Source: a virus | Taxonomy: Duplodnaviria; Caudoviricetes | DNA length: 64,000 nucleotides | Reading direction: 5' to 3' (one strand) | Virus record (IMG/VR): IMGVR_UViG_3300021256_000002 | Span: 1-64,000 of that record | Shown here: piece by piece, positions 1 to 64,000 of the stretch | Layout: each line of letters begins with the position of its first letter | Numbering within the stretch: the first letter of the stretch is position 1 | Made by a program: the position numbers and the translations under genes | The notes under the pieces: model-generated | What the model was told of the DNA's origin: nothing | Databases searched by the model: none | The model's input: the letters and a program-made list of their open reading frames with translations, nothing else

Positions 1-1407
1 ATAGATAGCTATACGAAGTTATCTAAGAAAGAGATAAAGTATTTGACAGAAGGCATAGCGGATAGACTTAGATTCGCTTGTATTATATATTATAAAGATA
101 TCATCTTGGATTATTTCATGAGAATAGACCAAGGTGATTTTAAGTCCTTCAAACAGATCACAATGGAAATCAAGAGCCAATGTGCTGGTTTGTTGAATGA
201 AATGAGAAAAGCTGAAAACAGTGTCGAAAATGATACATTCAGTTTGGAGGACGATATATTTGAGCAATTTGTCAAGGATACGGTTGAACATGCGGCTGAC
301 CCTAACACTGCTCTTATAACTGGTATTAGAATCTTGAATGAGATGTTATCTCCAGGATTCTTACCATGTAGATTATATCTAGTTATAGCATTATCTGGTA
401 CATACAAATCATCATTCCTGATTTATTGTGCGTATTGGATTAAACGGTATAATCATGTTGTACCGAGAAGAAAAGACCCGACGGCAGTTCCGTGTGTATT
501 GATGTATCTACTTGAAAATGATATCGAAGAAACCATTATTCGTTTATTCAATATCTGCGCATCAACTGATGATATCAGTAATTATACACCAGCTCAGGTA
601 TTCAAGATGATGCGTGAGGGTGGTCTTACTTTGAAGCAGGGTGAAATCAATATCATCCTGAAGTATCGTCCAGCTAACACCTTATCACCAAATGATATTG
701 CTAGTGATATAGATACGTTAGAAGACGATAATAAAGAGGTAATTGCATTAGTAATCGATTATCTCAAACGTATGAGGTCTGATTTCCCTGCACCAGATGA
801 TCGAGTTAAGTTAAGAGACATTTCGAATGGTGTAAAGGATATCCTTATACGTTATAAAATCCCAGGTATATCTGCTCAGCAGATTAACCGTACTGGTTCT
901 GTAACGATTGATTCAGCAATGGAATCTGGTAAAGAGGATTTGACCAGATATCTTGGTCGGTCTAACATTGCAGATGCATGGGATTTGTATGAAAACGTTG
1001 ATTGGTGCTGTATCCTTAACGTAGAAATTGAGAGAAGTACCGGTCATAGATATCTTACATTCAAAGAGCTTAAGAAACGTTATCGTAGCATGACGGATAT
1101 CACATATTTCAATCATCCGTTTGTAGAAGGTTCTACGATTATGCTGGTAAATGACGTTGAGATGGATAAAGCTGTATCGAAGACGTCGTTGAGTTCCAAT
1201 AATATGTATGGAGCACCTGAAAAGAAGCCAACTTTGAATCAGTATACAAATTCGAATATAGCAGCTGCTCAATTTGGTGATATCGATAGCTTGATTGCTA
1301 CGAACGCCGCTAGTGTATGGATAGCTAGAAATGCTTCGTCATTATGGTATATGCCATATAAAGATATCAAACCGTTAATTGAGAGAGTTGATAAGGTATT
1401 TGCCTAG
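1..1407 (+). CDS. dnaB: DnaB-like replicative helicase (5' truncated by window edge)
   Basis: Frame open from base 1; Walker A ALSGTYKS, Walker B VIDYLKRM, SAQQINR motif typical of SF4 helicases. Confidence 0.85.
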   Translation: MDSYTKLSKKEIKYLTEGIADRLRFACIIYYKDIILDYFMRIDQGDFKSFKQITMEIKSQCAGLLNEMRKAENSVENDTFSLEDDIFEQFVKDTVEHAADPNTALITGIRILNEMLSPGFLPCRLYLVIALSGTYKSSFLIYCAYWIKRYNHVVPRRKDPTAVPCVLMYLLENDIEETIIRLFNICASTDDISNYTPAQVFKMMREGGLTLKQGEINIILKYRPANTLSPNDIASDIDTLEDDNKEVIALVIDYLKRMRSDFPAPDDRVKLRDISNGVKDILIRYKIPGISAQQINRTGSVTIDSAMESGKEDLTRYLGRSNIADAWDLYENVDWCCILNVEIERSTGHRYLTFKELKKRYRSMTDITYFNHPFVEGSTIMLVNDVEMDKAVSKTSLSSNNMYGAPEKKPTLNQYTNSNIAAAQFGDIDSLIATNAASVWIARNASSLWYMPYKDIKPLIERVDKVFA

Positions 1408-1411
1408 TAGT

Positions 1412-1445
1412 AGAAGAAGATACGCGATTGCGTATCTTCTTCTTT
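1412..1445. terminator. Bidirectional intrinsic terminator
   Basis: AGAAGAAGATACGC-GATT-GCGTATCTTCTTCT inverted repeat between convergent genes. Confidence 0.75.
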
Positions 1446-1891
1446 TATGCCGTTCTAATCATTTCGGCTAAATCTGCAGTTAATCGACTTTGATTCATTC
1501 GTAAGTTGGAATCTTCTCTAATGAGAATTTCATTGAGTATATCGTATATATTCGAACCAAACAAACGAAGTTGAGTAAACCCACCAAAGTCGGCTTCAGA
1601 TACCATATGATTGAGCTGAAGAATGAACGGAACCATCTCAACTGTCCCATATTTATCGTATGAGAGCAGAGCTGGTTTATATTCATACTTCTGGAGTTCT
1701 AAGTCGCTAAACCTATACAAATACGACACACTCTGCAATTGAGGCCAGTATCGACTAACGATTGTACCTAGGTTAAGAATGATATAAGTATCAGGGTCTG
1801 CTTTTACAAGAGTTTTCTCTCTAAATGCAGTATTGGTTATTTCAAGGTTCTTACCCATATTTATTTGGGTGCTAATTGTACTAGCAATCAT
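1445..1891 (-). CDS. Baseplate wedge protein (T4 gp53/LysM-like)
   Basis: YEYKPALLSYDKYGTVEMVPFILQLN resembles the RPDLLSYxxYG...WxILxxN baseplate motif. Confidence 0.6.
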   Translation of the reverse strand: MIASTISTQINMGKNLEITNTAFREKTLVKADPDTYIILNLGTIVSRYWPQLQSVSYLYRFSDLELQKYEYKPALLSYDKYGTVEMVPFILQLNHMVSEADFGGFTQLRLFGSNIYDILNEILIREDSNLRMNQSRLTADLAEMIRTA

Positions 1892-1897
1892 GAGTTA

Positions 1898-2434
1898 TTA
1901 TCTCCTTTCACGAGGAGGATCGCCATTTGTTGTACCGTCAGGGAATTCACACCATAAACGAGTTACGTAGCAATCCTTAGGATTATTATCCATAAACAGA
2001 AGGATTACTTTTGTACCAGCTGGAATCTTTCCAGTTTCCCCTAAATGAGGAAAATGATGGTCATGATGATAATGGTCGCATCTAACTAGATGAGATGTTC
2101 CCGGATGACAAGTGATCGCATCATGGGTTGCATTCGGACAAGGACAGCCCGGACAATCGTGGAACGAGTGACGATGCGCAACTTCCAAACAAACTTTTGC
2201 AGTAATGCAATTAGATTTAGAAGTCGTCGATGGACCACTTACTTTACAATCGCTTGAATTCGCAAAGGCTGAATTGTTGACGGATGACTCTTGGGTTCCT
2301 CCACCACCAGCAAGTGTGGCTGTTAATTTGGGGCATTCCACTTTCATCGTACGAGCACAAGGATCCGTATCTTCTACGAGATATCCATACTCAAGTAAAT
2401 TCAACTTCACACTGTTATCTGTTAAATTATCCAT
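1898..2434 (-). CDS. Probable baseplate hub/spike-related protein with His/Cys-rich insert
   Basis: Adjacent to baseplate gene; IPAGTKVILLFMDNNP OB-fold-like motif; His/Cys cluster. Confidence 0.4.
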   Translation of the reverse strand: MDNLTDNSVKLNLLEYGYLVEDTDPCARTMKVECPKLTATLAGGGGTQESSVNNSAFANSSDCKVSGPSTTSKSNCITAKVCLEVAHRHSFHDCPGCPCPNATHDAITCHPGTSHLVRCDHYHHDHHFPHLGETGKIPAGTKVILLFMDNNPKDCYVTRLWCEFPDGTTNGDPPRERR

Positions 2435-2499
2435 AAATCATACACCTACCTTTTAATAATGAGTTCTACTCGACAAAATTTAAAGGAAGGTGAATATGT

Positions 2500-3381
2500 A
2501 TGGCAAACGATATTTTTGCTGGTACTCCGTTGGATGGATTTTTTGATGACCCTGGATTTGGCGATCCTGCTGAATCACGTGTGGCTCCGAAAGGACATAC
2601 AACGCATCATGATTTCGAGGCGTACGATGAATATACGTCTAAAATAAATCCACCTGAGGATATGGAAGATCCGAATAATCCATATCAGAAAGTAGAGGCT
2701 GCTATGAATCACGTAGATACTCGTTGGGGAGAAAATTATGACGAACCGTTTAACTGCATGCATTCTCCTCATGAAAGGTACCCGCATGCGCATCAACATG
2801 AAGTAGGGCGTAACGTAGTCGTCAATGACCGTGCACATCATATCAACCATAGACCAAAGCACGTCGTGATTGATACTCCTGCAATGGAGCAATTAACGCC
2901 AGCTGATGTAGATGAAGTTTACGGTTATACTGAGCACAATATGAAGCTTCTTCGTATTGCATCTGTACGTGTGTCAAATCTCACGAATGTGCTCAAAGAA
3001 ATTCAGGAAACCGATCATGGTATTGATTTGGTTCGTATCATGGAGCAGGTTCCGTTTGCATCGGTTAGCTTCAGAGAAATCCTCGAGCAAGCGTTCAATG
3101 TTGAGATGAAGAATTACCTTGAAATCATCAACAAACTGAACACCTACATCTATGGAGAGCCGCCTGAAGTTGATCCTGAACCAGAACCAACTCCGGAAGA
3201 CCCTGAAGAACCTGTAGTTGAGCCGGAAGATCCTGAACCCACTACAGATGAAGGTAAAACCGACGAAAATAAAGATGTAAATCCAAACGAACAGGATACC
3301 AATGGTGAGGATACAATTATCACAGATGGCAATGGTCAGACCATTGCCGGTGATGATGTAGCTCCTTCCATTGAGGGATAA
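2500..3381 (+). CDS. Hypothetical acidic, His- and PE-rich protein (possibly virion)
   Basis: 293 aa ORF, RBS GGAAGG, terminator downstream. Confidence 0.7.
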   Translation: MANDIFAGTPLDGFFDDPGFGDPAESRVAPKGHTTHHDFEAYDEYTSKINPPEDMEDPNNPYQKVEAAMNHVDTRWGENYDEPFNCMHSPHERYPHAHQHEVGRNVVVNDRAHHINHRPKHVVIDTPAMEQLTPADVDEVYGYTEHNMKLLRIASVRVSNLTNVLKEIQETDHGIDLVRIMEQVPFASVSFREILEQAFNVEMKNYLEIINKLNTYIYGEPPEVDPEPEPTPEDPEEPVVEPEDPEPTTDEGKTDENKDVNPNEQDTNGEDTIITDGNGQTIAGDDVAPSIEG

Positions 3382-3428
3382 CCTAAAAGAATAGCAGTTA
3401 GGTCCTTCGACCTAACTGCTTAATTTAT

Positions 3429-4616
3429 TTGAAAAGGAGAAATCTTACAATGTTGAATGCTGGTCAAGAAAGAGCCCTTAGGCAATTTAAAAGATGGATG
3501 GAAGAAAGTCCACGCCAAGTATTCGAATTGTCTGGAGGACCTGGTACCGGAAAAACCTTCTTAGTTAGAAGGATGATTGAAGAAATCGGACTAGATTTAT
3601 CCGAGGTATTATTCTGTACGTATACTGGTAAAGCAGCAATTGCTTTACGTAAAAACGGGTTGGATGGAAAGACTATCCATTCAACGCTTTATAAAATAGA
3701 TGTAGTTGAACGTCTTGATGCAAGAGGAAATCCCGTTACCGATGAAGATGGTAACGTGATTTATGACTTCAAATTTATCCCAAGACGTAAATTAGACGAA
3801 AATATCAAACTCATCGTGGTGGATGAAGCCTCGATGGTTCCCCAAGAATTTGGTAAGCAAATATGTAGGTTCGACCTACCTGTATTAGCGGTAGGGGATT
3901 TGAATCAGCTTGGACCAATCTTTGGGAAATCTTATTTCTTAAATCATCCTGATGCTATTCTTACAGAAATCATGCGTCAGGAGAAAGGTTCTCCCATTGT
4001 AGCACTTGCTCAAGATATCCTACATGGAAATTTCTTGAAACTGGGTAAATATGACCAAGATGGTATCGTAACAATCATTGATATTGATAAACTCGAAGAA
4101 TTTGTTAACTTCAAGGAATATGATGCAGTACTTTGCGGTCTCAACAAAACCCGAGTGAAATGGAACAAATGGATACGCAAGTATGTATATGGAATAGATG
4201 AGCCTCTTCCAGTTGTCGGTGACAAGATGATTTGCCGTAAGAATAACTGGACGAGAGAGGTTAAAGGAATTCCACTTGTCAATGGACTAAGTGGTGTGAT
4301 TGATAATATCGACGAAGATGGCTATAAAAAGCACTCAATGGTAATTGATTTCTTAGCAGATGATTTACCAGCGTCGTTTGATGAATTGAAAATAGATACT
4401 CGTGCTTTGAATAGCACGAAGACGAAAGACGACATTAACTTGAGGTCGTCTTATAATATTTTCGATTATGGTTATGCTATCACTGGGCATCTTGCTCAAG
4501 GTAGTCAGTATAGCTCAGTTGTTGTAGTTGCTGATATTGCTCGTTTCACGAATGCTTCCAGATGGATGTACACTTCAGTTACACGAGCTGTAGACAGATT
4601 GGTATTAGCAATATAA
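3429..4616 (+). CDS. SF1B DNA helicase (RecD2/Dda-like); start probably at ATG 3450
   Basis: GGPGTGKT, TIHS, VDEASMV, GDLNQL, LTEIMRQ, YAITGHLAQGSQY, YTSVTRA. Confidence 0.9.
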   Translation: MKRRNLTMLNAGQERALRQFKRWMEESPRQVFELSGGPGTGKTFLVRRMIEEIGLDLSEVLFCTYTGKAAIALRKNGLDGKTIHSTLYKIDVVERLDARGNPVTDEDGNVIYDFKFIPRRKLDENIKLIVVDEASMVPQEFGKQICRFDLPVLAVGDLNQLGPIFGKSYFLNHPDAILTEIMRQEKGSPIVALAQDILHGNFLKLGKYDQDGIVTIIDIDKLEEFVNFKEYDAVLCGLNKTRVKWNKWIRKYVYGIDEPLPVVGDKMICRKNNWTREVKGIPLVNGLSGVIDNIDEDGYKKHSMVIDFLADDLPASFDELKIDTRALNSTKTKDDINLRSSYNIFDYGYAITGHLAQGSQYSSVVVVADIARFTNASRWMYTSVTRAVDRLVLAI

Positions 4617-4631
4617 GAAAGGAAGATTTTA

Positions 4632-4880
4632 ATGAGATCAAGCTCAAGATTAGAAAATTTGTTGCCCCATGATATTATGAACCCTCTTCCAAATGTTACC
4701 GAAGAATCTTTTGGGTATAGGAAGAAAGAACAGGAACAGATTCCTGAAGAAAATGTTTCTAAAAACAAAATCGAGTATATGAAGGCTTTGGTTGAACTTC
4801 GTAAAGCAACTTCAAAGTCTAGTTATGCTGACAGAAAAAGTAAGAAAAACAAAGGTAAATCTAAACGAAGGAAAAGGTGA
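4632..4880 (+). CDS. Small basic hypothetical protein
   Basis: ORF with RBS, in operon. Confidence 0.6.
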   Translation: MRSSSRLENLLPHDIMNPLPNVTEESFGYRKKEQEQIPEENVSKNKIEYMKALVELRKATSKSSYADRKSKKNKGKSKRRKR

Positions 4881-4885
4881 TATAA

Positions 4886-5245
4886 ATGGACATGAATGAG
4901 TTCAAAGCTCAGCTGGAAGAATGCAACTGGAAACAGTGCCTGATGGCAATTATCTTCGATAATGCCATGGTATGGCAGTTCAACCAGCGTCGTCGTGTTT
5001 ATAATGAAACGACCCATAAGTGGGAGTATGGTGAATGGATTCCTCCTGAAGAATCACTTGTATTCTGCGAGGATGGTGTATCCATCAAATTCAAAGAAGT
5101 CCTTCCGATGAAGGATATGACCAATCCGCTGTACAACAAAGCATATTACTGGACTATTCGACATGTCGAAAATATACAGGCTATTGTAGCATGTGACCTC
5201 GACAACAAGGAATTGCGTCCATTCTTCGATGGTTCAATTCTTTAA
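4886..5245 (+). CDS. Hypothetical protein
   Basis: 119 aa ORF with RBS AAGGTG. Confidence 0.7.
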   Translation: MDMNEFKAQLEECNWKQCLMAIIFDNAMVWQFNQRRRVYNETTHKWEYGEWIPPEESLVFCEDGVSIKFKEVLPMKDMTNPLYNKAYYWTIRHVENIQAIVACDLDNKELRPFFDGSIL

Positions 5246-5260
5246 AAAGAATTTCAATTA

Positions 5261-5268
5261 TATATTAT
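5261..5268 (+). promoter_or_regulatory. Putative phage early promoter TATATTAT (representative copy)
   Basis: Recurs intergenically at 7235, 12182, 39115, 50309 (+) and 16017, 16433, 29470, 33774 (-); resembles phiKZ/AR9 early promoter consensus. Confidence 0.65.
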
Positions 5269-5333
5269 ATATGCGTTGTACAAAGTAGTACGACATAATT
5301 TACTCATCACATTTTAATAGGAGGTATATATCT

Positions 5334-5825
5334 ATGAGTAAGAAAAAGAAAGAGTTGTCTCAGGTAAAGAAGTTATTCGTCGGGATCAAGAAGAAGATTC
5401 GCGGCGCAAAGGTTGAGGCAAAGCGTATCCAGGCTGATTGCCCGCACAAATCCCGCAACGGCAAGCTCTGGATCAAGAAGTACAAGAAGAGCGGGAAAGT
5501 CGGTGCATTCCGTTGTAAGGAATGTGACGATGTGATGTATTTCGGAGACATCATCAACAAGTCCCCGAAAGAGATCAAGGCTTATGGTAAGCAGGTTTGC
5601 AATGACTTCATCAATTATTGCAACATCTGCAAGATTACCTTGAATCCGAAGTACGACACGAAGTACTCCAAGGCTATCGGCAAAGCTCAGTTCGGTGCAT
5701 ATCAGGTCAAGAAAATTGGTCGTATTGCACTTGGCGAAGTGAGCGGCAAGAATGGTCGCCGTCGTCATAAGGGTGGTAAGAAGGGGAACTTCATCATTAA
5801 CGGTGGTAGCTCCGGACTTCGGTAA
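5334..5825 (+). CDS. Very basic hypothetical protein with Cys motifs
   Basis: RBS AGGAGG; Lys-rich; CPH...CKEC. Confidence 0.75.
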   Translation: MSKKKKELSQVKKLFVGIKKKIRGAKVEAKRIQADCPHKSRNGKLWIKKYKKSGKVGAFRCKECDDVMYFGDIINKSPKEIKAYGKQVCNDFINYCNICKITLNPKYDTKYSKAIGKAQFGAYQVKKIGRIALGEVSGKNGRRRHKGGKKGNFIINGGSSGLR

Positions 5826-5882
5826 AGCGTAAGGTATCTAATAATGGTATAGGCGAGAGATAATCTCGCCTATACTTATTTT

Positions 5883-6401
5883 ATGGAGGAAATTACCATG
5901 ATTAGTACAAATAAAGCTAATAAAATTGTAACTAACAAACGTATGGCGTTGATAAAAGCTGGGAAAAAAGAGAAACACATGCCGAGTATTTATACATTAT
6001 TCTCAAATAATCCTGAGCTGATGCATAAAAACATTGGGCGTATTCGTGCTATTCATTCTGTTAGAAACACTGGTAAATGTAAACCACCGTTCGGTGTTAA
6101 AATCCACAAAGCTATGCTTTTATATCTGGGCTCGAAGAACGCGGTGGATAAGATTTATATGGATAAGGCTTGTCTTGGTAGCTTTGTTGCATATGATACG
6201 ATCAAATCCAGTAGCTTCAAACAATATAGAGAAAAACTCCCTAAGATTAAAGCATCTATCTTTAAGCAGTATATCGAAACCATTAACAATGAGATTCATC
6301 TTAATGGTTTTGACGATGCCAAGCATGTTATGAAATTCAATGTTTTCGATTGGTATCGTGATGCTTGGGATGCTACCGTAAATAAATATACAGAAAAGTG
6401 A
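5883..6401 (+). CDS. Hypothetical protein
   Basis: 172 aa ORF; GGAGG upstream of ATG 5898. Confidence 0.65.
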   Translation: MEEITMISTNKANKIVTNKRMALIKAGKKEKHMPSIYTLFSNNPELMHKNIGRIRAIHSVRNTGKCKPPFGVKIHKAMLLYLGSKNAVDKIYMDKACLGSFVAYDTIKSSSFKQYREKLPKIKASIFKQYIETINNEIHLNGFDDAKHVMKFNVFDWYRDAWDATVNKYTEK

Positions 6402-6432
6402 GACATGTAAAATTGTTTGATGAAAGTAGGTA

Positions 6433-7116
6433 TTGAAAATGAACGTAAAAGAATTGAAGAAATTGGTAGCCCCGTATATGGAAAAAGAAGAAACGGGTTG
6501 GTTTATTGATGTAGAAGAAAACAAAATAATCGAAAAAGCAGCGGATATCCCGTTTAACAAAGCTATTTACAAATGCGAAGAGGACATGCTCAACGCATCG
6601 CCGTATATTCGTATCAAGTCCAAAAAGGACGAGGATGCTACTCTCATTAGCATCAACGACGAACCGGGTATCTTCATGTATGATATCCAGAAACTGGTTA
6701 ATGGTGAATGGGAAGATATTCCCAATGATGAAGGACTTCAGCCGCAAGTTCTGATTCAGAATGGTACGTTAGAGAAATACGATATCGTTCGTTTCGTTGG
6801 TATACATGAAGTTGAATGTGCCGTCGACACTGACGAAGAACTGCTCGTTGATATGCATGGCTTATTCATGGTTGCTGTAACAGCAGAAGACTTTGTTGAT
6901 ACGGTGACTGACGTTACATATGATGCGCTTGATTTGGACAGCGATGACGACGAGGATGATGATTGTGATTGCGGTCACGACCACTCCACGCCCGACCTGG
7001 ATGAGATGATAACCCTTGTTCCAGTAAGTCCATTAATCGAGTATCTCCGTGCATATGGACCGGTTCTCAAATCGGCTGGCATTGAAATCGACAAGATTGA
7101 GAGCGAAGAACAGTAA
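6433..7116 (+). CDS. Hypothetical acidic protein
   Basis: 227 aa ORF followed by terminator hairpin. Confidence 0.7.
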   Translation: MKMNVKELKKLVAPYMEKEETGWFIDVEENKIIEKAADIPFNKAIYKCEEDMLNASPYIRIKSKKDEDATLISINDEPGIFMYDIQKLVNGEWEDIPNDEGLQPQVLIQNGTLEKYDIVRFVGIHEVECAVDTDEELLVDMHGLFMVAVTAEDFVDTVTDVTYDALDLDSDDDEDDDCDCGHDHSTPDLDEMITLVPVSPLIEYLRAYGPVLKSAGIEIDKIESEEQ

Positions 7117-7272
7117 GCTCTTTATAGAAAACCTAGAAAACTTGAGTGATATTCATTGCTCAAGTTTTCTTTTGCCCAGTACATCTGTTCGATATAATAA
7201 TTAAATCTCAATTAGACAAAGCTGTATTGAAATATATATTATAGTTTCACTACATTAAGATGAGGTGATTAT

Positions 7273-9618
7273 ATGACACAATACAGAGATGACGAAATCG
7301 ATGTCATAAAAAATGATATTGAAAGACTCAGGGTCAAACCTTCAATGTATATCTCTTATACGAAAAAGAAAGGTGTGGTCCATCTCTTAAAAGAAGCAAC
7401 TAATAATGCGATTGATGAAAGACTCAATCCACTTAGTCCATGTGATTCGATTTTCATGGAAATTGATGAGAACACAAATATCTTTACAATCATCGATAAT
7501 GGTCGAGGGATTCCTCTTGACAATGTGGAAGATTTGTGCACTTATCTACAATCCGGTGCAAATTTGCATAAGGACCAAGGGGATGCAAAGAAAAAAGTCA
7601 GAAAGGCAGGAGATCATGGTGTTGGTCTTACTGCAATCAATGCATTCTCCAAGCATCTTACGGTCATATCTTATCAATTAACGATAATGAAGAAAGGAAC
7701 TTTCCGTTTCGAGGACGGAAAGTTAGTTGAACGTAAGATAGAGCCATATAAGGATAAAAAGAAGCATGGTACAACGGTATCGTTCTGTGTGGATGATCGA
7801 TATCTTGGAACTAACGTAATTGATACGAAGATGTATCGTGAATGGCTCGAAGATATTTCTTACTTACTTCCTGAAAAGACGAAGTTTGAACTTTCAGTTA
7901 TCAAGAAGGGTAAGAAAGTTGGTGTTACTGAGAAATTTACTCAAAAGAATGGTATCAGTGACAAACTCGATTTGATGGTAAAAGACCCTGCTATCAAAAC
8001 TGTTCGTATCAGCAAAGAGTTCAATGACGGTGACTTCATTGATATTGCTGTAACTTATTCGGCGGATGATATTAGTGATTTCACGAATTACGAGTCGTAC
8101 TGTAACTGGGTACATACCATCGACGATGGTGAACATGTTAAGGCATTCAAGTATGGCTGGTGTCAAGCTGTATCGAAAATTGTGAACTCGTCTTTGACTG
8201 AAGCTGAGAAGAAGAAAAACTTCCAAGTATCATTCGAAGATTGTAGACAAGGTCTTTGTGCAGTCATCAATCTTGTATGCCTATTCCCATTGTTCACTGG
8301 TCAGACGAAACAGCAGGTTGGTAATGATGAGTTATTCAAACCATTATCTCGTCTGATTACGAAAGAAGTAACTGAATACTTCAAGAAGAATCAAGCTGAC
8401 TGCAAGAAGTTGATTTCAACTGTCAAAGGAAATGCGAAAGCACGTCTGGAGATGAAGAAGCATAAACATCTTGAAGTCAAGTCGATAACTTCTTTGGATA
8501 CAGTTGATTTGAAAGGATTCTACGCGTGTGAATCAAAATTTGCTCCAGAATGTGAAATCTTCATTACTGAGGGTGACTCTGCTGGAGGTCAGGTAGTAGC
8601 AAGACGTAATCCAAGATATCAAGCTGTATTCACTTCAAAGGGTAATCCTTTGAATGCTTACGGACTTACGATTCCCAAGATTCTTGAGAATGATGAGATG
8701 AGAAAGTTCTATTATGTAGGTGAAGCTGGAATTGGACCATCATTCAATCCGAAGAAATTCAGATTCGGAAAAGTCATCTTGTTCGTCGATAGTGATATTG
8801 ATGCGTTCAACATGATGAGCTTGTGGTCTGCTGCATTCCTCTGGTGTTCACCTGCACTTGTTCAAGAAGGTCGTGTATATCGGACGAAAGCTCCGTTATA
8901 TCTTCTGAACGACAAGACTCATCCGTATGTTCTGAGTAAGCATGAGTTCTCTGAGTTATTCGCCGATAGAATCTCTCAGAATGTAGAACTCGTTGATATG
9001 ACTGGTCATAAGCTAACCAAGAAAGAACTTCGTAACCTGATTGTACGTAACTCTGAATATTACAGAGAGATACAATCTCTTGAGAAGTATTTCTTCGTTG
9101 ATGGTGAAATAATCGAAGCGATTATCGTGAACGAAGGAAAGAATATGCTTAGGAACTTCAAGAAGAGATTCCCTGAAACATCATATGATGAAAAGCTGAG
9201 TATCTTGAGTACGATATTCAAGAATTCCAGATATTCAATCCGTATTAGAGATAATTTCTATCGGAAAACTTCACATCTCAAAGAGATGATAAATGAAAAT
9301 AATCATAGAAATATATATTATAAGGTGATTGACCATGGAACACCTTTGGTTGGAGAATTCTCGTTAGGTTCTGTCTTCAAATTAAGTCAGAAATACATAC
9401 CTGACGTAGTAAACCGTATAAAAGGTGTCGGTGAGCTTCCCGACAACGTAATTTGGGATACCGTTCTCAATCCGAAGACGAGGCAGCTCATTCAGTTAAC
9501 ATGTGATGATTTGGAAAAAGAACTCGAGATTGTCAGAATCCTTCATGGTAAAGATCCTTCTCTTAGAAAGGACTTTATGAAAGGATATCGTATCAACAAA
9601 GACGATCTTGATACCTAA
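7273..9618 (+). CDS. gyrB: DNA gyrase/type IIA topoisomerase subunit B
   Basis: GHKL motifs EATNNAIDE, DNGRGIP, GDHGVG; TOPRIM TEGDSAGG, DSDID; RIKGVGE. Confidence 0.93.
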   Translation: MTQYRDDEIDVIKNDIERLRVKPSMYISYTKKKGVVHLLKEATNNAIDERLNPLSPCDSIFMEIDENTNIFTIIDNGRGIPLDNVEDLCTYLQSGANLHKDQGDAKKKVRKAGDHGVGLTAINAFSKHLTVISYQLTIMKKGTFRFEDGKLVERKIEPYKDKKKHGTTVSFCVDDRYLGTNVIDTKMYREWLEDISYLLPEKTKFELSVIKKGKKVGVTEKFTQKNGISDKLDLMVKDPAIKTVRISKEFNDGDFIDIAVTYSADDISDFTNYESYCNWVHTIDDGEHVKAFKYGWCQAVSKIVNSSLTEAEKKKNFQVSFEDCRQGLCAVINLVCLFPLFTGQTKQQVGNDELFKPLSRLITKEVTEYFKKNQADCKKLISTVKGNAKARLEMKKHKHLEVKSITSLDTVDLKGFYACESKFAPECEIFITEGDSAGGQVVARRNPRYQAVFTSKGNPLNAYGLTIPKILENDEMRKFYYVGEAGIGPSFNPKKFRFGKVILFVDSDIDAFNMMSLWSAAFLWCSPALVQEGRVYRTKAPLYLLNDKTHPYVLSKHEFSELFADRISQNVELVDMTGHKLTKKELRNLIVRNSEYYREIQSLEKYFFVDGEIIEAIIVNEGKNMLRNFKKRFPETSYDEKLSILSTIFKNSRYSIRIRDNFYRKTSHLKEMINENNHRNIYYKVIDHGTPLVGEFSLGSVFKLSQKYIPDVVNRIKGVGELPDNVIWDTVLNPKTRQLIQLTCDDLEKELEIVRILHGKDPSLRKDFMKGYRINKDDLDT

Positions 9619-12115
9619 GGGGGAATTGAAGTTGAAGAAATATCAGGGTAACTTAAAAACACTCTTCTCACAAATTCCTGAAGAGGAAATGAGAGATATT
9701 TACACAAGAGCTCTCGCTGTAGCTAGGAATGTTAAGCGAGGGATGGAAGAAAAATTTCCTGATGCTAAATATTATCGTCAGGAAGTGAATCCTGAAGTAA
9801 TCAATATCGGTGATTACAATCAGGCTGGTCAGCGCATCTATGCGGCGAATGTTACATTGATGCGCGCTGTACCAAATATTCTTGATGGGTTGAAACCTGT
9901 TGAGAGAAGAAGTCTTTATGCAATGGCTATTTTAGCCAAGGCTGTAAAGAAGGCTAAGAAGGGATTAAGTATCATCGGTGCGATTATCACGATTCATCCA
10001 CATGGTGATATCTCCCTTCAAGATACCTTAACTGGTATGGCAAAACCTTGGGAATCGTTGTATCCGTTAGTGCATACCGATTCCAATAAGGGTGTTGCAA
10101 ATGGGATGAAGGCAGCAGCTGCTCGATATCTTGACCTCAGAATTAGCGATTATTGTTATGATTGCTTCTTCAAAGAGTGGGATCCTGATATCGTTGAAAT
10201 GAGTCGTTCATACAATCCAGAGTTGATGGAACCTGACTATATCAGTCCAAGATATCCAAATATGCTCGTTCGTTGTGTGAATGGATTCTGCTTTGGAGCG
10301 TTGACTTCCATACCGTCGTTCAATTTGGAAGAAGCTTTCAATGAAACTTGTAAGCTTATCAGAAATCCAGATTATGAACCGTTCATGTATCCAGATTTAC
10401 CTGCTGGATGTTCGATTATTGATGATGGGAAATTCCCTGAAATATATCGTACAGGTAAAGGAACTTTCACTATGAAAGCTGAATGTGAGATTGATAGAGA
10501 AAATAATACAATCCACATCTACTCCTTACCTTATCATACAAGTGTACCTACAGTCATTTCCAGTATCAAGGAATTGATTAAGAAAGGTGAGCTTGCTGGT
10601 ATCAAAGAGCTTTATGACCATACCAACAAATATGGTATCCATATCAAAATGGTATGTTTACCGGATATGAATATCGACGAGATTGTTCGTATTCTGTATA
10701 AGAAAGCTCGGTTGATTGATACTTTCACCGTACAGATGTTGTATGTAGATGATTACGAACTGAGAATGATGAGTCTGAAAGACGTAATGCAATCTTGGAT
10801 TGATAATCGCCGTATTATGAAAGATAAGTTCATCACTCATGATTTGGTTCGGTTGAGAGAGCGTCAGCATATTCTTGATGCGTTGATTGATATCACTTCT
10901 GATATAGAGAAATCGAAGCAGATGATTGAAGACGTCAACAAGAGCAATGAAGACACGATGATTCCGAAGTTGATGAAGCGCTTCAAGAAGTTGACTTCTT
11001 TACAAGCAGCTCAGCTTTTGGATATGAAAGTCAAATCTTTCAATACATCTAGACATCAGAAGTACGTAGATGAGTTCAATGAGAATAAGAAAACTATCAA
11101 ACATTACGAGAAAATGGTTCTTAAACCAGAGTTAATTGATAACGAGATTATCGAAGAACTCCAGGATGCAATTAGGAAGTATGCTCAACCTCGTAAATGT
11201 AAGATAGAGAAGCCTTCAACAATGTCTGATTCCAAGACCATGAATATCGAATACAATATCGTATTCACCAAGAAAGGTCTTGTGAAGAAAATCAATGGAG
11301 ATTCTCAGGAAATCGGTAAGCTTAATGATGGTGATGAACCTCTCAGAGTATGCCGTGTGAAGAACTCTGATAGTATCGTATGCTTTGACCGTAGTGGTCT
11401 GATTCATACAATCAAGGTATCTGATATCAGCCAGACTCAGTTGAAAGATACTGGCGTTCAGATTGGTAAGTATGCAACTATCCGTAGTGATGTTGTGATG
11501 ACGATGCCGATGAGTGAAATCAAGGACAAAGGTCAGTTTGTATTCGTCACTGAAAGAGGGATGATTAAACGGACTAGATGTTCTAAGTACGCATTCAAAT
11601 CGTCTGTTATTGCAATCAATCTGAAAGAGAATGATGGCTTAGCACGTGTTGTGTATTGTGATAAAGATAATTCTGATATTATCGTATTCACTCGTCAGGG
11701 TGTTGGCAACAGATTTAGCTTATCGGAATTCCAAGAAACCAACCGAGCATCATTCGGTGTAATAGGTATTGATGTTGCTAAGGACGATGCTGTAATGGGT
11801 GCAGTTCTTGTAGGTAAGAAAGATACGTCGATTGCAATCCTCACTAATCGTGGGAATGGTAAGATGTGTGATTTGGATACATTTACTACAGGAAAACGTA
11901 GAGGAGTAGCTCTTCGAGTCATTAAAGTAAGTGATAAGGAGAAACTTCTCGATGTTATCCCATGTAATTCTAAGGATAAGTTCTTGGTGGTTATGAAGAA
12001 GGATATTATCGAACTGAAGTTTGAAGATTTCCCGAAGCTTACAAGAAACCACCATGGGAAGAAGATGATTGGTGTACCATTAGGCGATTCTATCATCAGA
12101 TTCCTTAAGAAATAA
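9608..12115 (+). CDS. gyrA: DNA gyrase/type IIA topoisomerase subunit A
   Basis: DGLKPVERR, HPHGD, catalytic AAARY, C-terminal beta-pinwheel repeats (FVTERGMIKR, FTRQGVGNRF). Confidence 0.93.
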   Translation: MIPKGELKLKKYQGNLKTLFSQIPEEEMRDIYTRALAVARNVKRGMEEKFPDAKYYRQEVNPEVINIGDYNQAGQRIYAANVTLMRAVPNILDGLKPVERRSLYAMAILAKAVKKAKKGLSIIGAIITIHPHGDISLQDTLTGMAKPWESLYPLVHTDSNKGVANGMKAAAARYLDLRISDYCYDCFFKEWDPDIVEMSRSYNPELMEPDYISPRYPNMLVRCVNGFCFGALTSIPSFNLEEAFNETCKLIRNPDYEPFMYPDLPAGCSIIDDGKFPEIYRTGKGTFTMKAECEIDRENNTIHIYSLPYHTSVPTVISSIKELIKKGELAGIKELYDHTNKYGIHIKMVCLPDMNIDEIVRILYKKARLIDTFTVQMLYVDDYELRMMSLKDVMQSWIDNRRIMKDKFITHDLVRLRERQHILDALIDITSDIEKSKQMIEDVNKSNEDTMIPKLMKRFKKLTSLQAAQLLDMKVKSFNTSRHQKYVDEFNENKKTIKHYEKMVLKPELIDNEIIEELQDAIRKYAQPRKCKIEKPSTMSDSKTMNIEYNIVFTKKGLVKKINGDSQEIGKLNDGDEPLRVCRVKNSDSIVCFDRSGLIHTIKVSDISQTQLKDTGVQIGKYATIRSDVVMTMPMSEIKDKGQFVFVTERGMIKRTRCSKYAFKSSVIAINLKENDGLARVVYCDKDNSDIIVFTRQGVGNRFSLSEFQETNRASFGVIGIDVAKDDAVMGAVLVGKKDTSIAILTNRGNGKMCDLDTFTTGKRRGVALRVIKVSDKEKLLDVIPCNSKDKFLVVMKKDIIELKFEDFPKLTRNHHGKKMIGVPLGDSIIRFLKK

Positions 12116-12214
12116 AATGTTAGGGGAAGAGTCGTTAAAACTCTTCCCTTAATGATAATTTTTAAAACCGAAATATAAATATATATTATATATCGGTTAA
12201 GGAGGTGAAATGAA

Positions 12215-12418
12215 ATGAATGTTTTAACAACCCGAGGTAAAATTGTAGTTGGCGGATTATTTCTTCTCTTACTGGTTTCAACAGCATTCTCTTCATTAGC
12301 AGCAACTCTTCTGCTGCATAGAAATCATGAATTAGAAGAACGTAATCTTGAGCTGGTTCAGAAATGCCAAATGCAACAAGAACAAATCGTTCAGTTACAG
12401 AACGGAGGTGTCGAATGA
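12215..12418 (+). CDS. Small membrane-anchored coiled-coil protein
   Basis: RBS AGGAGG, N-terminal hydrophobic helix. Confidence 0.7.
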   Translation: MNVLTTRGKIVVGGLFLLLLVSTAFSSLAATLLLHRNHELEERNLELVQKCQMQQEQIVQLQNGGVE

Positions 12419-12960
12419 GCGATTACTACAAAATTGGAGTAGCTGCTCCAAGAGGTAAGAAAAAGCTCACGCATAGCAAATATGTGAAATGCGTGAATTC
12501 AGCCGTGAATAGACTTGTCAAAGAGATTATCGAGTGCAAGTCATCTAAGGTTGAGGTTATTACGTCTTTACGTCCTGGATTGACCATGGACATTACCAAA
12601 GGTATTTTGTATGCCTTTGAGCACAACGAAGAAGTCGGGAAGAAAACTGTGGCATTGACTACGTATGTACCCGACATGGCTGGTTTGAAATACTCTGAAA
12701 GTATTGAAATCGGTTATAACATGAATTCTAAGCAATTGGAAGAATACACATTAATGGAAGATATATCCGATGCTCAGGTATTCGATTCACATCAGTATCC
12801 AGACCCCGAGATAATTATTATCGACAGCGTGGATATGCTGATAATGGTAAACAATGTACCTGATAAGAGGGTACTAGATTGGCGTAGATATATCGAAGGT
12901 CGATATAAGAATGAACCACCGTTTAAGTTCATCAAGTTGAATAAAGGGGTGAAATCATGA
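12415..12960 (+). CDS. Hypothetical protein
   Basis: ATG 12415 with GGAGGTG RBS, overlaps previous stop. Confidence 0.65.
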   Translation: MSDYYKIGVAAPRGKKKLTHSKYVKCVNSAVNRLVKEIIECKSSKVEVITSLRPGLTMDITKGILYAFEHNEEVGKKTVALTTYVPDMAGLKYSESIEIGYNMNSKQLEEYTLMEDISDAQVFDSHQYPDPEIIIIDSVDMLIMVNNVPDKRVLDWRRYIEGRYKNEPPFKFIKLNKGVKS

Positions 12961-13139
12961 TGAATCAAATGAAGAGTGGTAATTGGATGAATGTCCTTCG
13001 ATTGATGGGATTGACCAATAAAGTTAAATTCATTTGTGATATCGAGGGCTCCGGTATCGAAAATTATCTCGAGAAGCATAAGAAATCAAATGAAAAATGC
13101 CAATTGAATGAAAGCTGCTCGAGTAATAGGGGTGCGTAA
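12957..13139 (+). CDS. Small hypothetical protein
   Basis: ATGA-coupled; N-terminus resembles next ORF (NWM/VxxxRLMGxT). Confidence 0.5.
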   Translation: MMNQMKSGNWMNVLRLMGLTNKVKFICDIEGSGIENYLEKHKKSNEKCQLNESCSSNRGA

Positions 13140-13141
13140 TC

Positions 13142-13528
13142 ATGAAAAAAGGAATGAATAATGTTAATTGGGTGAGGGCTACTCGACTAATGGGAGTAAC
13201 CAAAAAGGAATTTGAACGTATCAGAGAATACGTTTATGATGTCGAGGAGTACGTCACCGTAAATTATTTCGAGAAAGACGATTCCATTGAAAAAGATTAT
13301 CTCGATCTTTATGAGTCACTTATTGATTCTCAGTTGATTTTGTTGACTTATGAATTACTGGCAAAGAAAATGAAATCAGCTGAAGATATTGATAAGCGCA
13401 GTAAGAAATTATGGGATTTGGTTTGTGAACAGGCAAAGCATTACACATTCCAAGGTATGCATGACGGCTATCACGTGTATAAGCGTGATGATAAAATAGT
13501 TAGACCTTGTAAAGTAAAGGAGAGTTAA
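13142..13528 (+). CDS. Hypothetical protein
   Basis: 128 aa ORF in operon. Confidence 0.65.
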   Translation: MKKGMNNVNWVRATRLMGVTKKEFERIREYVYDVEEYVTVNYFEKDDSIEKDYLDLYESLIDSQLILLTYELLAKKMKSAEDIDKRSKKLWDLVCEQAKHYTFQGMHDGYHVYKRDDKIVRPCKVKES

Positions 13529-13529
13529 A

Positions 13530-14594
13530 ATGAGAGAATTTGCGGTAATCAAAAACATGGATGAAGTAAACAAAGGCAGAGTTGATATGACTTTCTTACC
13601 GTATCGTAAGTTTAAGACGGCTGAAGGTCTTGCGGTTACTATCGAGATTGCAAGTTGCGGGCATAGCGGTTCGATGATGTTATTCACCACATTGGATGGC
13701 GATGGCGATGTAGTAAATACGTCCTTCCAGTTCGTACCGGGTATGTTCCCGATGGTGGACAAGCAGAGTGGATTGGCATATCTTTATGACGAAACCACTT
13801 ATGATGCCAAAGGAATGTATAAGCTGCTCGAAGAGGGTGCTATTGAATACCCTGAAGTGCCGGAAGCTTCTGAGGAAGAAGAAAAAGAATCCGATGTTGA
13901 TTTGAAACAGGAATTCGAAACTTCCGATCAGAATGTTCATAGAATGTTCGACGGTACTGGAGTTGACCCAGACGCTGACGACGATGAGGATGAGGATAAC
14001 GAGCCGGCTGGGCATGCTCCTGATGAGCTTGAAGAAGACGATGATGAAGAGGATGATAACGAAAACATCATTCGTCCAAATCGTCTTGACAGTATCAACA
14101 TCGAAGATGAAGTTAAACAAGGGGCAAATGACCTTTCGTATGATGATCTCAATGAATTGGATGGTGACGGCGCTGAAGAAGAACGTATCCGCTCGATGGA
14201 TGAAATCCGTGAACTGGTTGAACGTAAGAAAAATAGCAAACGTCAAAACACCAGCTATATTGGGGTGAAGGATTCTGCTCTTCCAACTGAAGATGGTCCA
14301 ATGCAACCTCAAAACTTCGACCAGCGCATGGCTGAAGCAGCAAGTCGGTCCTCTACATCTGAACTTCTGGACGATATTCGTCGTGTAGAGGAACAGCGGA
14401 AGAAAGACCTTGCTGAGAGCCAGGAAATGAAAGCTCATTATGAGAACAATCGTAAGTCAAAGTATGAACGTAAGCAGAACTTCAAGCAAAATAATAAGCA
14501 GAATAATCATCGTAACAACAGTCGTCGGGAAGAAAGAAAAGACAAACTCGACATGAACAACCTCGATGCAATCATCGGCGATATGTTCAAATAA
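13530..14594 (+). CDS. Hypothetical protein with long acidic disordered region
   Basis: 354 aa ORF, RBS AAGGAG. Confidence 0.75.
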   Translation: MREFAVIKNMDEVNKGRVDMTFLPYRKFKTAEGLAVTIEIASCGHSGSMMLFTTLDGDGDVVNTSFQFVPGMFPMVDKQSGLAYLYDETTYDAKGMYKLLEEGAIEYPEVPEASEEEEKESDVDLKQEFETSDQNVHRMFDGTGVDPDADDDEDEDNEPAGHAPDELEEDDDEEDDNENIIRPNRLDSINIEDEVKQGANDLSYDDLNELDGDGAEEERIRSMDEIRELVERKKNSKRQNTSYIGVKDSALPTEDGPMQPQNFDQRMAEAASRSSTSELLDDIRRVEEQRKKDLAESQEMKAHYENNRKSKYERKQNFKQNNKQNNHRNNSRREERKDKLDMNNLDAIIGDMFK

Positions 14595-14608
14595 CATTTA
14601 GTGCTAGA

Positions 14609-14620
14609 GACAAAGCGGTA
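14609..14620 (+). promoter_or_regulatory. Putative late promoter RACA-N6-TA (representative copy)
   Basis: Same spacing at 7215, 16761, 34663, 48494 (+) and 16706, 31642, 41116, 43412, 47970 (-); matches AR9 late consensus AACA-N6-TA. Confidence 0.55.
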
Positions 14621-14649
14621 ACCAACCTTATAGAAAGGGGCGAACCGCT

Positions 14650-15387
14650 TTGTCTATTAAGCACTCTACACGAGTTAAGATGGAAAAGTATATTTATGAT
14701 GTATTCGATCGTTTAGATCCTTCGCATACAAATACAGACTTTTACCGTTCTTTCTTTTCTAAAATGACGGATAAAGAGTTTGATTCTTTTTTTAAGAAAT
14801 TCTTTGAAGATAAAAACGCTTTCTTGACTTGGCACATCACTCCGTATGAAAACGATATGGAAATCGAAAATATTGAAAAGGCTGCCAAGTTTATGAATGT
14901 TGCTCTATGGGATTATGTTGTATGGCCATATGGTATCGGAGAAGATAACAAACCTATTGTTACTCCATACAAAGTACCTATTGGGTATATCAATGAGAAG
15001 CGAGTGCAGCAAACTGCAATCAAGAAAAACAAAACTTCTATTGATACCTCTATGCGTGATGCAAAGACCAATCAGGTAGTATCTCGAGACAAGAACGGTC
15101 GTGAGTCTATTGATGAAAACTACGCTCTTGCTACATATGGTGCATATGCAACGATGAAGGAATTCATGTCTTTCCGAGCAGATGATTCTGTTATGAAAGA
15201 AGCTGCATATAGCGCTATTCGTAATAACGGATACGTGTCTATGGAAGACTTACCCGACCATATCGAAAACAAAGCTGCATTGAATATGCTCGATGCGTAT
15301 ATGATTTCCATGGGACTCAAAACTGACTTGGTTACTGATGGATATCTTACCCTCAAGAGTCTCAAAAAAGAAAAAGAATATGATTAA
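14650..15387 (+). CDS. Split RNA polymerase beta subunit, C-terminal fragment (virion-RNAP type)
   Basis: IGYINEKRVQQ...RDAKTNQVVSRDKNGRESIDENYAL...KEFMSFRADD parallels the RpoB C-terminal region; complements 34707-39059. Confidence 0.7.
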   Translation: MSIKHSTRVKMEKYIYDVFDRLDPSHTNTDFYRSFFSKMTDKEFDSFFKKFFEDKNAFLTWHITPYENDMEIENIEKAAKFMNVALWDYVVWPYGIGEDNKPIVTPYKVPIGYINEKRVQQTAIKKNKTSIDTSMRDAKTNQVVSRDKNGRESIDENYALATYGAYATMKEFMSFRADDSVMKEAAYSAIRNNGYVSMEDLPDHIENKAALNMLDAYMISMGLKTDLVTDGYLTLKSLKKEKEYD

Positions 15388-15446
15388 TTTTTCTTCGGAT
15401 AATAGAAAAGGAAAACCGGATGTAGAGTCCGGTTTTCCCTTCTTGT

Positions 15447-15950
15447 TTAGTCTTCCCAAGCAACGTGAAGGTACGAACCGCTATGATCAGCGGAGTATCC
15501 TTCACGATGAAGGGCATCAATAATTGCTTGTATATTCGCGTGAAGGATTGATAACGAATATACATCACACTTAAAGTGCCCATATTGAGCAGCCTTTTCA
15601 ATCTGCTCATTAACAAGTTCAACGGTCTCGTCGAAGTTTTTCTCTAGAGCGCTACGAGTAAGTTCTCTAAAGTGGCGCGCAGAATTGTCTTTGTCTGGAA
15701 CTGTAGTTGGGTGTTCCCAGTCAAGAGTAATCCTGCGCACGTCCTCTGTTGCCACGAATCCTCGTAAAGCAAAGTGATGAAGGACTGACTTCATCAGTCC
15801 ATTCGAGACAACGACGGTAGTGGTATAAGAACCAGCTTCCGACGATTTTTTGATATCTGCTACAATATCCTTTATCTTTGTCTCGAGAGCACTTTCCATT
15901 GAGAGATCGACGGCAATGTGACGAGCGAGTAATGTAGCCATAGTAATCAA
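15447..15950 (-). CDS. Hypothetical protein, duplicated domain, paralogue of 39527-40090 and 43034-43384
   Basis: RGFVA..ITLDWEHPT / REGYSA...VAWED repeats; RBS AGGAGG. Confidence 0.75.
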   Translation of the reverse strand: MITMATLLARHIAVDLSMESALETKIKDIVADIKKSSEAGSYTTTVVVSNGLMKSVLHHFALRGFVATEDVRRITLDWEHPTTVPDKDNSARHFRELTRSALEKNFDETVELVNEQIEKAAQYGHFKCDVYSLSILHANIQAIIDALHREGYSADHSGSYLHVAWED

Positions 15951-16129
15951 CCTCCTTGTTACTATCTGAGCGATTCACAACTCACCTCGGTTGTGACTTT
16001 CTCATTGGCTATCAATATAATATATATTTATATATAATCAATTTTAGGTTTTTATTTTGGAGCATAGAAAAAAGAATACTCGGAACATAGAAAAGAGAAA
16101 CTGGATGTTGAGTCCAGCTTCTCTTCATG

Positions 16130-16330
16130 TCACTTCACCTCGACGATGCGGTAAACGAAGTTGCCGTTCACCGACATGTCATCGCCGACATAAGTTGTCG
16201 AGAAACTATCAACGTTAACTTTCACGACATTGTCGTGGAAGAATTTGTGTGCTTCTTCATAAGAAGCAAACTCATTGAATACCCGACGATATTCGTGATT
16301 GGTGACGTTGAGCTGCATAATCTTGAACAT
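16130..16330 (-). CDS. Small hypothetical early protein
   Basis: RBS AGGAGG, upstream TATATTAT motif. Confidence 0.65.
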   Translation of the reverse strand: MFKIMQLNVTNHEYRRVFNEFASYEEAHKFFHDNVVKVNVDSFSTTYVGDDMSVNGNFVYRIVEVK

Positions 16331-16513
16331 GGCAAATTACCTCCTAAGGTAATTCTCCCTGTACGTATTGAGGGAGGAATCCAATAAGCCATATGGCGGA
16401 TGAAGCTGGATTCTTATTCTTCATCTACCAATATAATATATATTTATTTAGAACAACTTTTAGGAATTAGAAAAAGTAGAATAGCACTTGCTATTCTACT
16501 TATAATTTTTACA

Positions 16514-16600
16514 TGGTGGATAGGGATGGATTCGAACCACCGTGACCCGAAGGTGTCAGATTTACAGTCTGATGCCATTGTCCAACTCGGCCACCTATCC
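16514..16600 (-). tRNA. tRNA-Tyr (GTA), CCA encoded
   Basis: GGATAGG acceptor stem, anticodon arm TCAGA-CTGTAAA-TCTGA, long variable arm, GGTTCGAATCC, 3' ACCA. Confidence 0.95.
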
Positions 16601-16797
16601 ATAGGAAGTGGGTCCTCCAAAACGAAGGGAAGAGGACCCTGTTTTCAGGGAAGAGTGGGGGCGTTGATCCCACTCTAGAAAAATATAGGTTGATGACTTT
16701 GCCTATATTTATATGTTGGTGATATATTTTTATATACTCTTTAGGAAGTTAAGAGATATCGACAAAAAGCTAAAAGACCATAAGGAGGACTCACATC

Positions 16798-16974
16798 ATG
16801 GATAACAAACCTCAAACGACTCTTGGTGTGGTTACCGAAATTGGTACGTTCGGTAATTTGAATATGCAAGACCCAACTGTACAGCCGATTCAGAATCTGA
16901 TGGAGCGTACAACCGACCCGTATCTGAAGCAGTATCTTGCTGAACAGATGCAGCCTAAGAATTCAAGTCGGTAA
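16798..16974 (+). CDS. Small protein (58 aa) not in ORF track
   Basis: RBS AAGGAGG, upstream GACA-N6-TA; MDNKPQTTLGVVTEIG... Confidence 0.6.
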   Translation: MDNKPQTTLGVVTEIGTFGNLNMQDPTVQPIQNLMERTTDPYLKQYLAEQMQPKNSSR

Positions 16975-17032
16975 GGGTTTCTCGACAAATACTCAAGTAC
17001 CTAAAATACAAATAGAAAGGTAGGTTTGCATA

Positions 17033-18229
17033 ATGGCAAATTCGTTTATTACAGTTAAAAATAACACGGGTGCTGAAGCATTCGTTAAAGTTACAGCCGA
17101 AGGTGCTACGGTAATTATCCCGAACTCCGCAGCTGTTTCTTTGGATGCAGATGCTCTCCAGAGTATTGCTGATACTCGTAAAGGCTTTGAGTATGCTGAA
17201 CTGCGTAAGAACATGAGCCTGAAAAAAGTTGGTGCTGGCAAAGTCAGTGTACTGAATGAGGATAAGACTACTCTTCAGGTCATCGATTTGATTCTGAATA
17301 CGTCTACGGATAACCCGTTGATATCTGTACGTAAAATCAATACCGGAACTGGTATGGTAGACAAAGTTGAACTCAACGCTCAGCTTTCTAGCGTTCTGCT
17401 GAATCAGATGAATAGGGTAGGAATTGTGTCCGATTATCCGACAATCAAGAACATCCTGTACGTTGAAAATCTGCCGAATGAAACGGCTGCTGACAGCAAG
17501 AGCGTATATGCTTGGAAGAAGGAATACTACAAGCTGAACGCTGATGAGGATGGCTATACCAAGCTGACAGGTAAGTTCAAGGAAGTTCCTGAACTGTACG
17601 AGTTCACTTCCACTGCAAAGGAAAATGTACTGTACAATCTCACGACTCGCTTTGTTTCCAAATGGAATGAAGTATTCGAGCGTGGTATCTACACGTATCG
17701 TGCATCTGACAACAAAGCTATTCTGACTGAACTGTCCATTCAGACGGTCAAGAAACTCCCGGCTTTGGACGCAGCAAAAGAAAACGTCATCTATGTTCTG
17801 TCCAAGGATGATACCGCTGTTGAAGGCGCTACCAAAGGCACTGCTTGGAAGCTTGAAACCGATAAATGGGTTAAGGAAACCCGTGAAATCGTAACTACCA
17901 CGACTGTTCCGTTTGGCCCGCTGGCTGAAAAAGATACCTACTACATCGTAAGCGGTGGTGTTGTGAAACAGGCTGGTAAATCTGCCTACACGACCATCGG
18001 TACTCTCGTCAGCGTTCGTAGTGATGCTGAACTCCCGAGTGTAGAAAAGGTTGTTCTTGAACAGGATGTTGTATACGTTCTGACTAAGGATAGCGGGAAG
18101 AAAAAAGCTGGCTCCAAGTGGATGTTCGACTTCGAACTCAAAGAATTCGTTGAATACGAATCTCTCTTGGAAGTTACTACTGGACCCGGTGGCGGTCAGT
18201 CGGTAACACCTGAACCGACAAACCCGTAA
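17033..18229 (+). CDS. Probable virion structural protein with internal repeats
   Basis: Repeated LP...ENV(L/I)Y(V/N)L units; highly biased codon usage. Confidence 0.6.
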   Translation: MANSFITVKNNTGAEAFVKVTAEGATVIIPNSAAVSLDADALQSIADTRKGFEYAELRKNMSLKKVGAGKVSVLNEDKTTLQVIDLILNTSTDNPLISVRKINTGTGMVDKVELNAQLSSVLLNQMNRVGIVSDYPTIKNILYVENLPNETAADSKSVYAWKKEYYKLNADEDGYTKLTGKFKEVPELYEFTSTAKENVLYNLTTRFVSKWNEVFERGIYTYRASDNKAILTELSIQTVKKLPALDAAKENVIYVLSKDDTAVEGATKGTAWKLETDKWVKETREIVTTTTVPFGPLAEKDTYYIVSGGVVKQAGKSAYTTIGTLVSVRSDAELPSVEKVVLEQDVVYVLTKDSGKKKAGSKWMFDFELKEFVEYESLLEVTTGPGGGQSVTPEPTNP

Positions 18230-18404
18230 AAAATACCAAATGGTAAGAGAACTGGATATATAATTTATCCAGTTCTCTTTTATTCCATTCAAAAACATCC
18301 AAATTTTGAAAAATCACAGAATGGAAAATTTTTCAATGAAAAAGTATCTCTCCACTTGAAATTCAAAAATTTTCAATTCTGAAAAATCTTGATGTCTGAA
18401 GCCC

Positions 18405-19634
18405 TCAAGATTCCATATCATCCACGTTGATTGACACCAGTTTCGTTGAAGCATCGTGGAATGCCTTCATAAATTTATTCAATAGATTACTACCTATCGA
18501 TGATGTGGTCAATCCAACATTTTGTATTCCTAAATTGTAGAAACCTTCTCCAGCGCATTTATTACAAATGGTTTCTCCTCCTAAGCAATAAAGAGGGGAT
18601 CTCATCTTAACCGTTTTACCCATGTATTTTTCCATGTTCTTTTCAGTAAGTTCTATGAGAGTCTTTCCTTCTACGATATACCTATTTTTAAGTTTGGTTG
18701 CATTTTTCTTTGTGATTTTGACAGTTCTAAACTTCTTAGTATGACAATCCGAACCGTGCTTATCTAACTTCACACCTTGGTATACGGTAAATAACTTTTT
18801 GGTAATGTAACCGGCGACAGATGTCATACAACACTTCGTATATGAACCGGTTATGACTGAAGTACCCATAGCAGCAATGTCTTCTTTATGAATACCTTCG
18901 CTGAAGCATCCTTCTACGATATTGAATTTTTCTTGTGCTGGATTCCATATTGGACCACGAGTAACAAAACAATTCTTGTAGTTGTTACCAAAAGACGGTT
19001 TACACTTAGAATCGTATATTACCATACCAACATCATTCTTAAGAGTTTCTTTAGCCTTATCAAGTAAAGCCTTTTCAATCTTTACTGCTTCTACAGTATT
19101 ACCATTAGCGATGTCATCACGATATTTGTTATAGAGTTCCTTACGTAACTTACGTACTTCAGGAAGTTCTTTTACTGTATTAGGACTAAACGATGGTGCT
19201 ACATTGGTATTACATGTAAAGCCTAACCATTGGATAGAATTAAAATACTTAGCCCAATCTTCAGGTTCAATCTTTTTCTCCATAGACGCGTTCGAGAGAA
19301 GAGCTTCATTGTCAAGAACAACATCTTTGTCAAATGGTTTCGCAACATACCCAACCACTCTCTGGAGACGAGCAGACCTACCATACAAACACAGATTTAC
19401 GATGTACTGACCTACATTTGTACGTACTCGTTCTGGATTGAGAGGTTTACCTTCTCTATCTTTGTATTCACCTTTCTCAAGATAGAATTCTGTCTGGAAA
19501 TCAATTTCAGGAGGAATTCGTTTATGAGTCTTGGTATCATATGTATAGCTGAATCTCGTATCAATGAGATTCTTTGTGATATCTTCACATTTCAACGAAA
19601 GACAAAATGCTTTCGCTTCAGCTGAATTCATCAT
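18405..19634 (-). CDS. Split RNA polymerase beta-prime subunit, C-terminal part
   Basis: TSVAGYITKKL, DCHT, MRSPLYC...ICNKCAG Zn site, FMKAFH trigger-loop equivalent. Confidence 0.85.
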   Translation of the reverse strand: MMNSAEAKAFCLSLKCEDITKNLIDTRFSYTYDTKTHKRIPPEIDFQTEFYLEKGEYKDREGKPLNPERVRTNVGQYIVNLCLYGRSARLQRVVGYVAKPFDKDVVLDNEALLSNASMEKKIEPEDWAKYFNSIQWLGFTCNTNVAPSFSPNTVKELPEVRKLRKELYNKYRDDIANGNTVEAVKIEKALLDKAKETLKNDVGMVIYDSKCKPSFGNNYKNCFVTRGPIWNPAQEKFNIVEGCFSEGIHKEDIAAMGTSVITGSYTKCCMTSVAGYITKKLFTVYQGVKLDKHGSDCHTKKFRTVKITKKNATKLKNRYIVEGKTLIELTEKNMEKYMGKTVKMRSPLYCLGGETICNKCAGEGFYNLGIQNVGLTTSSIGSNLLNKFMKAFHDASTKLVSINVDDMES

Positions 19635-19691
19635 AATGAGTCACTCCTTATATTAGTAAGGAAGCATAGCACTGGCTATGCTTCCTGTATA

Positions 19692-20576
19692 TTACTTAAC
19701 GAAGATACGATAAATCATCGTAAGAGACTTGCTGTTAGCCAGCGGTTCGTTATCCAGAGTAACCTTGGAGAACAGTTTCACGTTCGTATAGTCGATGTAG
19801 CCGGTATCGATTTCCGTCTTACGACCAACGAACAGACCAAGAGTATTGAACCGTGCAGCTTCAACCTGGTCAAGATGTTCGAAGTATTCACGAATATCCT
19901 TAGAAGTAATCTTCAAAGTCATTTCAAGGAATACTTCAATTGGGTCGGTACGAGTGGTGTTGTATACATCACTTTCAACTTCAGTACCGTCTTCACCATC
20001 AACACCATCCTGATACAGAACACGGATAATCGGGTCAGTCTCAAAAGACTTGCCATAGTATTCATAATATCCGTCTTCACGTTTATGGCGCAGCCAATAC
20101 TTTGCAGCGTTGATATCAGTCGGGTCAAACGGTTCTGATACAATACGGAACGGTATCATCTCACCAGAGTAGCCATTACGACCAATTTCACGTTCCTGGA
20201 ACTTAACTGTCCGGCGAGAACCAAACGCATCACCAGAACCGCCAATACCAACACCCCAACCAATCAGGATATCATCGGCAGTTGCAGAGGATTCAGCAGT
20301 CGGAACGATATCGTTAATGCCCATGATATGGTTAATACTGGCAACCTTGAGGTTAGACTGAACGTTAGCCAGTTTCTCCAGTACAATGATAGCACCACCA
20401 AGGACAGTTTCGTTATCTTCATGAGTGAAAAGTTTTTCACCGAATTCATTATATCCAGTAATTTCAGTTCTGAAAACTTTCGGCTTCATAGGTTTGAAGA
20501 AGTTATTCTCCAATTTACGAAGGGAATCAGTAGAACTGAGTTGATCGTTTATATGAAGAATCTTATCATCAGTCAT
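19692..20576 (-). CDS. Probable virion/baseplate structural protein
   Basis: 294 aa, co-transcribed with large structural gene; GVGIGGS motif. Confidence 0.55.
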   Translation of the reverse strand: MTDDKILHINDQLSSTDSLRKLENNFFKPMKPKVFRTEITGYNEFGEKLFTHEDNETVLGGAIIVLEKLANVQSNLKVASINHIMGINDIVPTAESSATADDILIGWGVGIGGSGDAFGSRRTVKFQEREIGRNGYSGEMIPFRIVSEPFDPTDINAAKYWLRHKREDGYYEYYGKSFETDPIIRVLYQDGVDGEDGTEVESDVYNTTRTDPIEVFLEMTLKITSKDIREYFEHLDQVEAARFNTLGLFVGRKTEIDTGYIDYTNVKLFSKVTLDNEPLANSKSLTMIYRIFVK

Positions 20577-20596
20577 ATTGATCTTCCTTTCAATTT

Positions 20597-23500
20597 TTAG
20601 TCATATATAATTTTGAGGGTATCTCTTAAAGAAATTTTATCGCCTTGCCGGCAATTGTCCTCTACTGTATTGTTCCCAGCAATAAAAACTGCAGGAGAAT
20701 CAATAGTATAAATCATCGTACCAGAGGATGGATCTTCTTCAGAATTATCCTTTACGTAATTAGTTCTAATAACATTCGCAAATCCTTTGCGTGAACCAAC
20801 TAGCATTGTTGCTTGTGTTCTTACGCTATCAAGGACAGATACCTTTTGTCTAACAGATGCTTCTGATATAGACATAATCAATGCATCGAGTAAATCCAAT
20901 GCAGCTTTCTGTTCAAAACTTACTTCAGAAGACATCTCAATTTCATCTCGTAAATTGACAATAGTTTCAGGATGTAAGAAATACTTGATATCTACCCAGT
21001 CACTGAATGAAACTCGTTGATTGGTTATCCATAACTCAATGTCCGAGGTTAGTGCATCAATGATGTATGTATCGAATTTGAAATTGATTTGTTTTTCCAT
21101 TGCAATCTTTTCAATGAATTCGATTGGTTGTTTGAGACACATCTTTACATCTCGGAATAGTTGCTCCTTGAGAGATACAAACATCACATATGCCAATATA
21201 GACTGCTGCTTCAAAGTATCAATCATGAATGTCGAATCTTCCAAGCATTCTTCAGCAAACATTCTCCATATCTTATCTGGGATATTGAGAATATCTTTTA
21301 TCGTCATATGACCATCTATATAGGCAAGATTACTATCAACTTTCAAGTTTAACTTAGGAATTACCATCTCATTGAACATATGTGTTAGGGTATCAATGAA
21401 GTCGGTTTTGTCTTTGATATTCTCACTAACAATCATCGATAACTTATCCCATATCTTCAGATAATGACATAAAACTTCCATTTTATCCATATACATATCT
21501 TCTGATGTTACGAAGTCGTCTCGATGATACAAATGTGACATCATGTCAGTGAGAACGTCTTCTATCAGAAGATCAATATTTACATCCATACTGATGTACG
21601 TTTTAATCCAATCAAGTATCTTCAGCATACAAAGATGTGGGTCATTCAATACGTAGAGAATACCAGATTCTTGCATATCTACCGTATACGATTTGAATTG
21701 GTTTATCATTTTCTCCAAGTTATTGACGATTTCATCTTTAGCATTTGCATACTGAATATCATCGAGCGAATCACCTATTTTGGATATTATGTCAAACATT
21801 CGGTTTATCTTTGTATTGACGTTATTTTCATCTGAACCTCCATTGAATGCTGTAGTAACAATCGTCATATCAGCATCACCTGTTACATATGGAACAAGGT
21901 CAGGTCTACGACTCTCAAGAAGTTCAAGGTACGTAGTTGCTAACGTACCATCTAATTTGGTATAGATATCCGCATAGTCAGTTGTTACTAATAGAGCTTT
22001 GTATATTCTCTCATATCCTCGATAAGCGTCAAGAGAAGTCGTATGTCTCATCGCATCATCTATAAAGATTCTTAATGCTTGAATATTATCAAACATCTTA
22101 GCAACATCATCAACTGTACGAATATTTACGGTTTGAATATACTTCAATATATTAGGGTCGACTTCAGAAAACAGACCATGATTCATTTCAATTTGCTCAA
22201 TGATATCATCTTTGAGTTTATCGACGTCGGTTTTGAAGTTAAACCCATACACTTGAGCAACATTCCATGGCTTCAATGGAATTTCACCAGTCAAGCCATA
22301 CTTCTTAGCAGTCAAAGCACAAATAAAAATAACCGTATCGAATAGACTCAATGGGTCGTTACTATACGGTGTTTTTATCATTATACCTTTGGTTTCTGGA
22401 TTCTTCTCAAGTATCATTCTGAACGCATGACATGTCTCGTACATGATTTTAGCCAAATCAAATGCAACATCAAGTGACATGTATTTCGTTGCAATAGAAT
22501 TGAAGTTAGTGAAGTATATCTTATTCAGAAGATCGGAATCATCAACCCAATACGGGTCTTCGTATGTCAAAGTCTCGTATGGAACTTTATTCGAATCATT
22601 CGCAAGTTCAATAGTTGGGTCTTCTGAGCTAACATCTACTTTTTGAAAATAGATATCGTAGGTTTTCTCAGGATCTATTACCCGTTGAACATTACCTTCT
22701 TCATCAACAACGTCTTTGTATATGAAAACAGGATCACCATTCTCATCCTTCTTCACATCTTTAACGAGATAATACTCGTATACATGTACCGATTTATAGT
22801 TGAATAGAGAGATAATGTCAAATATAACTTTCTTAGAGGATTTCACTCTAAGTAAAGTATTCAATCGTTTAGCAACTTCTCGATGATATTTAACGGCAAT
22901 AGATTCTTCGTATTGTATATTATAACATTCATAAAGAGTTCTGATGAGTGAATCATCATAGAACTCTCTACTTATTCCTTGAGTGAATGTGGATGCAATT
23001 ACTCGATTGATTGCCATTGCCATTATATTGAATCCCATGAATCCATCGTATGATGGAAACATTGCCTTATCTTCAATATGGTACAATCCTCTCATAACGT
23101 AATTTCTTGCAGCAGCATAGTACTTGCCAAAGTTCACATTCAAGGAATCTATATCAGATTTCTCTATATACAAAATAGAATAGTTTAAAGCTAATCTAGC
23201 TGTATGATATGGTACTGAACGGTCCCCAAGGTGTTTCAAATATTCAGCGTCAGGATGTAATTCAATCAATTTAGCCAGCATATCTGAGTTATTGATATAA
23301 TTCAAATCCGCTACTGGTAATTTGTGTATAGGGGTAGTCGTGTCAATACCTCTATCGTTTTCGAACATGTAAATGTAGTTTTCGTTTTCTTCATCTTCAA
23401 TGTTTGGCTCACCATTAAGCATGCGATAATAATTATTACGTTCAACATACTCATTCAAGGTTTTCTCAATTTGAAGATTCACACATAGAGTTCGTAAATT

Positions 23501-23764
23501 GACAGGAATAAGCTCCTTGTTCATGTAAATTTCATCAACAATGCTCTCACTGATACCGGCTGCCAATAGGACCTCACGATCAAAACGAATTATACTTGAC
23601 CAAGTTACTAGCCCTTCTTTCATGGCTACATATCGGTCACTGTCCCTCTTAGTATCGGCTGTTTCATATTGAGCGGCTTTCACATCCTGTTTTACGATAA
23701 CTGATTTCACCATCGCAATAAATTCTTTTAGGAAGATATCCATATTTACGCTGTATGATAGCAT
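20597..23764 (-). CDS. Large probable baseplate/virion protein
   Basis: 1055 aa; YVERNNYYRMLNG and DPYW motifs of jumbo-phage structural type; quasi-repetitive C-terminus. Confidence 0.55.
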   Translation of the reverse strand: MLSYSVNMDIFLKEFIAMVKSVIVKQDVKAAQYETADTKRDSDRYVAMKEGLVTWSSIIRFDREVLLAAGISESIVDEIYMNKELIPVNLRTLCVNLQIEKTLNEYVERNNYYRMLNGEPNIEDEENENYIYMFENDRGIDTTTPIHKLPVADLNYINNSDMLAKLIELHPDAEYLKHLGDRSVPYHTARLALNYSILYIEKSDIDSLNVNFGKYYAAARNYVMRGLYHIEDKAMFPSYDGFMGFNIMAMAINRVIASTFTQGISREFYDDSLIRTLYECYNIQYEESIAVKYHREVAKRLNTLLRVKSSKKVIFDIISLFNYKSVHVYEYYLVKDVKKDENGDPVFIYKDVVDEEGNVQRVIDPEKTYDIYFQKVDVSSEDPTIELANDSNKVPYETLTYEDPYWVDDSDLLNKIYFTNFNSIATKYMSLDVAFDLAKIMYETCHAFRMILEKNPETKGIMIKTPYSNDPLSLFDTVIFICALTAKKYGLTGEIPLKPWNVAQVYGFNFKTDVDKLKDDIIEQIEMNHGLFSEVDPNILKYIQTVNIRTVDDVAKMFDNIQALRIFIDDAMRHTTSLDAYRGYERIYKALLVTTDYADIYTKLDGTLATTYLELLESRRPDLVPYVTGDADMTIVTTAFNGGSDENNVNTKINRMFDIISKIGDSLDDIQYANAKDEIVNNLEKMINQFKSYTVDMQESGILYVLNDPHLCMLKILDWIKTYISMDVNIDLLIEDVLTDMMSHLYHRDDFVTSEDMYMDKMEVLCHYLKIWDKLSMIVSENIKDKTDFIDTLTHMFNEMVIPKLNLKVDSNLAYIDGHMTIKDILNIPDKIWRMFAEECLEDSTFMIDTLKQQSILAYVMFVSLKEQLFRDVKMCLKQPIEFIEKIAMEKQINFKFDTYIIDALTSDIELWITNQRVSFSDWVDIKYFLHPETIVNLRDEIEMSSEVSFEQKAALDLLDALIMSISEASVRQKVSVLDSVRTQATMLVGSRKGFANVIRTNYVKDNSEEDPSSGTMIYTIDSPAVFIAGNNTVEDNCRQGDKISLRDTLKIIYD

Positions 23765-23855
23765 TACTTTTCCTCCTCTTTCACGATGTTTTAGTTCGAT
23801 ATTTAATTAGTTGTGAAAAACTTAAAAAAAAAAGTCAGGATAAATCCTGACTTTT

Positions 23856-24641
23856 TCATATAATAATTGAGATAAGTGGTACGATATAATTGTAATAGTT
23901 GTAACTGATATCAATATCATCTAGAAATGCTGGCGAACACTCATTCATGGATAATATTCCTTCTTCGCTATTGACTTTGAAATCCATCGTCTGGGATAGT
24001 TCTCTGTAATATCCGATATCAAGTTCCTTATGACGGTATCGTTTTACGAATGTTGACAGCCATTTAGATTGAACTTCCAAATCGGTATTTACTTCTCTTC
24101 CTCTAGCAAAGGTCAGGATGAAATCCAGCATATAGTTAATATGTAGCTCTACCAGCTTTTCATGTGTAGTGCCTTGACCAAGACCTTTGATATCTACAAC
24201 TCTACCAATCGTATCTAGATAGAATTCTATCCTATTCAGTTTTATAAATGACGAATACTTGTGCTTAGGTCTAAAGTTCAGTTTTCCAAATTCAGTAACT
24301 TCACATTCAGTATCGATTGTAAAGAACGCATCTTTCTTGATAGATAAGATATTATCTTTATTAAGATTATTCGCTTGGAAGAATCGCTTTCTTGCATCAA
24401 CAAATGCCTCCGAAAGAGCTTTAGCAAATTTCTTATCATTTCTTTGGATTAGACCAAGTTTTACTACACGGTCTTTCTTTATTACAGTATCATCCAAAGA
24501 TTTGATTGTCTTATCATCAAGCAAGTGATACTCTTTTACCAAAGACAAACCAGCGGATTGCATGTCATATTCAACAATCCGCTTACCGAACAGATACTCG
24601 TACTTAGGATTTAACCAAGTAGACCTTTCATAGAGTTCCAT
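23856..24641 (-). CDS. Small DNA-polymerase-palm-like protein
   Basis: IVEYDMQSAG (motif A-like) and LSIKKDAF (motif C-like). Confidence 0.5.
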   Translation of the reverse strand: MELYERSTWLNPKYEYLFGKRIVEYDMQSAGLSLVKEYHLLDDKTIKSLDDTVIKKDRVVKLGLIQRNDKKFAKALSEAFVDARKRFFQANNLNKDNILSIKKDAFFTIDTECEVTEFGKLNFRPKHKYSSFIKLNRIEFYLDTIGRVVDIKGLGQGTTHEKLVELHINYMLDFILTFARGREVNTDLEVQSKWLSTFVKRYRHKELDIGYYRELSQTMDFKVNSEEGILSMNECSPAFLDDIDISYNYYNYIVPLISIII

Positions 24642-24642
24642 A

Positions 24643-24972
24643 TCAATTACCTAGGATAGAATCCAGATTTTTGAGTATATCTGTGGTTCTTCCATGCTTA
24701 ACTAACTTAGTTCCATCATTCGGGTCTGGCCTAGCCTTACCAAATGATTCATCAAAGTCATCGTAGTCAGATTTCTTCTTACTACGGAAATTCCACTTAT
24801 CCTCATTCTGCTCACGAATCATCTTCGCAGCATCTTTGAATGCGTGGATTACATCATCATCCGAGTAATCCTGCATCATGAAAATGGTACGTAGTTGATT
24901 GACTACGTAACCACTTGCAACCAAGTCCTTGAAAGCCTTCTTAGCGGCTTTCTTCTTCTTTGCTTCTTTCAT
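24643..24972 (-). CDS. Hypothetical protein
   Basis: 109 aa ORF, RBS GGAG. Confidence 0.65.
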   Translation of the reverse strand: MKEAKKKKAAKKAFKDLVASGYVVNQLRTIFMMQDYSDDDVIHAFKDAAKMIREQNEDKWNFRSKKKSDYDDFDESFGKARPDPNDGTKLVKHGRTTDILKNLDSILGN

Positions 24973-25143
24973 GACAAAACATCTCCATATTATTTTTAAC
25001 TTGAGTTACTTTTAAAGTACCTGGAAAAGTCTTCAACTCAACCATGGTGTTAAGATTGTTAGTAATCTTTTGGGATAGCAAAATTTCATCTCTACTGATC
25101 ATCTTCGTCATCGTTATCCTCCTTTCCATCGTCAATATCTTCA

Positions 25144-25422
25144 TCATACGATCTTAAAGTGATTTCTCTTAACGATTTTATCTCTGAATAACTGAAGATC
25201 GCGATTAAGTTTTTTAACACATTCGTCGCACAGTAACCCGCGTACGCAATCTAATCCTATGTAAAATTGTATTTCATGACCGTGGGTCTCACAATACCCA
25301 TCATCTGCTTCAACCGATTCACCTATCACTTTTCCGCATCTATCACATATAAACGTATCGATGTATCTGGTTACTGTCATTTTCTCTTCACGAGTCTTTA
25401 TCATGATTACTCTCCTTTCCAA
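25144..25422 (-). CDS. Small zinc-finger protein
   Basis: CDRC...CDEC. Confidence 0.65.
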   Translation of the reverse strand: MERRVIMIKTREEKMTVTRYIDTFICDRCGKVIGESVEADDGYCETHGHEIQFYIGLDCVRGLLCDECVKKLNRDLQLFRDKIVKRNHFKIV

Positions 25423-26036
25423 TCAGAAGTCACAAGAAGTTCAGTTAACTTCTTATACTTCTTAGGGAACTTCTTAAGTATCTTCTTTGGATACCGAGCA
25501 TACATCGTGGGATGTATCATGGTATTCAAATCGTCATGCATCTTGATGAGCTTTTCTCTTTGCTGATATGTGAACTCCATCAGTTCTTCAGTATCTTTCT
25601 TACTTAGAGAATTACTTTTACCTTTAAGATACTTCTTTGCTTTAAGAGCCTTGACTCCATACACCTTTTCAACGAAGTCCTTGAATAGCTGTACCAACAT
25701 GAACTCTTCTTCTTGTTGAGAAGATACAAGAATCACGTCGCATCCTTTCTCACACATACGATAGATTATCTCGTTAATATAGATGAGTCTTGGAGGATCA
25801 TACCACCAATCAAAACACGCATTTGCATACGCATCTACATCTCCTGCAAAGAATCGATTCAAGATAGTTGGAGATGGTACTATCGGCAAGTTATAGAAGT
25901 ATGTGATATACTTATCTGGAAATTCATCTGGTTGTATTACACAACTTAGAGATACTATCAATGTACTATCATCAAGCCTATCACATTTGAGAATCTTTTT
26001 GAAATCATCCAAAGATTCACATGTAACAATATCCAT
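25407..26036 (-). CDS. Hypothetical protein
   Basis: 209 aa ORF with RBS. Confidence 0.7.
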   Translation of the reverse strand: MDIVTCESLDDFKKILKCDRLDDSTLIVSLSCVIQPDEFPDKYITYFYNLPIVPSPTILNRFFAGDVDAYANACFDWWYDPPRLIYINEIIYRMCEKGCDVILVSSQQEEEFMLVQLFKDFVEKVYGVKALKAKKYLKGKSNSLSKKDTEELMEFTYQQREKLIKMHDDLNTMIHPTMYARYPKKILKKFPKKYKKLTELLVTSDWKGE

Positions 26037-26101
26037 TCACAATCACCCTTTCTTATATTTATACGTATGAATATTATATAGTTAAAAACTCTATTAAAAA
26101 T

Positions 26102-26605
26102 CTATTCTTTATTCAATTTCTTAATTATTTTCTTCTTAAAGTAGTAATATGCTTCTTCGACAGTACATTTATTACGAAATTTGTATTTTATAAACGTATC
26201 AGGCTTAACATTTAAATATTCTGCCATCTCTTTCATACTGGAAAATTCCATACCATCAATCACACAGTCAAGTTGTTGGCCCTGTCGTGGTTTATTATCC
26301 TTAAAGCGATAATACGCTGAAATATAATCACCACCATGTCGTTTCAAATAACCATATAAAGTGTTAATGTTAGTATTTAGATGCTTAGCAAATTCTTTTA
26401 CAGAGGTAAACGTATGTCCGTCTACAGTCATTGGCTTAACTTTTTCTTTATACATCCAATACAGCTCTTCATACGTCATTTCTGGATGTTTAAATTTATA
26501 ACACATTAATCTACTATAGTTAACATTTAAATACTCAGTCATCTCGTGTACAGACTTAAAGACATGACCGTCTACACAAACTTCAATTCTAACACCCATA
26601 ATCAA
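26102..26605 (-). CDS. Triple-repeat helix-turn-helix (NUMOD1-like) DNA-binding protein
   Basis: Three (V/I)DGxxFxSxxE(M/F)AxxLN repeats. Confidence 0.65.
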   Translation of the reverse strand: MIMGVRIEVCVDGHVFKSVHEMTEYLNVNYSRLMCYKFKHPEMTYEELYWMYKEKVKPMTVDGHTFTSVKEFAKHLNTNINTLYGYLKRHGGDYISAYYRFKDNKPRQGQQLDCVIDGMEFSSMKEMAEYLNVKPDTFIKYKFRNKCTVEEAYYYFKKKIIKKLNKE

Positions 26606-26659
26606 TCATCTCCTTAAATACATGAAGTGCAGGGATATCCCTGCACTTCATACTATATC

Positions 26660-26907
26660 TTATTTAGTTTTAGCATTCCACTTGGGTCCAAGATTCAGAA
26701 CGACAAGACCTCTCTTCTCACGTTCTTTCTTCTGTTTGAGTTCTTTCTCAAAATCACCCTCATCCTTCCACATTCTATCACGAATATCAATCGGGTCATG
26801 TTTTTCCCGACACTTCGTGCATACAAGTCTGAAGAACTGAGAGTCCCATCTGAGTTGACCACCACACTGAGTACAATGCATTATCTTTCTATCTATTGGA
26901 TATAAAT
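26660..26907 (-). CDS. Protein kinase-like gene, exon 2 (C-terminal Zn ribbon)
   Basis: Splicing restores ILDYG-YLYPIDRKIMHCTQCGG...CTKC; joined 753 nt = 250 aa. Confidence 0.75.
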
Positions 26908-27929
26908 CGGTATATTCACATAGATTCGTTACTTCTATGCAGTTCTCTTATGAACTTCTATATGTCACCATATAGTCTAGACTATATCTTTCTTCCCAGA
27001 GGGAAGTGCTCCTTTTCGATTTAAGGGATTCTCACCCACCCACTTGGGCCCTACTCCTGTAGCTGACTTTCACAGCGCTATTTGGATAGTCGTTGAACGT
27101 TTGGTTTTCAAATACATTTTTTATTCATTAAATATTTCCGACGATATACTGCATATGGGCTCATGTTAAGAGCTTTTGCGATATCTACACACGTTATACC
27201 TTTAACAAGCATATCACGAATAAGCTTATCTCGTTCTTCAAATATCTTTCTACGTTTAGCTAGTCTATTTTCAATATCAAACTTAGAAGATATATTTTTC
27301 CATAAGTGCCCTGATGCTATCCTAGCCACTAATGCGACTGGGACATCATATTCTTTTGCAATATCCTGATATGTAAGAATTGGGTCTTCTAATTTCTTGC
27401 ATATTAGCTTTATTGTGTCCAGTGAATATATTTTCTCAAGACGTTCTTCAATACAACTTCCAGCATGAGGATTGTGAGAATATGCTAACCCATGTTCCCA
27501 CGCATGCCGATTATTGTCTAGACGAGTCATAATCTCTAAGTTATCGATATGATTATTACATTTATCGCCATCAATATGATTTATCGTATAACCATTCGGA
27601 ATAGGTCCTACGAAAGTTTCATAAACACATCGATGCACGTATAAGTAGATATATTTTTTATCGATTCTAAGACAAGCCTGCATATATCCATTTGGAGTGT
27701 ATCTTGGTTTCATGAGTTTACCATGTTTACCCATAAATACACCATCATTGGATATGTGATAATCTGTCTTTTTACCATTATACTTAAATCTCTTGAACTT
27801 CATAGTTCACCTCCTTAAATATAATGATATTTGAAAACCATTTCGCTGCTGATTGTCTCTTTCGAGAGTTTCCAGCAATTAAGAGCTTAGCGAATCATAG
27901 ATTGCTCTATGAAACGGCCTAGTTAGTCA
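26908..27929 (-). mobile_element. Group I intron with HNH homing endonuclease
   Basis: Core elements AATTGCTGGAAACTC, AATCAGCAG, GTTCAACGACTA, AAGATATAGTCT; exon CGGCU pairs IGS GGCCG with U.G; terminal G. Confidence 0.88.
27108..27803 (-). CDS. Intron-encoded HNH homing endonuclease (NUMOD4/HNH type)
   Basis: VHRCVYETF...INHIDGDKCNNHIDNLE; C-terminal HTH. Confidence 0.9.
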   Translation of the reverse strand: MKFKRFKYNGKKTDYHISNDGVFMGKHGKLMKPRYTPNGYMQACLRIDKKYIYLYVHRCVYETFVGPIPNGYTINHIDGDKCNNHIDNLEIMTRLDNNRHAWEHGLAYSHNPHAGSCIEERLEKIYSLDTIKLICKKLEDPILTYQDIAKEYDVPVALVARIASGHLWKNISSKFDIENRLAKRRKIFEERDKLIRDMLVKGITCVDIAKALNMSPYAVYRRKYLMNKKCI

Positions 27930-28434
27930 AGCCGTAGTCGAGGATTACTAGGTCTCCGTTATCTCTATGACCAAAGTTTACAAAGTTCTTTGGTTTCAGA
28001 GAAATATCACAGAACAACCAATCCTCTGCAAGATATTCCAACATTGCACGAATATGTTCTTGTGAGTCAATAAATTCTTCACGACTAATAAGATTCACAT
28101 ATTCTGCAACATCAATCAATCCATTAGACTCATACGTTTTGGTTACATACGGCTGAGCATCAACAGATGTATTGAACTCATTCCAATTATCACGAATACC
28201 TCGAGAATCTAATGCAATCTTATGAATATAATCTTCAATTAAGATTGTCATTCTGTTAGTACCACCAGCAATGAATGTAACATCCAAATCTTTGAGATGG
28301 TCTAACACAGCATCAATTCGCATATCATTATTCGTCAGAGTTGGATTACGGATGATTTTCCATAATCCTTCTAGCTTCTCTTGAGAATATATCTCATGAA
28401 TACGATGACGTGCTTTCGTTATTGGTTTTGACAT
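27930..28434 (-). CDS. Protein kinase-like gene, exon 1
   Basis: GGTNR glycine loop, HKIA lysine, D-x6-N..NFG catalytic region, ILDYG (DFG-like). Confidence 0.7.
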
Positions 28435-29426
28435 TACAATTTCCCCCTAGACACCCAAGTACCTACTTCTTTCTTGAAAGAATTGAAGGTCTCATACTTC
28501 CCATCAGACAGACTCTTCATATAGGATTTCCTTATCTTCTTTTCCTTCTTAGATTTCTTTACTTTCTTCTTCTCCTTCTGCTTCTTTCTCTTTACAACCT
28601 TTCTAGTCTTCTTACTCAGCTGCCTCATACCAAGGTCAATGCCAAGCTCTTTCAGAAATTCGGCCGTCTCGAGTTCTTCAGCTTCCGACCGTCTATACGT
28701 AGTACCTTTATAGTTGATTACCTCATTCGGGTCATAGGAATCATCAATTCGATTATCCTTTCTCCAATAGTAATCTTCTATCATATCATCCATCGTATAC
28801 GATTCGGTTTTAGCCATCTTGCGTTTGAGAATCTTCTTCTTCGCTTTCTTCTTAGCGTCTTTATTAGACAACTTCAAGCGTTTCTTATAGAATTCTTCAA
28901 TCGCATCAATCTCGGCTGTTACATACCGACTACTCAACGTAGAATCATTCGACGCGACTCTCATTTTATCGATAAGAGCTTCAAATCCTTTGGAACTGAA
29001 TCCAAAGGAAATTTTCAAATCCTCAAAATTCTTCGTTGGTACAATCTTAGCAATTGCTTCGGTTGCATCAAACTTATCCGTATACTCACGAACTGCATTA
29101 CCTTCAATATATTGACGATTCAGCTTAGTTCGTTTCAGTATCGGAATGATTGGTAAATACTCATTCACCAGTTCAAGTTGTAACATCAACTTGAATCTTT
29201 TCTTTCCACCATAACGATAGATAAGCTCGTCGATATAGCGATTGATGAGATTCATTGCATCACAATATTCTCCAAAATCTCTATACCTTCTCTTAATCTG
29301 TTTTAACTGCGAAATAACATCTTTACCAACCCACGATTCACGCTCATCCTCTGGTTCATGATATTCATCACCAAAGTCATTTACATATGATTTGAATTGT
29401 GGATTATCATATACATATTCTTTCAC
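28434..29426 (-). CDS. Hypothetical Lys-rich protein
   Basis: 330 aa, RBS AGGAGG, early motif upstream. Confidence 0.7.
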   Translation of the reverse strand: MKEYVYDNPQFKSYVNDFGDEYHEPEDERESWVGKDVISQLKQIKRRYRDFGEYCDAMNLINRYIDELIYRYGGKKRFKLMLQLELVNEYLPIIPILKRTKLNRQYIEGNAVREYTDKFDATEAIAKIVPTKNFEDLKISFGFSSKGFEALIDKMRVASNDSTLSSRYVTAEIDAIEEFYKKRLKLSNKDAKKKAKKKILKRKMAKTESYTMDDMIEDYYWRKDNRIDDSYDPNEVINYKGTTYRRSEAEELETAEFLKELGIDLGMRQLSKKTRKVVKRKKQKEKKKVKKSKKEKKIRKSYMKSLSDGKYETFNSFKKEVGTWVSRGKL

Positions 29427-29523
29427 TTATTTTAATACCTCCTTTAAAATTTCTTATTTTCACTTATATATAATATATATTTGAATAAAAAGATGAACTA
29501 TCAAGATAGTTCATCTTTTCAAG

Positions 29524-30507
29524 TTATAGCGAGATTACTCTCTCGAGAATGTCCTGTAACCAAGTATCACATTTGTCAATGAATTCTTTATCAATACTAT
29601 CCTTATCAATACTGATCAATTCATTGCATTTTTCATTTGACGTGATACTGAGATTCTCCAGTAATCTATCTGGTATCCACATAGAGTAGATAAAGCCAAC
29701 ATGCTTAGCCGAAATATCTTTCGTACAGGGAACCTCATTCTTATGAGTGAACCATTTCGGAGTCAAGCGGATAGACGCAGCGTCGACCAATACACGTGCA
29801 CCGCAGTCAATATGAATTTCCTCATTCAATTCGCGGATTGCATTCTCATAGAGAATCTTCTCCAAAGGAACTCGGTTTACTTTGATCAATTCATAGTGTT
29901 TGTGTTCGATTGGAATAGCAACATGGCCTTCCAACATAGTATACTTACCAGCAATATCACCTTCTAAACACTTCATAAGAAATACTCGAGTTTCACTCTG
30001 GATGAATATCCCAACAACCGCCTGCTTTACATATGGCAAATCCTCTACGATGCTACGAGGAATGTACATTACTGGAATATGTACACCGAGTCTGCATAAG
30101 GAATAATCCTTATTACGGAAAGATTGTATTATATTATCCCATTGATTATTAGTAGACTTTGTGATCGAAGGACTCTCATTCAATTCAAACACAATCTTGC
30201 CTCGTTTAGGATGAACCGCTTCGATTTCAGGAAAGCACAGTACGAGTTCATCAGGAACCTTGATAACCGGTAATTCTTTCTGCGTTTCAGGTTTATGCTC
30301 AACACCACGTGAGCTGTAATCATCTGGTGAGCAGCAATAATCGTCTGGATGTATATTAGCCATCGAGTAATTCCTCCGTTCTTGAACTAATCGTTTTATT
30401 CGCTCGATATCATCGAGCGGATCGTCTGGGAGTAAAATTCTGTATTCACTCATTAGATACCTCTGTTTTATCTCCGAATTCTTTTTCGATTTCGTCGAGT
30501 TGACCAC
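29524..30507 (-). CDS. Nudix hydrolase domain protein
   Basis: EGHV...ENAIRELNEEI Nudix box with insertion; true start may be downstream. Confidence 0.7.
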   Translation of the reverse strand: MVNSTKSKKNSEIKQRYLMSEYRILLPDDPLDDIERIKRLVQERRNYSMANIHPDDYCCSPDDYSSRGVEHKPETQKELPVIKVPDELVLCFPEIEAVHPKRGKIVFELNESPSITKSTNNQWDNIIQSFRNKDYSLCRLGVHIPVMYIPRSIVEDLPYVKQAVVGIFIQSETRVFLMKCLEGDIAGKYTMLEGHVAIPIEHKHYELIKVNRVPLEKILYENAIRELNEEIHIDCGARVLVDAASIRLTPKWFTHKNEVPCTKDISAKHVGFIYSMWIPDRLLENLSITSNEKCNELISIDKDSIDKEFIDKCDTWLQDILERVISL

Positions 30508-30850
30508 AAATCCTTTCTATCAAAGACCCATTCTTATCAGTAAATGTATCTCTAAATCTACGGATGACGCCATCCTTAACAACGTTCGTACTTACGAGAT
30601 ACTGATACGGAGCAAGGTTCTGGTACATGCCAGATGTATCGTTGTATACGTTGAACGTAACCAACCACCCAGCATTCTTGTAGTACTTCAGAATCATACG
30701 AGATCTCAGAACCTCATACTTCGTTTTTAATTCACAAACGCCGCTATAAGCAGCTTTATCGCCGTTATCGATATCATTGTTTAACGGGCATAATGGGCTT
30801 AATTCATAAATTGCAAAAGTCATTTTCTGTGTACTGTTTAATATTGACAT
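30446..30850 (-). CDS. Hypothetical protein
   Basis: 134 aa ORF with RBS. Confidence 0.65.
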   Translation of the reverse strand: MSILNSTQKMTFAIYELSPLCPLNNDIDNGDKAAYSGVCELKTKYEVLRSRMILKYYKNAGWLVTFNVYNDTSGMYQNLAPYQYLVSTNVVKDGVIRRFRDTFTDKNGSLIERICGQLDEIEKEFGDKTEVSNE

Positions 30851-30934
30851 TAAACATCCTTCTTTCTTTAAAAATAGTTAACATTAAGTCATCTAAAACA
30901 TAAGATAATATGCGAGGTAACACCTCGCATATTA

Positions 30935-31612
30935 TCAACTTAACTCTTCGGGTATATTCTCATACCCTTCATTCACTACGTAGATGTATTTCTTACGTAG
31001 GATAGATTTGAATTCTTCGGGATTGTCGTTGTACTGTTTAGTTAGAGCCATTTTACTTCTAATGAACTCAACTATCTTTGGTAATTCCTCTAATGAATTG
31101 GAGTATTCATCAATGAATTTATACCATCTCTCATCAATCATCTGAAGAGGGATGATTACTTTTCCCTTATGGACAGCTTGATGTACCGTAAGGGATAACG
31201 GGACTAATCCAACTAGCCCGCGATAATGTAGCTCCATGACTTCTTCCGCTATACCAAACATATCAGGAACTTGATCTCTCATCAACCAATCATTCAAAAC
31301 GATCGCGATAAGTGAGTATAGCGTGAACGGTTCATGGTGAATTTCTACTCTGAATTTTGCTCTTGGATATCTATCTCTCGAGAAGTTGGGAAAGAAAGAG
31401 CAATGTTTCATGCCTTTCACGGATTTGAGCATATCTGTGAGTTGACTGTATTCAAGAGATTTTCTCACAATCTTTTCACAGGCATTTATCCATCTATCTT
31501 TATCCTTACTATTTGAGAAATTATACCAATGGCCTGGATAGTCCATTGGCCCCAATTCTACAACTTCAAACGGAGAGGTAGTATCGTAGCTTTTCACTTT
31601 CGGAACACGCAC
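30935..31612 (-). CDS. HNH-like conserved jumbo-phage protein
   Basis: VEIHHEP...GLVPLSLTVHQAVH. Confidence 0.55.
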   Translation of the reverse strand: MRVPKVKSYDTTSPFEVVELGPMDYPGHWYNFSNSKDKDRWINACEKIVRKSLEYSQLTDMLKSVKGMKHCSFFPNFSRDRYPRAKFRVEIHHEPFTLYSLIAIVLNDWLMRDQVPDMFGIAEEVMELHYRGLVGLVPLSLTVHQAVHKGKVIIPLQMIDERWYKFIDEYSNSLEELPKIVEFIRSKMALTKQYNDNPEEFKSILRKKYIYVVNEGYENIPEELS

Positions 31613-31672
31613 GATTTAACACCCCCTAAGGACTTTTCTATTACCAGATTGTCCCTAGGGGGTGTTTGTTTA

Positions 31673-31891
31673 TCACTTATCGGCTTTTTCAAGTATCTCT
31701 ATACGCTTTTCAAGGATATCGATTTCTTCAGACATGCATTCGACAATACTAACGATTATATCGAAATCCTGCCGACTCTGATACATACCATTACCGATAT
31801 ACTCGCTGCCAAGTGCCTTAAGCTGTGTTGACAGCTCACTTACTTGCTTCTTTAAATCCTTAAGCTTATCAACGTCTTTTTCTTTGCTCAT
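31673..31891 (-). CDS. Small coiled-coil protein
   Basis: 72 aa ORF in operon. Confidence 0.6.
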   Translation of the reverse strand: MSKEKDVDKLKDLKKQVSELSTQLKALGSEYIGNGMYQSRQDFDIIVSIVECMSEEIDILEKRIEILEKADK

Positions 31892-31893
31892 TG

Positions 31894-32403
31894 TTACTTC
31901 CGCCTTTCAGCAATATTCTTCTTATTCATATACGGATTCTCCAACGGAGAACCTTTTGTATTCAAAGAAGTGCATAAAGTCTCGATAATCTGACGATTCA
32001 GGTATAATCTTCCTTTACCCTGTTTGAATTGGTAAATATCCTGAATATGCATTCCTTCTCTGAGAAGAACTGCAACAACATCATCCATCGAGTATTCAAG
32101 CATACGATTACGTACGCCTTGGCTGAATTTACCTTGTTCCTCACGACTTCCTTCGACATACATACTCTTGAACGTACGCATGCCAAGAATCGAAGTGAAA
32201 GGAATCATGAAGGTTATATACTTCTTACGATTATATACATCAGCCTTCTCATCAATCCGTGTGATTAGCAATTGTAAATCATATAACGGGTCGTCACAAC
32301 CTTCATCAAGGTCGTACGTTACGTTATAGCCCCAATGCTTTATCAGTTTGATGTACTTTGGTTTGAGTTCCAACCTTTCATCACGTGGTAACTGATCTAC
32401 CAT
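31894..32403 (-). CDS. Hypothetical protein
   Basis: Translationally coupled operon member. Confidence 0.7.
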   Translation of the reverse strand: MVDQLPRDERLELKPKYIKLIKHWGYNVTYDLDEGCDDPLYDLQLLITRIDEKADVYNRKKYITFMIPFTSILGMRTFKSMYVEGSREEQGKFSQGVRNRMLEYSMDDVVAVLLREGMHIQDIYQFKQGKGRLYLNRQIIETLCTSLNTKGSPLENPYMNKKNIAERRK

Positions 32404-32906
32404 TAGTTATCATCCTTCCGTTCACCGTAATATTCTTTAAGTAATTTCTTATACTTAAATTGATTAGCCATACCATCATAAGAATCAATGGCTTCAATCT
32501 TCTTTAAGTATTTATTTAAAGACTTTTTAAGTTTTATTGCGTCTGGGTCTTTGAGATAACTCAGATCATCCAATACAACTTTAATGCCAGCCTTCAAATC
32601 GAAAATTATATCTGAAGCAGCATCGTATACTGCTTCAGTAAATTCATCTGGCGCTGCGTATTCACCTTGATCAAATATCTCAAGAAATTCTATCGAATCA
32701 CCACGCTCACCATTCAGTAATGATTCTTTGAACTTCTTGAATACACTATCCGTCATCTTATGCACTCGCTTCATATCAGTTTCAGTTATCTTGATGTATT
32801 TCCTCAAGGTAAGTGCTGAAGGAGTCCATAAGAATTCTCGATAATCATCTGGATGAAGATTATCCTCTTTAGGATAAATAATGAATACCACATCTTCGAC
32901 AGCCAT
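32403..32906 (-). CDS. Hypothetical protein
   Basis: Translationally coupled operon member. Confidence 0.7.
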   Translation of the reverse strand: MAVEDVVFIIYPKEDNLHPDDYREFLWTPSALTLRKYIKITETDMKRVHKMTDSVFKKFKESLLNGERGDSIEFLEIFDQGEYAAPDEFTEAVYDAASDIIFDLKAGIKVVLDDLSYLKDPDAIKLKKSLNKYLKKIEAIDSYDGMANQFKYKKLLKEYYGERKDDN

Positions 32907-32912
32907 ATCCCA

Positions 32913-33413
32913 TCACCCTTCCATACAATCAATAAACTTCTGCATATTATCCATGTAATCAACCATATACCCTCTTCTATCTATAATGGTTTCTAACATG
33001 GTTTTAGCAAACTTCTTATTGTTACCAAGATTATTCTTTTTCTTCTTTAGCATCTTAATTGTTTTCTTGATGTCTTTTTCCTCTTTGGAACTTAGATATT
33101 TCTCATACATGATCAGACCTGATTCTAATGTGTAAATAGACCTTTCGATTTCGCTCTCATATTCCAGCTGATTATTTGTGATAAAGTTATATTCATATTC
33201 GGTTACAGGATAACCAAAATAATATATCAGATTTTTATCAGAAAACGGAGGAAGCTCCTTAAGTTTACACTTATCAATCCGGAGCTTCTTCTTATCCAAT
33301 TTTCTTTGAACTATGAAAAGCTCTACTAGCCACAGATCATCTGAAATGGCTAGTAGAGCGTTATAATTATTTTTGTCAGTTTTATATAAGGCAAAATACT
33401 TCGACATAAGCAC
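32913..33413 (-). CDS. Hypothetical protein
   Basis: 166 aa ORF. Confidence 0.7.
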   Translation of the reverse strand: MLMSKYFALYKTDKNNYNALLAISDDLWLVELFIVQRKLDKKKLRIDKCKLKELPPFSDKNLIYYFGYPVTEYEYNFITNNQLEYESEIERSIYTLESGLIMYEKYLSSKEEKDIKKTIKMLKKKKNNLGNNKKFAKTMLETIIDRRGYMVDYMDNMQKFIDCMEG

Positions 33414-33828
33414 ACTTCCCTTCTCTTTAAGGCGTTATGCTGGGTAACCGAGAAACCAAAATCGAGTCCATGCCGGAGTCACATAAACAAGTGGCTACAT
33501 GTCTGATCACGGAGTGAAGAATTACATATCGCCTAGCCGCAGTGAGTGATTTTTTGTCCGCGACCCATCGAGAACCAGCTCTAGTCAATTAAAGTTAATC
33601 GACGATAAGAACCCTTCGTTGATGTTGTCGATGAATACTCTCGCGTAAACTGCCAGATAGACCGGCCCTTGCTCAATGTTCACAGCGATTTCAAATACCG
33701 ACTCACAACCATCCTTCCATGTTATTGCAAATATGAAATTTACTTCAATAATTATTTGTTTCATCACGAAGTAATAATATATATTCGAAAATGAAGATGA
33801 AGAATTGAAATCTTCATCTTCATATTTG

Positions 33829-34605
33829 TTACTCTTTGATTAAACTTTTAAGGTGCTCTACGCTAGTGTGCTTATTATACTCTTCCTCATCAGCAAGTAT
33901 GTGCTGAGTCTGTTGTAACCGTTTCATATAGAAATCAGATGTACGTACATACGGGGTGAGAACTTTATAAGTACCAGACTTACCAAAGAGAGTTTTTGCT
34001 TTCAACCAAGATTTGCGAATAGCAAGTACCAAGTTCTGTGGAGTAGGATTCGTAACCGTCTCGCAGTAATCTTTAGACCAGTTATCACAGAATGTATCTG
34101 GATTCAGCAAGCTTACCAACCAGATATCTCTGATGAAAGATGATGTACGAATATCATTCTTTCCAGCCATGGTAGTTGTACCCGGAGCCATTCCGCACGT
34201 ATGGATATCAATCAAGAACCGATATACCATTTCTTTATCAATTGGCATACGACTCAATTCATGATCAAACATATCCTGAGCAACCCCAACACTTGCACCT
34301 GGAATACCAAGTACACGAGAAAGAATCTTCGGTTCTTCAAGATATCGTATATTCAAAAGAGCCAAGGCGAGTATCATTTCTTTTAAGAATACTAACCTTG
34401 CAGTATATCCAACATCGTATAGTACAGTTGCACAATTCCAGATAGCCTCAAGATATGATTTATCATTTGCTATATGGACTGGACACTCTTTATATTTCTC
34501 AAGGAGAGTATCTAATAAGAAATTTCCGATATGAGTACCTTTACCAATATTAAATTTAGATAAAGCCTCATCTACTTCTTCAACTTTCTTAAATTCGCAA
34601 TACAT
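33829..34605 (-). CDS. Hypothetical protein
   Basis: 258 aa, RBS AAGGAG. Confidence 0.7.
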   Translation of the reverse strand: MYCEFKKVEEVDEALSKFNIGKGTHIGNFLLDTLLEKYKECPVHIANDKSYLEAIWNCATVLYDVGYTARLVFLKEMILALALLNIRYLEEPKILSRVLGIPGASVGVAQDMFDHELSRMPIDKEMVYRFLIDIHTCGMAPGTTTMAGKNDIRTSSFIRDIWLVSLLNPDTFCDNWSKDYCETVTNPTPQNLVLAIRKSWLKAKTLFGKSGTYKVLTPYVRTSDFYMKRLQQTQHILADEEEYNKHTSVEHLKSLIKE

Positions 34606-34706
34606 AATTACCGATCTCCTTTATACTAAGATACTGTATTGTAGTATAGTAATATAGGATTTGACAAATTCGTAATCTCATAAGACTTTCTAAGGAGGTT
34701 TCGTAA

Positions 34707-37604
34707 ATGGAAATTAGTAAAGCGAAGGATTTCGTGTACTATCCATCGAGTGTGTTGATGCCACACGACCAGAAGAGCAAAGATAAAAATAGCTTGATGG
34801 TTTTGCTCATTAAAGACACGATGCAATGTATAGATATCCTCGATAACAAAAAGGTTATGAGGCGTAACTTATACCTCCGTTATAATAAACCTAACACGAT
34901 TAATATCAATCTTTTCAAGAAGAATATCAAGAAACGTATGAGTCCGAGTGATATCAAAGACTTGAAATCTTTCTTGAGAACCATGAATATGGTATACGTT
35001 GATAATATTGGTAAGATTGATAAGAAGAATCTGGTATTTGATACCTCATGGTATAACGAGTTATTCTTTGAGAGATGCCAAGGTAAGAATGTTGATATCA
35101 TCGCGAAGATGTATTTCAGTATGCTCAGAGATTACCTTGACAAATTCATCACGGTAGATTATTCTACTCGGTATATTGTGATTGATACTGCTCATTGGGG
35201 TGTATCGAAAGCCAATATCTCTACTCAGCTCGCAAGTGTACTCAAGGTACTGAATCCGGTATCGTTGATGTACTATTTGATGAGAAAGAAAGTAGATGAT
35301 TTGAAGATTCTCCACGGATACAAGTTCCTTATCGAAGATAGTAACTTTGGTTGGTTTGTATTCGACGTTGATTCTTTGAACGATGAATCCTATCTCAAAT
35401 ACGCAGCGGTTCTTCAGAAATTGAAATCTGAAACTGAAATCATCGACCCTGTATCAGCAGCACATGCTGAAGATATGGTGAATGAAACTGAACCTGATGA
35501 CAGTGATGATACCTCGGATGAAGAAGATTCTGAAGTATACGCCAAGGGTGGAATTGATGATACAAGTGAAGATGACAAACTTCTCATGGCGTATCAAGAG
35601 ATTGAAGATGAAGACCAAGCCGCTCGTCGGTCTATCAAATCAACCAAGCGAGATGCTGAACTTCGTGAAGCCCAGAAGAAAATCAAAATCCGAAACGTTA
35701 CAATGGGCGAATTGGATTATGATACGATGAACTCAAAAGAAAGCTTCATCGAAGAGGTTGATTTGAGCTCAAAGATTATTTCTCCTCATAAAAACATGAA
35801 GAGAAGTAAGTTCGATAACTTCAATGAGAGTTATACAAAAAAGCAAATGACCAAAGATATCGTAAGTATCTTTGATTGTATGAAAGACCGTAGTAATCCA
35901 GTATATGTACGGAAGATTGATGTGAAAGATTCAAGTACTCCTTCTGACTTGAAAGAGACTTGGAACTTCCAGCTTGAAGGCGCTGACCGAGTACGCCATA
36001 GCGTAACCATTGATATTCCTAAGATATACGATAAGAATTATCTCTATCTTGGTGGTAACCGAAAACAATGCGTGAATCAGTTATTCTCTGTACCAGTCAT
36101 CAAGATTGAACCTACAGTCGTTCAGATTTGTACGAATTACAACAAGGTATTCATGTATCGTTATGGTGATATTCTTTCTCCTAAGGTAACGGTATTCAAG
36201 AAAATTATCTTGAATAATCCTAAATTATTCACGGTGAAACGTGGTAACGGTATGGCGTTATCTGATGGTGCAAGAACTTCTATCGAGTACGATTCTTTGG
36301 CAAAAGACTTCGTAGATATCCATATCAATGGTACAGGTGTTCATCTGAGATTCGACCAAAAGTTCTTCAAGAAATTGGCAGCTGATGGTCAAATCAACCC
36401 AATTGATGAATCTGGTAAGTACATCTATTTCTTCTATGATAGCAAAGCTACAACCAAAGCAACTCGAGCAGTTGCGGTGAATACTGATAGCTCTGCTGGT
36501 GAAGAAAGCGATGAAGCAAATGGTATCATCAATCTCTTTGCTGCTGTATACCAGAAACAAAAAGGAACTGATTTCTGGGCTTTAGCTGGAGATAAGGATA
36601 AACCTGGTAAGAGATTCATGTACACTCGTTGTAAGATAATGGAGAAATTTATCCCAACTGGTTTACTTCTTGCTTACTGGGAAGGTTTATCTACCGTATT
36701 GAGAAAAGCTCATATCAAATACGAATTCACTGACAAACGTACTCAGATTGGATACGACAAAGGTCGGATTGAATTCGCTGATGGGTTCTTAGTATTTGAG
36801 CGTGAACCTGCTGAGCATTCTCTCTTGATGAACGGTTTCAGCTTGGTAGATACCAAGAATTACAACTTCTCAGATTTCGATAGCAAAGATGTATATTTGA
36901 ACATCTTTGATTCTCTTTACAACTCTCGTATTCTTGGTGTCAGTCTGGATGCATATTATGACAATTTGATTGACCCTAAGACTTATGCATATTTGAAAAC
37001 TCATAATTATCCAACGGATATTGTTTCTCTTATGATATTCGCAAATGCTTTACTTGCTGATAATAACTACGTATCTGAATTAGATATGAGTAATTATCGC
37101 TTGAGAAATCTTGAAATTATCTATGCATATATGTACAAGATTATCGCTAGAGCATATGGTGAATACAAGAGAACTTCGATGAATGCTCATCCAACCAAGA
37201 TATCCGTTCCGAAGAATGAGCTTATCAAAACTCTTCTTACATCAAACATCGTAGAAGATTATTCAATCATCAATCCGATTACGGAAAAGGAAAAACTCCA
37301 TGGTGCAACTCACAAAGGGCCGTCTGGAATGAACCTCGAACGTTCGTATACAGAAGAAAAGAGATGCTTTGACCCGTCTATGACTGGTCTAATTGGTATG
37401 TCAACTTCTCCTGATGCGAACTGTGGTGTTCAGCGTGAATTGACTATGGAACCGAAAGTACTTGACACATATGGGACAATTGATGTTCAAAAGCCTATTA
37501 AAGAGATGAAAGATGTAAATCTCTTTACATATGCAGAATCATTAACTACCAATGCAGTAGTCCGGGATGATTCAATAAGAACGTCAATGAGTGTTAAACA
37601 GAGT
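34707..37604 (+). CDS. RNA polymerase beta-like subunit, exon 1
   Basis: LYLGGNRK, HKGPSG, STSPDANCGVQRELT, RDDSIRTSMSVKQS (RpoB region equivalents). Confidence 0.85.
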
Positions 37605-37895
37605 AATGCGTTGCTCGTTTATAAGAGTAATCTTATATTCGTCATTGCCTTAATTGCTGGAAACTCTCAAAAGAGACTATCAGCAGCGAAGCTCTCTATA
37701 TAAGAGAACGTTCAACGACTATCCAAACGACGCCGTGAAATTCGGCTACAGGAGTAGGGCCCGAGTGGGTGGGTGAGAACCCCTTAAATCGAAATGGGCA
37801 CTTCCCTCTGGGAAGAAAGATATAGTCTCATCTGCATGGTGACATGCAGCAGCGTAATAGCGGCATAGAAATAACGACTCTATGTGAAGATAATG
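37605..37895 (+). mobile_element. Group I intron, ORF-less (291 nt)
   Basis: Core AATTGCTGGAAACTC, ATCAGCAG, GTTCAACGACTA, AAGATATAGTCT; exon GAGU pairs GCUC with U.G; terminal G; splicing gives KQS-KHLIP. Confidence 0.88.
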
Positions 37896-39059
37896 AAACA
37901 CCTCATTCCAACAAAAGATATGTGTCCAGTACTGGTATCCACCGGTGCTGATAAACTTTTGCCATATACGGCATCGAAAGACTTTGTTATTACCGCAAAA
38001 GATGATGGCAAAGTAGTTGATTACGATGAAAAGAATCATATGATGATTCTTGAGTATAAAGATAAATCCCATGAAGCGGTTAATCTCAATCCAGTTATCG
38101 TGAAAAATGGTGGCGGTGGATTCTATCTTTCAAATACTCTTGTTACCAAATACAAGAAGGGTAATACGTTCAAGAAGAATGATATCATCGCTTCCAATCG
38201 TGAATTCTTCAATACGAGTTGGGATGGTACAAGATTCTCTATCGGTACATTGGCAAAATGGGCTTGTATGAGCGGTTTCTGTACGTATGAAGATGCGAAG
38301 ATGGTCACTTCTAGCTTAGCTGAGCGGATGTCCTCTGACTTCGTTATGAAAAAACATATTATTCTTGGTAAGAATGCAACGGTTGCATTCATTGCAAAGA
38401 AAGGTCAGAAAGTTCGTTCAGGTGAAGTTCTTTTGAAGTATGAACAGTCTAATGTCGATAAAGAAATGAATGAACTTCTCAGAAATATCGGTGAGGATTT
38501 GAAAGAAGATATCAAAGAACTTGGTAAGACTACTCTCAAGAGTAAGTATGATGGAGTTGTAGAAGATATCAAGATATACTCAACCTTTGATTTGAGTGAC
38601 CTTTCTCCGTCTCTGAAGAAAATTGTAGGTGATTACTGGAAAGACGTTCGTTCAAAGAAAAACCTTGTGCGTAAGTACAAGATAGATGATCCTACGTATA
38701 GTGGTAGTACGTTCATGGAAAGTGATGAGCGTATGAGCCTTGATGAGAATGACAAAATCAAAGGATATAAAATTCCTGGTGGTGGAGTCATTATCGAATT
38801 TTATATTAAATATACTGACGTGGTCGGTGTAGGCGATAAGCTTTGTGACTTCGCTGCATTGAAGGGTGTTACGTGTACAGTTATTCCCAAAGGGAAAGAA
38901 CCTTATGCACTTGGTACTCCAGACGAGGAAATCTCTACCATTACGCCTGCAGCGTCAGTAATGGCAAGAATGGTTTCAAGCATCATTCCGACAGCATGGG
39001 CCAATCTGTGTATAGTTGAGATGAAAAAAACTTTGAAAAAGATGTACGAAGAAGGTTGA
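37896..39059 (+). CDS. RNA polymerase beta-like subunit, exon 2 (spliced product about 1353 aa)
   Basis: TYEDA, GVGDKLCDFAALKG, ARMVSS motifs of RpoB. Confidence 0.85.
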   Translation, partial: KHLIPTKDMCPVLVSTGADKLLPYTASKDFVITAKDDGKVVDYDEKNHMMILEYKDKSHEAVNLNPVIVKNGGGGFYLSNTLVTKYKKGNTFKKNDIIASNREFFNTSWDGTRFSIGTLAKWACMSGFCTYEDAKMVTSSLAERMSSDFVMKKHIILGKNATVAFIAKKGQKVRSGEVLLKYEQSNVDKEMNELLRNIGEDLKEDIKELGKTTLKSKYDGVVEDIKIYSTFDLSDLSPSLKKIVGDYWKDVRSKKNLVRKYKIDDPTYSGSTFMESDERMSLDENDKIKGYKIPGGGVIIEFYIKYTDVVGVGDKLCDFAALKGVTCTVIPKGKEPYALGTPDEEISTITPAASVMARMVSSIIPTAWANLCIVEMKKTLKKMYEEG

Positions 39060-39155
39060 TTTATATTGGTATATAGGGAGATAAATCCCTATATACCAAC
39101 TTACATTTCAAATATATATTATTGAATCGTAATAAGAAAGGAAGTGAAATAATAA

Positions 39156-39530
39156 ATGAATGCTAGTGATAGGAAAGTACATATGTATCTACAACGTAGG
39201 TACGAAGAAAGGAGCAAGCTATTAAATATATATGAGCATGTGATGCGTAAGATTAATATCGGCGCATATATAAAAGCTAAAGATTCCATCATAGTGGATA
39301 ACTTGATACTCCAGTATAAGTCATTAGGCAATGGGTATGATGGAACTACGTATCTGGAAGCAGATAAGATTCAGATATTCTATGAGTTGAAAAAACTGTT
39401 TGATGAAGCATTCTATGATGAGGAATATACGACGATTATCCACATGAATAAGTTCATCAAAGGGTGCTTCATTATTACAGTTGAATTCAAAATAAATGAT
39501 GATGAAAAGAAGGATGATGCATTAGTATGA
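39156..39530 (+). CDS. Hypothetical early protein
   Basis: 124 aa, downstream of TATATTAT. Confidence 0.65.
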   Translation: MNASDRKVHMYLQRRYEERSKLLNIYEHVMRKINIGAYIKAKDSIIVDNLILQYKSLGNGYDGTTYLEADKIQIFYELKKLFDEAFYDEEYTTIIHMNKFIKGCFIITVEFKINDDEKKDDALV

Positions 39531-40090
39531 GAAAATTACATGTGTTGATGGATATTACTGAAGTAAGAAAGATATCCAACGAGAACTCAATCAAAAGTAT
39601 TATGGAAGCCGTGTATAAGGTAATTGATAAGGTTGCTAAATCAGGCGAGTTTAAGAAATCTATTACTATACCGGCATATATCTATGATCCGGAAAATGGA
39701 ATCGCTTCAACAACGGAAGATATCAATCTCAAGATAGTTGAAACCCTTAAAGAAGAAGGATTCGTTGTGGAAGACTATCAGCATCCAGTATGTCCATCCC
39801 CATTAATAGTTACTATATCATGGGAGCACCCAACGAAAGGTAGAGCTTTAGACGCTTACAACATGTCGATGGAATCAAACAGTCGTTCTATTGGTGAATT
39901 TATTGATGCAATCAATGAGGCAATGGTCGGGGCTGCCAACAATGGTGGATTCAGCGTCGTGATGAACATGAGCGAACTCAACGTGTATCAGCGTGGGGCA
40001 ATTCTTGATAAACTGGTGCAAGCTGGGTATATCTACGATTATCCTGGCACAGTATCTAAGAAAGAAATGCTTGTTCGTATCCGCTGGTAA
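39527..40090 (+). CDS. Hypothetical protein, duplicated domain (paralogue of 15447-15950)
   Basis: LKEEGFVV...VTISWEHPT; LVQAGY...VRIRW. Confidence 0.75.
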   Translation: MRKLHVLMDITEVRKISNENSIKSIMEAVYKVIDKVAKSGEFKKSITIPAYIYDPENGIASTTEDINLKIVETLKEEGFVVEDYQHPVCPSPLIVTISWEHPTKGRALDAYNMSMESNSRSIGEFIDAINEAMVGAANNGGFSVVMNMSELNVYQRGAILDKLVQAGYIYDYPGTVSKKEMLVRIRW

Positions 40091-40142
40091 TTGAATGGTA
40101 GAAAACCAAGGAAGATTTGTATCGTCTTCCTTGGTTTTCTTT

Positions 40143-40397
40143 TTATAAAATATATAGTATAATGCCTAACGCATCAGCGTAGAGATCATCTATGCTAAAT
40201 TCATCATCGATGAATTCTTTAAATACTCCAATACCTAAGATAATTATTATTGCGAGCATTATATTTATATCAAGTCGTCTGATGAGTAAATCCATCAGGA
40301 AAAAGCATACACCAAAATGAGCAACTTTATCTACACCAATACGAGCAATCAATTGATTTTTGATTTCTTTTATTTTATCCATTTTCATCAACCTCAT
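40143..40397 (-). CDS. Small membrane protein, VanZ/YfiM-like
   Basis: DKVAHF...GVFKEFID...DLYADALG. Confidence 0.65.
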   Translation of the reverse strand: MRLMKMDKIKEIKNQLIARIGVDKVAHFGVCFFLMDLLIRRLDINIMLAIIIILGIGVFKEFIDDEFSIDDLYADALGIILYIL

Positions 40398-40481
40398 AAA
40401 ATATACCCCCTGAATGATTATACATTCAGGGGGTATATAGTGTTACGACATAAGTATCGAAATAGGCCTGCAAATTAAAAG

Positions 40482-41081
40482 TTAGTCAATAACCGATGCT
40501 GTTTTGTCAACAATATCGTCAGCCGGCAAATCGAACGGATAGATCGGCTCGATGGATACGACGGAGTTGACGCCCTGATACGTGTTGACACAAACCAGTA
40601 CCGGTTTGGGTACAGCGTCCGGATACGTGATAGTTGCTTCACAAATCACGTAGTAGTTCAGGCCTTTCGCAACCTGTTCACCTACATAAAGCAGCGGCAC
40701 GTAATTCACGCCCTTGAGTGAGCCGATAGCTTCATCAAAGACATCCTGTACTCCACTCGGAAGTTCAGTGCTTTCCTTCACTGCAACAACCGTTGCCTTT
40801 TCACCAGTAACGTCACCAGCCGGAATGTTGATAACGAGAGAAACGATACGAGTGTCTTTCTTGGCCGTCGCACGGACTGCTTTGGCAATGAACATGTGGT
40901 TCATGCCATTGACAACCTGCTGACCGACCAGTCGGATGGGCAGATATGATTCTCCAAGCAAGTCATCATTTGCTACAACCACTGCAGTAGCAAGACGCTC
41001 CGGAAGCTTATTCACGGGAACATTGCAAAGTGTCCAACCACCGAGATCGCCATTGTCGAGTTCAATTCCACCAAGTCTCAT
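40482..41081 (-). CDS. Two-domain protein with cystatin-like QxVxG motifs
   Basis: LGGW; YLPIRLVGQQVVNGMNH and YVPLLYVGEQVAKGLNY. Confidence 0.6.
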   Translation of the reverse strand: MRLGGIELDNGDLGGWTLCNVPVNKLPERLATAVVVANDDLLGESYLPIRLVGQQVVNGMNHMFIAKAVRATAKKDTRIVSLVINIPAGDVTGEKATVVAVKESTELPSGVQDVFDEAIGSLKGVNYVPLLYVGEQVAKGLNYYVICEATITYPDAVPKPVLVCVNTYQGVNSVVSIEPIYPFDLPADDIVDKTASVID

Positions 41082-41192
41082 AATAGATCCTCCTTTATAA
41101 ATTAAGGTTTATCGATATTAATTTGTTAAACAGATTTTTTATTTTAAATTGAAAATCCTAGTAGACTTGTTTAGTAAAAGGAGTGATACCTG

Positions 41193-41525
41193 ATGTCAGA
41201 ACTTGAATTTTTTATTGTAGGATTATTTGGTGGTGCATGTCTAGTCGGACTGATTAATGCACGAAGAGAAATACGTAAATGCGATAAACGATTGGATTTG
41301 TGGACTACTCTGGAAAAACGTTTCGACTCATGTGAATGCTCAGTATGTAATGAGCAAGTCGACCCATGTACATGTGCTGAAGTTGTACGGGTTAGTAACA
41401 AACCATATCTAAAAGTAATCTGTGCTAGATGCGGCAAGAATCATCAATTTTTCCCTATAGTACCTGATGGGTTAAAATCTGAAGATGCGGCCAAATATAT
41501 CGACTACAAAGTAGTAGAAAAATGA
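41193..41525 (+). CDS. Membrane-anchored Zn-binding protein
   Basis: N-terminal TM helix; CSVC...CARC. Confidence 0.7.
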   Translation: MSELEFFIVGLFGGACLVGLINARREIRKCDKRLDLWTTLEKRFDSCECSVCNEQVDPCTCAEVVRVSNKPYLKVICARCGKNHQFFPIVPDGLKSEDAAKYIDYKVVEK

Positions 41526-41788
41526 TAGTAGAATCGTTGAAGGACCTGCAAGCCTTCAACGATTCCTTTGTTCACACTCATAATCACGGCCGAGCTAAAT
41601 TGATTAGAGTACTAGCTAAAAGAGATCTCGCTCAATCAATCCGGGCTATACGAGTTCTTACGTGAACGATAAACGTGTAGTTTTGGAATATCACAAAAGC
41701 TTCCGACTTTTAATATTCCTACATAATTGTTACTCTACCATTAGAATATTAATTATATGCGACTCGACAAATCATATATAGAAAGGGG

Positions 41789-42991
41789 TTGGTTATTTTG
41801 AACAAACTTGGTGTTGTTCTCGGAGCATGTGGAATACATGTTTGTATTGGCTCCGTATACGCATGGTCAGTTCTTACAAACCCAATTGCTCAACTTACTG
41901 GATGGGATTTGAGTTCAATTACATTCACTTTCAGTATAGCAATTCTTTTCTTGGGTTTATCAGCTGGCTTCTTAGGAAATAGAGTACAGTGCTGGGGACC
42001 TCAATTGAGTGCGATGTTCTCAGCTGGGTTTTTCGTTATTGGTTTACTTGGTTCATCTGTAGCGATGCATTTTGAATCAATTTGGTTACTGTATTTATTT
42101 TATGGTGTTATTGGGGGTATTGGTCTTGGAATTGGATACATTTCCCCAGTTGCAACTCTACTGAAATGGTTTCCAAACAATCGGGGATTTGCTGGTGGAT
42201 GTGCTGTTATGAGCTTTGGTTTCTCGGCACTTATCGCTGGTCCGCTGATGTCATGGTTGGTTGTCCAAGTTGGAGTTGAAAACACCTTTGTTATAATGGC
42301 AGTAATATATTTCATTATAATGAGATTATCTTCTCTTGGATTGCACAATCCTCCACCAGAGGTTGCAAATGAAACGCTGAAAGTTATCAACGATTCGAAA
42401 CCAAAATATTTGAATATTGATACCAATGCGGCAATGAAAACTCCAGATTTCTGGATTCTGTGGACGATTTTCTTTATCAACATTTCTTGTGGTATTGCAC
42501 TTCTATCAATCGCATCACCGTTGGCTGAAAATGTTGGTATGACTCCATATGAAGCAGCCGGAATGGTTGGGATGATTGGTCTACTGAATGGCGGTGGACG
42601 AATCTTCTGCGCATCAGCAAGCGATTATCTTGGAAGACCAAATACCTATATAGGATTCTTCCTGATTGAAATTATCGCTTTCTGGGTGTTATCATTCACA
42701 TCAAATCCATTCCTTTTCCAAAGCATCATCTTTGTAATTGTTGCTTGTTATGGTGGTGGATTTTCTTGTATGCCAGCATACATATCCGATATATTCGGAA
42801 CTAAATGGTTATCTGCAATACATGGTAGAATCTTAACCGCTTGGGGTGTTGCTGGTATTGTTGGTCCAATGACGATTACTTTGTTATATGAAAAGTTTGG
42901 TACTCATGTAATCTCATTGAGAATTTTTACTCTCCTATTTATTATCAGCCTTGCATTAGCTATCCAGCTGAAAATAAGAAATAAAAAATGA
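41789..42991 (+). CDS. MFS transporter, OFA (oxalate:formate antiporter)-like family
   Basis: About 12 TM helices; CIGSVYAWS, GIGLGIGYISPVATLLKWFPNNRG, YGGGFSCMPAYISDIFG, IHGRILTAW. Confidence 0.9.
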   Translation: MVILNKLGVVLGACGIHVCIGSVYAWSVLTNPIAQLTGWDLSSITFTFSIAILFLGLSAGFLGNRVQCWGPQLSAMFSAGFFVIGLLGSSVAMHFESIWLLYLFYGVIGGIGLGIGYISPVATLLKWFPNNRGFAGGCAVMSFGFSALIAGPLMSWLVVQVGVENTFVIMAVIYFIIMRLSSLGLHNPPPEVANETLKVINDSKPKYLNIDTNAAMKTPDFWILWTIFFINISCGIALLSIASPLAENVGMTPYEAAGMVGMIGLLNGGGRIFCASASDYLGRPNTYIGFFLIEIIAFWVLSFTSNPFLFQSIIFVIVACYGGGFSCMPAYISDIFGTKWLSAIHGRILTAWGVAGIVGPMTITLLYEKFGTHVISLRIFTLLFIISLALAIQLKIRNKK

Positions 42992-43033
42992 AAATAAAAA
43001 TGAAGTTTACCGTAATTGGTAAACTTCATTTTA

Positions 43034-43384
43034 TCAGAATTTCGTATTCTTCCGTGTGATATCAATCATTTCAGATAAAGGTGGTCTGTCATACTTCTCT
43101 CCTTTTTCATGAGCTTCTTTTGTTGCATCCATGTATATATCATGCAAGACTCTAGCTTCGGTACCTTTATTAGCACCCCACCAAGATACAACGTATTGGT
43201 TATAGTGGAGTATCTTAACTCGAAAACCATATTTATTCAATTTATCCATCAGGATATTGTGTGCCCATCTATTCATCGAGTATTTACTCAAAGATACTTT
43301 GACACAGTATTTACCTTGTTCAGCAGCCATTCTGCAAAGAATCAAAATATCATCAAATGCAGTATTATAATCATTCTTTTCCAT
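43034..43384 (-). CDS. Hypothetical protein (single-domain paralogue of 15447/39527 family)
   Basis: AAEQGKY...LNKYGFRV...YVVSW. Confidence 0.65.
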   Translation of the reverse strand: MEKNDYNTAFDDILILCRMAAEQGKYCVKVSLSKYSMNRWAHNILMDKLNKYGFRVKILHYNQYVVSWWGANKGTEARVLHDIYMDATKEAHEKGEKYDRPPLSEMIDITRKNTKF

Positions 43385-43777
43385 ATAATCAACTTCTTTC
43401 GTTAGTATAAATACTAAAGTGTTCTATTCTCAATATTTTAAAAAGAATTTCAAATATATAATATATAAGGGTGAATCAAGAAGATGGTAGGTATTTCTTA
43501 GTTCACGTATCTTCCTAAACGGAATTGACACCCGCATTAGCCAAGCGGACACTCCAATCTTGTCAATTCATCCATTCCAAAAACAACAAAATTCCATATC
43601 TTGTGCTTGTTGCATAAGTGTTAAGAACATGAACAGATAGACCCAAACAACTTAATATCGTATTAGTGCGTCATTCTATGATGCGTTAAGAACATAACAC
43701 CTAAAGAAACAATCGTATCCTACCTGCGATTGTTTCTTTTCTTTTGATGGTTTAAAAATAAACTAATCAATAAAAAG

Positions 43778-44053
43778 GTGAAAGGATATGGTAGTATGAA
43801 TAATAATAGCCCTTTCAAGTTCGTTCCTATTGATATAACAGATTTGATTGCTATAAGTGCGTTGAGTATTGGATTCGTTATGTCTATATGGAATAACATG
43901 TTGGAACTCGCAATGTCATTGGCGACTGGTTTCTTTGGATATATTGGCGGGTATACGTCCGGTACTAGCAAAACCGTTGAACGTAGACCTCCTCAGTTGA
44001 ATGAGTGTGATTTCCCCAAAATCACGTTAAATGAAGAAACTACCAAAAAGTAA
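43778..44053 (+). CDS. Holin-like membrane protein
   Basis: Two hydrophobic segments, ELAMSLATGFFGYIG, directly upstream of endolysin. Confidence 0.6.
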   Translation: MKGYGSMNNNSPFKFVPIDITDLIAISALSIGFVMSIWNNMLELAMSLATGFFGYIGGYTSGTSKTVERRPPQLNECDFPKITLNEETTKK

Positions 44054-44069
44054 GAAAGGAGTGTAGGAA

Positions 44070-44423
44070 ATGGCTAAGTATTTTAGTGCTGAAGAAATGG
44101 CATGTAAATGTTGTGGTAGCCTTGGTGATGGAATAGATGTGCGTCTTCAGAATGTTCTTGATACCATGAGAGAAATGGCTGGATGTCCATTGGTCCTATC
44201 TTGCTGCTACAGATGCCCGTCTCACAATGCTGAAGTTGGTGGCGTTCCCAATAGCCAACACGTACTCGGTACAGCAGCAGATGTACTTGTTCCTGATGGA
44301 ATGACGGTTGATGAACTGGCTAACATCGCTGAAGCTGCAGGTGCCGACGGCATCGGGCGCTATTATAATGCACAGTTTGTACACGTTGACACTCGGGGTT
44401 ATACTGCTCGTTGGGAAGAGTAA
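44070..44423 (+). CDS. Peptidase M15 family endolysin
   Basis: YFSAEEMACKCCG, YRCPSHNAEVGG, SQHVLGTAAD, FVHVDTRG. Confidence 0.9.
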   Translation: MAKYFSAEEMACKCCGSLGDGIDVRLQNVLDTMREMAGCPLVLSCCYRCPSHNAEVGGVPNSQHVLGTAADVLVPDGMTVDELANIAEAAGADGIGRYYNAQFVHVDTRGYTARWEE

Positions 44424-44504
44424 GTGTAGCTAGATGCCAACAAAAGCTATCGTCAAAATCGAATATAAATAGAGTAATGGTTTATCTCAAAACCATTACT
44501 CTAT

Positions 44505-45749
44505 TTATACATCAAACCATGAATCTTGCATTTCATCCTGTTTGATATAAGACGTATTCTTCATAATGTCAGTAGTTAAAATAGCAAATAACTCATCCAT
44601 CGCAGTTAATTGATTATGAGCATCATATATTTTATATCTATCACCTCTCCATGATCTGTATTGATTTATGAAAATGAGAGGATCCAGATCATTCTCAATA
44701 GTCATTTTAGCTAGAGCCTTCATCTTGCGACGTTCTCTAACAATGGAATCATTTGGAATCCCTCTAAAAAGCTTTCCAGTATAAGTCAATGTATATGTAG
44801 TCTTAAGGAAAGTAAACGACTTATGTATTGGAAATATAGAAGTTTTCTTTTTATTTATAAATATTCCTAATGAGTTGGAAATTTGCTCTATTTCATATAA
44901 TAGATCAATCAAGTACTCTTTAGAATGATGGATTACAATTCTATCATCCATATAGGCGTCATAATACTTGATTCTCTTAACCGTCTTACAATAATTATCC
45001 AACCTAAGAGGAAAGAATATTCCTAAAATCTGCGAAACTGGGCTTCCAATACCAACCGATTTATGCATGTACTTTTTACCTGTTAAGATACTTTTAGAAA
45101 GTCTATGATACTCTAATGAATTAAATACTTCATTTATGATATTATCATCGTCAGTATATGAAATATCTACTTTATAATGGTCGAGAATATCTGATACAAT
45201 ACTCAATATCTTATCGTCTGGAATATATTCGCTCAATAATTGTATCATAATATCATGACGTATATTATCAAAATACTTTCTAAAGTCTATTTTAAGAATA
45301 AACCCATCTAAACCATGTTTATTAAAGAACTGGTGCATATGTTGCTCAAAACGGCGTCGAGTAAAAGATATTCCTTTACCTTTTATAGAAGCTCCATTGT
45401 CGTGAATAAAGTATTTTGACAAAATAGGTATCAAAATAAAATTAGTTAGGGTATGCTGAATAAGCATATCCTTCGGTGAAAGAGCTTGAATATACCGTCG
45501 CTTACCACGTTCAGTTAGAATGAAATCATGACCTTTTTCCATAACGTAGTGCGAATCTGAATGAAATAATTCATATATCTCATTATAGACACTGAGTTTG
45601 TTCAACCATAAACGCTGAGTAGATGCTTTCCATCCACTAGCCTGCATAATCTTATTCATTGATATATCTAAATTATTGGGATCAGTTAGTATTTCAACCA
45701 ACGGAACACCATTTAATTTCATAACTCTCATACAATCACACTCTTTCAT
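44505..45749 (-). CDS. DGR reverse transcriptase
   Basis: DNGASIKGKG, LKIDFRKYFDNIRH, GIGSPVSQ (DGR-type SQ motif), YMDD; directly downstream of TR. Confidence 0.93.
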   Translation of the reverse strand: MKECDCMRVMKLNGVPLVEILTDPNNLDISMNKIMQASGWKASTQRLWLNKLSVYNEIYELFHSDSHYVMEKGHDFILTERGKRRYIQALSPKDMLIQHTLTNFILIPILSKYFIHDNGASIKGKGISFTRRRFEQHMHQFFNKHGLDGFILKIDFRKYFDNIRHDIMIQLLSEYIPDDKILSIVSDILDHYKVDISYTDDDNIINEVFNSLEYHRLSKSILTGKKYMHKSVGIGSPVSQILGIFFPLRLDNYCKTVKRIKYYDAYMDDRIVIHHSKEYLIDLLYEIEQISNSLGIFINKKKTSIFPIHKSFTFLKTTYTLTYTGKLFRGIPNDSIVRERRKMKALAKMTIENDLDPLIFINQYRSWRGDRYKIYDAHNQLTAMDELFAILTTDIMKNTSYIKQDEMQDSWFDV

Positions 45750-45896
45750 TTTACGGTAGAAAAATATACCGCTTATAGAAACAATATCCGTAGATAGTCT
45801 CGTCGGTATATAAATTTATCCCATACTAATTGCTTAGTATAAGAGCGGAATTAATCTCATTTCTATAACCATATATCCTTTTCGACACAATCGTTA

Positions 45897-46016
45897 GAAA
45901 TAAGGGCGGACACGACCGCTGGAGTTGGAAGCGTTGTTGTTGTTGGCATTACCGTTGTTGTTCGCATTGGCGAAGTTAGTCGAATTAGTGACCGAACGAA
46001 GCCAGCACCAACCAGC
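45897..46016 (-). repeat. DGR template repeat (TR), 120 bp
   Basis: Ungapped match to 46772-46891; AAC/AAT codon-rich; all 17 differences at TR adenines. Confidence 0.96.
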
Positions 46017-46029
46017 CGCAATGTTCAGA

Positions 46030-46596
46030 TTAACCCCTTACATTAGTGTTTGCTTTATTTTTCTTAATAGCAGCACGTATAGTATTTCTAACACCATTTA
46101 GCAGTATTATTTCTTCATCGATTATATTACACATTTTTACAAAATTTTTCAATTTACCTTTACAAATATCATCGATGACAGAATACTCTCTTTTGATTGT
46201 GTATAAAACAGATATAGCTTTATTAGTCATTATTAACCGACTAGAATGTTCAACTTCCACTGTTGCCCATGTAGTATAAACAAAGCATACTGCGTCATTG
46301 AAATCTGCAAGTAATTGATAGAATCTACGACGAATATATGACCTAAAATGTTTAGGATACACCAGCTGAGCTTTATATGGTTTATCAACATTGGATTCAT
46401 TTATAACTTTTTCAAGCTCTTCAATTTTAGCTTTCGTTTCTTCATCAGAGCATTTCTTAATCAACATCAAGTCTTTAACATGTTTTTTAGTACCAAAGTC
46501 TTTAAGAATTTCATACATGAGTAAGCGATGTATCATAACCGCTTTCTTCATATATTCAACAGTTGCGGTTTTTCTATATCGTTTTAGTACTCCCAT
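46030..46596 (-). CDS. avd: DGR accessory protein (Avd-like)
   Basis: Basic helical 188 aa protein positioned between target and TR. Confidence 0.7.
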   Translation of the reverse strand: MGVLKRYRKTATVEYMKKAVMIHRLLMYEILKDFGTKKHVKDLMLIKKCSDEETKAKIEELEKVINESNVDKPYKAQLVYPKHFRSYIRRRFYQLLADFNDAVCFVYTTWATVEVEHSSRLIMTNKAISVLYTIKREYSVIDDICKGKLKNFVKMCNIIDEEIILLNGVRNTIRAAIKKNKANTNVRG

Positions 46597-46645
46597 ATTA
46601 AATTGCCTCGCTTTTTATCTTTCTATTTCTGTAATAGCGTATTAA

Positions 46646-46690
46646 TTTTTATGGCGCGCGAGAAACTATAACACTCGCGCGCCATAAAAA
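46646..46690. terminator. GC-rich hairpin/terminator between target gene and avd
   Basis: TTTTTATGGCGCGCGAG...CTCGCGCGCCATAAAAA. Confidence 0.7.
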
Positions 46691-46716
46691 ACATCAATTT
46701 ATTATTTTCTTTGCGT

Positions 46717-46755
46717 GGTCGATTTTTGCGAGACACAGCTCGCTGCAAATCGACC
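46717..46755. promoter_or_regulatory. Hairpin just downstream of VR (candidate DGR target-recognition cruciform)
   Basis: GGTCGATTT..GCGAG-ACACAG-CTCGC..AAATCGACC immediately after target stop. Confidence 0.6.
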
Positions 46756-46759
46756 CAAA

Positions 46760-47908
46760 TTAGGTCAAAAGGAAATAAGGGCGGACACGACCGCTGGAGT
46801 CGGAAGCGTTGGCGGCGCTGGCACGACCGGCGCCGCTCGCACTGGCGAAGTCAGCCGAATCAGTGACCGAACGAAGCCAGCACCAACCAGCTCGACTAAA
46901 GGACAGTGATTTATTATGCCTCATTGCAGCCACCTGAGTATTACAATCCCCGATATCAAAACCAGAGCTACCCCAGCATTTAGATCCATATACCATGTTT
47001 TCGTTAAACAGATTTACCAACACCGGGACCCATTCCCAATTACTAGAAGCACCGGTCCATCCAGAATAACCACTAGAAGCAACGTCTGATTTAGCATTAG
47101 TCAGCAGTTCTTTATGGTTAAGTACATGGGCAGACCCAAATGCCGCCTGAATAGCTGCTGCATATTTAGGTATAGTATTATTCCACATTTCACTACCTTT
47201 ATATCCACCAGTGGTATCGTTGGTAGGATTCATTCTAGCAGCGCCGAGTACACCTTCAGGGAACATCAATACATGATGAATAGTTGTTTCGGCATCACCA
47301 CGATGTAAATGGTAATCCAGATCACCAACTATCCATTTCACGTTATATGTAGTGCCGTCTACCGTAATTGCTTTGGTGATATAATCACCAGGATAGATAT
47401 TCTTAAAGGTACCGGTTGCAATAGCAGTACTCATTGCACCACTATTGAAATAATCAGTCAGGTCACACCCACGATATAATGCATTATGAGCACCAGCGTT
47501 ATCCAAATGACCTAAGTAAAAAGCTTTTGTTTGATCTGACCCAGCGGGGAGATTAATTTTACTTAAATCGCCCCACTGTAGAATGAGGCCACCGAATAAC
47601 TGACCAAAACAAATATAACCATTCGTAGTGATGGAGTAACGTACGCCAAGTGCTGCCAGAGTCTCCTCTCCGATAGCAGAGACGACATTTGAAGCAAAAC
47701 TTTGTATATCCCCAGTTGAATGTTGATGCGTTGCAGCTGCAGATTCGATAGCCGCGCGTGCCTCAGCAGTTGTCGCAGATTTCAAAAGGGTTGTAATGAT
47801 TGATGCAAGTGCATTTTGTCCGGAAGATTTCAACTGATCAACGTCAGTTTCCGGATGAATGATATTTCCCGTGGATTTTTGTTTCCACGTAGCATTTACT
47901 GTTGCCAT
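46760..47908 (-). CDS. DGR target: tail fibre/receptor-binding protein with CLec-like variable C-terminus
   Basis: N-terminal 112 aa end in GYICFGQLFGGLILQW; C-terminal WCWLRS...GRVRPYF contains VR. Confidence 0.9.
   Translation of the reverse strand: MATVNATWKQKSTGNIIHPETDVDQLKSSGQNALASIITTLLKSATTAEARAAIESAAATHQHSTGDIQSFASNVVSAIGEETLAALGVRYSITTNGYICFGQLFGGLILQWGDLSKINLPAGSDQTKAFYLGHLDNAGAHNALYRGCDLTDYFNSGAMSTAIATGTFKNIYPGDYITKAITVDGTTYNVKWIVGDLDYHLHRGDAETTIHHVLMFPEGVLGAARMNPTNDTTGGYKGSEMWNNTIPKYAAAIQAAFGSAHVLNHKELLTNAKSDVASSGYSGWTGASSNWEWVPVLVNLFNENMVYGSKCWGSSGFDIGDCNTQVAAMRHNKSLSFSRAGWCWLRSVTDSADFASASGAGRASAANASDSSGRVRPYFLLT
46772..46891 (-). repeat. DGR variable repeat (VR)
   Basis: 3' end of target; 13 A>G and 4 A>C changes relative to TR. 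Confidence 0.96.
47573..47579 (-). repeat. ACAGTGG junction in expressed tail-fibre gene (candidate crossover site)
   Basis: ATTCTACAGTGGG identical (13 bp) to 54152-54164; ACAGTGG core begins six cassettes on + strand. Confidence 0.7.
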
Positions 47909-48031
47909 TTAACGTCATTCCTTTCTATTAGATGAAAGACAATTCATCTGTGTTTTGTTATATTCGTATTACTATTCTGTTTGAATTTTAATTTCGAGCA
48001 GAAAATCCAGCACGATGTGCTGGATTCCTAT

Positions 48032-48448
48032 TCAACTTTCAAGCGCTGAGGTTGCAATGCTTGGGTCTACGATATATGGAAGTTCAAGATACTTATTAAC
48101 ACCGTTTCCTACCTTAATACCATGGTTATCAGACTCTATAGCAAATTGCCCAGCTGCCACAATCGGGTTGTCGACAGCCAGCTCCTGAGCAGTTTTGAAG
48201 TATGGGGCTTTAGCCTTACGATTGATACAATCTACCAGCCGTTCAATTACCTCAGTGAGAGTTGTTACTCCAGAGGTACAAATGGTCGCAACTTCGTCAG
48301 CTGTCTGAGTACGATTCTCGATAGTCTTCTCCATCGTTACATCTCCAGACCCGCTGGTAAAACAAAGTTTGATATATTGGTCTCTGTCTTGGTCTAATTT
48401 ATAATGCGGTTCAACGTGAATCACAATTTCTTCAGCCACTAGACTCAC
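48032..48448 (-). CDS. Tail-fibre-associated protein with Mtd_N/hyaluronidase N-terminal-like domain
   Basis: NPIVAAGQFAIESDNHGIKVGNGVNKYLELPY. Confidence 0.75.
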   Translation of the reverse strand: MSLVAEEIVIHVEPHYKLDQDRDQYIKLCFTSGSGDVTMEKTIENRTQTADEVATICTSGVTTLTEVIERLVDCINRKAKAPYFKTAQELAVDNPIVAAGQFAIESDNHGIKVGNGVNKYLELPYIVDPSIATSALES

Positions 48449-48548
48449 CTACCTTCAAAAGCATATTTGTTATTAATACTGTCCATATAAACGGACAAAC
48501 TTGTAACTAAATAACAAGTAAATTTCAAAGAAAGGGCGTGAAATCCCT

Positions 48549-49058
48549 ATGGCTAAGATAGGCGCACTTCATCGAGTCACGAATTCGAGTGGTGGACATG
48601 TTGAGATGTATCCAATCACCTCAGTGTCTGCCATTCCTGATTTTGAAATAACCGTAGCCGCCAGACTTGCTGCTAATACAATATTCAAAACCGCTGCTCA
48701 ATGGTCAAGTGCTGGTTCAACTGTACTTCGGAATGGTCAGTTTGGGTATGAGACAGATACAAAATATGCGAAGATTGGTGATGGAAGTACTACATATGCA
48801 AATCTGCCATATGTGAAATCTCCTGTCAACCCCGACAATATTATTCGGAAAACCGCAGCTGCATGGGTTACTGCCGGTTCAACGGTACTTCTGGCTGGTC
48901 AGATTGGATATGAAACTGACAGCCATTACATGAAGATTGGTGATGGAACTACAACATATGCAAATCTGTCATATGTGATGACTCCGACTACGACAGTAGA
49001 ATTGAAGAGTGGTAACACAACGACTACGAATGATACCATCACTCTCACAATTTCATGA
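48549..49058 (+). CDS. Protein with two tandem Mtd_N/hyaluronidase N-terminal-like domains
   Basis: TAAxW...VLxxGQxGYETD...KIGDGxTTYANLxY twice. Confidence 0.8.
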   Translation: MAKIGALHRVTNSSGGHVEMYPITSVSAIPDFEITVAARLAANTIFKTAAQWSSAGSTVLRNGQFGYETDTKYAKIGDGSTTYANLPYVKSPVNPDNIIRKTAAAWVTAGSTVLLAGQIGYETDSHYMKIGDGTTTYANLSYVMTPTTTVELKSGNTTTTNDTITLTIS

Positions 49059-49096
49059 CAAAAAATCCAGAAGCTCATGCTTCTGGATTATTTCTT

Positions 49097-49606
49097 TTAG
49101 AATCTGATATCAACCAATGCAAGCATTGCACCAGCACAATCTGCGGCGAAATCTCCACCATCCCATTTGTTGTCAACCCATTTCTCCTTACCTGCTCCAA
49201 TTGCAACGGTTGTTGTGTATGCCCAGAATTTGTTCATTCCAAAGTTTCTTTGGAGTTGGTCACAAATGATATACGATACACCAAAATGAGCAACTCTATC
49301 CACACCAACCTTATTCTGAAGGTCATGCCAATTATGACTTCCTACATATACTGCACCGACAGCAAGCGCTGCAATACCGACACCCATGAGAGCTTTCTGT
49401 TTATCCTGCTTGAATTGAACATTTATCTCCTCAGATGCCTTATCAAGTTCAGGTTGAGTCGGTGTGTTCTGCTGAGCATACTGAATTGCAATCTGAGGAT
49501 TTTCCTTAGTATTTTCAGCAGCATAGCAAGACGCGTATCCAACAAACAGCATGAGCACTACGAGTACCAGTATACGAAGAAGTCTTTCACTCAAAGGAGT
49601 TTTCAT
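49097..49606 (-). CDS. Exported membrane protein, VanZ/YfiM-like (paralogue of 40143-40397)
   Basis: Signal peptide; DRVAHF...GAGKE...DFAADCAG. Confidence 0.7.
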   Translation of the reverse strand: MKTPLSERLLRILVLVVLMLFVGYASCYAAENTKENPQIAIQYAQQNTPTQPELDKASEEINVQFKQDKQKALMGVGIAALAVGAVYVGSHNWHDLQNKVGVDRVAHFGVSYIICDQLQRNFGMNKFWAYTTTVAIGAGKEKWVDNKWDGGDFAADCAGAMLALVDIRF

Positions 49607-49982
49607 ATATATTCACCTTCCTTTCATATGATTTTACTTATTAGTATATACAAATTCGTTACAAAGAGCCGAGTCTACCCCCATAGACTCGGCTCAATGA
49701 TATGGAAATGTTTCCTGTTCGATTATGGAGTTATCCGTCCAATCGAAGTCCCCAATTATTTGTTGTACACATATTATTTTTTATGAGCGCCAACAAATCA
49801 TTGTAGAAGTTGGTATGTCTCCGGCGTGTTTCAAGTTCATAGCCTTAACTGCTCCGACTACCAAGTTGATCAAGTTGCAGCGATTGCAGGCAGTTATTGT
49901 AATTACCAGCTTCTTACACTTGCTCATAAGAAATTAGAACTGGATGTTGATTCCAGTTCTAATTTTGCCCAGTATATCTAGG

Positions 49983-50285
49983 ACTATACAGTGGAGGCAA
50001 TGCGACTGTACTACAGTACCTATAACAGATGGCAGTGTAATATCAGTTAGGTGGGCTACAGCTGGCAGTATATTTAAAGTACCGTATATTATAAATCATA
50101 CTTTTGGTGCATTATTTAAAACGGTAACCAGTCCTACTTATATATATGGTAGAAATACTGGTAATGCTGATATAAGATTATGTGAGGATAGTATGGGAAC
50201 CCAATATTGGTCAGCGGCTGTATATGAGCGTCCAGGAGAAGATGGCCCAGGATTCCGTATGAACTGGATAAGTATTGGCCGCTGA
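49983..50285 (+). other. Silent tail-fibre C-terminal cassette 1
   Basis: Starts TIQW at ACAGTGG (49988), ends MNWISIGR*; no RBS. Confidence 0.75.
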
Positions 50286-50464
50286 TTTCCCAAACAAAAT
50301 CTCAGATATATATTATATTCTAGCTAAGTTGATAAAGCTTAGCTAGAATATCTTTCACGTGTAATGAAGGAGGCGTTGAGTTTAAATTACACGTAAACAA
50401 TTATATGGGCAAGAAAGATAAAGCCCAGAATACTTATGGTAACCTTAGGAGGTAACGTAGAATC

Positions 50465-50869
50465 ATGTTTAAGGTAAAAAGAGCAATTTGTTCATTAGCA
50501 GCTAGTATCGCATTATTCAGCGTTGTACCAAACAATTGCAATGCTGAATATATCACGGCATTTGAAGAGATTAAATACGAGAAGTACGTGGTTGATACTG
50601 ACTCGTTCTTCTATCCGAATGAGAAGGATAAGAATAGTCAGTTCAATTGTATCGTATGGAAGTATACCAGTGCGGAAGACAAAGGAAGCCCATTTGCTTT
50701 CAAGTTCAAGTTCGAAAACAACAAATGGTATATCCATGAACGGAACAAGAAGAATGAGCTTGAATGGGTTGGTGTAGACCCGACTTCCATTGCAGCTGGA
50801 GTACTCAGAGTAGCGCTTCCGTATATCGGTCATAGCGCTTTGGATAGAAAAGAAAAAGCCGAATCGTAA
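50465..50869 (+). CDS. Secreted protein with signal peptide
   Basis: RBS AGGAGG, hydrophobic N-terminus, early motif upstream. Confidence 0.75.
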   Translation: MFKVKRAICSLAASIALFSVVPNNCNAEYITAFEEIKYEKYVVDTDSFFYPNEKDKNSQFNCIVWKYTSAEDKGSPFAFKFKFENNKWYIHERNKKNELEWVGVDPTSIAAGVLRVALPYIGHSALDRKEKAES

Positions 50870-50995
50870 TTTATTTAATATAAAAAATTGGGGAAACACA
50901 TGGATTCAATTTCCATGTGCTTTCTTTTGTACCCGTAAATATTTATGAGTCCATCTACTGCTAAGTAACCTAATACGAAAGAAGGAATTTTAATT

Positions 50996-51328
50996 ATGAA
51001 AGTAAACTTTAAATTTGGCTTAGCCTGTATTCAAGATTTAACAGCTCTTAGATTTAGCGTAGGTCCATCAGTAAGAGATTTTAATGGTACGGTATCAAAT
51101 AAATATACCGTAACAGCTTTTATGAGTTCTGGTCCTACCGTTATAAGAGAAACGGTTGTACCTGAAATGTCCAATCTGACAACGATACGTTTAAAGCTCA
51201 GCTACGTTGTTGATGATATCAATCGCAGATTCTCTTGTACAGAAGTGGCTGGATATAATGGATGTACTGTCGTACTAGACGATAATCTCAATTACTACGT
51301 GGATGGCGAACTTAAGAGAAGAGGATAA
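50996..51328 (+). CDS. Hypothetical protein
   Basis: 110 aa ORF coupled to next. Confidence 0.65.
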   Translation: MKVNFKFGLACIQDLTALRFSVGPSVRDFNGTVSNKYTVTAFMSSGPTVIRETVVPEMSNLTTIRLKLSYVVDDINRRFSCTEVAGYNGCTVVLDDNLNYYVDGELKRRG

Positions 51329-53211
51329 TGATAATGAATAATGACGTAATGGAGAAATTCGATCTTCCTGGGGCAAAACAATTGACGAAAGTCGATGCAA
51401 TTGAATCTTTACTCGTACTTTTATCTTTGAGTTTTAGAATGAAGATTGCACCAACTTCATTATATCGTGCTGGATTGTATGATTATTTCATCAAGAAAGC
51501 TTCTGAATTACTGGATTACACGATGGAAGGAATTGATGATGAAGAAAAGGTAGCTTATCATTATATGAATTCCAACGTTATTCCGTTGAATGTTTGCAAT
51601 GAACTTATTCCTAGGTTATCTGAAAACGATATTACTCGTATAGAAATTGAATCAGCTATACCGCTTATCGCATCATGTACATATGCTCTGGATAAGCTAG
51701 TGGTTTTCAATGTGACGGATAGAACTTTCAAAATCGCAACGTTTGGGGGTGATTTGAAACAATTCATCCATACAATACACTTGACACCACGTGGAATGGT
51801 AACATCGATATCTGAATCAAATCAACCATCTTCTGGAGCACGGATTCAATTTTTGTTTGGTCCTACTCAATCAGAAGCACAATTTGGTATTGCTGTATTC
51901 AAAGCACTTGATAGAAAGAATCCTAGAGTAGGGAATAAATTCATCGTCAAGTTATTTACGTTACCATATGAGAATGCTTTATTGAATGAAGCCATGATTG
52001 GTTCTATGCCTACTAGCAAAGATACGATTACTAGCTTCATTGAAAATTCACACTTGGAAAAGAAAGTTTCTATTATGAATGCCGTTATTACCAATCAGAT
52101 TGAAATGGATACGGTAACGAAATATATGAAGTTAACATTCCCAAAGAAAAAATTTGATGACAAACCAACTTCATCATCAAATAACACAATCGATCCTGAC
52201 GCGGATGCGGTTATTACTTCACCTTTAAGTCTGTTTAATGATGAGGTGAATAAAGCCAAGATAAATAAGTCTCAAAGTCCTGATACATATATGGACGAAG
52301 AAGATGAATTTTTGAATAAGGTACTTGGTGGATCACCAGTCAAAGCAATTCGTCTTGACCATATGCCATCACCTGAAGAATTGAATAACATAATTGGTGG
52401 TTTTGTAGAAGGCGAAATGATGGGTGCTGATGACGATGAAGATGATGAAGGATTCTTCAAGAGTTTGTATTCTCAGTTGAACGATACGGATGTGAATGTT
52501 CTGTCATTCAAAGCATTTTTGAATAGTAAATTCAGAGCATTTGGTTGTATTCCATGTTATAAAGATAGGTATGGTAGAATGGGATGTATTCGGTTGAAAA
52601 ATCCTGGTAAGAAATACAATGGTTGTAAAGCATGTATTCGTCATCCAGATTATATCGATATGCTGAAAGCTGATATGATTAATGTACTCAAGACTTCTCC
52701 ATTTGGTAAATCTGAGCCAAATGCTGAGACGATATATAAAAACGAGCTTGACCAACGACTGGCGATATACCAACACTGGGATACTTATATCAATGACATT
52801 GATGTTACGTATATACGTCATGGGTATATTGATAGTCCTGAATTACTCAAAGAAGTTTTAGTTGATAAAACTTCAACTTATGGATATTATGATAAAAAGA
52901 ATAATGCTTGGTATAAGGGGTATTGCCATCGGTCTGTGGTACTTGAAGGTACTGTATTATATAACTTACATGGTAGATTGTTCGATAATGCGCTTGGTCA
53001 TATACCAGTACAATCATATGCATGTAAGGAAAGCTTAGGCATATACATGCCAGATACAATCTTGAACAGAATCAAGTTTGGATTGGTTAGTGTATTTATT
53101 TATAAGTATGCTAAGGATAAAAATAACAAGTTGGTTGAAGGTAGTGATACTAAAACTCTTGTGCTCATGCCTTTAGCTTTTACCGATTACAATAAAACAT
53201 TCGATGAATAA
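51328..53211 (+). CDS. Hypothetical protein
   Basis: 627 aa ORF; no recombinase motifs recognised. Confidence 0.75.
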   Translation: MIMNNDVMEKFDLPGAKQLTKVDAIESLLVLLSLSFRMKIAPTSLYRAGLYDYFIKKASELLDYTMEGIDDEEKVAYHYMNSNVIPLNVCNELIPRLSENDITRIEIESAIPLIASCTYALDKLVVFNVTDRTFKIATFGGDLKQFIHTIHLTPRGMVTSISESNQPSSGARIQFLFGPTQSEAQFGIAVFKALDRKNPRVGNKFIVKLFTLPYENALLNEAMIGSMPTSKDTITSFIENSHLEKKVSIMNAVITNQIEMDTVTKYMKLTFPKKKFDDKPTSSSNNTIDPDADAVITSPLSLFNDEVNKAKINKSQSPDTYMDEEDEFLNKVLGGSPVKAIRLDHMPSPEELNNIIGGFVEGEMMGADDDEDDEGFFKSLYSQLNDTDVNVLSFKAFLNSKFRAFGCIPCYKDRYGRMGCIRLKNPGKKYNGCKACIRHPDYIDMLKADMINVLKTSPFGKSEPNAETIYKNELDQRLAIYQHWDTYINDIDVTYIRHGYIDSPELLKEVLVDKTSTYGYYDKKNNAWYKGYCHRSVVLEGTVLYNLHGRLFDNALGHIPVQSYACKESLGIYMPDTILNRIKFGLVSVFIYKYAKDKNNKLVEGSDTKTLVLMPLAFTDYNKTFDE

Positions 53212-53380
53212 AAGAGAAGGAGCAAACGCTCCTTCTCTTAAAGATGAGTAAGAAGAGTGAGCGATAACCGCTCACTCTTCTTACGTGATCTGATGTGTGA
53301 TATATGGGTATCCGACACCAGGGATCAAACTCTCCATACTATATTGTATATACCAAAATACTTTTATAAGCAAAGTTTTG

Positions 53381-53590
53381 ATTATACAGTGGATGTGTGT
53401 AATACCTACAGAGGTACCAGAAGAATTTAATTTCCCAATTAGTTTAACTAGCACTGGTGTGCGGATTATCGTAGCAACAAATAATAGCCCGAGTAGAACG
53501 GAAGCTCCACAAGTAACATCTTCTCATGCAATTGTTGATCTATTTGGGACGGCTAATATATATACATACCTGATAATTCTAGGTTCATGA
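53381..53590 (+). other. Silent tail-fibre C-terminal cassette 2
   Basis: IIQW...FNFPIS...YLIILGS*; ACAGTGG at 53386. Confidence 0.78.
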
Positions 53591-53896
53591 TATGCACAGT
53601 GGAGCCAATACAATTTTGAATTAGCTAATTTCGTTAAGAATCCTTCTGGTGGTTGGATGGTTTTAAATAATAGTGTATATTATTGGCCTATAAATGCAGG
53701 AGCATCAATAGCTCGTTCAGGTATAGTTGATTGGGGTGCATTTACTGAAAAGGGGGAACATGGAAAAACAAATCTCCCTCAAATCTTTATAAAAAGCGAT
53801 TCTGGAGGTAGTTTTTATATTAGCGGCTTATATTCCGAGATATCAGACGCCCAAGGCGGTGGGAGTTTTTATCTCATCGGATGCTTTATAATATAA
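53591..53896 (+). other. Silent tail-fibre C-terminal cassette 3
   Basis: YAQW...YYWPIN...LIGCFII*; ACAGTGG at 53596, directly after previous stop. Confidence 0.72.
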
Positions 53897-53903
53897 CTTC
53901 GCA

Positions 53904-54152
53904 TTTCAACAGTGGATGCATTGTACTCCAGAAGAATTTGAAGCCACTGGAGTAGTAAACATAAATTACAGGAAACTTCCCATTCCATCTGCTATATATG
54001 ATGCAACCTTCACATTTAGATATGCGTTTGCATGGAATGCTGCATCATATACGTCTGTTGGATATGCCAATTCGTTTAGTTTACATATTACTGATATGAA
54101 TAATAATCCATTTACTCCAAATGACGTACGCGTTGTATTTATAACCGCTTAA
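53904..54152 (+). other. Silent tail-fibre C-terminal cassette 4
   Basis: FQQW...KLPIP...VVFITA*; ACAGTGG at 53909. Confidence 0.72.
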
Positions 54153-54439
54153 TTCTACAGTGGGCTAAGTACGCTGACTCTAGTGCGATTGAAACTGGTC
54201 GCCCAAATCATATTGCATATGAAAAACAAACTAATTATGATGATACAAAACTATACCGTGCAAGGCTTCCTATATCATTCACTACTGACGATGGATTTTT
54301 CGTATGTTCAAATTCAGCTTCTGGATCAGAATATCGTAATTTCAGATACTTTGATTATATATACGGATATGGAAAAGAAGCTGTTATTTTTCAAGGAGAT
54401 ATATTAATGGCTAGAATGATTATGGTATTAGGCTATTAG
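54152..54439 (+). other. Silent tail-fibre C-terminal cassette 5 (missed by ORF track)
   Basis: ILQWAKYADS...RLPISFT...MIMVLGY*; ACAGTGG at 54157. Confidence 0.78.
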
Positions 54440-54440
54440 G

Positions 54441-54692
54441 ATTATACAGTGGACGGTTGAAACTTTTTATGGTATAAAGGATGAGAATTGTGCAGTACCA
54501 TTACCTATAGAATTCCCAGACATTTACATAGCAGCTGTAAGATCATGTTGTACAGCTTCAGGGTCTCGTAATGTAACTACGATGGTTCAAGTAATGGGTA
54601 GGGATAAAGTAATACATGACGAGTTTTTGTTTGGGGTATTCAGTACACTGAACCAAAATGTTACTGTATGCGGAATTGCATTAGGATACTAA
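54441..54692 (+). other. Silent tail-fibre C-terminal cassette 6 (missed by ORF track)
   Basis: IIQWTVE...PLPIEFPD...CGIALGY*; ACAGTGG at 54446. Confidence 0.8.
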
Positions 54693-54694
54693 TA

Positions 54695-54730
54695 AATTAA
54701 CCTAGACGGTTTAAACCGTCTAGGTTAATT
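54695..54730. terminator. Bidirectional terminator after cassette array / tape measure gene
   Basis: AATTAACCTAGACGG-TTTAAA-CCGTCTAGGTTAATT. Confidence 0.75.
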
Positions 54731-54741
54731 CTTTTTACTTT

Positions 54742-57700
54742 TTAGAGACTTCTGAAGCTTCCACCTCGAGCAATTTCCAGATTCTTCATATGCATTGCAG
54801 AGAGTCCGTTATTACCACCAGGGTTTGTCAGACGCTGAGATGCTTCAAAATCTGCTTTGTTCATCGTAGGTCTTTCAGAAGGGAGTTTGAATGAAGTTTG
54901 GTCAGTATATCCTTTACCTCCATTGATGAGAGGAGAAGAACCACCACCAGTTACATTCACTTTCATACCACCAAAGGTATTATCCGCAATTCTCTTCAGA
55001 TATTCAATCATGACTTTCGCTTCAGCTTTGATACTGAGATACTTCATCATATTGAGTATTGAAGTCGAATCCGCACCATTTGGAGTATTGATATGGTTAT
55101 CAAACACGAACTGGTTATGAGACATTGGCAAGAAGTCATCAGTACTACCCATTCCACCATTATGCATCATGGAAGAGAGTCCACCGAATCCTTTACCACC
55201 AGAACGGCTACGATACATCTTAGGAGGTTTGATGAGAGGTTTACCATTTCCGCCATCATAGCTATCTCCATTACCTGAATATTTAGCTGCATACTGAGCA
55301 TACGTCATCTCTCCAGATTGAAGTTTACTATTAATCTCAAACGCGTTATCGATTATATCAATAATTGCAGTTGGACTAGCAGCACCTATTATCTCTAGGA
55401 GATTTGATATAGCTGGATATTCAGCAAGACATTCTTCAAGCGCCGCAAATGTAGCAGCTGGTAATATTGCTTTCAGTATCTTGATGACTGCTTGGAGTTT
55501 GGGACCTGTACCACCATGGATATATCCTTTACCACCAAAGTCTTTCGGAATCAGCGGACCGCCAGAACCACCATATTGCTTAGCACCAGATACGATATCT
55601 GGGAGCATTGCATACAGATTATCACCAGGACATGCAGTATTCGATACTTCACGATGACCAACAACATGTTGTCTATCAATCGGGAAATTGTATTTCTTAC
55701 TAAGTCCACCAATGAGTTTCTTAGCAGAATCGATCTGACCAGCACTTGGTGAATATTGACCACTGAAGTCACCAGTCAAGTTGATACCGATAGCATTTTG
55801 GTTTCCGAGGAAGCTCGTTGCGGTTTCATCACGTTTTGCGTGTGCACCCATAGCACCTTCATCCCTACCACGCTCAACAGTACCATCTTGACGAATCACG
55901 TAGTGATATCCAATACCATTCCATCCTTGACTTTGATGCAGTTTGTTCATATAATCAGCAGACCAGTCAGCGTTATTTGGACTAGCAGAATGATGGATAA
56001 CAACACCTTCAGTCTTTGCTCTATCATCACCACTAGATAACGGTTGACCAGTAATATTCAGTCCAGGAATATTGGTTATACCGCCATTTGTCTTTGGTTG
56101 TGGAACGCGATCCTTATATTTATTGTAAATCTCTCTAGCCGCAGCTCGACGTGGCGGGAAGTAACTTTCCGTAGTATTACCTTCATAATATCTGGTAAAC
56201 ACATCGGTTGCCGCCTCAACTGAACCAGCATTATTCAAATCATCTTTACCAATATTACGGACTTTATTATCCATTTCTTGATTGAAATATTTGATTTGAT
56301 TACCGATATCATACCAATGTCCACCACTAGATTTAGCAAATTCAAGTAAAGCTTGACCACGAGGACCAGTCCATTGTGCAAGACCAAATCCAGGATAATA
56401 CGTACCATCACTACCTTTATACGCAGAATGTTCTATACTTAATCCTTGAGAAGCATAATTATTGAAAAGATTTTCAGTATGAGCATTTCTAGCATTACTA
56501 TTGGTAGCAATCTCATCATACCCAGGGAAGCTAGATGCAGTATCCCATTCAACTCGTTTTGGTTGAATACCAGATTCATGTTTCCATGGACCCATGATAC
56601 CGGCAGCAGCTTCTTTAGTATAGCCATTGGTAGTAAGGTAATCCCACATATCCTGTTCGTTATTACCAGTGCTATTGAAATCACCAGAACCAGCAGAACT
56701 TCTACCACTATCAGAACTATCTCTCATCAACGCATCAACGTCAATTTCATGGATATTACCAGTCAAAGCCATTTCAGTTGCCTGACCGAGAATACCACCG
56801 ATAGCTTTACTGAGCTTAGCAAACAATCCCATCTTAGCAGTAGAACCAGAAGATTTACTACCAGCAGAACCATTCGATTTAGCAGAAGTTTCATCTGAAG
56901 TCTTACCAGAAGCAGACCAACTATCAATTTTATCACTCGGTTGAATGGTTGGATTAAAGAGAATGTTACCCTGGCCAGAAGAATATCCCTGAGAATTACC
57001 TTTTGCACTTGGGTCGAAAATCTGACTAGCATTGAGTTTATGAATCATACCACCATTTGAGTCGTATACTTCATATGTACCATCAGAAAGTCTTCTACCA
57101 ACAACGGTTGCATGTGCACCACCACCACGATTCAACGGATGACTACCACTGCTACCATCGCCACCAACCTGATACAACATCATCGGGTGTTCCGGATTTG
57201 CACCAAAGTTAGATTCAAGGTAATTTACAAAAGCATCTCCTTCACCCGGAGAGAATATCTTCTCTTCTGCAGGAAGTCCTAATACAGACTTATACCACCA
57301 ATTACTACCACCGAAGTCGTAGTTACTGGATGTCGTATCAGTTCCTTTGTATGCATTTATCAATGCAGCTGCGGCAGTTAGTGTACAATTGCTATTGGTA
57401 CTCTGCTGTGGCATGAACATCTTGTTACCAAAGCCACCATACAGCCAGCCACCACGACCACCAGCAGACCTTCCTTTACTCATATATCCAAGTACTCTAG
57501 GAGAACGAGGACCATTGATATATCCAGAAAGTGCTTTGGTAGACATGAGAGCTGAACCACCAGCAGGGTCATCCACCATGGTATAGGCTTTACCACCACG
57601 TTTTATCAACCCACGAGCATTTACGTAGTGGCCTCCTTGACCAGTCTGTACACCAGCAATGAGGCTCTTACCACTACCAAGTGCTTTTTCCATATCAGCA

Positions 57701-60700
57701 GGAGTATCTGTACCTACCTGATTGAAACTATTACCGGATTTAGCAGCAGCATCTTTGAAGAACTGACCAGTCAAACCACTTCCATCTCTTGCAATGTTAT
57801 TAGAAGAAATCGCACTTTGTGCTTCTTTCAATCCCATATTGATACCTGAAGAATTTGCATTGTTCAGCAATCCAGCAATACCACAACCACCATCTTTGAT
57901 AGTACCAAGTTCAGGATGTCCAGCTTTCACCGGAGTATTTGCCCATGCACCAGAATTCTGTTTGAGACCACGACCACCAAAGATATTTGGAATGAGCGTA
58001 CCGCCAAAACCACCACCCTTTGAATCCTTGAATACCGCACTCCAAATGTCACTGGATTTCTTGACATCGCCTTTAGCCATATCCATCAATCCACCAAACA
58101 GTTTGGAGGCGAAATCAACAGGATTCTTGATAGCGCCCATGACAACATCTACTGCAGCACCAACTGCCTTGCTTGCACTATTATAGAACTTGCCAATACT
58201 ATCAACTACATACTGAATTTCATTACTGATTTTCGGCATTGCAGATTTAAGCACACCATTAATTCCATCAAATATAGTTTCAAGGCCACGGCGAAGTACG
58301 CATTTACCTTTATACTTACCATTTTCAGTACCACCAGAGAACCATTCCCAAGCATCATCAAGTGCTTTGGATGCACGTTCAGAGAGAGTTGGAGGACCAG
58401 TAAAGAACTCAACTATCGATTCACCAGTTTCAGTCAAGAACTTACCAGCTTCATTGGTCTTTTCGTTCATGAAACCAACAAACGAAGCGATATTATCACG
58501 AATAGTTTTAATTCCTTCATCTGCTCCTTTGGCGATAGACCTGAATCCTTCGCCAATGGTTTCAAGAGCACGAACAAAGCAACTCTTACCACCATACTTA
58601 CCGCTCTCTTCACCACCAGTGAACCATTCAGCAGCATCATTTTTTGCTGTAGTGAACCAAGTGTCGAGATCTTTACGCATAGTGCTTACGGAAGCATGGA
58701 ATGAATCAAATGTATTTTTGATACCTCTCAGTATACCGTACAGAACAGAATCTTCCATTGTAACAGTTTGGAATCTTTCATCGTACGTATCACTTGAAGG
58801 ATCATTACCAAAAATATACGAGTTCAAAACACCATACACTTTCAACGGGAAAGGTTGGTCTTTCATATTCTCGCTGGTATGCTCCCAAGCGTCTTTACCA
58901 AAAAGATATCCAGCAACATCATCAACCGACGGAATCATCGCTGCAACATCATCAGTCCATCTGTAGAATCTCGGAAGAAGTGCATTTTCGTTACCCGGAG
59001 CAATTTCTTCTCCAGTTTCAGAATCAACGGTAGGAGTACCAAAGATGGTATTATCTATCATATTAGTAATAGAAGTTTTCCATGCACCAGCAGTTTCTGC
59101 AACACTATCCGTAGCTTTCCATATGGTAGACATTACGCCAGGGTTTTCACGTTCATGTTCTTCTTCAAGATACTTGGAATATTCGAGAGCAGACATCTCT
59201 TCTTTTCCATTTTCTTTACGCCAAGCATTTACCCCAGCAAGTTCATCCTTAAAGGATTTCTGCTTTTCACTAACATCAGTCATACCCATGGATACGAATT
59301 CGTACATCATCGTGAGCAAAGCCGTCTTGAACGGAAGTGCTCCACCAGTCATATCCTGAATCAACGTGATAAGCAAATCTAACCAAGGAGTGTACGGGTT
59401 AGTATCAATCAAGCAGTTGTATGCAGCACAGAACAGCCGCATCTGAGGAGTTACATCATCTGGACGAATTTGGAATAATTCAGCAGCATCATTAAAGCCA
59501 CGATAAACATCCCAAGTATAAATAGCAATAAGTGCAACTGGGCCAGTCAATGCAACACCAGCAAACTTAGCAACCAAACCAGCAATCTTACCAAGATATT
59601 TGGTGAGAACTGGACCTTTACAGGTCTTCCAAGCACCGATAAGTTTATCACAGAACTTAGCCAAATTTTCAGAGCCAAGTACACGTTTAACAATTTCTTG
59701 ATTCTTAATCCAGTTAATCATCTCACCGATGATGTTACCAGCTTTTTCCAGCATACCTTTAGTTTCAGGAGTTTCTGCACCAGATGCAATTGCTTGGAGA
59801 TTAGTAGAACCAGACCTAGCAATTTTATTTGCATTATCAGCTTGACTCTCAACGATTTGAGATGCACTCTGACGAAGTTCCTGAGAATACTGCGGGTCAT
59901 AGAACTTATAAGAATCGGCGGCGCTTATTGCGCGGTTGTAATTGCCTTCAGCTTCAATGAGTTCAGTTGCAGCTTTTTGATATCCACCAGAACCCACATT
60001 GTACCCATGGGCAAGCTTTGCAACTACACCACGACCATTTCTAGCCGCAGTTACAGCTGCTGCTTCAGCACCTTCTCTAGCAACACCTCTACGTGCATTT
60101 TTAGCAGCTTGCTCAGCAGCGTCATCACTAAGACCAGGAATGAGTCTCTTCAGATTATCGATTGCGCTAGAAACATGCTTTCCAACAGATTCAACAGCTT
60201 CTACAATATGCTTCTTGAGAGCTTCTGCTGTTTTAAGACCAATACTAGCAATATCACTAGCAATCTGGTTACTGAAAGCATTCCATTTATCATTAATCCA
60301 ATCATCCCATAATTGCTTAAGAGAAGCTATTATTGTACCAAGCCCAGCTGCGCCAAGAAGTAATTTACCAAGAGTGCCTTTGAGCCAATCAAGCATATCC
60401 TTACGGAATTTCTTATGATCATCAGTATTACCACTAATATTGGCAAGAAGCTTGAGGATAGTGGCTTTCCAACCGCCTTCTTTCTTCTTAGCTTGCTCTT
60501 CGTTATACTTCTTGATATCACTCTTACCGTATTCTTCTTTCTGAGATTTCTCTCTTTCGACGATTTCGGTACCAGGTTCTTTTTTCTTCTCTTTAGGTTC
60601 TTCAGTTCCACCTTCAGCAGGAACTGTAGCCGGTGTTTCACCATTGACAATTGCGTTGATAACTTGGTCGAATTTCTCTACCAAAGTATCAGTCTGTTCT

Positions 60701-63700
60701 TCAGTAGTATTCTGAAGATGTTCGGCAAGTTCAGCGCCAGTAATATCACGGTATTTATCTTCTACCTTTGAACGAAGTTCAGGAGGAAGTAAATCCATAC
60801 CTTTCTTGATATTATCACGGACTTCTTTGTTACCGAGAACCTTTTTGGCTACAGTTTCACCAGCACCACGACCAAGACCCATCTTGATTTTATTCCACCA
60901 ACCAAGAGAGGATTGGAGGAGTTCATTCTGGCGTTCTTGAAGTTCATGCGATCTATCATCAGCAGTTTTCTGTTGTTCAAGAGCAGCTGCTTCAGTCTTA
61001 TCCATAGACTGTAAGGTATGCTCAACCGTTGCAGGTTTGCCATCGGCAGTTTTCTCTCTAGGAGTTTCTTGAGCTCCACCTTCACCATGGATATTGGAAC
61101 CAACCGGCTGAGCATCAGGATTTAACGTGTTATGAACAACGTTGCCTTCAGCATCAACGAGACGGTATCTACCATGGTCATCGGCGTAGTCAACGAAATA
61201 CCCTAAGCGGTCAAGAATGCCACGGAGAAGTTCAGTCTGTTCACGAATGTTCGCATCACGTTCAGCCTGATCCAACTCAGCTTTCTTCTGGGATTCTTGA
61301 ATACGCTTTTCTTCAGCATAGTATTCTTCAGTTTTAGCAGCTAACTGGTATTTAGTATCTTTATATCCGTTCTTACGATAGTACTTACGACGTCTATCGT
61401 TAGATTCCACACGAGCTTCAATTTCTTTCTTACGATCTTCGTAATCAGTATCTGCTTTCTCTTTAAACCTATCGGCTCTCTGCTTACCTTCTTCAATAGC
61501 TTGAGCATATTCACTATCTTTGAAGTTAGGAGCCATGAAAGAAAGAAGTTTCAGAGGAGCAGATGCTGCTTTACCAGCTGCCCAAGCAGCAGTACGTATC
61601 GTTGCGGCAAGAGCTTTTCTACCTGTATCAAACAAGACGGTTGCAAGCTTACGGAAAGGCCAAGTAATCGTCTTGAATACTTCCATCGTGAAGTTTTTAG
61701 TCTTCGTGAAGAATTCATCGAACGTCTTACCAATCTTCTTCGCCGCTACACCAATTACAGCTTTATACGGTTCAAAAGCTTTAGCGATCGGGTACATGAT
61801 TTCAGTCTTGATAAAATGACTAGCTTTGTTGGTCATTTCAAGACCAAAGTTTGCAGCAGGAGTGATGAATTCAGTCTTGAAGAAATTCTTCATCTGGTCA
61901 ACCAAACCGCCAGATACAAACTTGCCATTCTCCATCTTACCGAACATCGCATCTCTGAACTTATCAGAAGCAAGTCCGATACCCATTGCGCCGCCAAGAA
62001 TAGCACCCATCCAAGGCTGGAATGCGACACCGATAAGACCCATGGTATTGAGAGCACTGAAGCCAAGATAACCACCACCAGCACCTACCAAAGCATTTGG
62101 CAAGAACTGCTTAACTTTCTTAGCCATCTGACCATTCAACAGACCAGTGGTCTTTTTCAGATCAGCATTTTCAGGGTCACCGAAGAGAAGTTTCTGCATC
62201 TTATCGCCACGCATAGCCGTTGCGATACCAACTGTTGCGAGTACGGGTCCAATGAATTCAAGGCCAGCCATGCCAAGAGCGCCAATCGGAGTAGCAGCTG
62301 CAGCACCCATACCAGGAAGCATTCCAAGTACGCTGAACCCAGTCAATGCTTTAAGAGCACCAAATGCAGTACCACCAAGAATAGCAGTTTTATTCTTTTC
62401 AACCCAATCAATTGCACTCTTAGGAATTACTCCACCTTGACGTTTACCATCAGCTCCAACTTCACCATACATCATCTTCAAGAAAGAATCGTTATGATGG
62501 AGCATGGAAACACCAAGACCAACCATGATACCACCAATTGGTCCACCAGGCAACAACAACGAGCCAAGCGTACCAAATGCGCCAATTGCATTCAAGCCAC
62601 CTACCGCAACACCACCAACAAGACCTTTGGAGATTGCACTAGGAGCTTTAGCACGAATAGCAGCAGCATACTCTTTCTGAACATACTCGGTGTCAAAACG
62701 TTTGGAACCACCAAGAGCACCAGCAAATTGAGCAGCAGCATTCGATATTTTATCAAATACAACGTCGATGAGAGGTTTCTTACGGTACTTCTGGATTTCT
62801 TCATTACCACCTACGATACTTTTCATCAAGCCATCAATCTGAGCAAATATCGCTTTATCACTCGGTTTAGTAGGTTTATCTTCTTTCTTCTCATCAGAAG
62901 AAGAAGTTTCAGTTCCACTCGATTCGTTGATTGCTTTTGTTGCTTTAGCAGTATCTTCTGTAGCAGGAACGATCTTATCAGCAAGAACATTTCTTACATC
63001 AGAAAGAAGGATATTCGTCTTATCCTGAGCACCTCTAACAGAACCAAATACATAGTTCAAGGTTTTACCCATGAAGTTTGCTTCAGCCGCTTGAGATTTC
63101 TCAATATCAGACGGACTACCAGTACCTGCTGGGAGAACATCAGCACCTTCATTCAGGAAGTATGCGCCAGTTTTAGTTATTTTCTGACGAAGACGTTTAC
63201 CTTTATTACGAGCAATTCTACGAGTACCTCTTGCATAGTTACCCAAGATAGTTTCACCAGCAGAGAGGATATATGTACCACTCTTAGGAACTCCACCACC
63301 AAGTGCTTTATTCCCTTCAGGCTTAGCTTCACTTGATTCAGTCTTCGGTTTTGCTTCAGAAGGCTCAACCTTACGACCATCGTTCAACTGGTCAATGAGG
63401 TTACCCATTGCATTTCTCTGGGCTTCTTGACTATCCTTCTGGTCACCAAAATATTGGTCTTTGAAAGCGTTACTGAAAGTACTCCAACCACTCTTTGCAG
63501 TACCAGCAAGAGAATCTGCATTCTCACCAATCTTCGTACCATCAGAAAGAGTTTGTTCTTTACCAGTTATCAGATTGGCAGCTTCTTTACGCATGTCAGA
63601 CATTTCATTTGCCATCTCTGACATGAATCCACCAGAGTACACACCATTTTCATCTTTTTCTCCCTTGAGGAAGTCAAAGAAGCTTTGCATACTCTTATAG

Positions 63701-63999
63701 AATTTAGATTCTGTGAAATCATCACCAATGAAGTACTCTTTGATTGGACGGAAAATATCCTTTACCAGCCATTCTTTCAATCCATCAAATGTAGATTTTA
63801 CATTCTCAATGATTGCTTCAAGAGCACCAACATTTTCATCTCCACCGAAGATTACTCGATAGAGTAGTTCATTCACAGTACCAAGAGCAGAAGCGATTAC
63901 TTCAGAAGGTTTCTGAATAAGCGAGTATTTAAGCTTATCTTTGAAGTCCTTCTTATCATATTCACGTTCATGGAGCTCTTCTTCATCGTAAATTTGCTC
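54742..63999 (-). CDS. Giant tape-measure/tail-lysin protein (5' end beyond window)
   Basis: Frame open to window edge; Gly/Ala hydrophobic stretches; two C39-like peptidase domains, phage tail lysozyme domain (GIMG..HES..GFGLAQWT), amidase_2 (VIHHSA..IGYHYVI..GHRE..TACPG). Confidence 0.85.
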   Translation of the reverse strand, partial: EQIYDEEELHEREYDKKDFKDKLKYSLIQKPSEVIASALGTVNELLYRVIFGGDENVGALEAIIENVKSTFDGLKEWLVKDIFRPIKEYFIGDDFTESKFYKSMQSFFDFLKGEKDENGVYSGGFMSEMANEMSDMRKEAANLITGKEQTLSDGTKIGENADSLAGTAKSGWSTFSNAFKDQYFGDQKDSQEAQRNAMGNLIDQLNDGRKVEPSEAKPKTESSEAKPEGNKALGGGVPKSGTYILSAGETILGNYARGTRRIARNKGKRLRQKITKTGAYFLNEGADVLPAGTGSPSDIEKSQAAEANFMGKTLNYVFGSVRGAQDKTNILLSDVRNVLADKIVPATEDTAKATKAINESSGTETSSSDEKKEDKPTKPSDKAIFAQIDGLMKSIVGGNEEIQKYRKKPLIDVVFDKISNAAAQFAGALGGSKRFDTEYVQKEYAAAIRAKAPSAISKGLVGGVAVGGLNAIGAFGTLGSLLLPGGPIGGIMVGLGVSMLHHNDSFLKMMYGEVGADGKRQGGVIPKSAIDWVEKNKTAILGGTAFGALKALTGFSVLGMLPGMGAAAATPIGALGMAGLEFIGPVLATVGIATAMRGDKMQKLLFGDPENADLKKTTGLLNGQMAKKVKQFLPNALVGAGGGYLGFSALNTMGLIGVAFQPWMGAILGGAMGIGLASDKFRDAMFGKMENGKFVSGGLVDQMKNFFKTEFITPAANFGLEMTNKASHFIKTEIMYPIAKAFEPYKAVIGVAAKKIGKTFDEFFTKTKNFTMEVFKTITWPFRKLATVLFDTGRKALAATIRTAAWAAGKAASAPLKLLSFMAPNFKDSEYAQAIEEGKQRADRFKEKADTDYEDRKKEIEARVESNDRRRKYYRKNGYKDTKYQLAAKTEEYYAEEKRIQESQKKAELDQAERDANIREQTELLRGILDRLGYFVDYADDHGRYRLVDAEGNVVHNTLNPDAQPVGSNIHGEGGAQETPREKTADGKPATVEHTLQSMDKTEAAALEQQKTADDRSHELQERQNELLQSSLGWWNKIKMGLGRGAGETVAKKVLGNKEVRDNIKKGMDLLPPELRSKVEDKYRDITGAELAEHLQNTTEEQTDTLVEKFDQVINAIVNGETPATVPAEGGTEEPKEKKKEPGTEIVEREKSQKEEYGKSDIKKYNEEQAKKKEGGWKATILKLLANISGNTDDHKKFRKDMLDWLKGTLGKLLLGAAGLGTIIASLKQLWDDWINDKWNAFSNQIASDIASIGLKTAEALKKHIVEAVESVGKHVSSAIDNLKRLIPGLSDDAAEQAAKNARRGVAREGAEAAAVTAARNGRGVVAKLAHGYNVGSGGYQKAATELIEAEGNYNRAISAADSYKFYDPQYSQELRQSASQIVESQADNANKIARSGSTNLQAIASGAETPETKGMLEKAGNIIGEMINWIKNQEIVKRVLGSENLAKFCDKLIGAWKTCKGPVLTKYLGKIAGLVAKFAGVALTGPVALIAIYTWDVYRGFNDAAELFQIRPDDVTPQMRLFCAAYNCLIDTNPYTPWLDLLITLIQDMTGGALPFKTALLTMMYEFVSMGMTDVSEKQKSFKDELAGVNAWRKENGKEEMSALEYSKYLEEEHERENPGVMSTIWKATDSVAETAGAWKTSITNMIDNTIFGTPTVDSETGEEIAPGNENALLPRFYRWTDDVAAMIPSVDDVAGYLFGKDAWEHTSENMKDQPFPLKVYGVLNSYIFGNDPSSDTYDERFQTVTMEDSVLYGILRGIKNTFDSFHASVSTMRKDLDTWFTTAKNDAAEWFTGGEESGKYGGKSCFVRALETIGEGFRSIAKGADEGIKTIRDNIASFVGFMNEKTNEAGKFLTETGESIVEFFTGPPTLSERASKALDDAWEWFSGGTENGKYKGKCVLRRGLETIFDGINGVLKSAMPKISNEIQYVVDSIGKFYNSASKAVGAAVDVVMGAIKNPVDFASKLFGGLMDMAKGDVKKSSDIWSAVFKDSKGGGFGGTLIPNIFGGRGLKQNSGAWANTPVKAGHPELGTIKDGGCGIAGLLNNANSSGINMGLKEAQSAISSNNIARDGSGLTGQFFKDAAAKSGNSFNQVGTDTPADMEKALGSGKSLIAGVQTGQGGHYVNARGLIKRGGKAYTMVDDPAGGSALMSTKALSGYINGPRSPRVLGYMSKGRSAGGRGGWLYGGFGNKMFMPQQSTNSNCTLTAAAALINAYKGTDTTSSNYDFGGSNWWYKSVLGLPAEEKIFSPGEGDAFVNYLESNFGANPEHPMMLYQVGGDGSSGSHPLNRGGGAHATVVGRRLSDGTYEVYDSNGGMIHKLNASQIFDPSAKGNSQGYSSGQGNILFNPTIQPSDKIDSWSASGKTSDETSAKSNGSAGSKSSGSTAKMGLFAKLSKAIGGILGQATEMALTGNIHEIDVDALMRDSSDSGRSSAGSGDFNSTGNNEQDMWDYLTTNGYTKEAAAGIMGPWKHESGIQPKRVEWDTASSFPGYDEIATNSNARNAHTENLFNNYASQGLSIEHSAYKGSDGTYYPGFGLAQWTGPRGQALLEFAKSSGGHWYDIGNQIKYFNQEMDNKVRNIGKDDLNNAGSVEAATDVFTRYYEGNTTESYFPPRRAAAREIYNKYKDRVPQPKTNGGITNIPGLNITGQPLSSGDDRAKTEGVVIHHSASPNNADWSADYMNKLHQSQGWNGIGYHYVIRQDGTVERGRDEGAMGAHAKRDETATSFLGNQNAIGINLTGDFSGQYSPSAGQIDSAKKLIGGLSKKYNFPIDRQHVVGHREVSNTACPGDNLYAMLPDIVSGAKQYGGSGGPLIPKDFGGKGYIHGGTGPKLQAVIKILKAILPAATFAALEECLAEYPAISNLLEIIGAASPTAIIDIIDNAFEINSKLQSGEMTYAQYAAKYSGNGDSYDGGNGKPLIKPPKMYRSRSGGKGFGGLSSMMHNGGMGSTDDFLPMSHNQFVFDNHINTPNGADSTSILNMMKYLSIKAEAKVMIEYLKRIADNTFGGMKVNVTGGGSSPLINGGKGYTDQTSFKLPSERPTMNKADFEASQRLTNPGGNNGLSAMHMKNLEIARGGSFRSL

Positions 64000-64000
64000 A

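Follow-up and report, generated by a model that had tools for sequence, protein, structure and literature searches.

Fibre tips largely decide which hosts a phage can infect, and cassette inversion and DGR mutagenesis are known separately. The window analysed here, the first 64,000 nucleotides of the 253-kb genome of an uncultured rumen jumbo phage, raises the question of whether both could act on one gene. A sequence-only reading had proposed that the tail-fibre gene targeted by the DGR can also exchange its C-terminal domain by inversion at a short shared sequence, ACAGTGG. We found this proposal to be backed by fusions of the constant part of the gene to other tips in relatives, by breaks placed exactly at the shared core, by a DGR cassette that occurs unfused, and by a recombinase located among the cassettes. 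Together these support the view that one tail-fibre gene would be diversified by cassette swapping at ACAGTGG as well as by the DGR.

The DGR and the gene it targets

The reverse transcriptase (RT) of the DGR (414 aa; 44505..45749, minus strand) matched Pfam RVT_1 (1.9e-13) and PHROG 1423 reverse transcriptase (3.8e-52) and adjoins the target gene. The 120-nt template repeat (TR; 45897..46016, minus strand) is 86% identical to the VR at 46772-46891, with which it forms the sole two copies of this repeat in the genome, and each of their 17 mismatches sits at an adenine of the TR (13 A>G and 4 A>C). Between the target and the TR, in the place of a DGR accessory gene, lies a 188-aa ORF (46030..46596, minus strand) that is conserved in relatives; because it matched no family in Pfam, PHROG or NCBIfam, we call it putatively Avd-like from its position only. 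The VR lies at the 3' end of the target, at aa 340-379 of the 382-aa protein, and within the 270-aa C-terminal cassette that is now expressed (46760..47572, minus strand), which is the DGR target module. Two proteins (P0029 and P0158) matched the window protein except at aa 350-370, in the VR, where they had 12-13 changes, and the remaining cluster members of the target protein likewise varied mainly in the VR. With mismatches confined to TR adenines and near-identical genomes that differ only in the VR, the DGR is, judged from these sequences, complete and active.

The DGR target cassette has 399 homologues, whose N-termini varied. To look for a C-type-lectin-like fold that would display the VR, the target protein was modelled with AF2; the model reached a pLDDT of 65, falling below 50 in the VR region over aa 344-364, and the last ~20 residues were well modelled. 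With this model, Foldseek returned nothing at E<=0.001, and VIA-align gave a Z of 3.5 to TvpA (2y3c) and a best Z of 8.8 to 9qa6, over residues 156-382.

The constant N-terminal part of the gene (aa 1-110; 47580..47908, minus strand) is marked by the motif ...NGYICFG.LFGGLILQW, which is invariant in 25 relatives with differing C-termini. Within the target ORF (46760-47908, minus strand) LILQW occupies aa 108-112, and the crossover core ACAGTGG of this expression site (47573..47579, minus strand) encodes the xxA-Q-W of LILQW; the fusions in relatives all diverge directly after this core. On re-reading, the position of LILQW and the C-terminal endings quoted earlier for the cassettes were correct. 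The promoter that had been placed at 47970 was not confirmed: on the minus strand a sigma-70 scan had no match at this position, and such sites were no commoner than in shuffles. Upstream, on the same strand as the expression site, lies a fibre-like gene (135-138 aa; 48032..48448, minus strand) with an Mtd_N-like motif and matches to PHROG tail-fibre families (3e-7), the counterpart of which stands before the expression site in L003, L005, L017 and L018; it is possibly co-transcribed with the expression site.

The ACAGTGG core and the silent cassettes

All seven ACAGTGG sites listed by the sequence-only reading (47573 on the minus strand; 49988, 53386, 53596, 53909, 54157 and 54446 on the plus strand) are present in the window. 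A further occurrence, at 46257 on the minus strand, opens just 10 aa and was rejected as a cassette start, being attributed to chance. The six start-less, in-frame ORF segments described earlier were also seen: at each plus-strand core the frame is xxA-CAG-TGG and opens 68-100 aa, with a stop 1-30 codons upstream, and the constant 5' part is in frame across the site with start-less alternative 3' cassettes.

Silent cassette 1 (99 aa; core 49988; 49986..50285, plus strand) is exchanged for three or four others in L006/L012, L009 and L010, and the left breakpoint of this replacement is base 49994, the final base of the core. It is followed by three passenger genes (134, 110 and 627 aa; 50465..53211, plus strand) that have no family match in Pfam, PHROG or NCBIfam and are 95-96% conserved in relatives while the flanking cassettes differ. 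The other five cassettes, arranged head to tail on the plus strand from 53386 to 54692, are cassette 2 (68 aa; core 53386; 53384..53590), cassette 3 (100 aa; core 53596; 53594..53896), cassette 4 (81 aa; core 53909; 53907..54152), cassette 5 (94 aa; core 54157; 54155..54439), in which LILQW is also encoded by the upstream flank and which is 97% conserved in L006, and cassette 6 (82 aa; core 54446; 54444..54692), which is 83-88% conserved, with its frame still open, in L006, L008 and L010. The array, and a convergent 3940-aa gene, end at a perfect 18+18 nt palindrome (54695..54730), a putative bidirectional terminator. Logan contigs break at this palindrome.

The window cassettes alone gave no Pfam match at E<=1; precomputed matches to PF21882 (Gp53-like_C tail-fibre tip) exist for eight fused proteins of relatives and for silent cassettes of L005. 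When an HMM was built from the cassettes of relatives, five independent cassettes of the genome, of which just 53386 falls within the window, scored above all 320 shuffled controls. Cassette 6 was the top scorer, with a score that is inflated because near-identical L006 and L008 copies sat in the training set, and the cassettes at 85365, 49988, 53596, 53909 and 85109 showed no family resemblance above the shuffled control. The dN/dS of silent cassettes between strains was ~0.6-1.5, an uninformative range.

Ten further cores lie outside the window at 82.7-90.7 kb (locus 2), 35-43 kb away, where they surround a recombinase gene in both orientations. Instead of the seven selectable tips expected earlier, the repertoire comprises 17 sites (16 silent). 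In the whole genome these 17 clustered cores, 10 on the plus strand and 7 on the minus strand, make up 17 of the 22 occurrences of ACAGTGG and fall within two clusters that cover 14.9 kb of 253 kb (Poisson P 6e-14). Each leads into a frame of 67-273 aa in a single phase, which the scattered cores elsewhere do not. With the expression site at 47573 left out, and with cassette-like defined as at least 67 codons open downstream and at most 30 upstream, 16 of 21 sites were cassette-like, the background measured empirically being 0.04 (binomial P 1e-18). In an unbiased scan of all Q-W codings, A-CAG-TGG was used by 48 of the 49 cassette-like starts in the cassette loci, whereas outside these loci CAA-TGG prevailed in the same genome (139 vs 39). 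Since the wobble A and CAG are invariant in 48/49 despite the genome's preference for CAA, the constraint is on the DNA and not on the protein. The flanks of the core are weakly conserved (T at -3 in 52/71 sites, and R at +7).

Rearrangements in relatives and the embedded recombinase

No relative of this clade was found in GenBank phage records. The proposed search of relatives for other cassettes after LILQW was productive among related rumen phages: more than 25 natural proteins share the N-terminus (…GGLILQW, up to 98% identity) and continue into unrelated tips of 68-103 aa, several of which match PF21882. No public protein fuses the constant part to any of the present genome's own 16 cassettes. 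Between related genomes, L023, L008/L010 and L006/L012 show inversion isomers or replacements that break at cores. The 241-kb genome L023 (94-96% identical) contains the junctions up90714/core/cas82724 and up82724/core/cas85365, and it has the PhoH segment in inverted orientation, across the recombinase from its place here, with all breakpoints at cores; as read from the two genomes, these junctions are those that inversions between the present genome's own cores would be expected to produce. In L008/L010, core 53386 leads into a homologue, running from core to core, of the locus-2 segment 90720-90317, which there lies in locus 1. In L006/L012 other cassettes follow core 53386, and cassettes in these strains are replaced starting with the last base of the core. 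The DGR cassette itself is silent in L024 (94% identical, behind another silent cassette) and in L016, where it lies beside a homologue of genome positions 82096-82250, the edge of locus 2; P0031 has the cassette type of L016 joined to the constant part.

The source sample yielded none of the inversions with ACAGTGG breakpoints that had been anticipated: one 7954-nt Logan contig at ~22x was colinear through all seven window cores, in a type of assembly that drops rare variants and leaves minority isomers invisible. Because no inversion was seen within the source population, ongoing switching in the source strain is something that we infer. It is conceivable, though in our judgement rather unlikely, that the switch is frozen or very slow, of site-specific origin but with the DGR-fused state effectively fixed and with strain differences that represent rare evolutionary events. 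The DGR fusion is indeed kept in every genome whose identity over the locus reaches 95% or more (L006, L007, L009, L011, L012 and L020), alternative states occur only in strains diverged by 3.5-6% (L017, L018 and L024), and the source contig is unbranched at every core. However, minority isomers could not show up in assemblies, the ORF of the recombinase is undamaged and conserved, with 21 members of its cluster at >=90% identity, the silent cassettes remain open across strains, and L017, which carries a different fusion, shares one BioSample with the 253-kb L007.

The recombinase gene (298 aa; genome 86693-87589, outside the window) has a PF00589 match, is the only such recombinase in the genome, and sits between plus- and minus-strand cores; alignment of its product to XerA (4a8e) reveals the R, HxxR, H and Y motifs. 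No PF00239 match, indicative of a serine recombinase, was found in the complete 253-kb genome, and control genomes were positive. The genome carries direct terminal repeats. In L005, an orthologue 69% identical to the recombinase lies among about 27 cassettes and adjoins the expression site, from which the recombinase is separated by 39 kb in the present genome. In this genome as in L005 and L023, the gene is associated with cassettes by position and has cores on either side, and it rides on an invertible segment itself. The embedded tyrosine recombinase would probably be the catalyst of the crossovers. That a host Xer-type enzyme or another phage protein performs them, with the embedded recombinase serving integration or dimer resolution, seems improbable: this enzyme is only generically Xer-like in NCBIfam (60 bits, against cut-offs of at least 220, and without an Rci-specific match) and lies far from the expression site here, but it is the genome's sole recombinase, the cores flank it in three genomes and carry it on an invertible segment, and the genome has direct terminal repeats.

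We consider it very improbable that general recombination, whether homologous or illegitimate, acted at a conserved domain boundary without a dedicated recombinase and left the stored fragments as debris. GLI(L/I)QWG is a natural domain boundary that unrelated fibres also use (P0030 and P0076), cassette inventories are almost wholly different between strains 95-98% identical, and one variable stretch always ends exactly at the stop codon, where there is no core; inversion alone accounts for neither this inventory turnover nor this stop-codon end. Seven bases are, however, too short for homologous recombination, the synonymous positions of the core are invariant, the L023 reciprocal junctions are conservative and core-exact, and dozens of intact, start-less, same-phase cassettes surround the recombinase in both orientations in three genomes. 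It is scarcely credible that the short cassettes are independent small genes with a common N-terminal QW motif, as an ATG directly following the core in two of them (53386 and 53909) and their occasional annotation as ORFs by gene callers might suggest, given that a start codon ahead of or at the core is missing from most of them, with a stop lying 0-30 codons upstream, that relatives have modules of this kind joined to the constant part, and that the cassettes do not contain the first strands of the tip domain. We therefore think it highly probable that this locus represents a shufflon of the multi-inversion type, operated by the only tyrosine recombinase of the phage, in which the DGR target is one of the tip cassettes.

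Known systems, proposed mechanism and significance

Because the enzyme is a tyrosine recombinase, the system resembles R64 and Rin rather than the Gin and Cin cassettes to which it had also been compared. The R64 shufflon, with its recombinase Rci, consists of four segments and 19-bp sfx repeats at the pilV pilus adhesin gene of an IncI1 plasmid. It resembles the present system in its tyrosine recombinase, its asymmetric sites with a 7-bp core, its constant N-terminus with switchable adhesin C-termini and its restriction to inversion. In NCBIfam the recombinase described here gave weak Xer-like hits, well below the cut-offs, and no Rci-specific match. We take the ACAGTGG site sequence to be unrelated to sfx, although both have a 7-bp core.

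The nearest counterparts are two tyrosine-recombinase shufflons of phages, Rin and that of BV01-like phages. Rin shufflons occur in prophages of Bifidobacterium breve/longum and in clade 1 prophages of Eggerthella lenta; they have five cassettes in one compact locus, use the 11-bp rix site TTCCCTAACCC and belong to temperate siphophages without a DGR, and in E. lenta, Rin and the DGR are found in separate prophage clades (PMC6109161; PMC8778435). Both systems combine a phage tyrosine recombinase next to cassettes of an RBP gene with a constant 5' part and dissimilar 3' cassettes, each after a short asymmetric repeat, and in both multiple inversions were seen via genome comparison. The site used here, ACAGTGG, is not the rix site. 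In contrast to Rin, the present system has 17 cores with an invariant 7-bp sequence, two loci that together span 43 kb of the 253-kb genome, a distance of 39 kb between expression site and recombinase, invertible segments that carry passenger genes as well as the recombinase, and a DGR target as one cassette. The tail-fibre shufflon of BV01-like Phocaeicola vulgatus phages, which packs three cassettes into 1.7 kb, uses a 10-bp motif and was shown by reads to be active (PMC13596623), is likewise a recombinase-flanked multi-cassette shufflon that overlaps the distal end of a tail-fibre gene, whereas the system here is much larger, is coupled to a DGR, and has an activity inferred from comparisons. 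Gin (Mu), Cin (P1) and Min (p15B), the last of them multi-site, are serine invertases that act with an enhancer and Fis (PMC6109161). They also switch tail-fibre C-termini via inversion at sites within coding sequence, but this genome has no serine recombinase (PF00239).

The fibre genes neighbouring the expression site carry Mtd_N-type repeats, a likeness to BPP-1 and gut-phage DGRs. The Mtd DGR of Bordetella phage BPP-1 has an RT with TR and VR, adenine-specific mutagenesis and a fixed target gene. In the DGRs of gut phages, similarly, an RT and a TR accompany a VR located 3'-terminally in a tail-fibre gene, and mutagenesis is adenine-specific (PMC8144416). Here, unlike in those systems, the VR-bearing module is an exchangeable shufflon cassette that is fused or silent in relatives, and we found no published description of a DGR target serving as a shufflon cassette.

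The mechanism we propose starts from a single expression site, formed by the constant 110 aa with the small fibre gene ahead of it. This site ends in the 7-bp core, whose Q-W codons belong to the tip domain's first strand, and the 16 promoter-less, start-less tip cassettes (six at 49.9-54.7 kb and ten at 82.7-90.7 kb) each open with that core too. If strands were exchanged between the core of the expression site and one in inverted orientation, this would flip the intervening DNA and join the constant part in frame to a new tip, and successive inversions would shift cassettes and passengers (PhoH, the recombinase itself and the 3-kb gene block) within and between both loci. A ~35-kb inversion would have been involved in activating the DGR cassette. 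Since the tip now expressed is the 270-aa module whose last 40 codons are the VR of the adjacent DGR (RT, TR and accessory ORF), recombination could serve the phage to choose a tip and adenine-directed mutagenesis to refine one of the tips; the DGR could also keep mutating its target cassette while this is silent.

More tentatively, and as a joint claim that we think somewhat more apt to fail than to hold, the shufflon may operate on the scale of the genome and across genomes. Recombination between cores 35-43 kb apart would flip ~14% of the chromosome and switch the DGR-diversified tip on or off; the common 7-bp core would let co-infecting relatives trade cassettes, in an integron-like manner, which would explain the near-complete inventory turnover at 95-98% identity; and a silent DGR cassette, still mutagenised, would serve as a pre-diversified reserve.

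Both routes of diversification would converge here on one gene, coarse choice being made among at least 17 tips and fine tuning applied to one of them, with a minimal 7-bp core located at a structural domain boundary. The system is split over two loci, includes passenger genes and reaches dozens of cassettes in relatives; its size goes far beyond that of the phage shufflons described so far. It might be used as a natural scaffold for modular receptor-binding-protein exchange and to study how site-specific inversion works over long distances in linear phage genomes, and it may explain how rumen jumbo phages track variable hosts.

Core sites and cassettes in the genome

The virus record is a complete genome of 253,296 bp with direct terminal repeats and a GC content of 38%, and the window is its opening 64 kb. 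The 7-mer ACAGTGG (the core) occurs 22 times in the whole genome. Seventeen of these copies fall into two clusters, seven in the window (locus 1) and ten around 82.7-90.7 kb of the genome (locus 2). The core at 47573 (-), inside the tail-fibre target gene (46760-47908, -), encodes the end of LILQW (aa 108-112), and all of the window's plus-strand cores (49988, 53386, 53596, 53909, 54157 and 54446) stand in the phase xxA-CAG-TGG and open a frame of 68-100 aa, with a stop 1-30 codons upstream. The 47573 site and the six start-less in-frame segments, or cassettes, were all located where the sequence-only reading had placed them. Five cassettes tile 53384-54692, and the array ends at a perfect palindromic terminator. 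At locus 2, four cores lie on the plus strand (genome 82724, 83400, 85109 and 85365) and six on the minus strand (genome 88262, 88606, 88857, 89114, 90320 and 90714); all ten are followed in the same phase by a frame of 67-113 aa, and none has more than 21 open codons upstream. The clustering of cores had a Poisson P of 6e-14, and the cassette-like property of the sites a binomial P of 1e-18 against the empirical background. Five copies were dismissed as chance matches, with frames of 0-36 aa: the eighth in the window, at 46257, whose frame was just 10 aa, and four in other parts of the genome. Because a long upstream frame exists at 47573 only, we count a single expression site in the genome and regard the other 16 as silent cassettes; the proposed repertoire of seven tips covers the window's sites and falls short of the 17 in the whole genome. 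Pfam searches with the six window cassettes gave no meaningful match, and selection on the silent cassettes could not be read from dN/dS, which was too noisy.

The segment at genome 85365-85566 (+) encodes a basic sequence atypical of the cassettes, yet is 97% conserved in L023 (a 241.5-kb relative), where 85365 is a recombination junction; it may be a site-bearing spacer instead of a tip domain. An ATG 21 codons upstream of core 90714 gives a 134-aa ORF (genome 90381-90785, -; L002 11382-11786), and in L023 the frame upstream of this core is open for 87 codons. The site could be weakly expressed as a second expression site, or the open frame could be accidental, a by-product of the divergent promoter region.

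Among 71 distinct sites from the genome and its relatives, the 7-mer alone was invariant, with weakly conserved flanks (T at -3 in 52 of 71, A or C at -2, R at +7). As our initial search had used the exact core, Q-W codings were counted again without the core as query: 48 of the 49 that head cassette-like frames in cassette loci read A-CAG-TGG. The codon before CAG-TGG encodes about ten different amino acids and always has A as its third base, and QW outside the cassette loci of the same genome is more often coded CAA-TGG (139 versus 39). Because A-CAG-TGG is kept despite the varied preceding amino acids and this genomic preference, the constraint acts on DNA, which fits a crossover (overlap) region that needs identity between partner sites. 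The sfx sites of R64 likewise have a 7-bp core.

A sigma-70 promoter scan performed no better than chance, which left the promoter proposed at 47970 unsupported; the target gene may instead share a transcript with the fibre-like gene upstream of it (48032-48448). A bidirectional terminator lies at 49064-49089. The ORF at 49055-49786 (+; 243 aa) was dismissed as spurious (Cys-rich, low complexity), the conserved gene there being 49097-49606 (-; 169 aa), whose homologue in L003 (a 216-kb related genome) encodes 188 aa. The 169-aa fibre-like protein at 48549-49058 (+) has two Mtd_N repeats, formed by a 162-nt tandem repeat (48687-48985); the same gene in the related contig L009 (5026-6159) encodes 377 aa with extra repeat copies, and repeat number therefore varies between strains. 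Downstream of the first cassette, a 45-nt hairpin-containing element (50307-50351) recurs in source run X1 on another contig of this phage, 40 kb long. It is thus an intergenic repeat, which perhaps serves as a terminator or promoter module. Convergent with the cassette array, a giant 3940-aa gene with Phage_lysozyme2 and Amidase_2 domains (54742-64000, -, continuing to genome 66564) contains a variable patch (55251-55504) in which strains from runs X3 and X7 carry about 240 other letters.

Alternative fusions and rearrangements among relatives

A search that used the target's first 133 aa as query found 28 proteins, of which about 25 (165-222 aa) share the N-terminus up to an invariant NGYICFG.LFGGLILQW and then continue into unrelated tips of 68-103 aa. 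Different cassettes after LILQW, proposed as a check on the swapping model, were thus found in related genomes. In three of these fusion proteins the constant part (aa 1-110) was 97-98% identical, and eight of the proteins carry the tail-fibre tip domain PF21882 (Gp53-like_C). None of the fused tips closely matched the source genome's own cassettes.

All rearrangements between genomes were at cores. L023, which is 94-96% identical, has junctions that join the upstream flank of 90714 to the cassette of 82724, and the upstream flank of 82724 to the cassette of 85365, each through a core, and its PhoH segment is inverted and has changed sides relative to the recombinase; two inversions in succession between the source genome's cores produce this arrangement. 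In L008 and L010 (95% identical), core 53386 is followed by a core-to-core segment 82% homologous to locus-2 90720-90317 and then by cassette 54446, an exchange between loci 35 kb apart. L006 and L012 (96-98% identical; run X3) have other cassettes in place of 49995-50282 and 53393-54148, with left breakpoints on a core's last base, and L017 expresses a homologue, 72% identical, of a cassette that L006 keeps silent. In the 17.7-kb L005 a single locus combines the expression site with a recombinase of 69% identity and some 27 cassettes, which lie on both strands, and L003 has 16 cores, with its expression site adjoining PhoH, a locus-2 gene in the source genome.

Inversion cannot explain the near-total inventory differences between close strains. 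Nor can it explain a fixed end at a stop codon: the variable stretch from core 49988 ended exactly at the last cassette's TGA, at 50283-50285, in three strain comparisons, where the last cassettes are unrelated and no core is present. This boundary may be a second, unrecognised crossover point or may reflect allelic replacement. No inversion joint from source run X1 was found among Logan contigs of four runs, assembled contigs that rare isomers could escape; the source-run contig was unbranched through all seven window cores, and every genome with 95% or higher identity across the locus has kept the DGR fusion.

The phage was present in runs from sheep and cattle gut or rumen metagenomes, and the related contigs came from rumen assemblies. 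IMG/VR queried with the constant part and a 627-aa passenger protein yielded zero related loci, and the constant part was absent from all GenBank phages. When metagenomes were scanned for the pattern of the expression-site junction, only three loci emerged, namely one DGR-fused strain, L003 and one other fusion.

The DGR target module

The diversity-generating retroelement (DGR) comprises a reverse transcriptase (44505-45749), a template repeat (TR, 45897-46016) and the genome's only variable repeat (VR, 46772-46891), and all 17 TR/VR mismatches are at TR adenines. Because P0029 (from a 253,188-bp contig) and P0158, encoded by near-identical genomes, differ from the source protein at aa 350-370 only, we conclude that the DGR is active. 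A search with the 270-aa C-terminal module gave 399 matches, a large family of DGR targets with many different N-termini, members of which are joined to other fibres at the same GLI(L/I)QWG boundary in P0030 and P0076. In L024 (94% identical) the module is silent, behind another silent cassette of 84 aa, and a core heads both; in L016 it is also silent, and the sequence beside it is homologous to the left edge of locus 2 (genome 82096-82250). P0031 carries the cassette type of L016 joined to the constant part, with 87% aa identity and most of the differences in the VR. These comparisons show the DGR module acting as a cassette of the shufflon. Their geometry, taken with that of L003, would fit the inversion of some 35 kb of DNA, with one crossover at the core of the DGR cassette and the other at an expression site that once lay beside locus 2.

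The silent DGR cassette of L024 (310-1606) is frameshifted relative to the window copy (a 202-aa call, 7 alignment gaps), through decay in the off state or assembly error. An AF2 model of the natural short fusion P0003 was unusable (pLDDT 55), and that of the 382-aa target had no Foldseek match; VIA-align gave the latter only one clear match, to the N-terminal region of an IgA peptidase, besides a weak match to TvpA.

The recombinase and known shufflons

An inversion system of the Gin, Cin or Min serine-invertase type was excluded, as no serine recombinase was found in the genome. Its only tyrosine recombinase (genome 86693-87589, -; 298 aa; PF00589, 3e-17) is flanked by locus-2 cores, shows the expected R, HxxR, H and Y motifs in an alignment to archaeal XerA (4a8e), and scored far under every curated Xer or integron cut-off; its relatives among GenBank phages are at most 33% identical. 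The recombinase gene and that of a PhoH-like ATPase (genome 83751-84503) are each carried on core-bounded invertible segments, and their order and orientation differ among the source genome, L003 and L023.

Shufflons in which a tyrosine recombinase diversifies a phage receptor-binding protein are already known (PMC6109161, PMC8778435, PMC13596623). Rin, of Bifidobacterium and Eggerthella prophages, has 5 cassettes and an 11-bp rix site, and the E. lenta prophages with Rin belong to other clades than those with a DGR (PMC6109161, PMC8778435); BV01-like phages have a 3-cassette shufflon (PMC13596623). Our literature search found no paper on a DGR together with a shufflon or inversion at one gene, in agreement with the earlier suggestion that this combination had not been described for one gene of a jumbo phage. 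We regard the shufflon mechanism as very probable, and genome-scale inversion and present-day activity, which rank below it, as roughly evenly balanced. As judged from sequence comparison, the system appears to be a real tyrosine-recombinase tail-fibre shufflon, unusual in size and layout, whose currently expressed cassette is itself an active DGR target.

Follow-up and report, generated by a model that had tools for sequence, protein, structure and literature searches.

What use can a phage make of a row of protein-coding frames that have no start codon? The question arises at positions 53381-54692 of a 64-kb window, by which we mean the whole stretch of DNA analysed (64,000 nt). It is the start of a virus record of 253,296 bp that has terminal repeats, the sample type is rumen, and distant structural matches identify the virus as an AR9/phiR1-37-like giant phage. 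A sequence-only reading had reported five start-less QW frames lying head-to-tail at this place with gaps of 0, 7, -1 and 1 nt, and our recomputation returned the same: five open plus-strand frames that abut stop-to-stop, with the same distances from each stop to the next cassette. The array and its borders comprise the following features.

53212..53284, between the 627-aa gene and c1: two strong hairpins
53381..53590, plus strand: silent tip cassette c1 (core ACAGTGG at 53386-53392), begins IIQW
53591..53896, plus strand: silent tip cassette c2 (core at 53596-53602), begins YAQW
53904..54152, plus strand: silent tip cassette c3 (core at 53909-53915), begins FQQW
54152..54439, plus strand: silent tip cassette c4 (core at 54157-54163), begins ILQW
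54441..54692, plus strand: silent tip cassette c5 (core at 54446-54452), begins IIQW, the last of the array
54695..54730: perfect palindromic terminator that closes the array against a giant minus-strand ORF

The array at 53381-54692 is a real, non-chance feature. QW is written as ACAGTGG, here called the core, in five of five cassettes. Shuffles predict 4.43 copies of this 7-mer per 64 kb on both strands, hence about 0.045 per 1.3 kb of a single strand, and by our own arithmetic the Poisson probability of five copies in 1.3 kb on one strand is about 1e-9; the earlier judgement that five copies are unlikely by chance thus holds. The five cassettes have neither an ATG or GTG start nor a Shine-Dalgarno sequence (none in 5/5), as had been claimed, whereas neighbouring real genes carry strong ones (GGAGG, GAAGGA and GAGG before 50465, 50996 and 51328). 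An in-frame TTG that precedes c1 codes for the Leu of the domain motif LIIQW and lacks an RBS. The hairpins at 53212-53284 insulate the array, and no late-type promoter directed into it was found. The description of the cassettes as mutually very divergent was also correct, with identities of 11-28%.

Other accounts of abutting frames were tried and rejected. Stop-codon reassignment or read-through is ruled out by the differing stops (TGA, TAA, TAA, TAG and TAA for c1 to c5) and frames, and by long genes that are intact under code 11. Frameshifting or hopping from cassette to cassette is ruled out by the absence of a common slippery context, and a role of ACAGTGG as an AR9-type late promoter by the lack of fit of the sequences to AACA-N6-TA/G.

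Profile matches and a structural model show what the cassettes encode. Two cassettes of the genome pass the curated cut-off of PF21882 (Gp53-like_C), with 27.7 and 25.2 versus 24.9 bits. These matches run from profile positions 6/8 to 83 of 84, and the frames therefore miss only the first few residues of the domain. Among the window cassettes only c5 matches, weakly (E 0.18) and from profile position 7, and the junction of the full gene at 46760-47908 also has a weak match, in the same register as c5. In expressed relatives, PF21882 is a precomputed annotation in 9 of 25. The AlphaFold model of one of them, P0010, has a mean pLDDT of 58, with 72-82 over most of the tip, and places QW inside a beta-strand; its best PDB matches (6CL6, 4MTM, 6CXB, 6CT8 and 6CL5; E 4e-5 to 1e-4) are R1/R2 pyocin fibres and the AP22 gp53 fibre. 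In these fibres, the matched part is the C-terminal end. The cassettes are Gp53-like_C tail-fibre tip ("foot") domains of the type known from R-pyocin and AP22 gp53 fibres, and the comparison with gp53-like tail-fibre C-termini that the sequence-only reading had proposed thus comes out in its favour.

A tip without a start codon raises the question of what it could be attached to. The genome contains a single full gene or long ORF with an ACAGTGG junction, which is also located in the window, next to a DGR.

44505-45749, minus strand: DGR reverse transcriptase
45897-46016, minus strand: DGR template repeat (TR) of a 120-nt TR/VR pair
46030-46596, minus strand: DGR accessory ORF, 188 aa
46760-47908, minus strand: expressed late fibre-tip gene
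46760..47572, minus strand: currently expressed tip, 270 aa, carrying the DGR VR (46772-46891)
47573..47579, minus strand: ACAGTGG inside the expressed gene, at the constant/variable junction LILQW
47580..47908, minus strand: constant N-terminal module, 112 aa (about 110), ending in LILQW
47916..47981, minus strand: late-promoter-like AACA-N6-TA (47970-47981) and the RBS GAAAGGAA before the ATG

The consensus AACA-N6-TA is that of the late promoters of phage AR9 (PMC5312081). A late-type promoter together with an RBS is found only at the expressed gene and not at the cassettes. The junction of the gene reads ...TNGYICFGQLFGGLILQWG at residues 95-113. In the TR/VR pair, 17 of 17 mismatches within the repeat fall on TR adenines, and an 18th, T>C, lies at the repeat edge; the tip in use here is a genuine target of the DGR. 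No TR-like partner was found for c1-c5.

The constant module is shared well beyond this genome. A search with its first 115 residues against shorter proteins matched 25 metagenomic proteins, most of them 165-207 aa long, at 51-98% identity save for two distant ones (35-98% in the 22 that were aligned). TNGYICFG.LFGGLILQW is strictly invariant in all 22 proteins inspected. Beyond QW no relationship is seen among these proteins, whose last residues form motifs of the IGY, LGY or FGY type, so that the constant front carries at least 22 mutually unrelated short tips in metagenomes. A shared front with unrelated short tips speaks for a normal product that consists of the constant module and one cassette. 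In every relative, the expressed cassette is the one in the first position after the N-module.

The core is conserved at the nucleotide level, as DNA and not as protein. It is invariant (A-CAG-TGG) in 86 of 86 distinct cassettes, which come from eight loci, and is also found in the expressed genes. CAG makes up 56% of the Gln codons of the genome, and QW pairs in long genes are written CAA-TGG in 10 of 17 cases, yet a motif-independent search for QW-initial frames found zero cassettes with CAATGG. The base before CAG is always A, against a third-position background of 24%, and belongs to codons for I, L, Q, A, P, K, E, T, S and V. Full-length fibre paralogues of a different phage (L019) serve as control, and in 4 of 7 genes they have the LIxQW junction as CAATGG or TCAGTGG. 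Flanking the core there are only weak preferences, T-(A/C)-(T/A)-core-(G/A)-(G/C), with an information content of about 0 bits. Each cassette had been thought to begin at xxQW. Q-W indeed lies at the 7-mer, whereas the two xx codons are outside the unit: in relatives, the residues there vary freely and a stop may sit one codon before QW, so that the unit starts at the 7-mer. We also looked by eye for a dyad-symmetric recombinase site around the core; c1 alone shows one, and it is hence not common to the cassettes.

The array of five is part of a larger set. ACAGTGG occurs 22 times in the whole genome, and the same kind of frame starts at 17 of these sites. The count of five was therefore right for the array and too low for the genome, which has a sixth cassette in the window and ten sites outside.

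49983..50285, plus strand: sixth silent cassette, c0 (core at 49988-49994), behind the fibre genes at 48549-49786
82.7-85.4 kb, plus strand (outside the window): four cassette sites
86693-87589, minus strand (outside the window): tyrosine recombinase (PF00589, E 3e-17)
88.0-90.8 kb, minus strand (outside the window): six cassette sites

Just before c0 lie two tail-fibre genes, 48549-49058 (with Mtd_N-type repeats) and 49055-49786. In total the 253-kb genome has about 16 cassettes, spread over three loci across 45 kb. Their frames are open over 67-112 codons (the genome has 38% G+C), and the unit consists of core, body and stop, with the next core 0-12 nt after the stop. All six window cassettes are inverted relative to the core in the expressed gene, and the outer arrays between 82 and 91 kb point toward each other across the recombinase gene. 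The layout in this genome is that of an inversion shufflon. The expressed gene, c0, the other arrays and the recombinase are absent from the sequence-only reading, the recombinase lying outside the window.

Some outer cassettes share sequence around the core. Those at 82724 (plus) and 89120 (minus), which have unrelated bodies, have in common an inverted repeat of 54 nt whose end is immediately behind the core, and those at 88612 and 90326 (both minus) share 56 nt on the upstream side only. An AR9-type early promoter motif lies about 30 nt ahead of the cassettes at 82724 and 89120.

Profile searches extend the set little. Our own HMM returned no members besides its seeds among all stop-to-stop frames of the genome, and a profile of 15 cassettes gave only 7 short matches among 1.8 billion representatives, because the cassettes are too diverse for a single profile. 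In GenBank phage records, neither the 6-kb region nor the 627-aa neighbour, a cassette or the constant module has a match, and the absence of the last bears on the content of the collection, not on function. IMG/VR was likewise without match when scanned for the DGR-target protein or, in exact and degenerate form, for the N-module junction.

The recombinase, a protein of 298 aa, is the only tyrosine recombinase of the genome and is encoded between the outer plus and minus arrays. Its motifs RVSE, K, HxxR, GH and Y align to XerA. A serine recombinase is not encoded. The score of the tyrosine recombinase against the integron-integrase model TIGR02249 is 21.8 bits (cut-off 265), and its best models, which are Xer-like, also remain far below their cut-offs. 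Orthologues with 93, 69 and 55% identity are found beside the arrays of the relatives L012, L015 and L017, within about 1-6 kb, and in all three a conserved gene of about 150 aa without family match follows; in the present genome, its counterpart behind the recombinase gene has 157 aa. The recombinase is, however, 32-39 kb away from the cassettes of the window, and the proteins closest to it are temperate-phage integrases; its actual function could thus be a different one. A 299-aa gene that adjoins the L019 fibre genes was tested as a candidate and is not a recombinase.

The relatives differ from the present genome in the orientation of their cassettes. L015 has 23 cassettes around the expressed gene and oriented like it, and L017 has about 22. 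In L013, L015, L020 and L021, the majority of the silent cassettes lie behind the expressed one and point the same way, so that inversion alone cannot reach them. No attC-like palindrome or conserved inverted repeat was found at cassette ends.

Comparisons between strains and phages locate the sites of exchange. We measured identity over 60 nt upstream and 60 nt downstream of the core.

c4 versus L010 (sister strain): upstream 22/60, downstream 59/60
c1 versus L010: upstream 55/60, downstream 19/60
c0 versus L010: upstream 60/60, downstream 20/60
N-module versus L013: upstream 54/60, downstream 20/60
DGR tip versus 420-aa protein of L019 (different phage): upstream 21/60, downstream 51/60

Tip cassettes are exchanged between strains exactly at the 7-bp core. 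Contigs from other rumen/gut samples, with flanks that are about 95% identical, end or switch at 49994 and 53392, the final core bases of c0 and c1. Strains L010/L011 and X3 have three other cassettes where the body of c0 would be, with breakpoint 49994. The comparison of cassette content among relatives that had been suggested earlier is informative: in the sister strain L010 two other cassettes take the place of c1-c3, c4 and c5 are retained, c4 being 97% identical in protein to the L010 cassette 12577 and c5 88% identical to the L010 cassette 12866. In the strain of X3, c1-c3 are replaced as well. Sequencing depth over c2 is zero in runs X4/X8; we did not count the X4/X8 depth gaps over c2-c4 alone and used only contig joints or ends at the sites. 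The L010 cassettes that replace c0-c3 are without homologue elsewhere in this genome, which argues that at least part of the variation stems from exchange between genomes rather than from internal shuffling.

Exchange also involves expressed tips. The alignment of the DGR tip with the L019 protein spans the LILQW junction to the C-terminus and differs in the VR stretch; upstream of the junction hardly any residues agree, and the N-module is unrelated to that of the expressed gene. The cassette at 90326 (minus), silent here, is the C-terminus of the expressed proteins P0041 (232 aa) and P0039 (158 aa) elsewhere, and P0009 has a tip that shares 61% identity with one of the silent cassettes of L010. 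Within one population, no rearranged or inversion joint was detected in assembled contigs, where rare variants stay hidden; the source sample has one continuous contig over 46771-54724, with a single arrangement.

Together, our data suggest, with a probability of about 0.62, that the cassettes are silent spare tips for one late gene, swapped site-specifically at the core by the phage's tyrosine recombinase. In general terms, this is probably a host-range switch of known type, and a large one. The recombinase (86693-87589), whose catalysis we infer, would cut and rejoin DNA at ACAGTGG; the constant front would join another tip in frame, and the former tip would fall silent. Between inverted sites, such as those of the window cassettes and the gene, segments would be exchanged by inversion, the mode known from the Rin and R64 shufflons. 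Between direct sites, a cassette would be excised and re-inserted, or genomes that replicate or co-infect would undergo unequal exchange, which would also account for the turnover of cassettes between strains; alternatively, cassettes in direct orientation could need prior inversion through another site. The DGR further mutates the tip in use, so that two diversifying systems would act on one gene. A counterpoint is the invariant stretch of no more than 7 bp, which for a tyrosine recombinase is a short site.

A more far-reaching version of this model is an "in-frame domain integron", which we put forward tentatively. Here a promiscuous, Cre-like recombinase would capture, excise and re-insert start-less cassettes at the 7-bp site, both within and between co-infecting giant-phage genomes. 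The cassettes, including a DGR-mutable tip, would form a shared pool, with cassette choice and hypermutation acting in series.

The cassettes could also have been exchanged without a dedicated enzyme. Tips may have arrived from other phages by general or phage-annealase recombination at a short conserved junction, each arrival pushing the old tip downstream in the manner of orphan CdiA-CT and Rhs tips, in which case the arrays would mostly be a historical record with occasional reuse. The tandem direct arrays directly behind the expressed gene in relatives are what such accretion of orphan modules predicts, and the sister-strain replacement cassettes without a source in this genome agree with it. 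Moreover, the junction is common to the fibre genes of L019, a different type of phage, and no recombinase was seen in the L019 locus. However, seven bases are too short for homology-driven exchange, and accretion does not explain why the core is invariant at three synonymous positions in 86 cassettes when flanking codons vary freely, or why all frames have stayed open over 67-112 codons at 38% G+C. Some arrays are also found a long way from any expressed gene, both orientations are represented, and the orthologous recombinase travels with arrays. We therefore consider accretion without a dedicated recombinase unlikely, though it deserves to be taken seriously.

Less likely still is a purely integron-like mode, in which circles would be excised between direct cores and re-inserted at an attI-like core of the expressed gene, the inverted arrays being by-products. 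The uniform orientation of the 23 L015 cassettes with the expressed gene, the unit of core, body and stop with the next core 0-12 nt on, which suits excision and insertion, and the expression of the first cassette behind the N-module in every relative all fit this idea. It is difficult to reconcile with the absence of an attC-like imperfect palindrome, for which there is no space between cassettes, with a recombinase that scores 21.8 bits against the integron-integrase cut-off of 265, and with the six inverted cassettes near the gene and the facing arrays at 82-91 kb, which is the layout of an inversion system. The sequence-only reading had proposed a library gained piecewise by integron-like accretion. 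Turnover with breakpoints at the 7-mer bears out the piecewise gain, while the absence of attC and a recombinase that is not IntI speak against the integron part. The direct tandem arrays that lie behind the expressed gene in relatives nevertheless leave room for a mode of excision and insertion.

It is very improbable that each cassette is translated alone, by a non-canonical start or re-initiation, into a small fibre-docking tip protein. The frames abut closely, c1 has the TTG, c1 and c3 have an ATG right after QW, and the early promoter motif stands ahead of cassettes 82724 and 89120. However, a common start codon and RBS are absent although phage genes have strong RBS, every expressed homologue found is an N-module fusion, and a lone cassette would lack profile positions 1-6 and thus the first part of the fold, since the junction lies inside a beta-strand. 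Joining at the RNA level, by alternative or trans-splicing, or through cDNA from the neighbouring reverse transcriptase, which lies 2 kb from the expressed gene, is close to refuted, given that fused genes exist as DNA in many assemblies, that relatives with large arrays have no reverse transcriptase in the locus, that the enzyme comes with an ordinary TR/VR pair of its own, in which only adenines within the repeat are changed, and that no intron-sized conserved structure precedes the cores.

The closest published system to the recombinase-driven swapping of tips that we favour is the Rin shufflon of Bifidobacterium breve/longum prophages (Mavrich et al., 2018, PMC6109161). The features of a Rin-type shufflon, namely a constant front with start-less segments, a short asymmetric repeat and a tyrosine recombinase, are found here as well. 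In Rin, a constant front of the RBP is likewise combined with several start-less variable C-terminal segments, which have 6-30% mutual identity (11-28% for the present cassettes). A short asymmetric repeat, rix (11 bp, TTCCCTAACCC), precedes each segment, where the present system has the 7-bp core ACAGTGG, a site of similar size, and the phage-encoded tyrosine recombinase is located beside the segments (PMC6109161), whereas here it is 32-39 kb from the window array. Rin has five segments, as opposed to 16 here and at least 23 in a relative, and resides in a temperate siphovirus rather than in an AR9/phiR1-37-like giant phage. Unlike in Rin, there are three loci over 45 kb with mostly long direct tandem arrays, one allele is also a DGR target, and inversion is a prediction from the layout.

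Other known systems share single aspects. The R64/IncI shufflon (Rci, sfx, PilV) and Min/Gin/Cin (p15B, Mu, P1) also swap the C-terminus of an adhesin or fibre in frame, with crossover sites at the constant/variable boundary. Their site sequences differ from the present one, they are compact (1-4 segments) and inversion-only, and Min, Gin and Cin are serine invertases, none of which is encoded here. Integrons have in common with the present system a tyrosine recombinase, long unidirectional arrays of promoterless cassettes, expression only next to a fixed point and turnover of cassettes between close strains. Here, however, the cassettes are start-less protein-domain segments in both orientations that are joined in frame inside a gene, and because there is neither IntI nor attC, the system is not an integron. 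Orphan CdiA-CT/Rhs modules are also silent, start-less 3' fragments that begin at a conserved junction motif behind a full gene and can replace the expressed tip; the likeness is one of layout only, since they use longer homology and general recombination and have an immunity gene each, as opposed to 7 bp and a linked recombinase. The DGR resembles that of Bordetella phage BPP-1 (Mtd) in its reverse transcriptase, its TR/VR pair and the restriction of changes to repeat adenines, yet it explains variation inside one tip only, and c1-c5 are not DGR substrates. A description of such a system in giant phages was not found in the literature. We are probably dealing with a variant of the shufflon kind, with integron-like cassette traffic as an open possibility.

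If the switch works as proposed, this giant phage would have about 16 ready-made receptor-binding tips and a hypermutable one, and the phage population would hold many more, given 86 distinct cassettes from a handful of contigs. The resulting host-range repertoire would be unusually large and could help to explain the persistence of large lytic phages in the strain-rich rumen. Should the in-frame domain integron be true, rumen phages would share a very large pool of receptor-binding tips. The very short, strict core and the small recombinase would make a compact candidate tool for in-frame domain shuffling, and the locus is a natural test of cassette switching combined with DGR mutagenesis on one gene.

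A minor observation concerns cores without cassette. Each genome has one "empty" core, ACAGTGGGGAAAY, and in L015 it is the sole inverted site and lies 144 nt upstream of the expressed gene.

The gene through which the tip cassettes are expressed, a constant N-terminal module and a tip joined at the core ACAGTGG (read Q-W), is also the target of a complete DGR; expression site and DGR target are one and the same gene. All 17 of 17 mismatches inside the TR/VR repeat fall on TR adenines.

Window 44505-47908 (-): complete DGR, comprising the RT, a 188-aa accessory ORF and a 120-nt TR/VR pair
Window 48687-48985: within the Mtd_N-type fibre gene, a 162-nt stretch duplicated in tandem (78% identity over 137 aligned nt)

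The repeat region of the Mtd_N-type fibre gene varies between strains, since a contig from another sample (run X4) shows joints inside the 162-nt repeat (it goes back 162; 365 other letters). The 243-aa fibre gene stops at a TGA, and the same frame stays open for 64 further codons (window 49784-49981); the TAG closing it overlaps the core site of c0, the sixth window cassette. Because most of this stretch is deleted in one strain (run X8), it is probably non-coding.

L019, an ENA scaffold of 12 kb, belongs to another phage type, with an XkdX gene. Its seven full-length fibre paralogues share the junction NGYI..GLIxQW, and wherever the core is exactly ACAGTGG the tip is homologous to giant-phage cassettes, a sequence relationship which suggests that tips are exchanged across phage types.

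Outside the window, in the stretch of the same genome that holds the outer cassette arrays and the recombinase gene (L009), lie the following.

Genome 82679-82732 (+) and 89112-89165 (-), L009:6680-6733 and 13113-13166: 54-nt inverted repeat, 93% matched
Genome 85365 (+): "empty" core
Genome 86148-86621 (-), L009:10149-10622: 157-aa gene

In the inverted repeat, a motif of the AR9 early-promoter type (TATATTAT-N6-G) stands together with a 30-nt leader and the core; the two cassettes behind its copies are start-less and unrelated to each other. Transcription of the recombinase operon may start from the minus-strand copy, in which case four cassettes would lie in the operon's leader. One core per genome, ACAGTGGGGAAAY, is empty in the sense that no tip domain lies behind it (in the relatives' loci, L012 2635, L013 15269, L015 9857 and L017 14012); in L015 it is the sole site in inverted orientation to the expressed gene. 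The 157-aa gene, always found after the recombinase gene, had no family match; it is 85% identical to the L012 copy, and the L012, L015 and L017 copies share 60-66% mutual identity. Its product may be an accessory factor.

Two further window ORFs have annotated homologues.

Window 54742-64000, on to genome 66576 (-): giant ORF, 3,944 codons stop to stop
Window 41789-42991 (+): 400-aa ORF

The homologue of the giant ORF in the sister strain L010 (4,268 aa) has precomputed lysozyme, amidase and C39-peptidase-like domains. The giant ORF probably encodes a protein carried in the virion that degrades the cell wall or serves in ejection. The 400-aa ORF has homologues in L010 and L012 with Pfam MFS_1, the major-facilitator transporter, uncommon cargo in phage.
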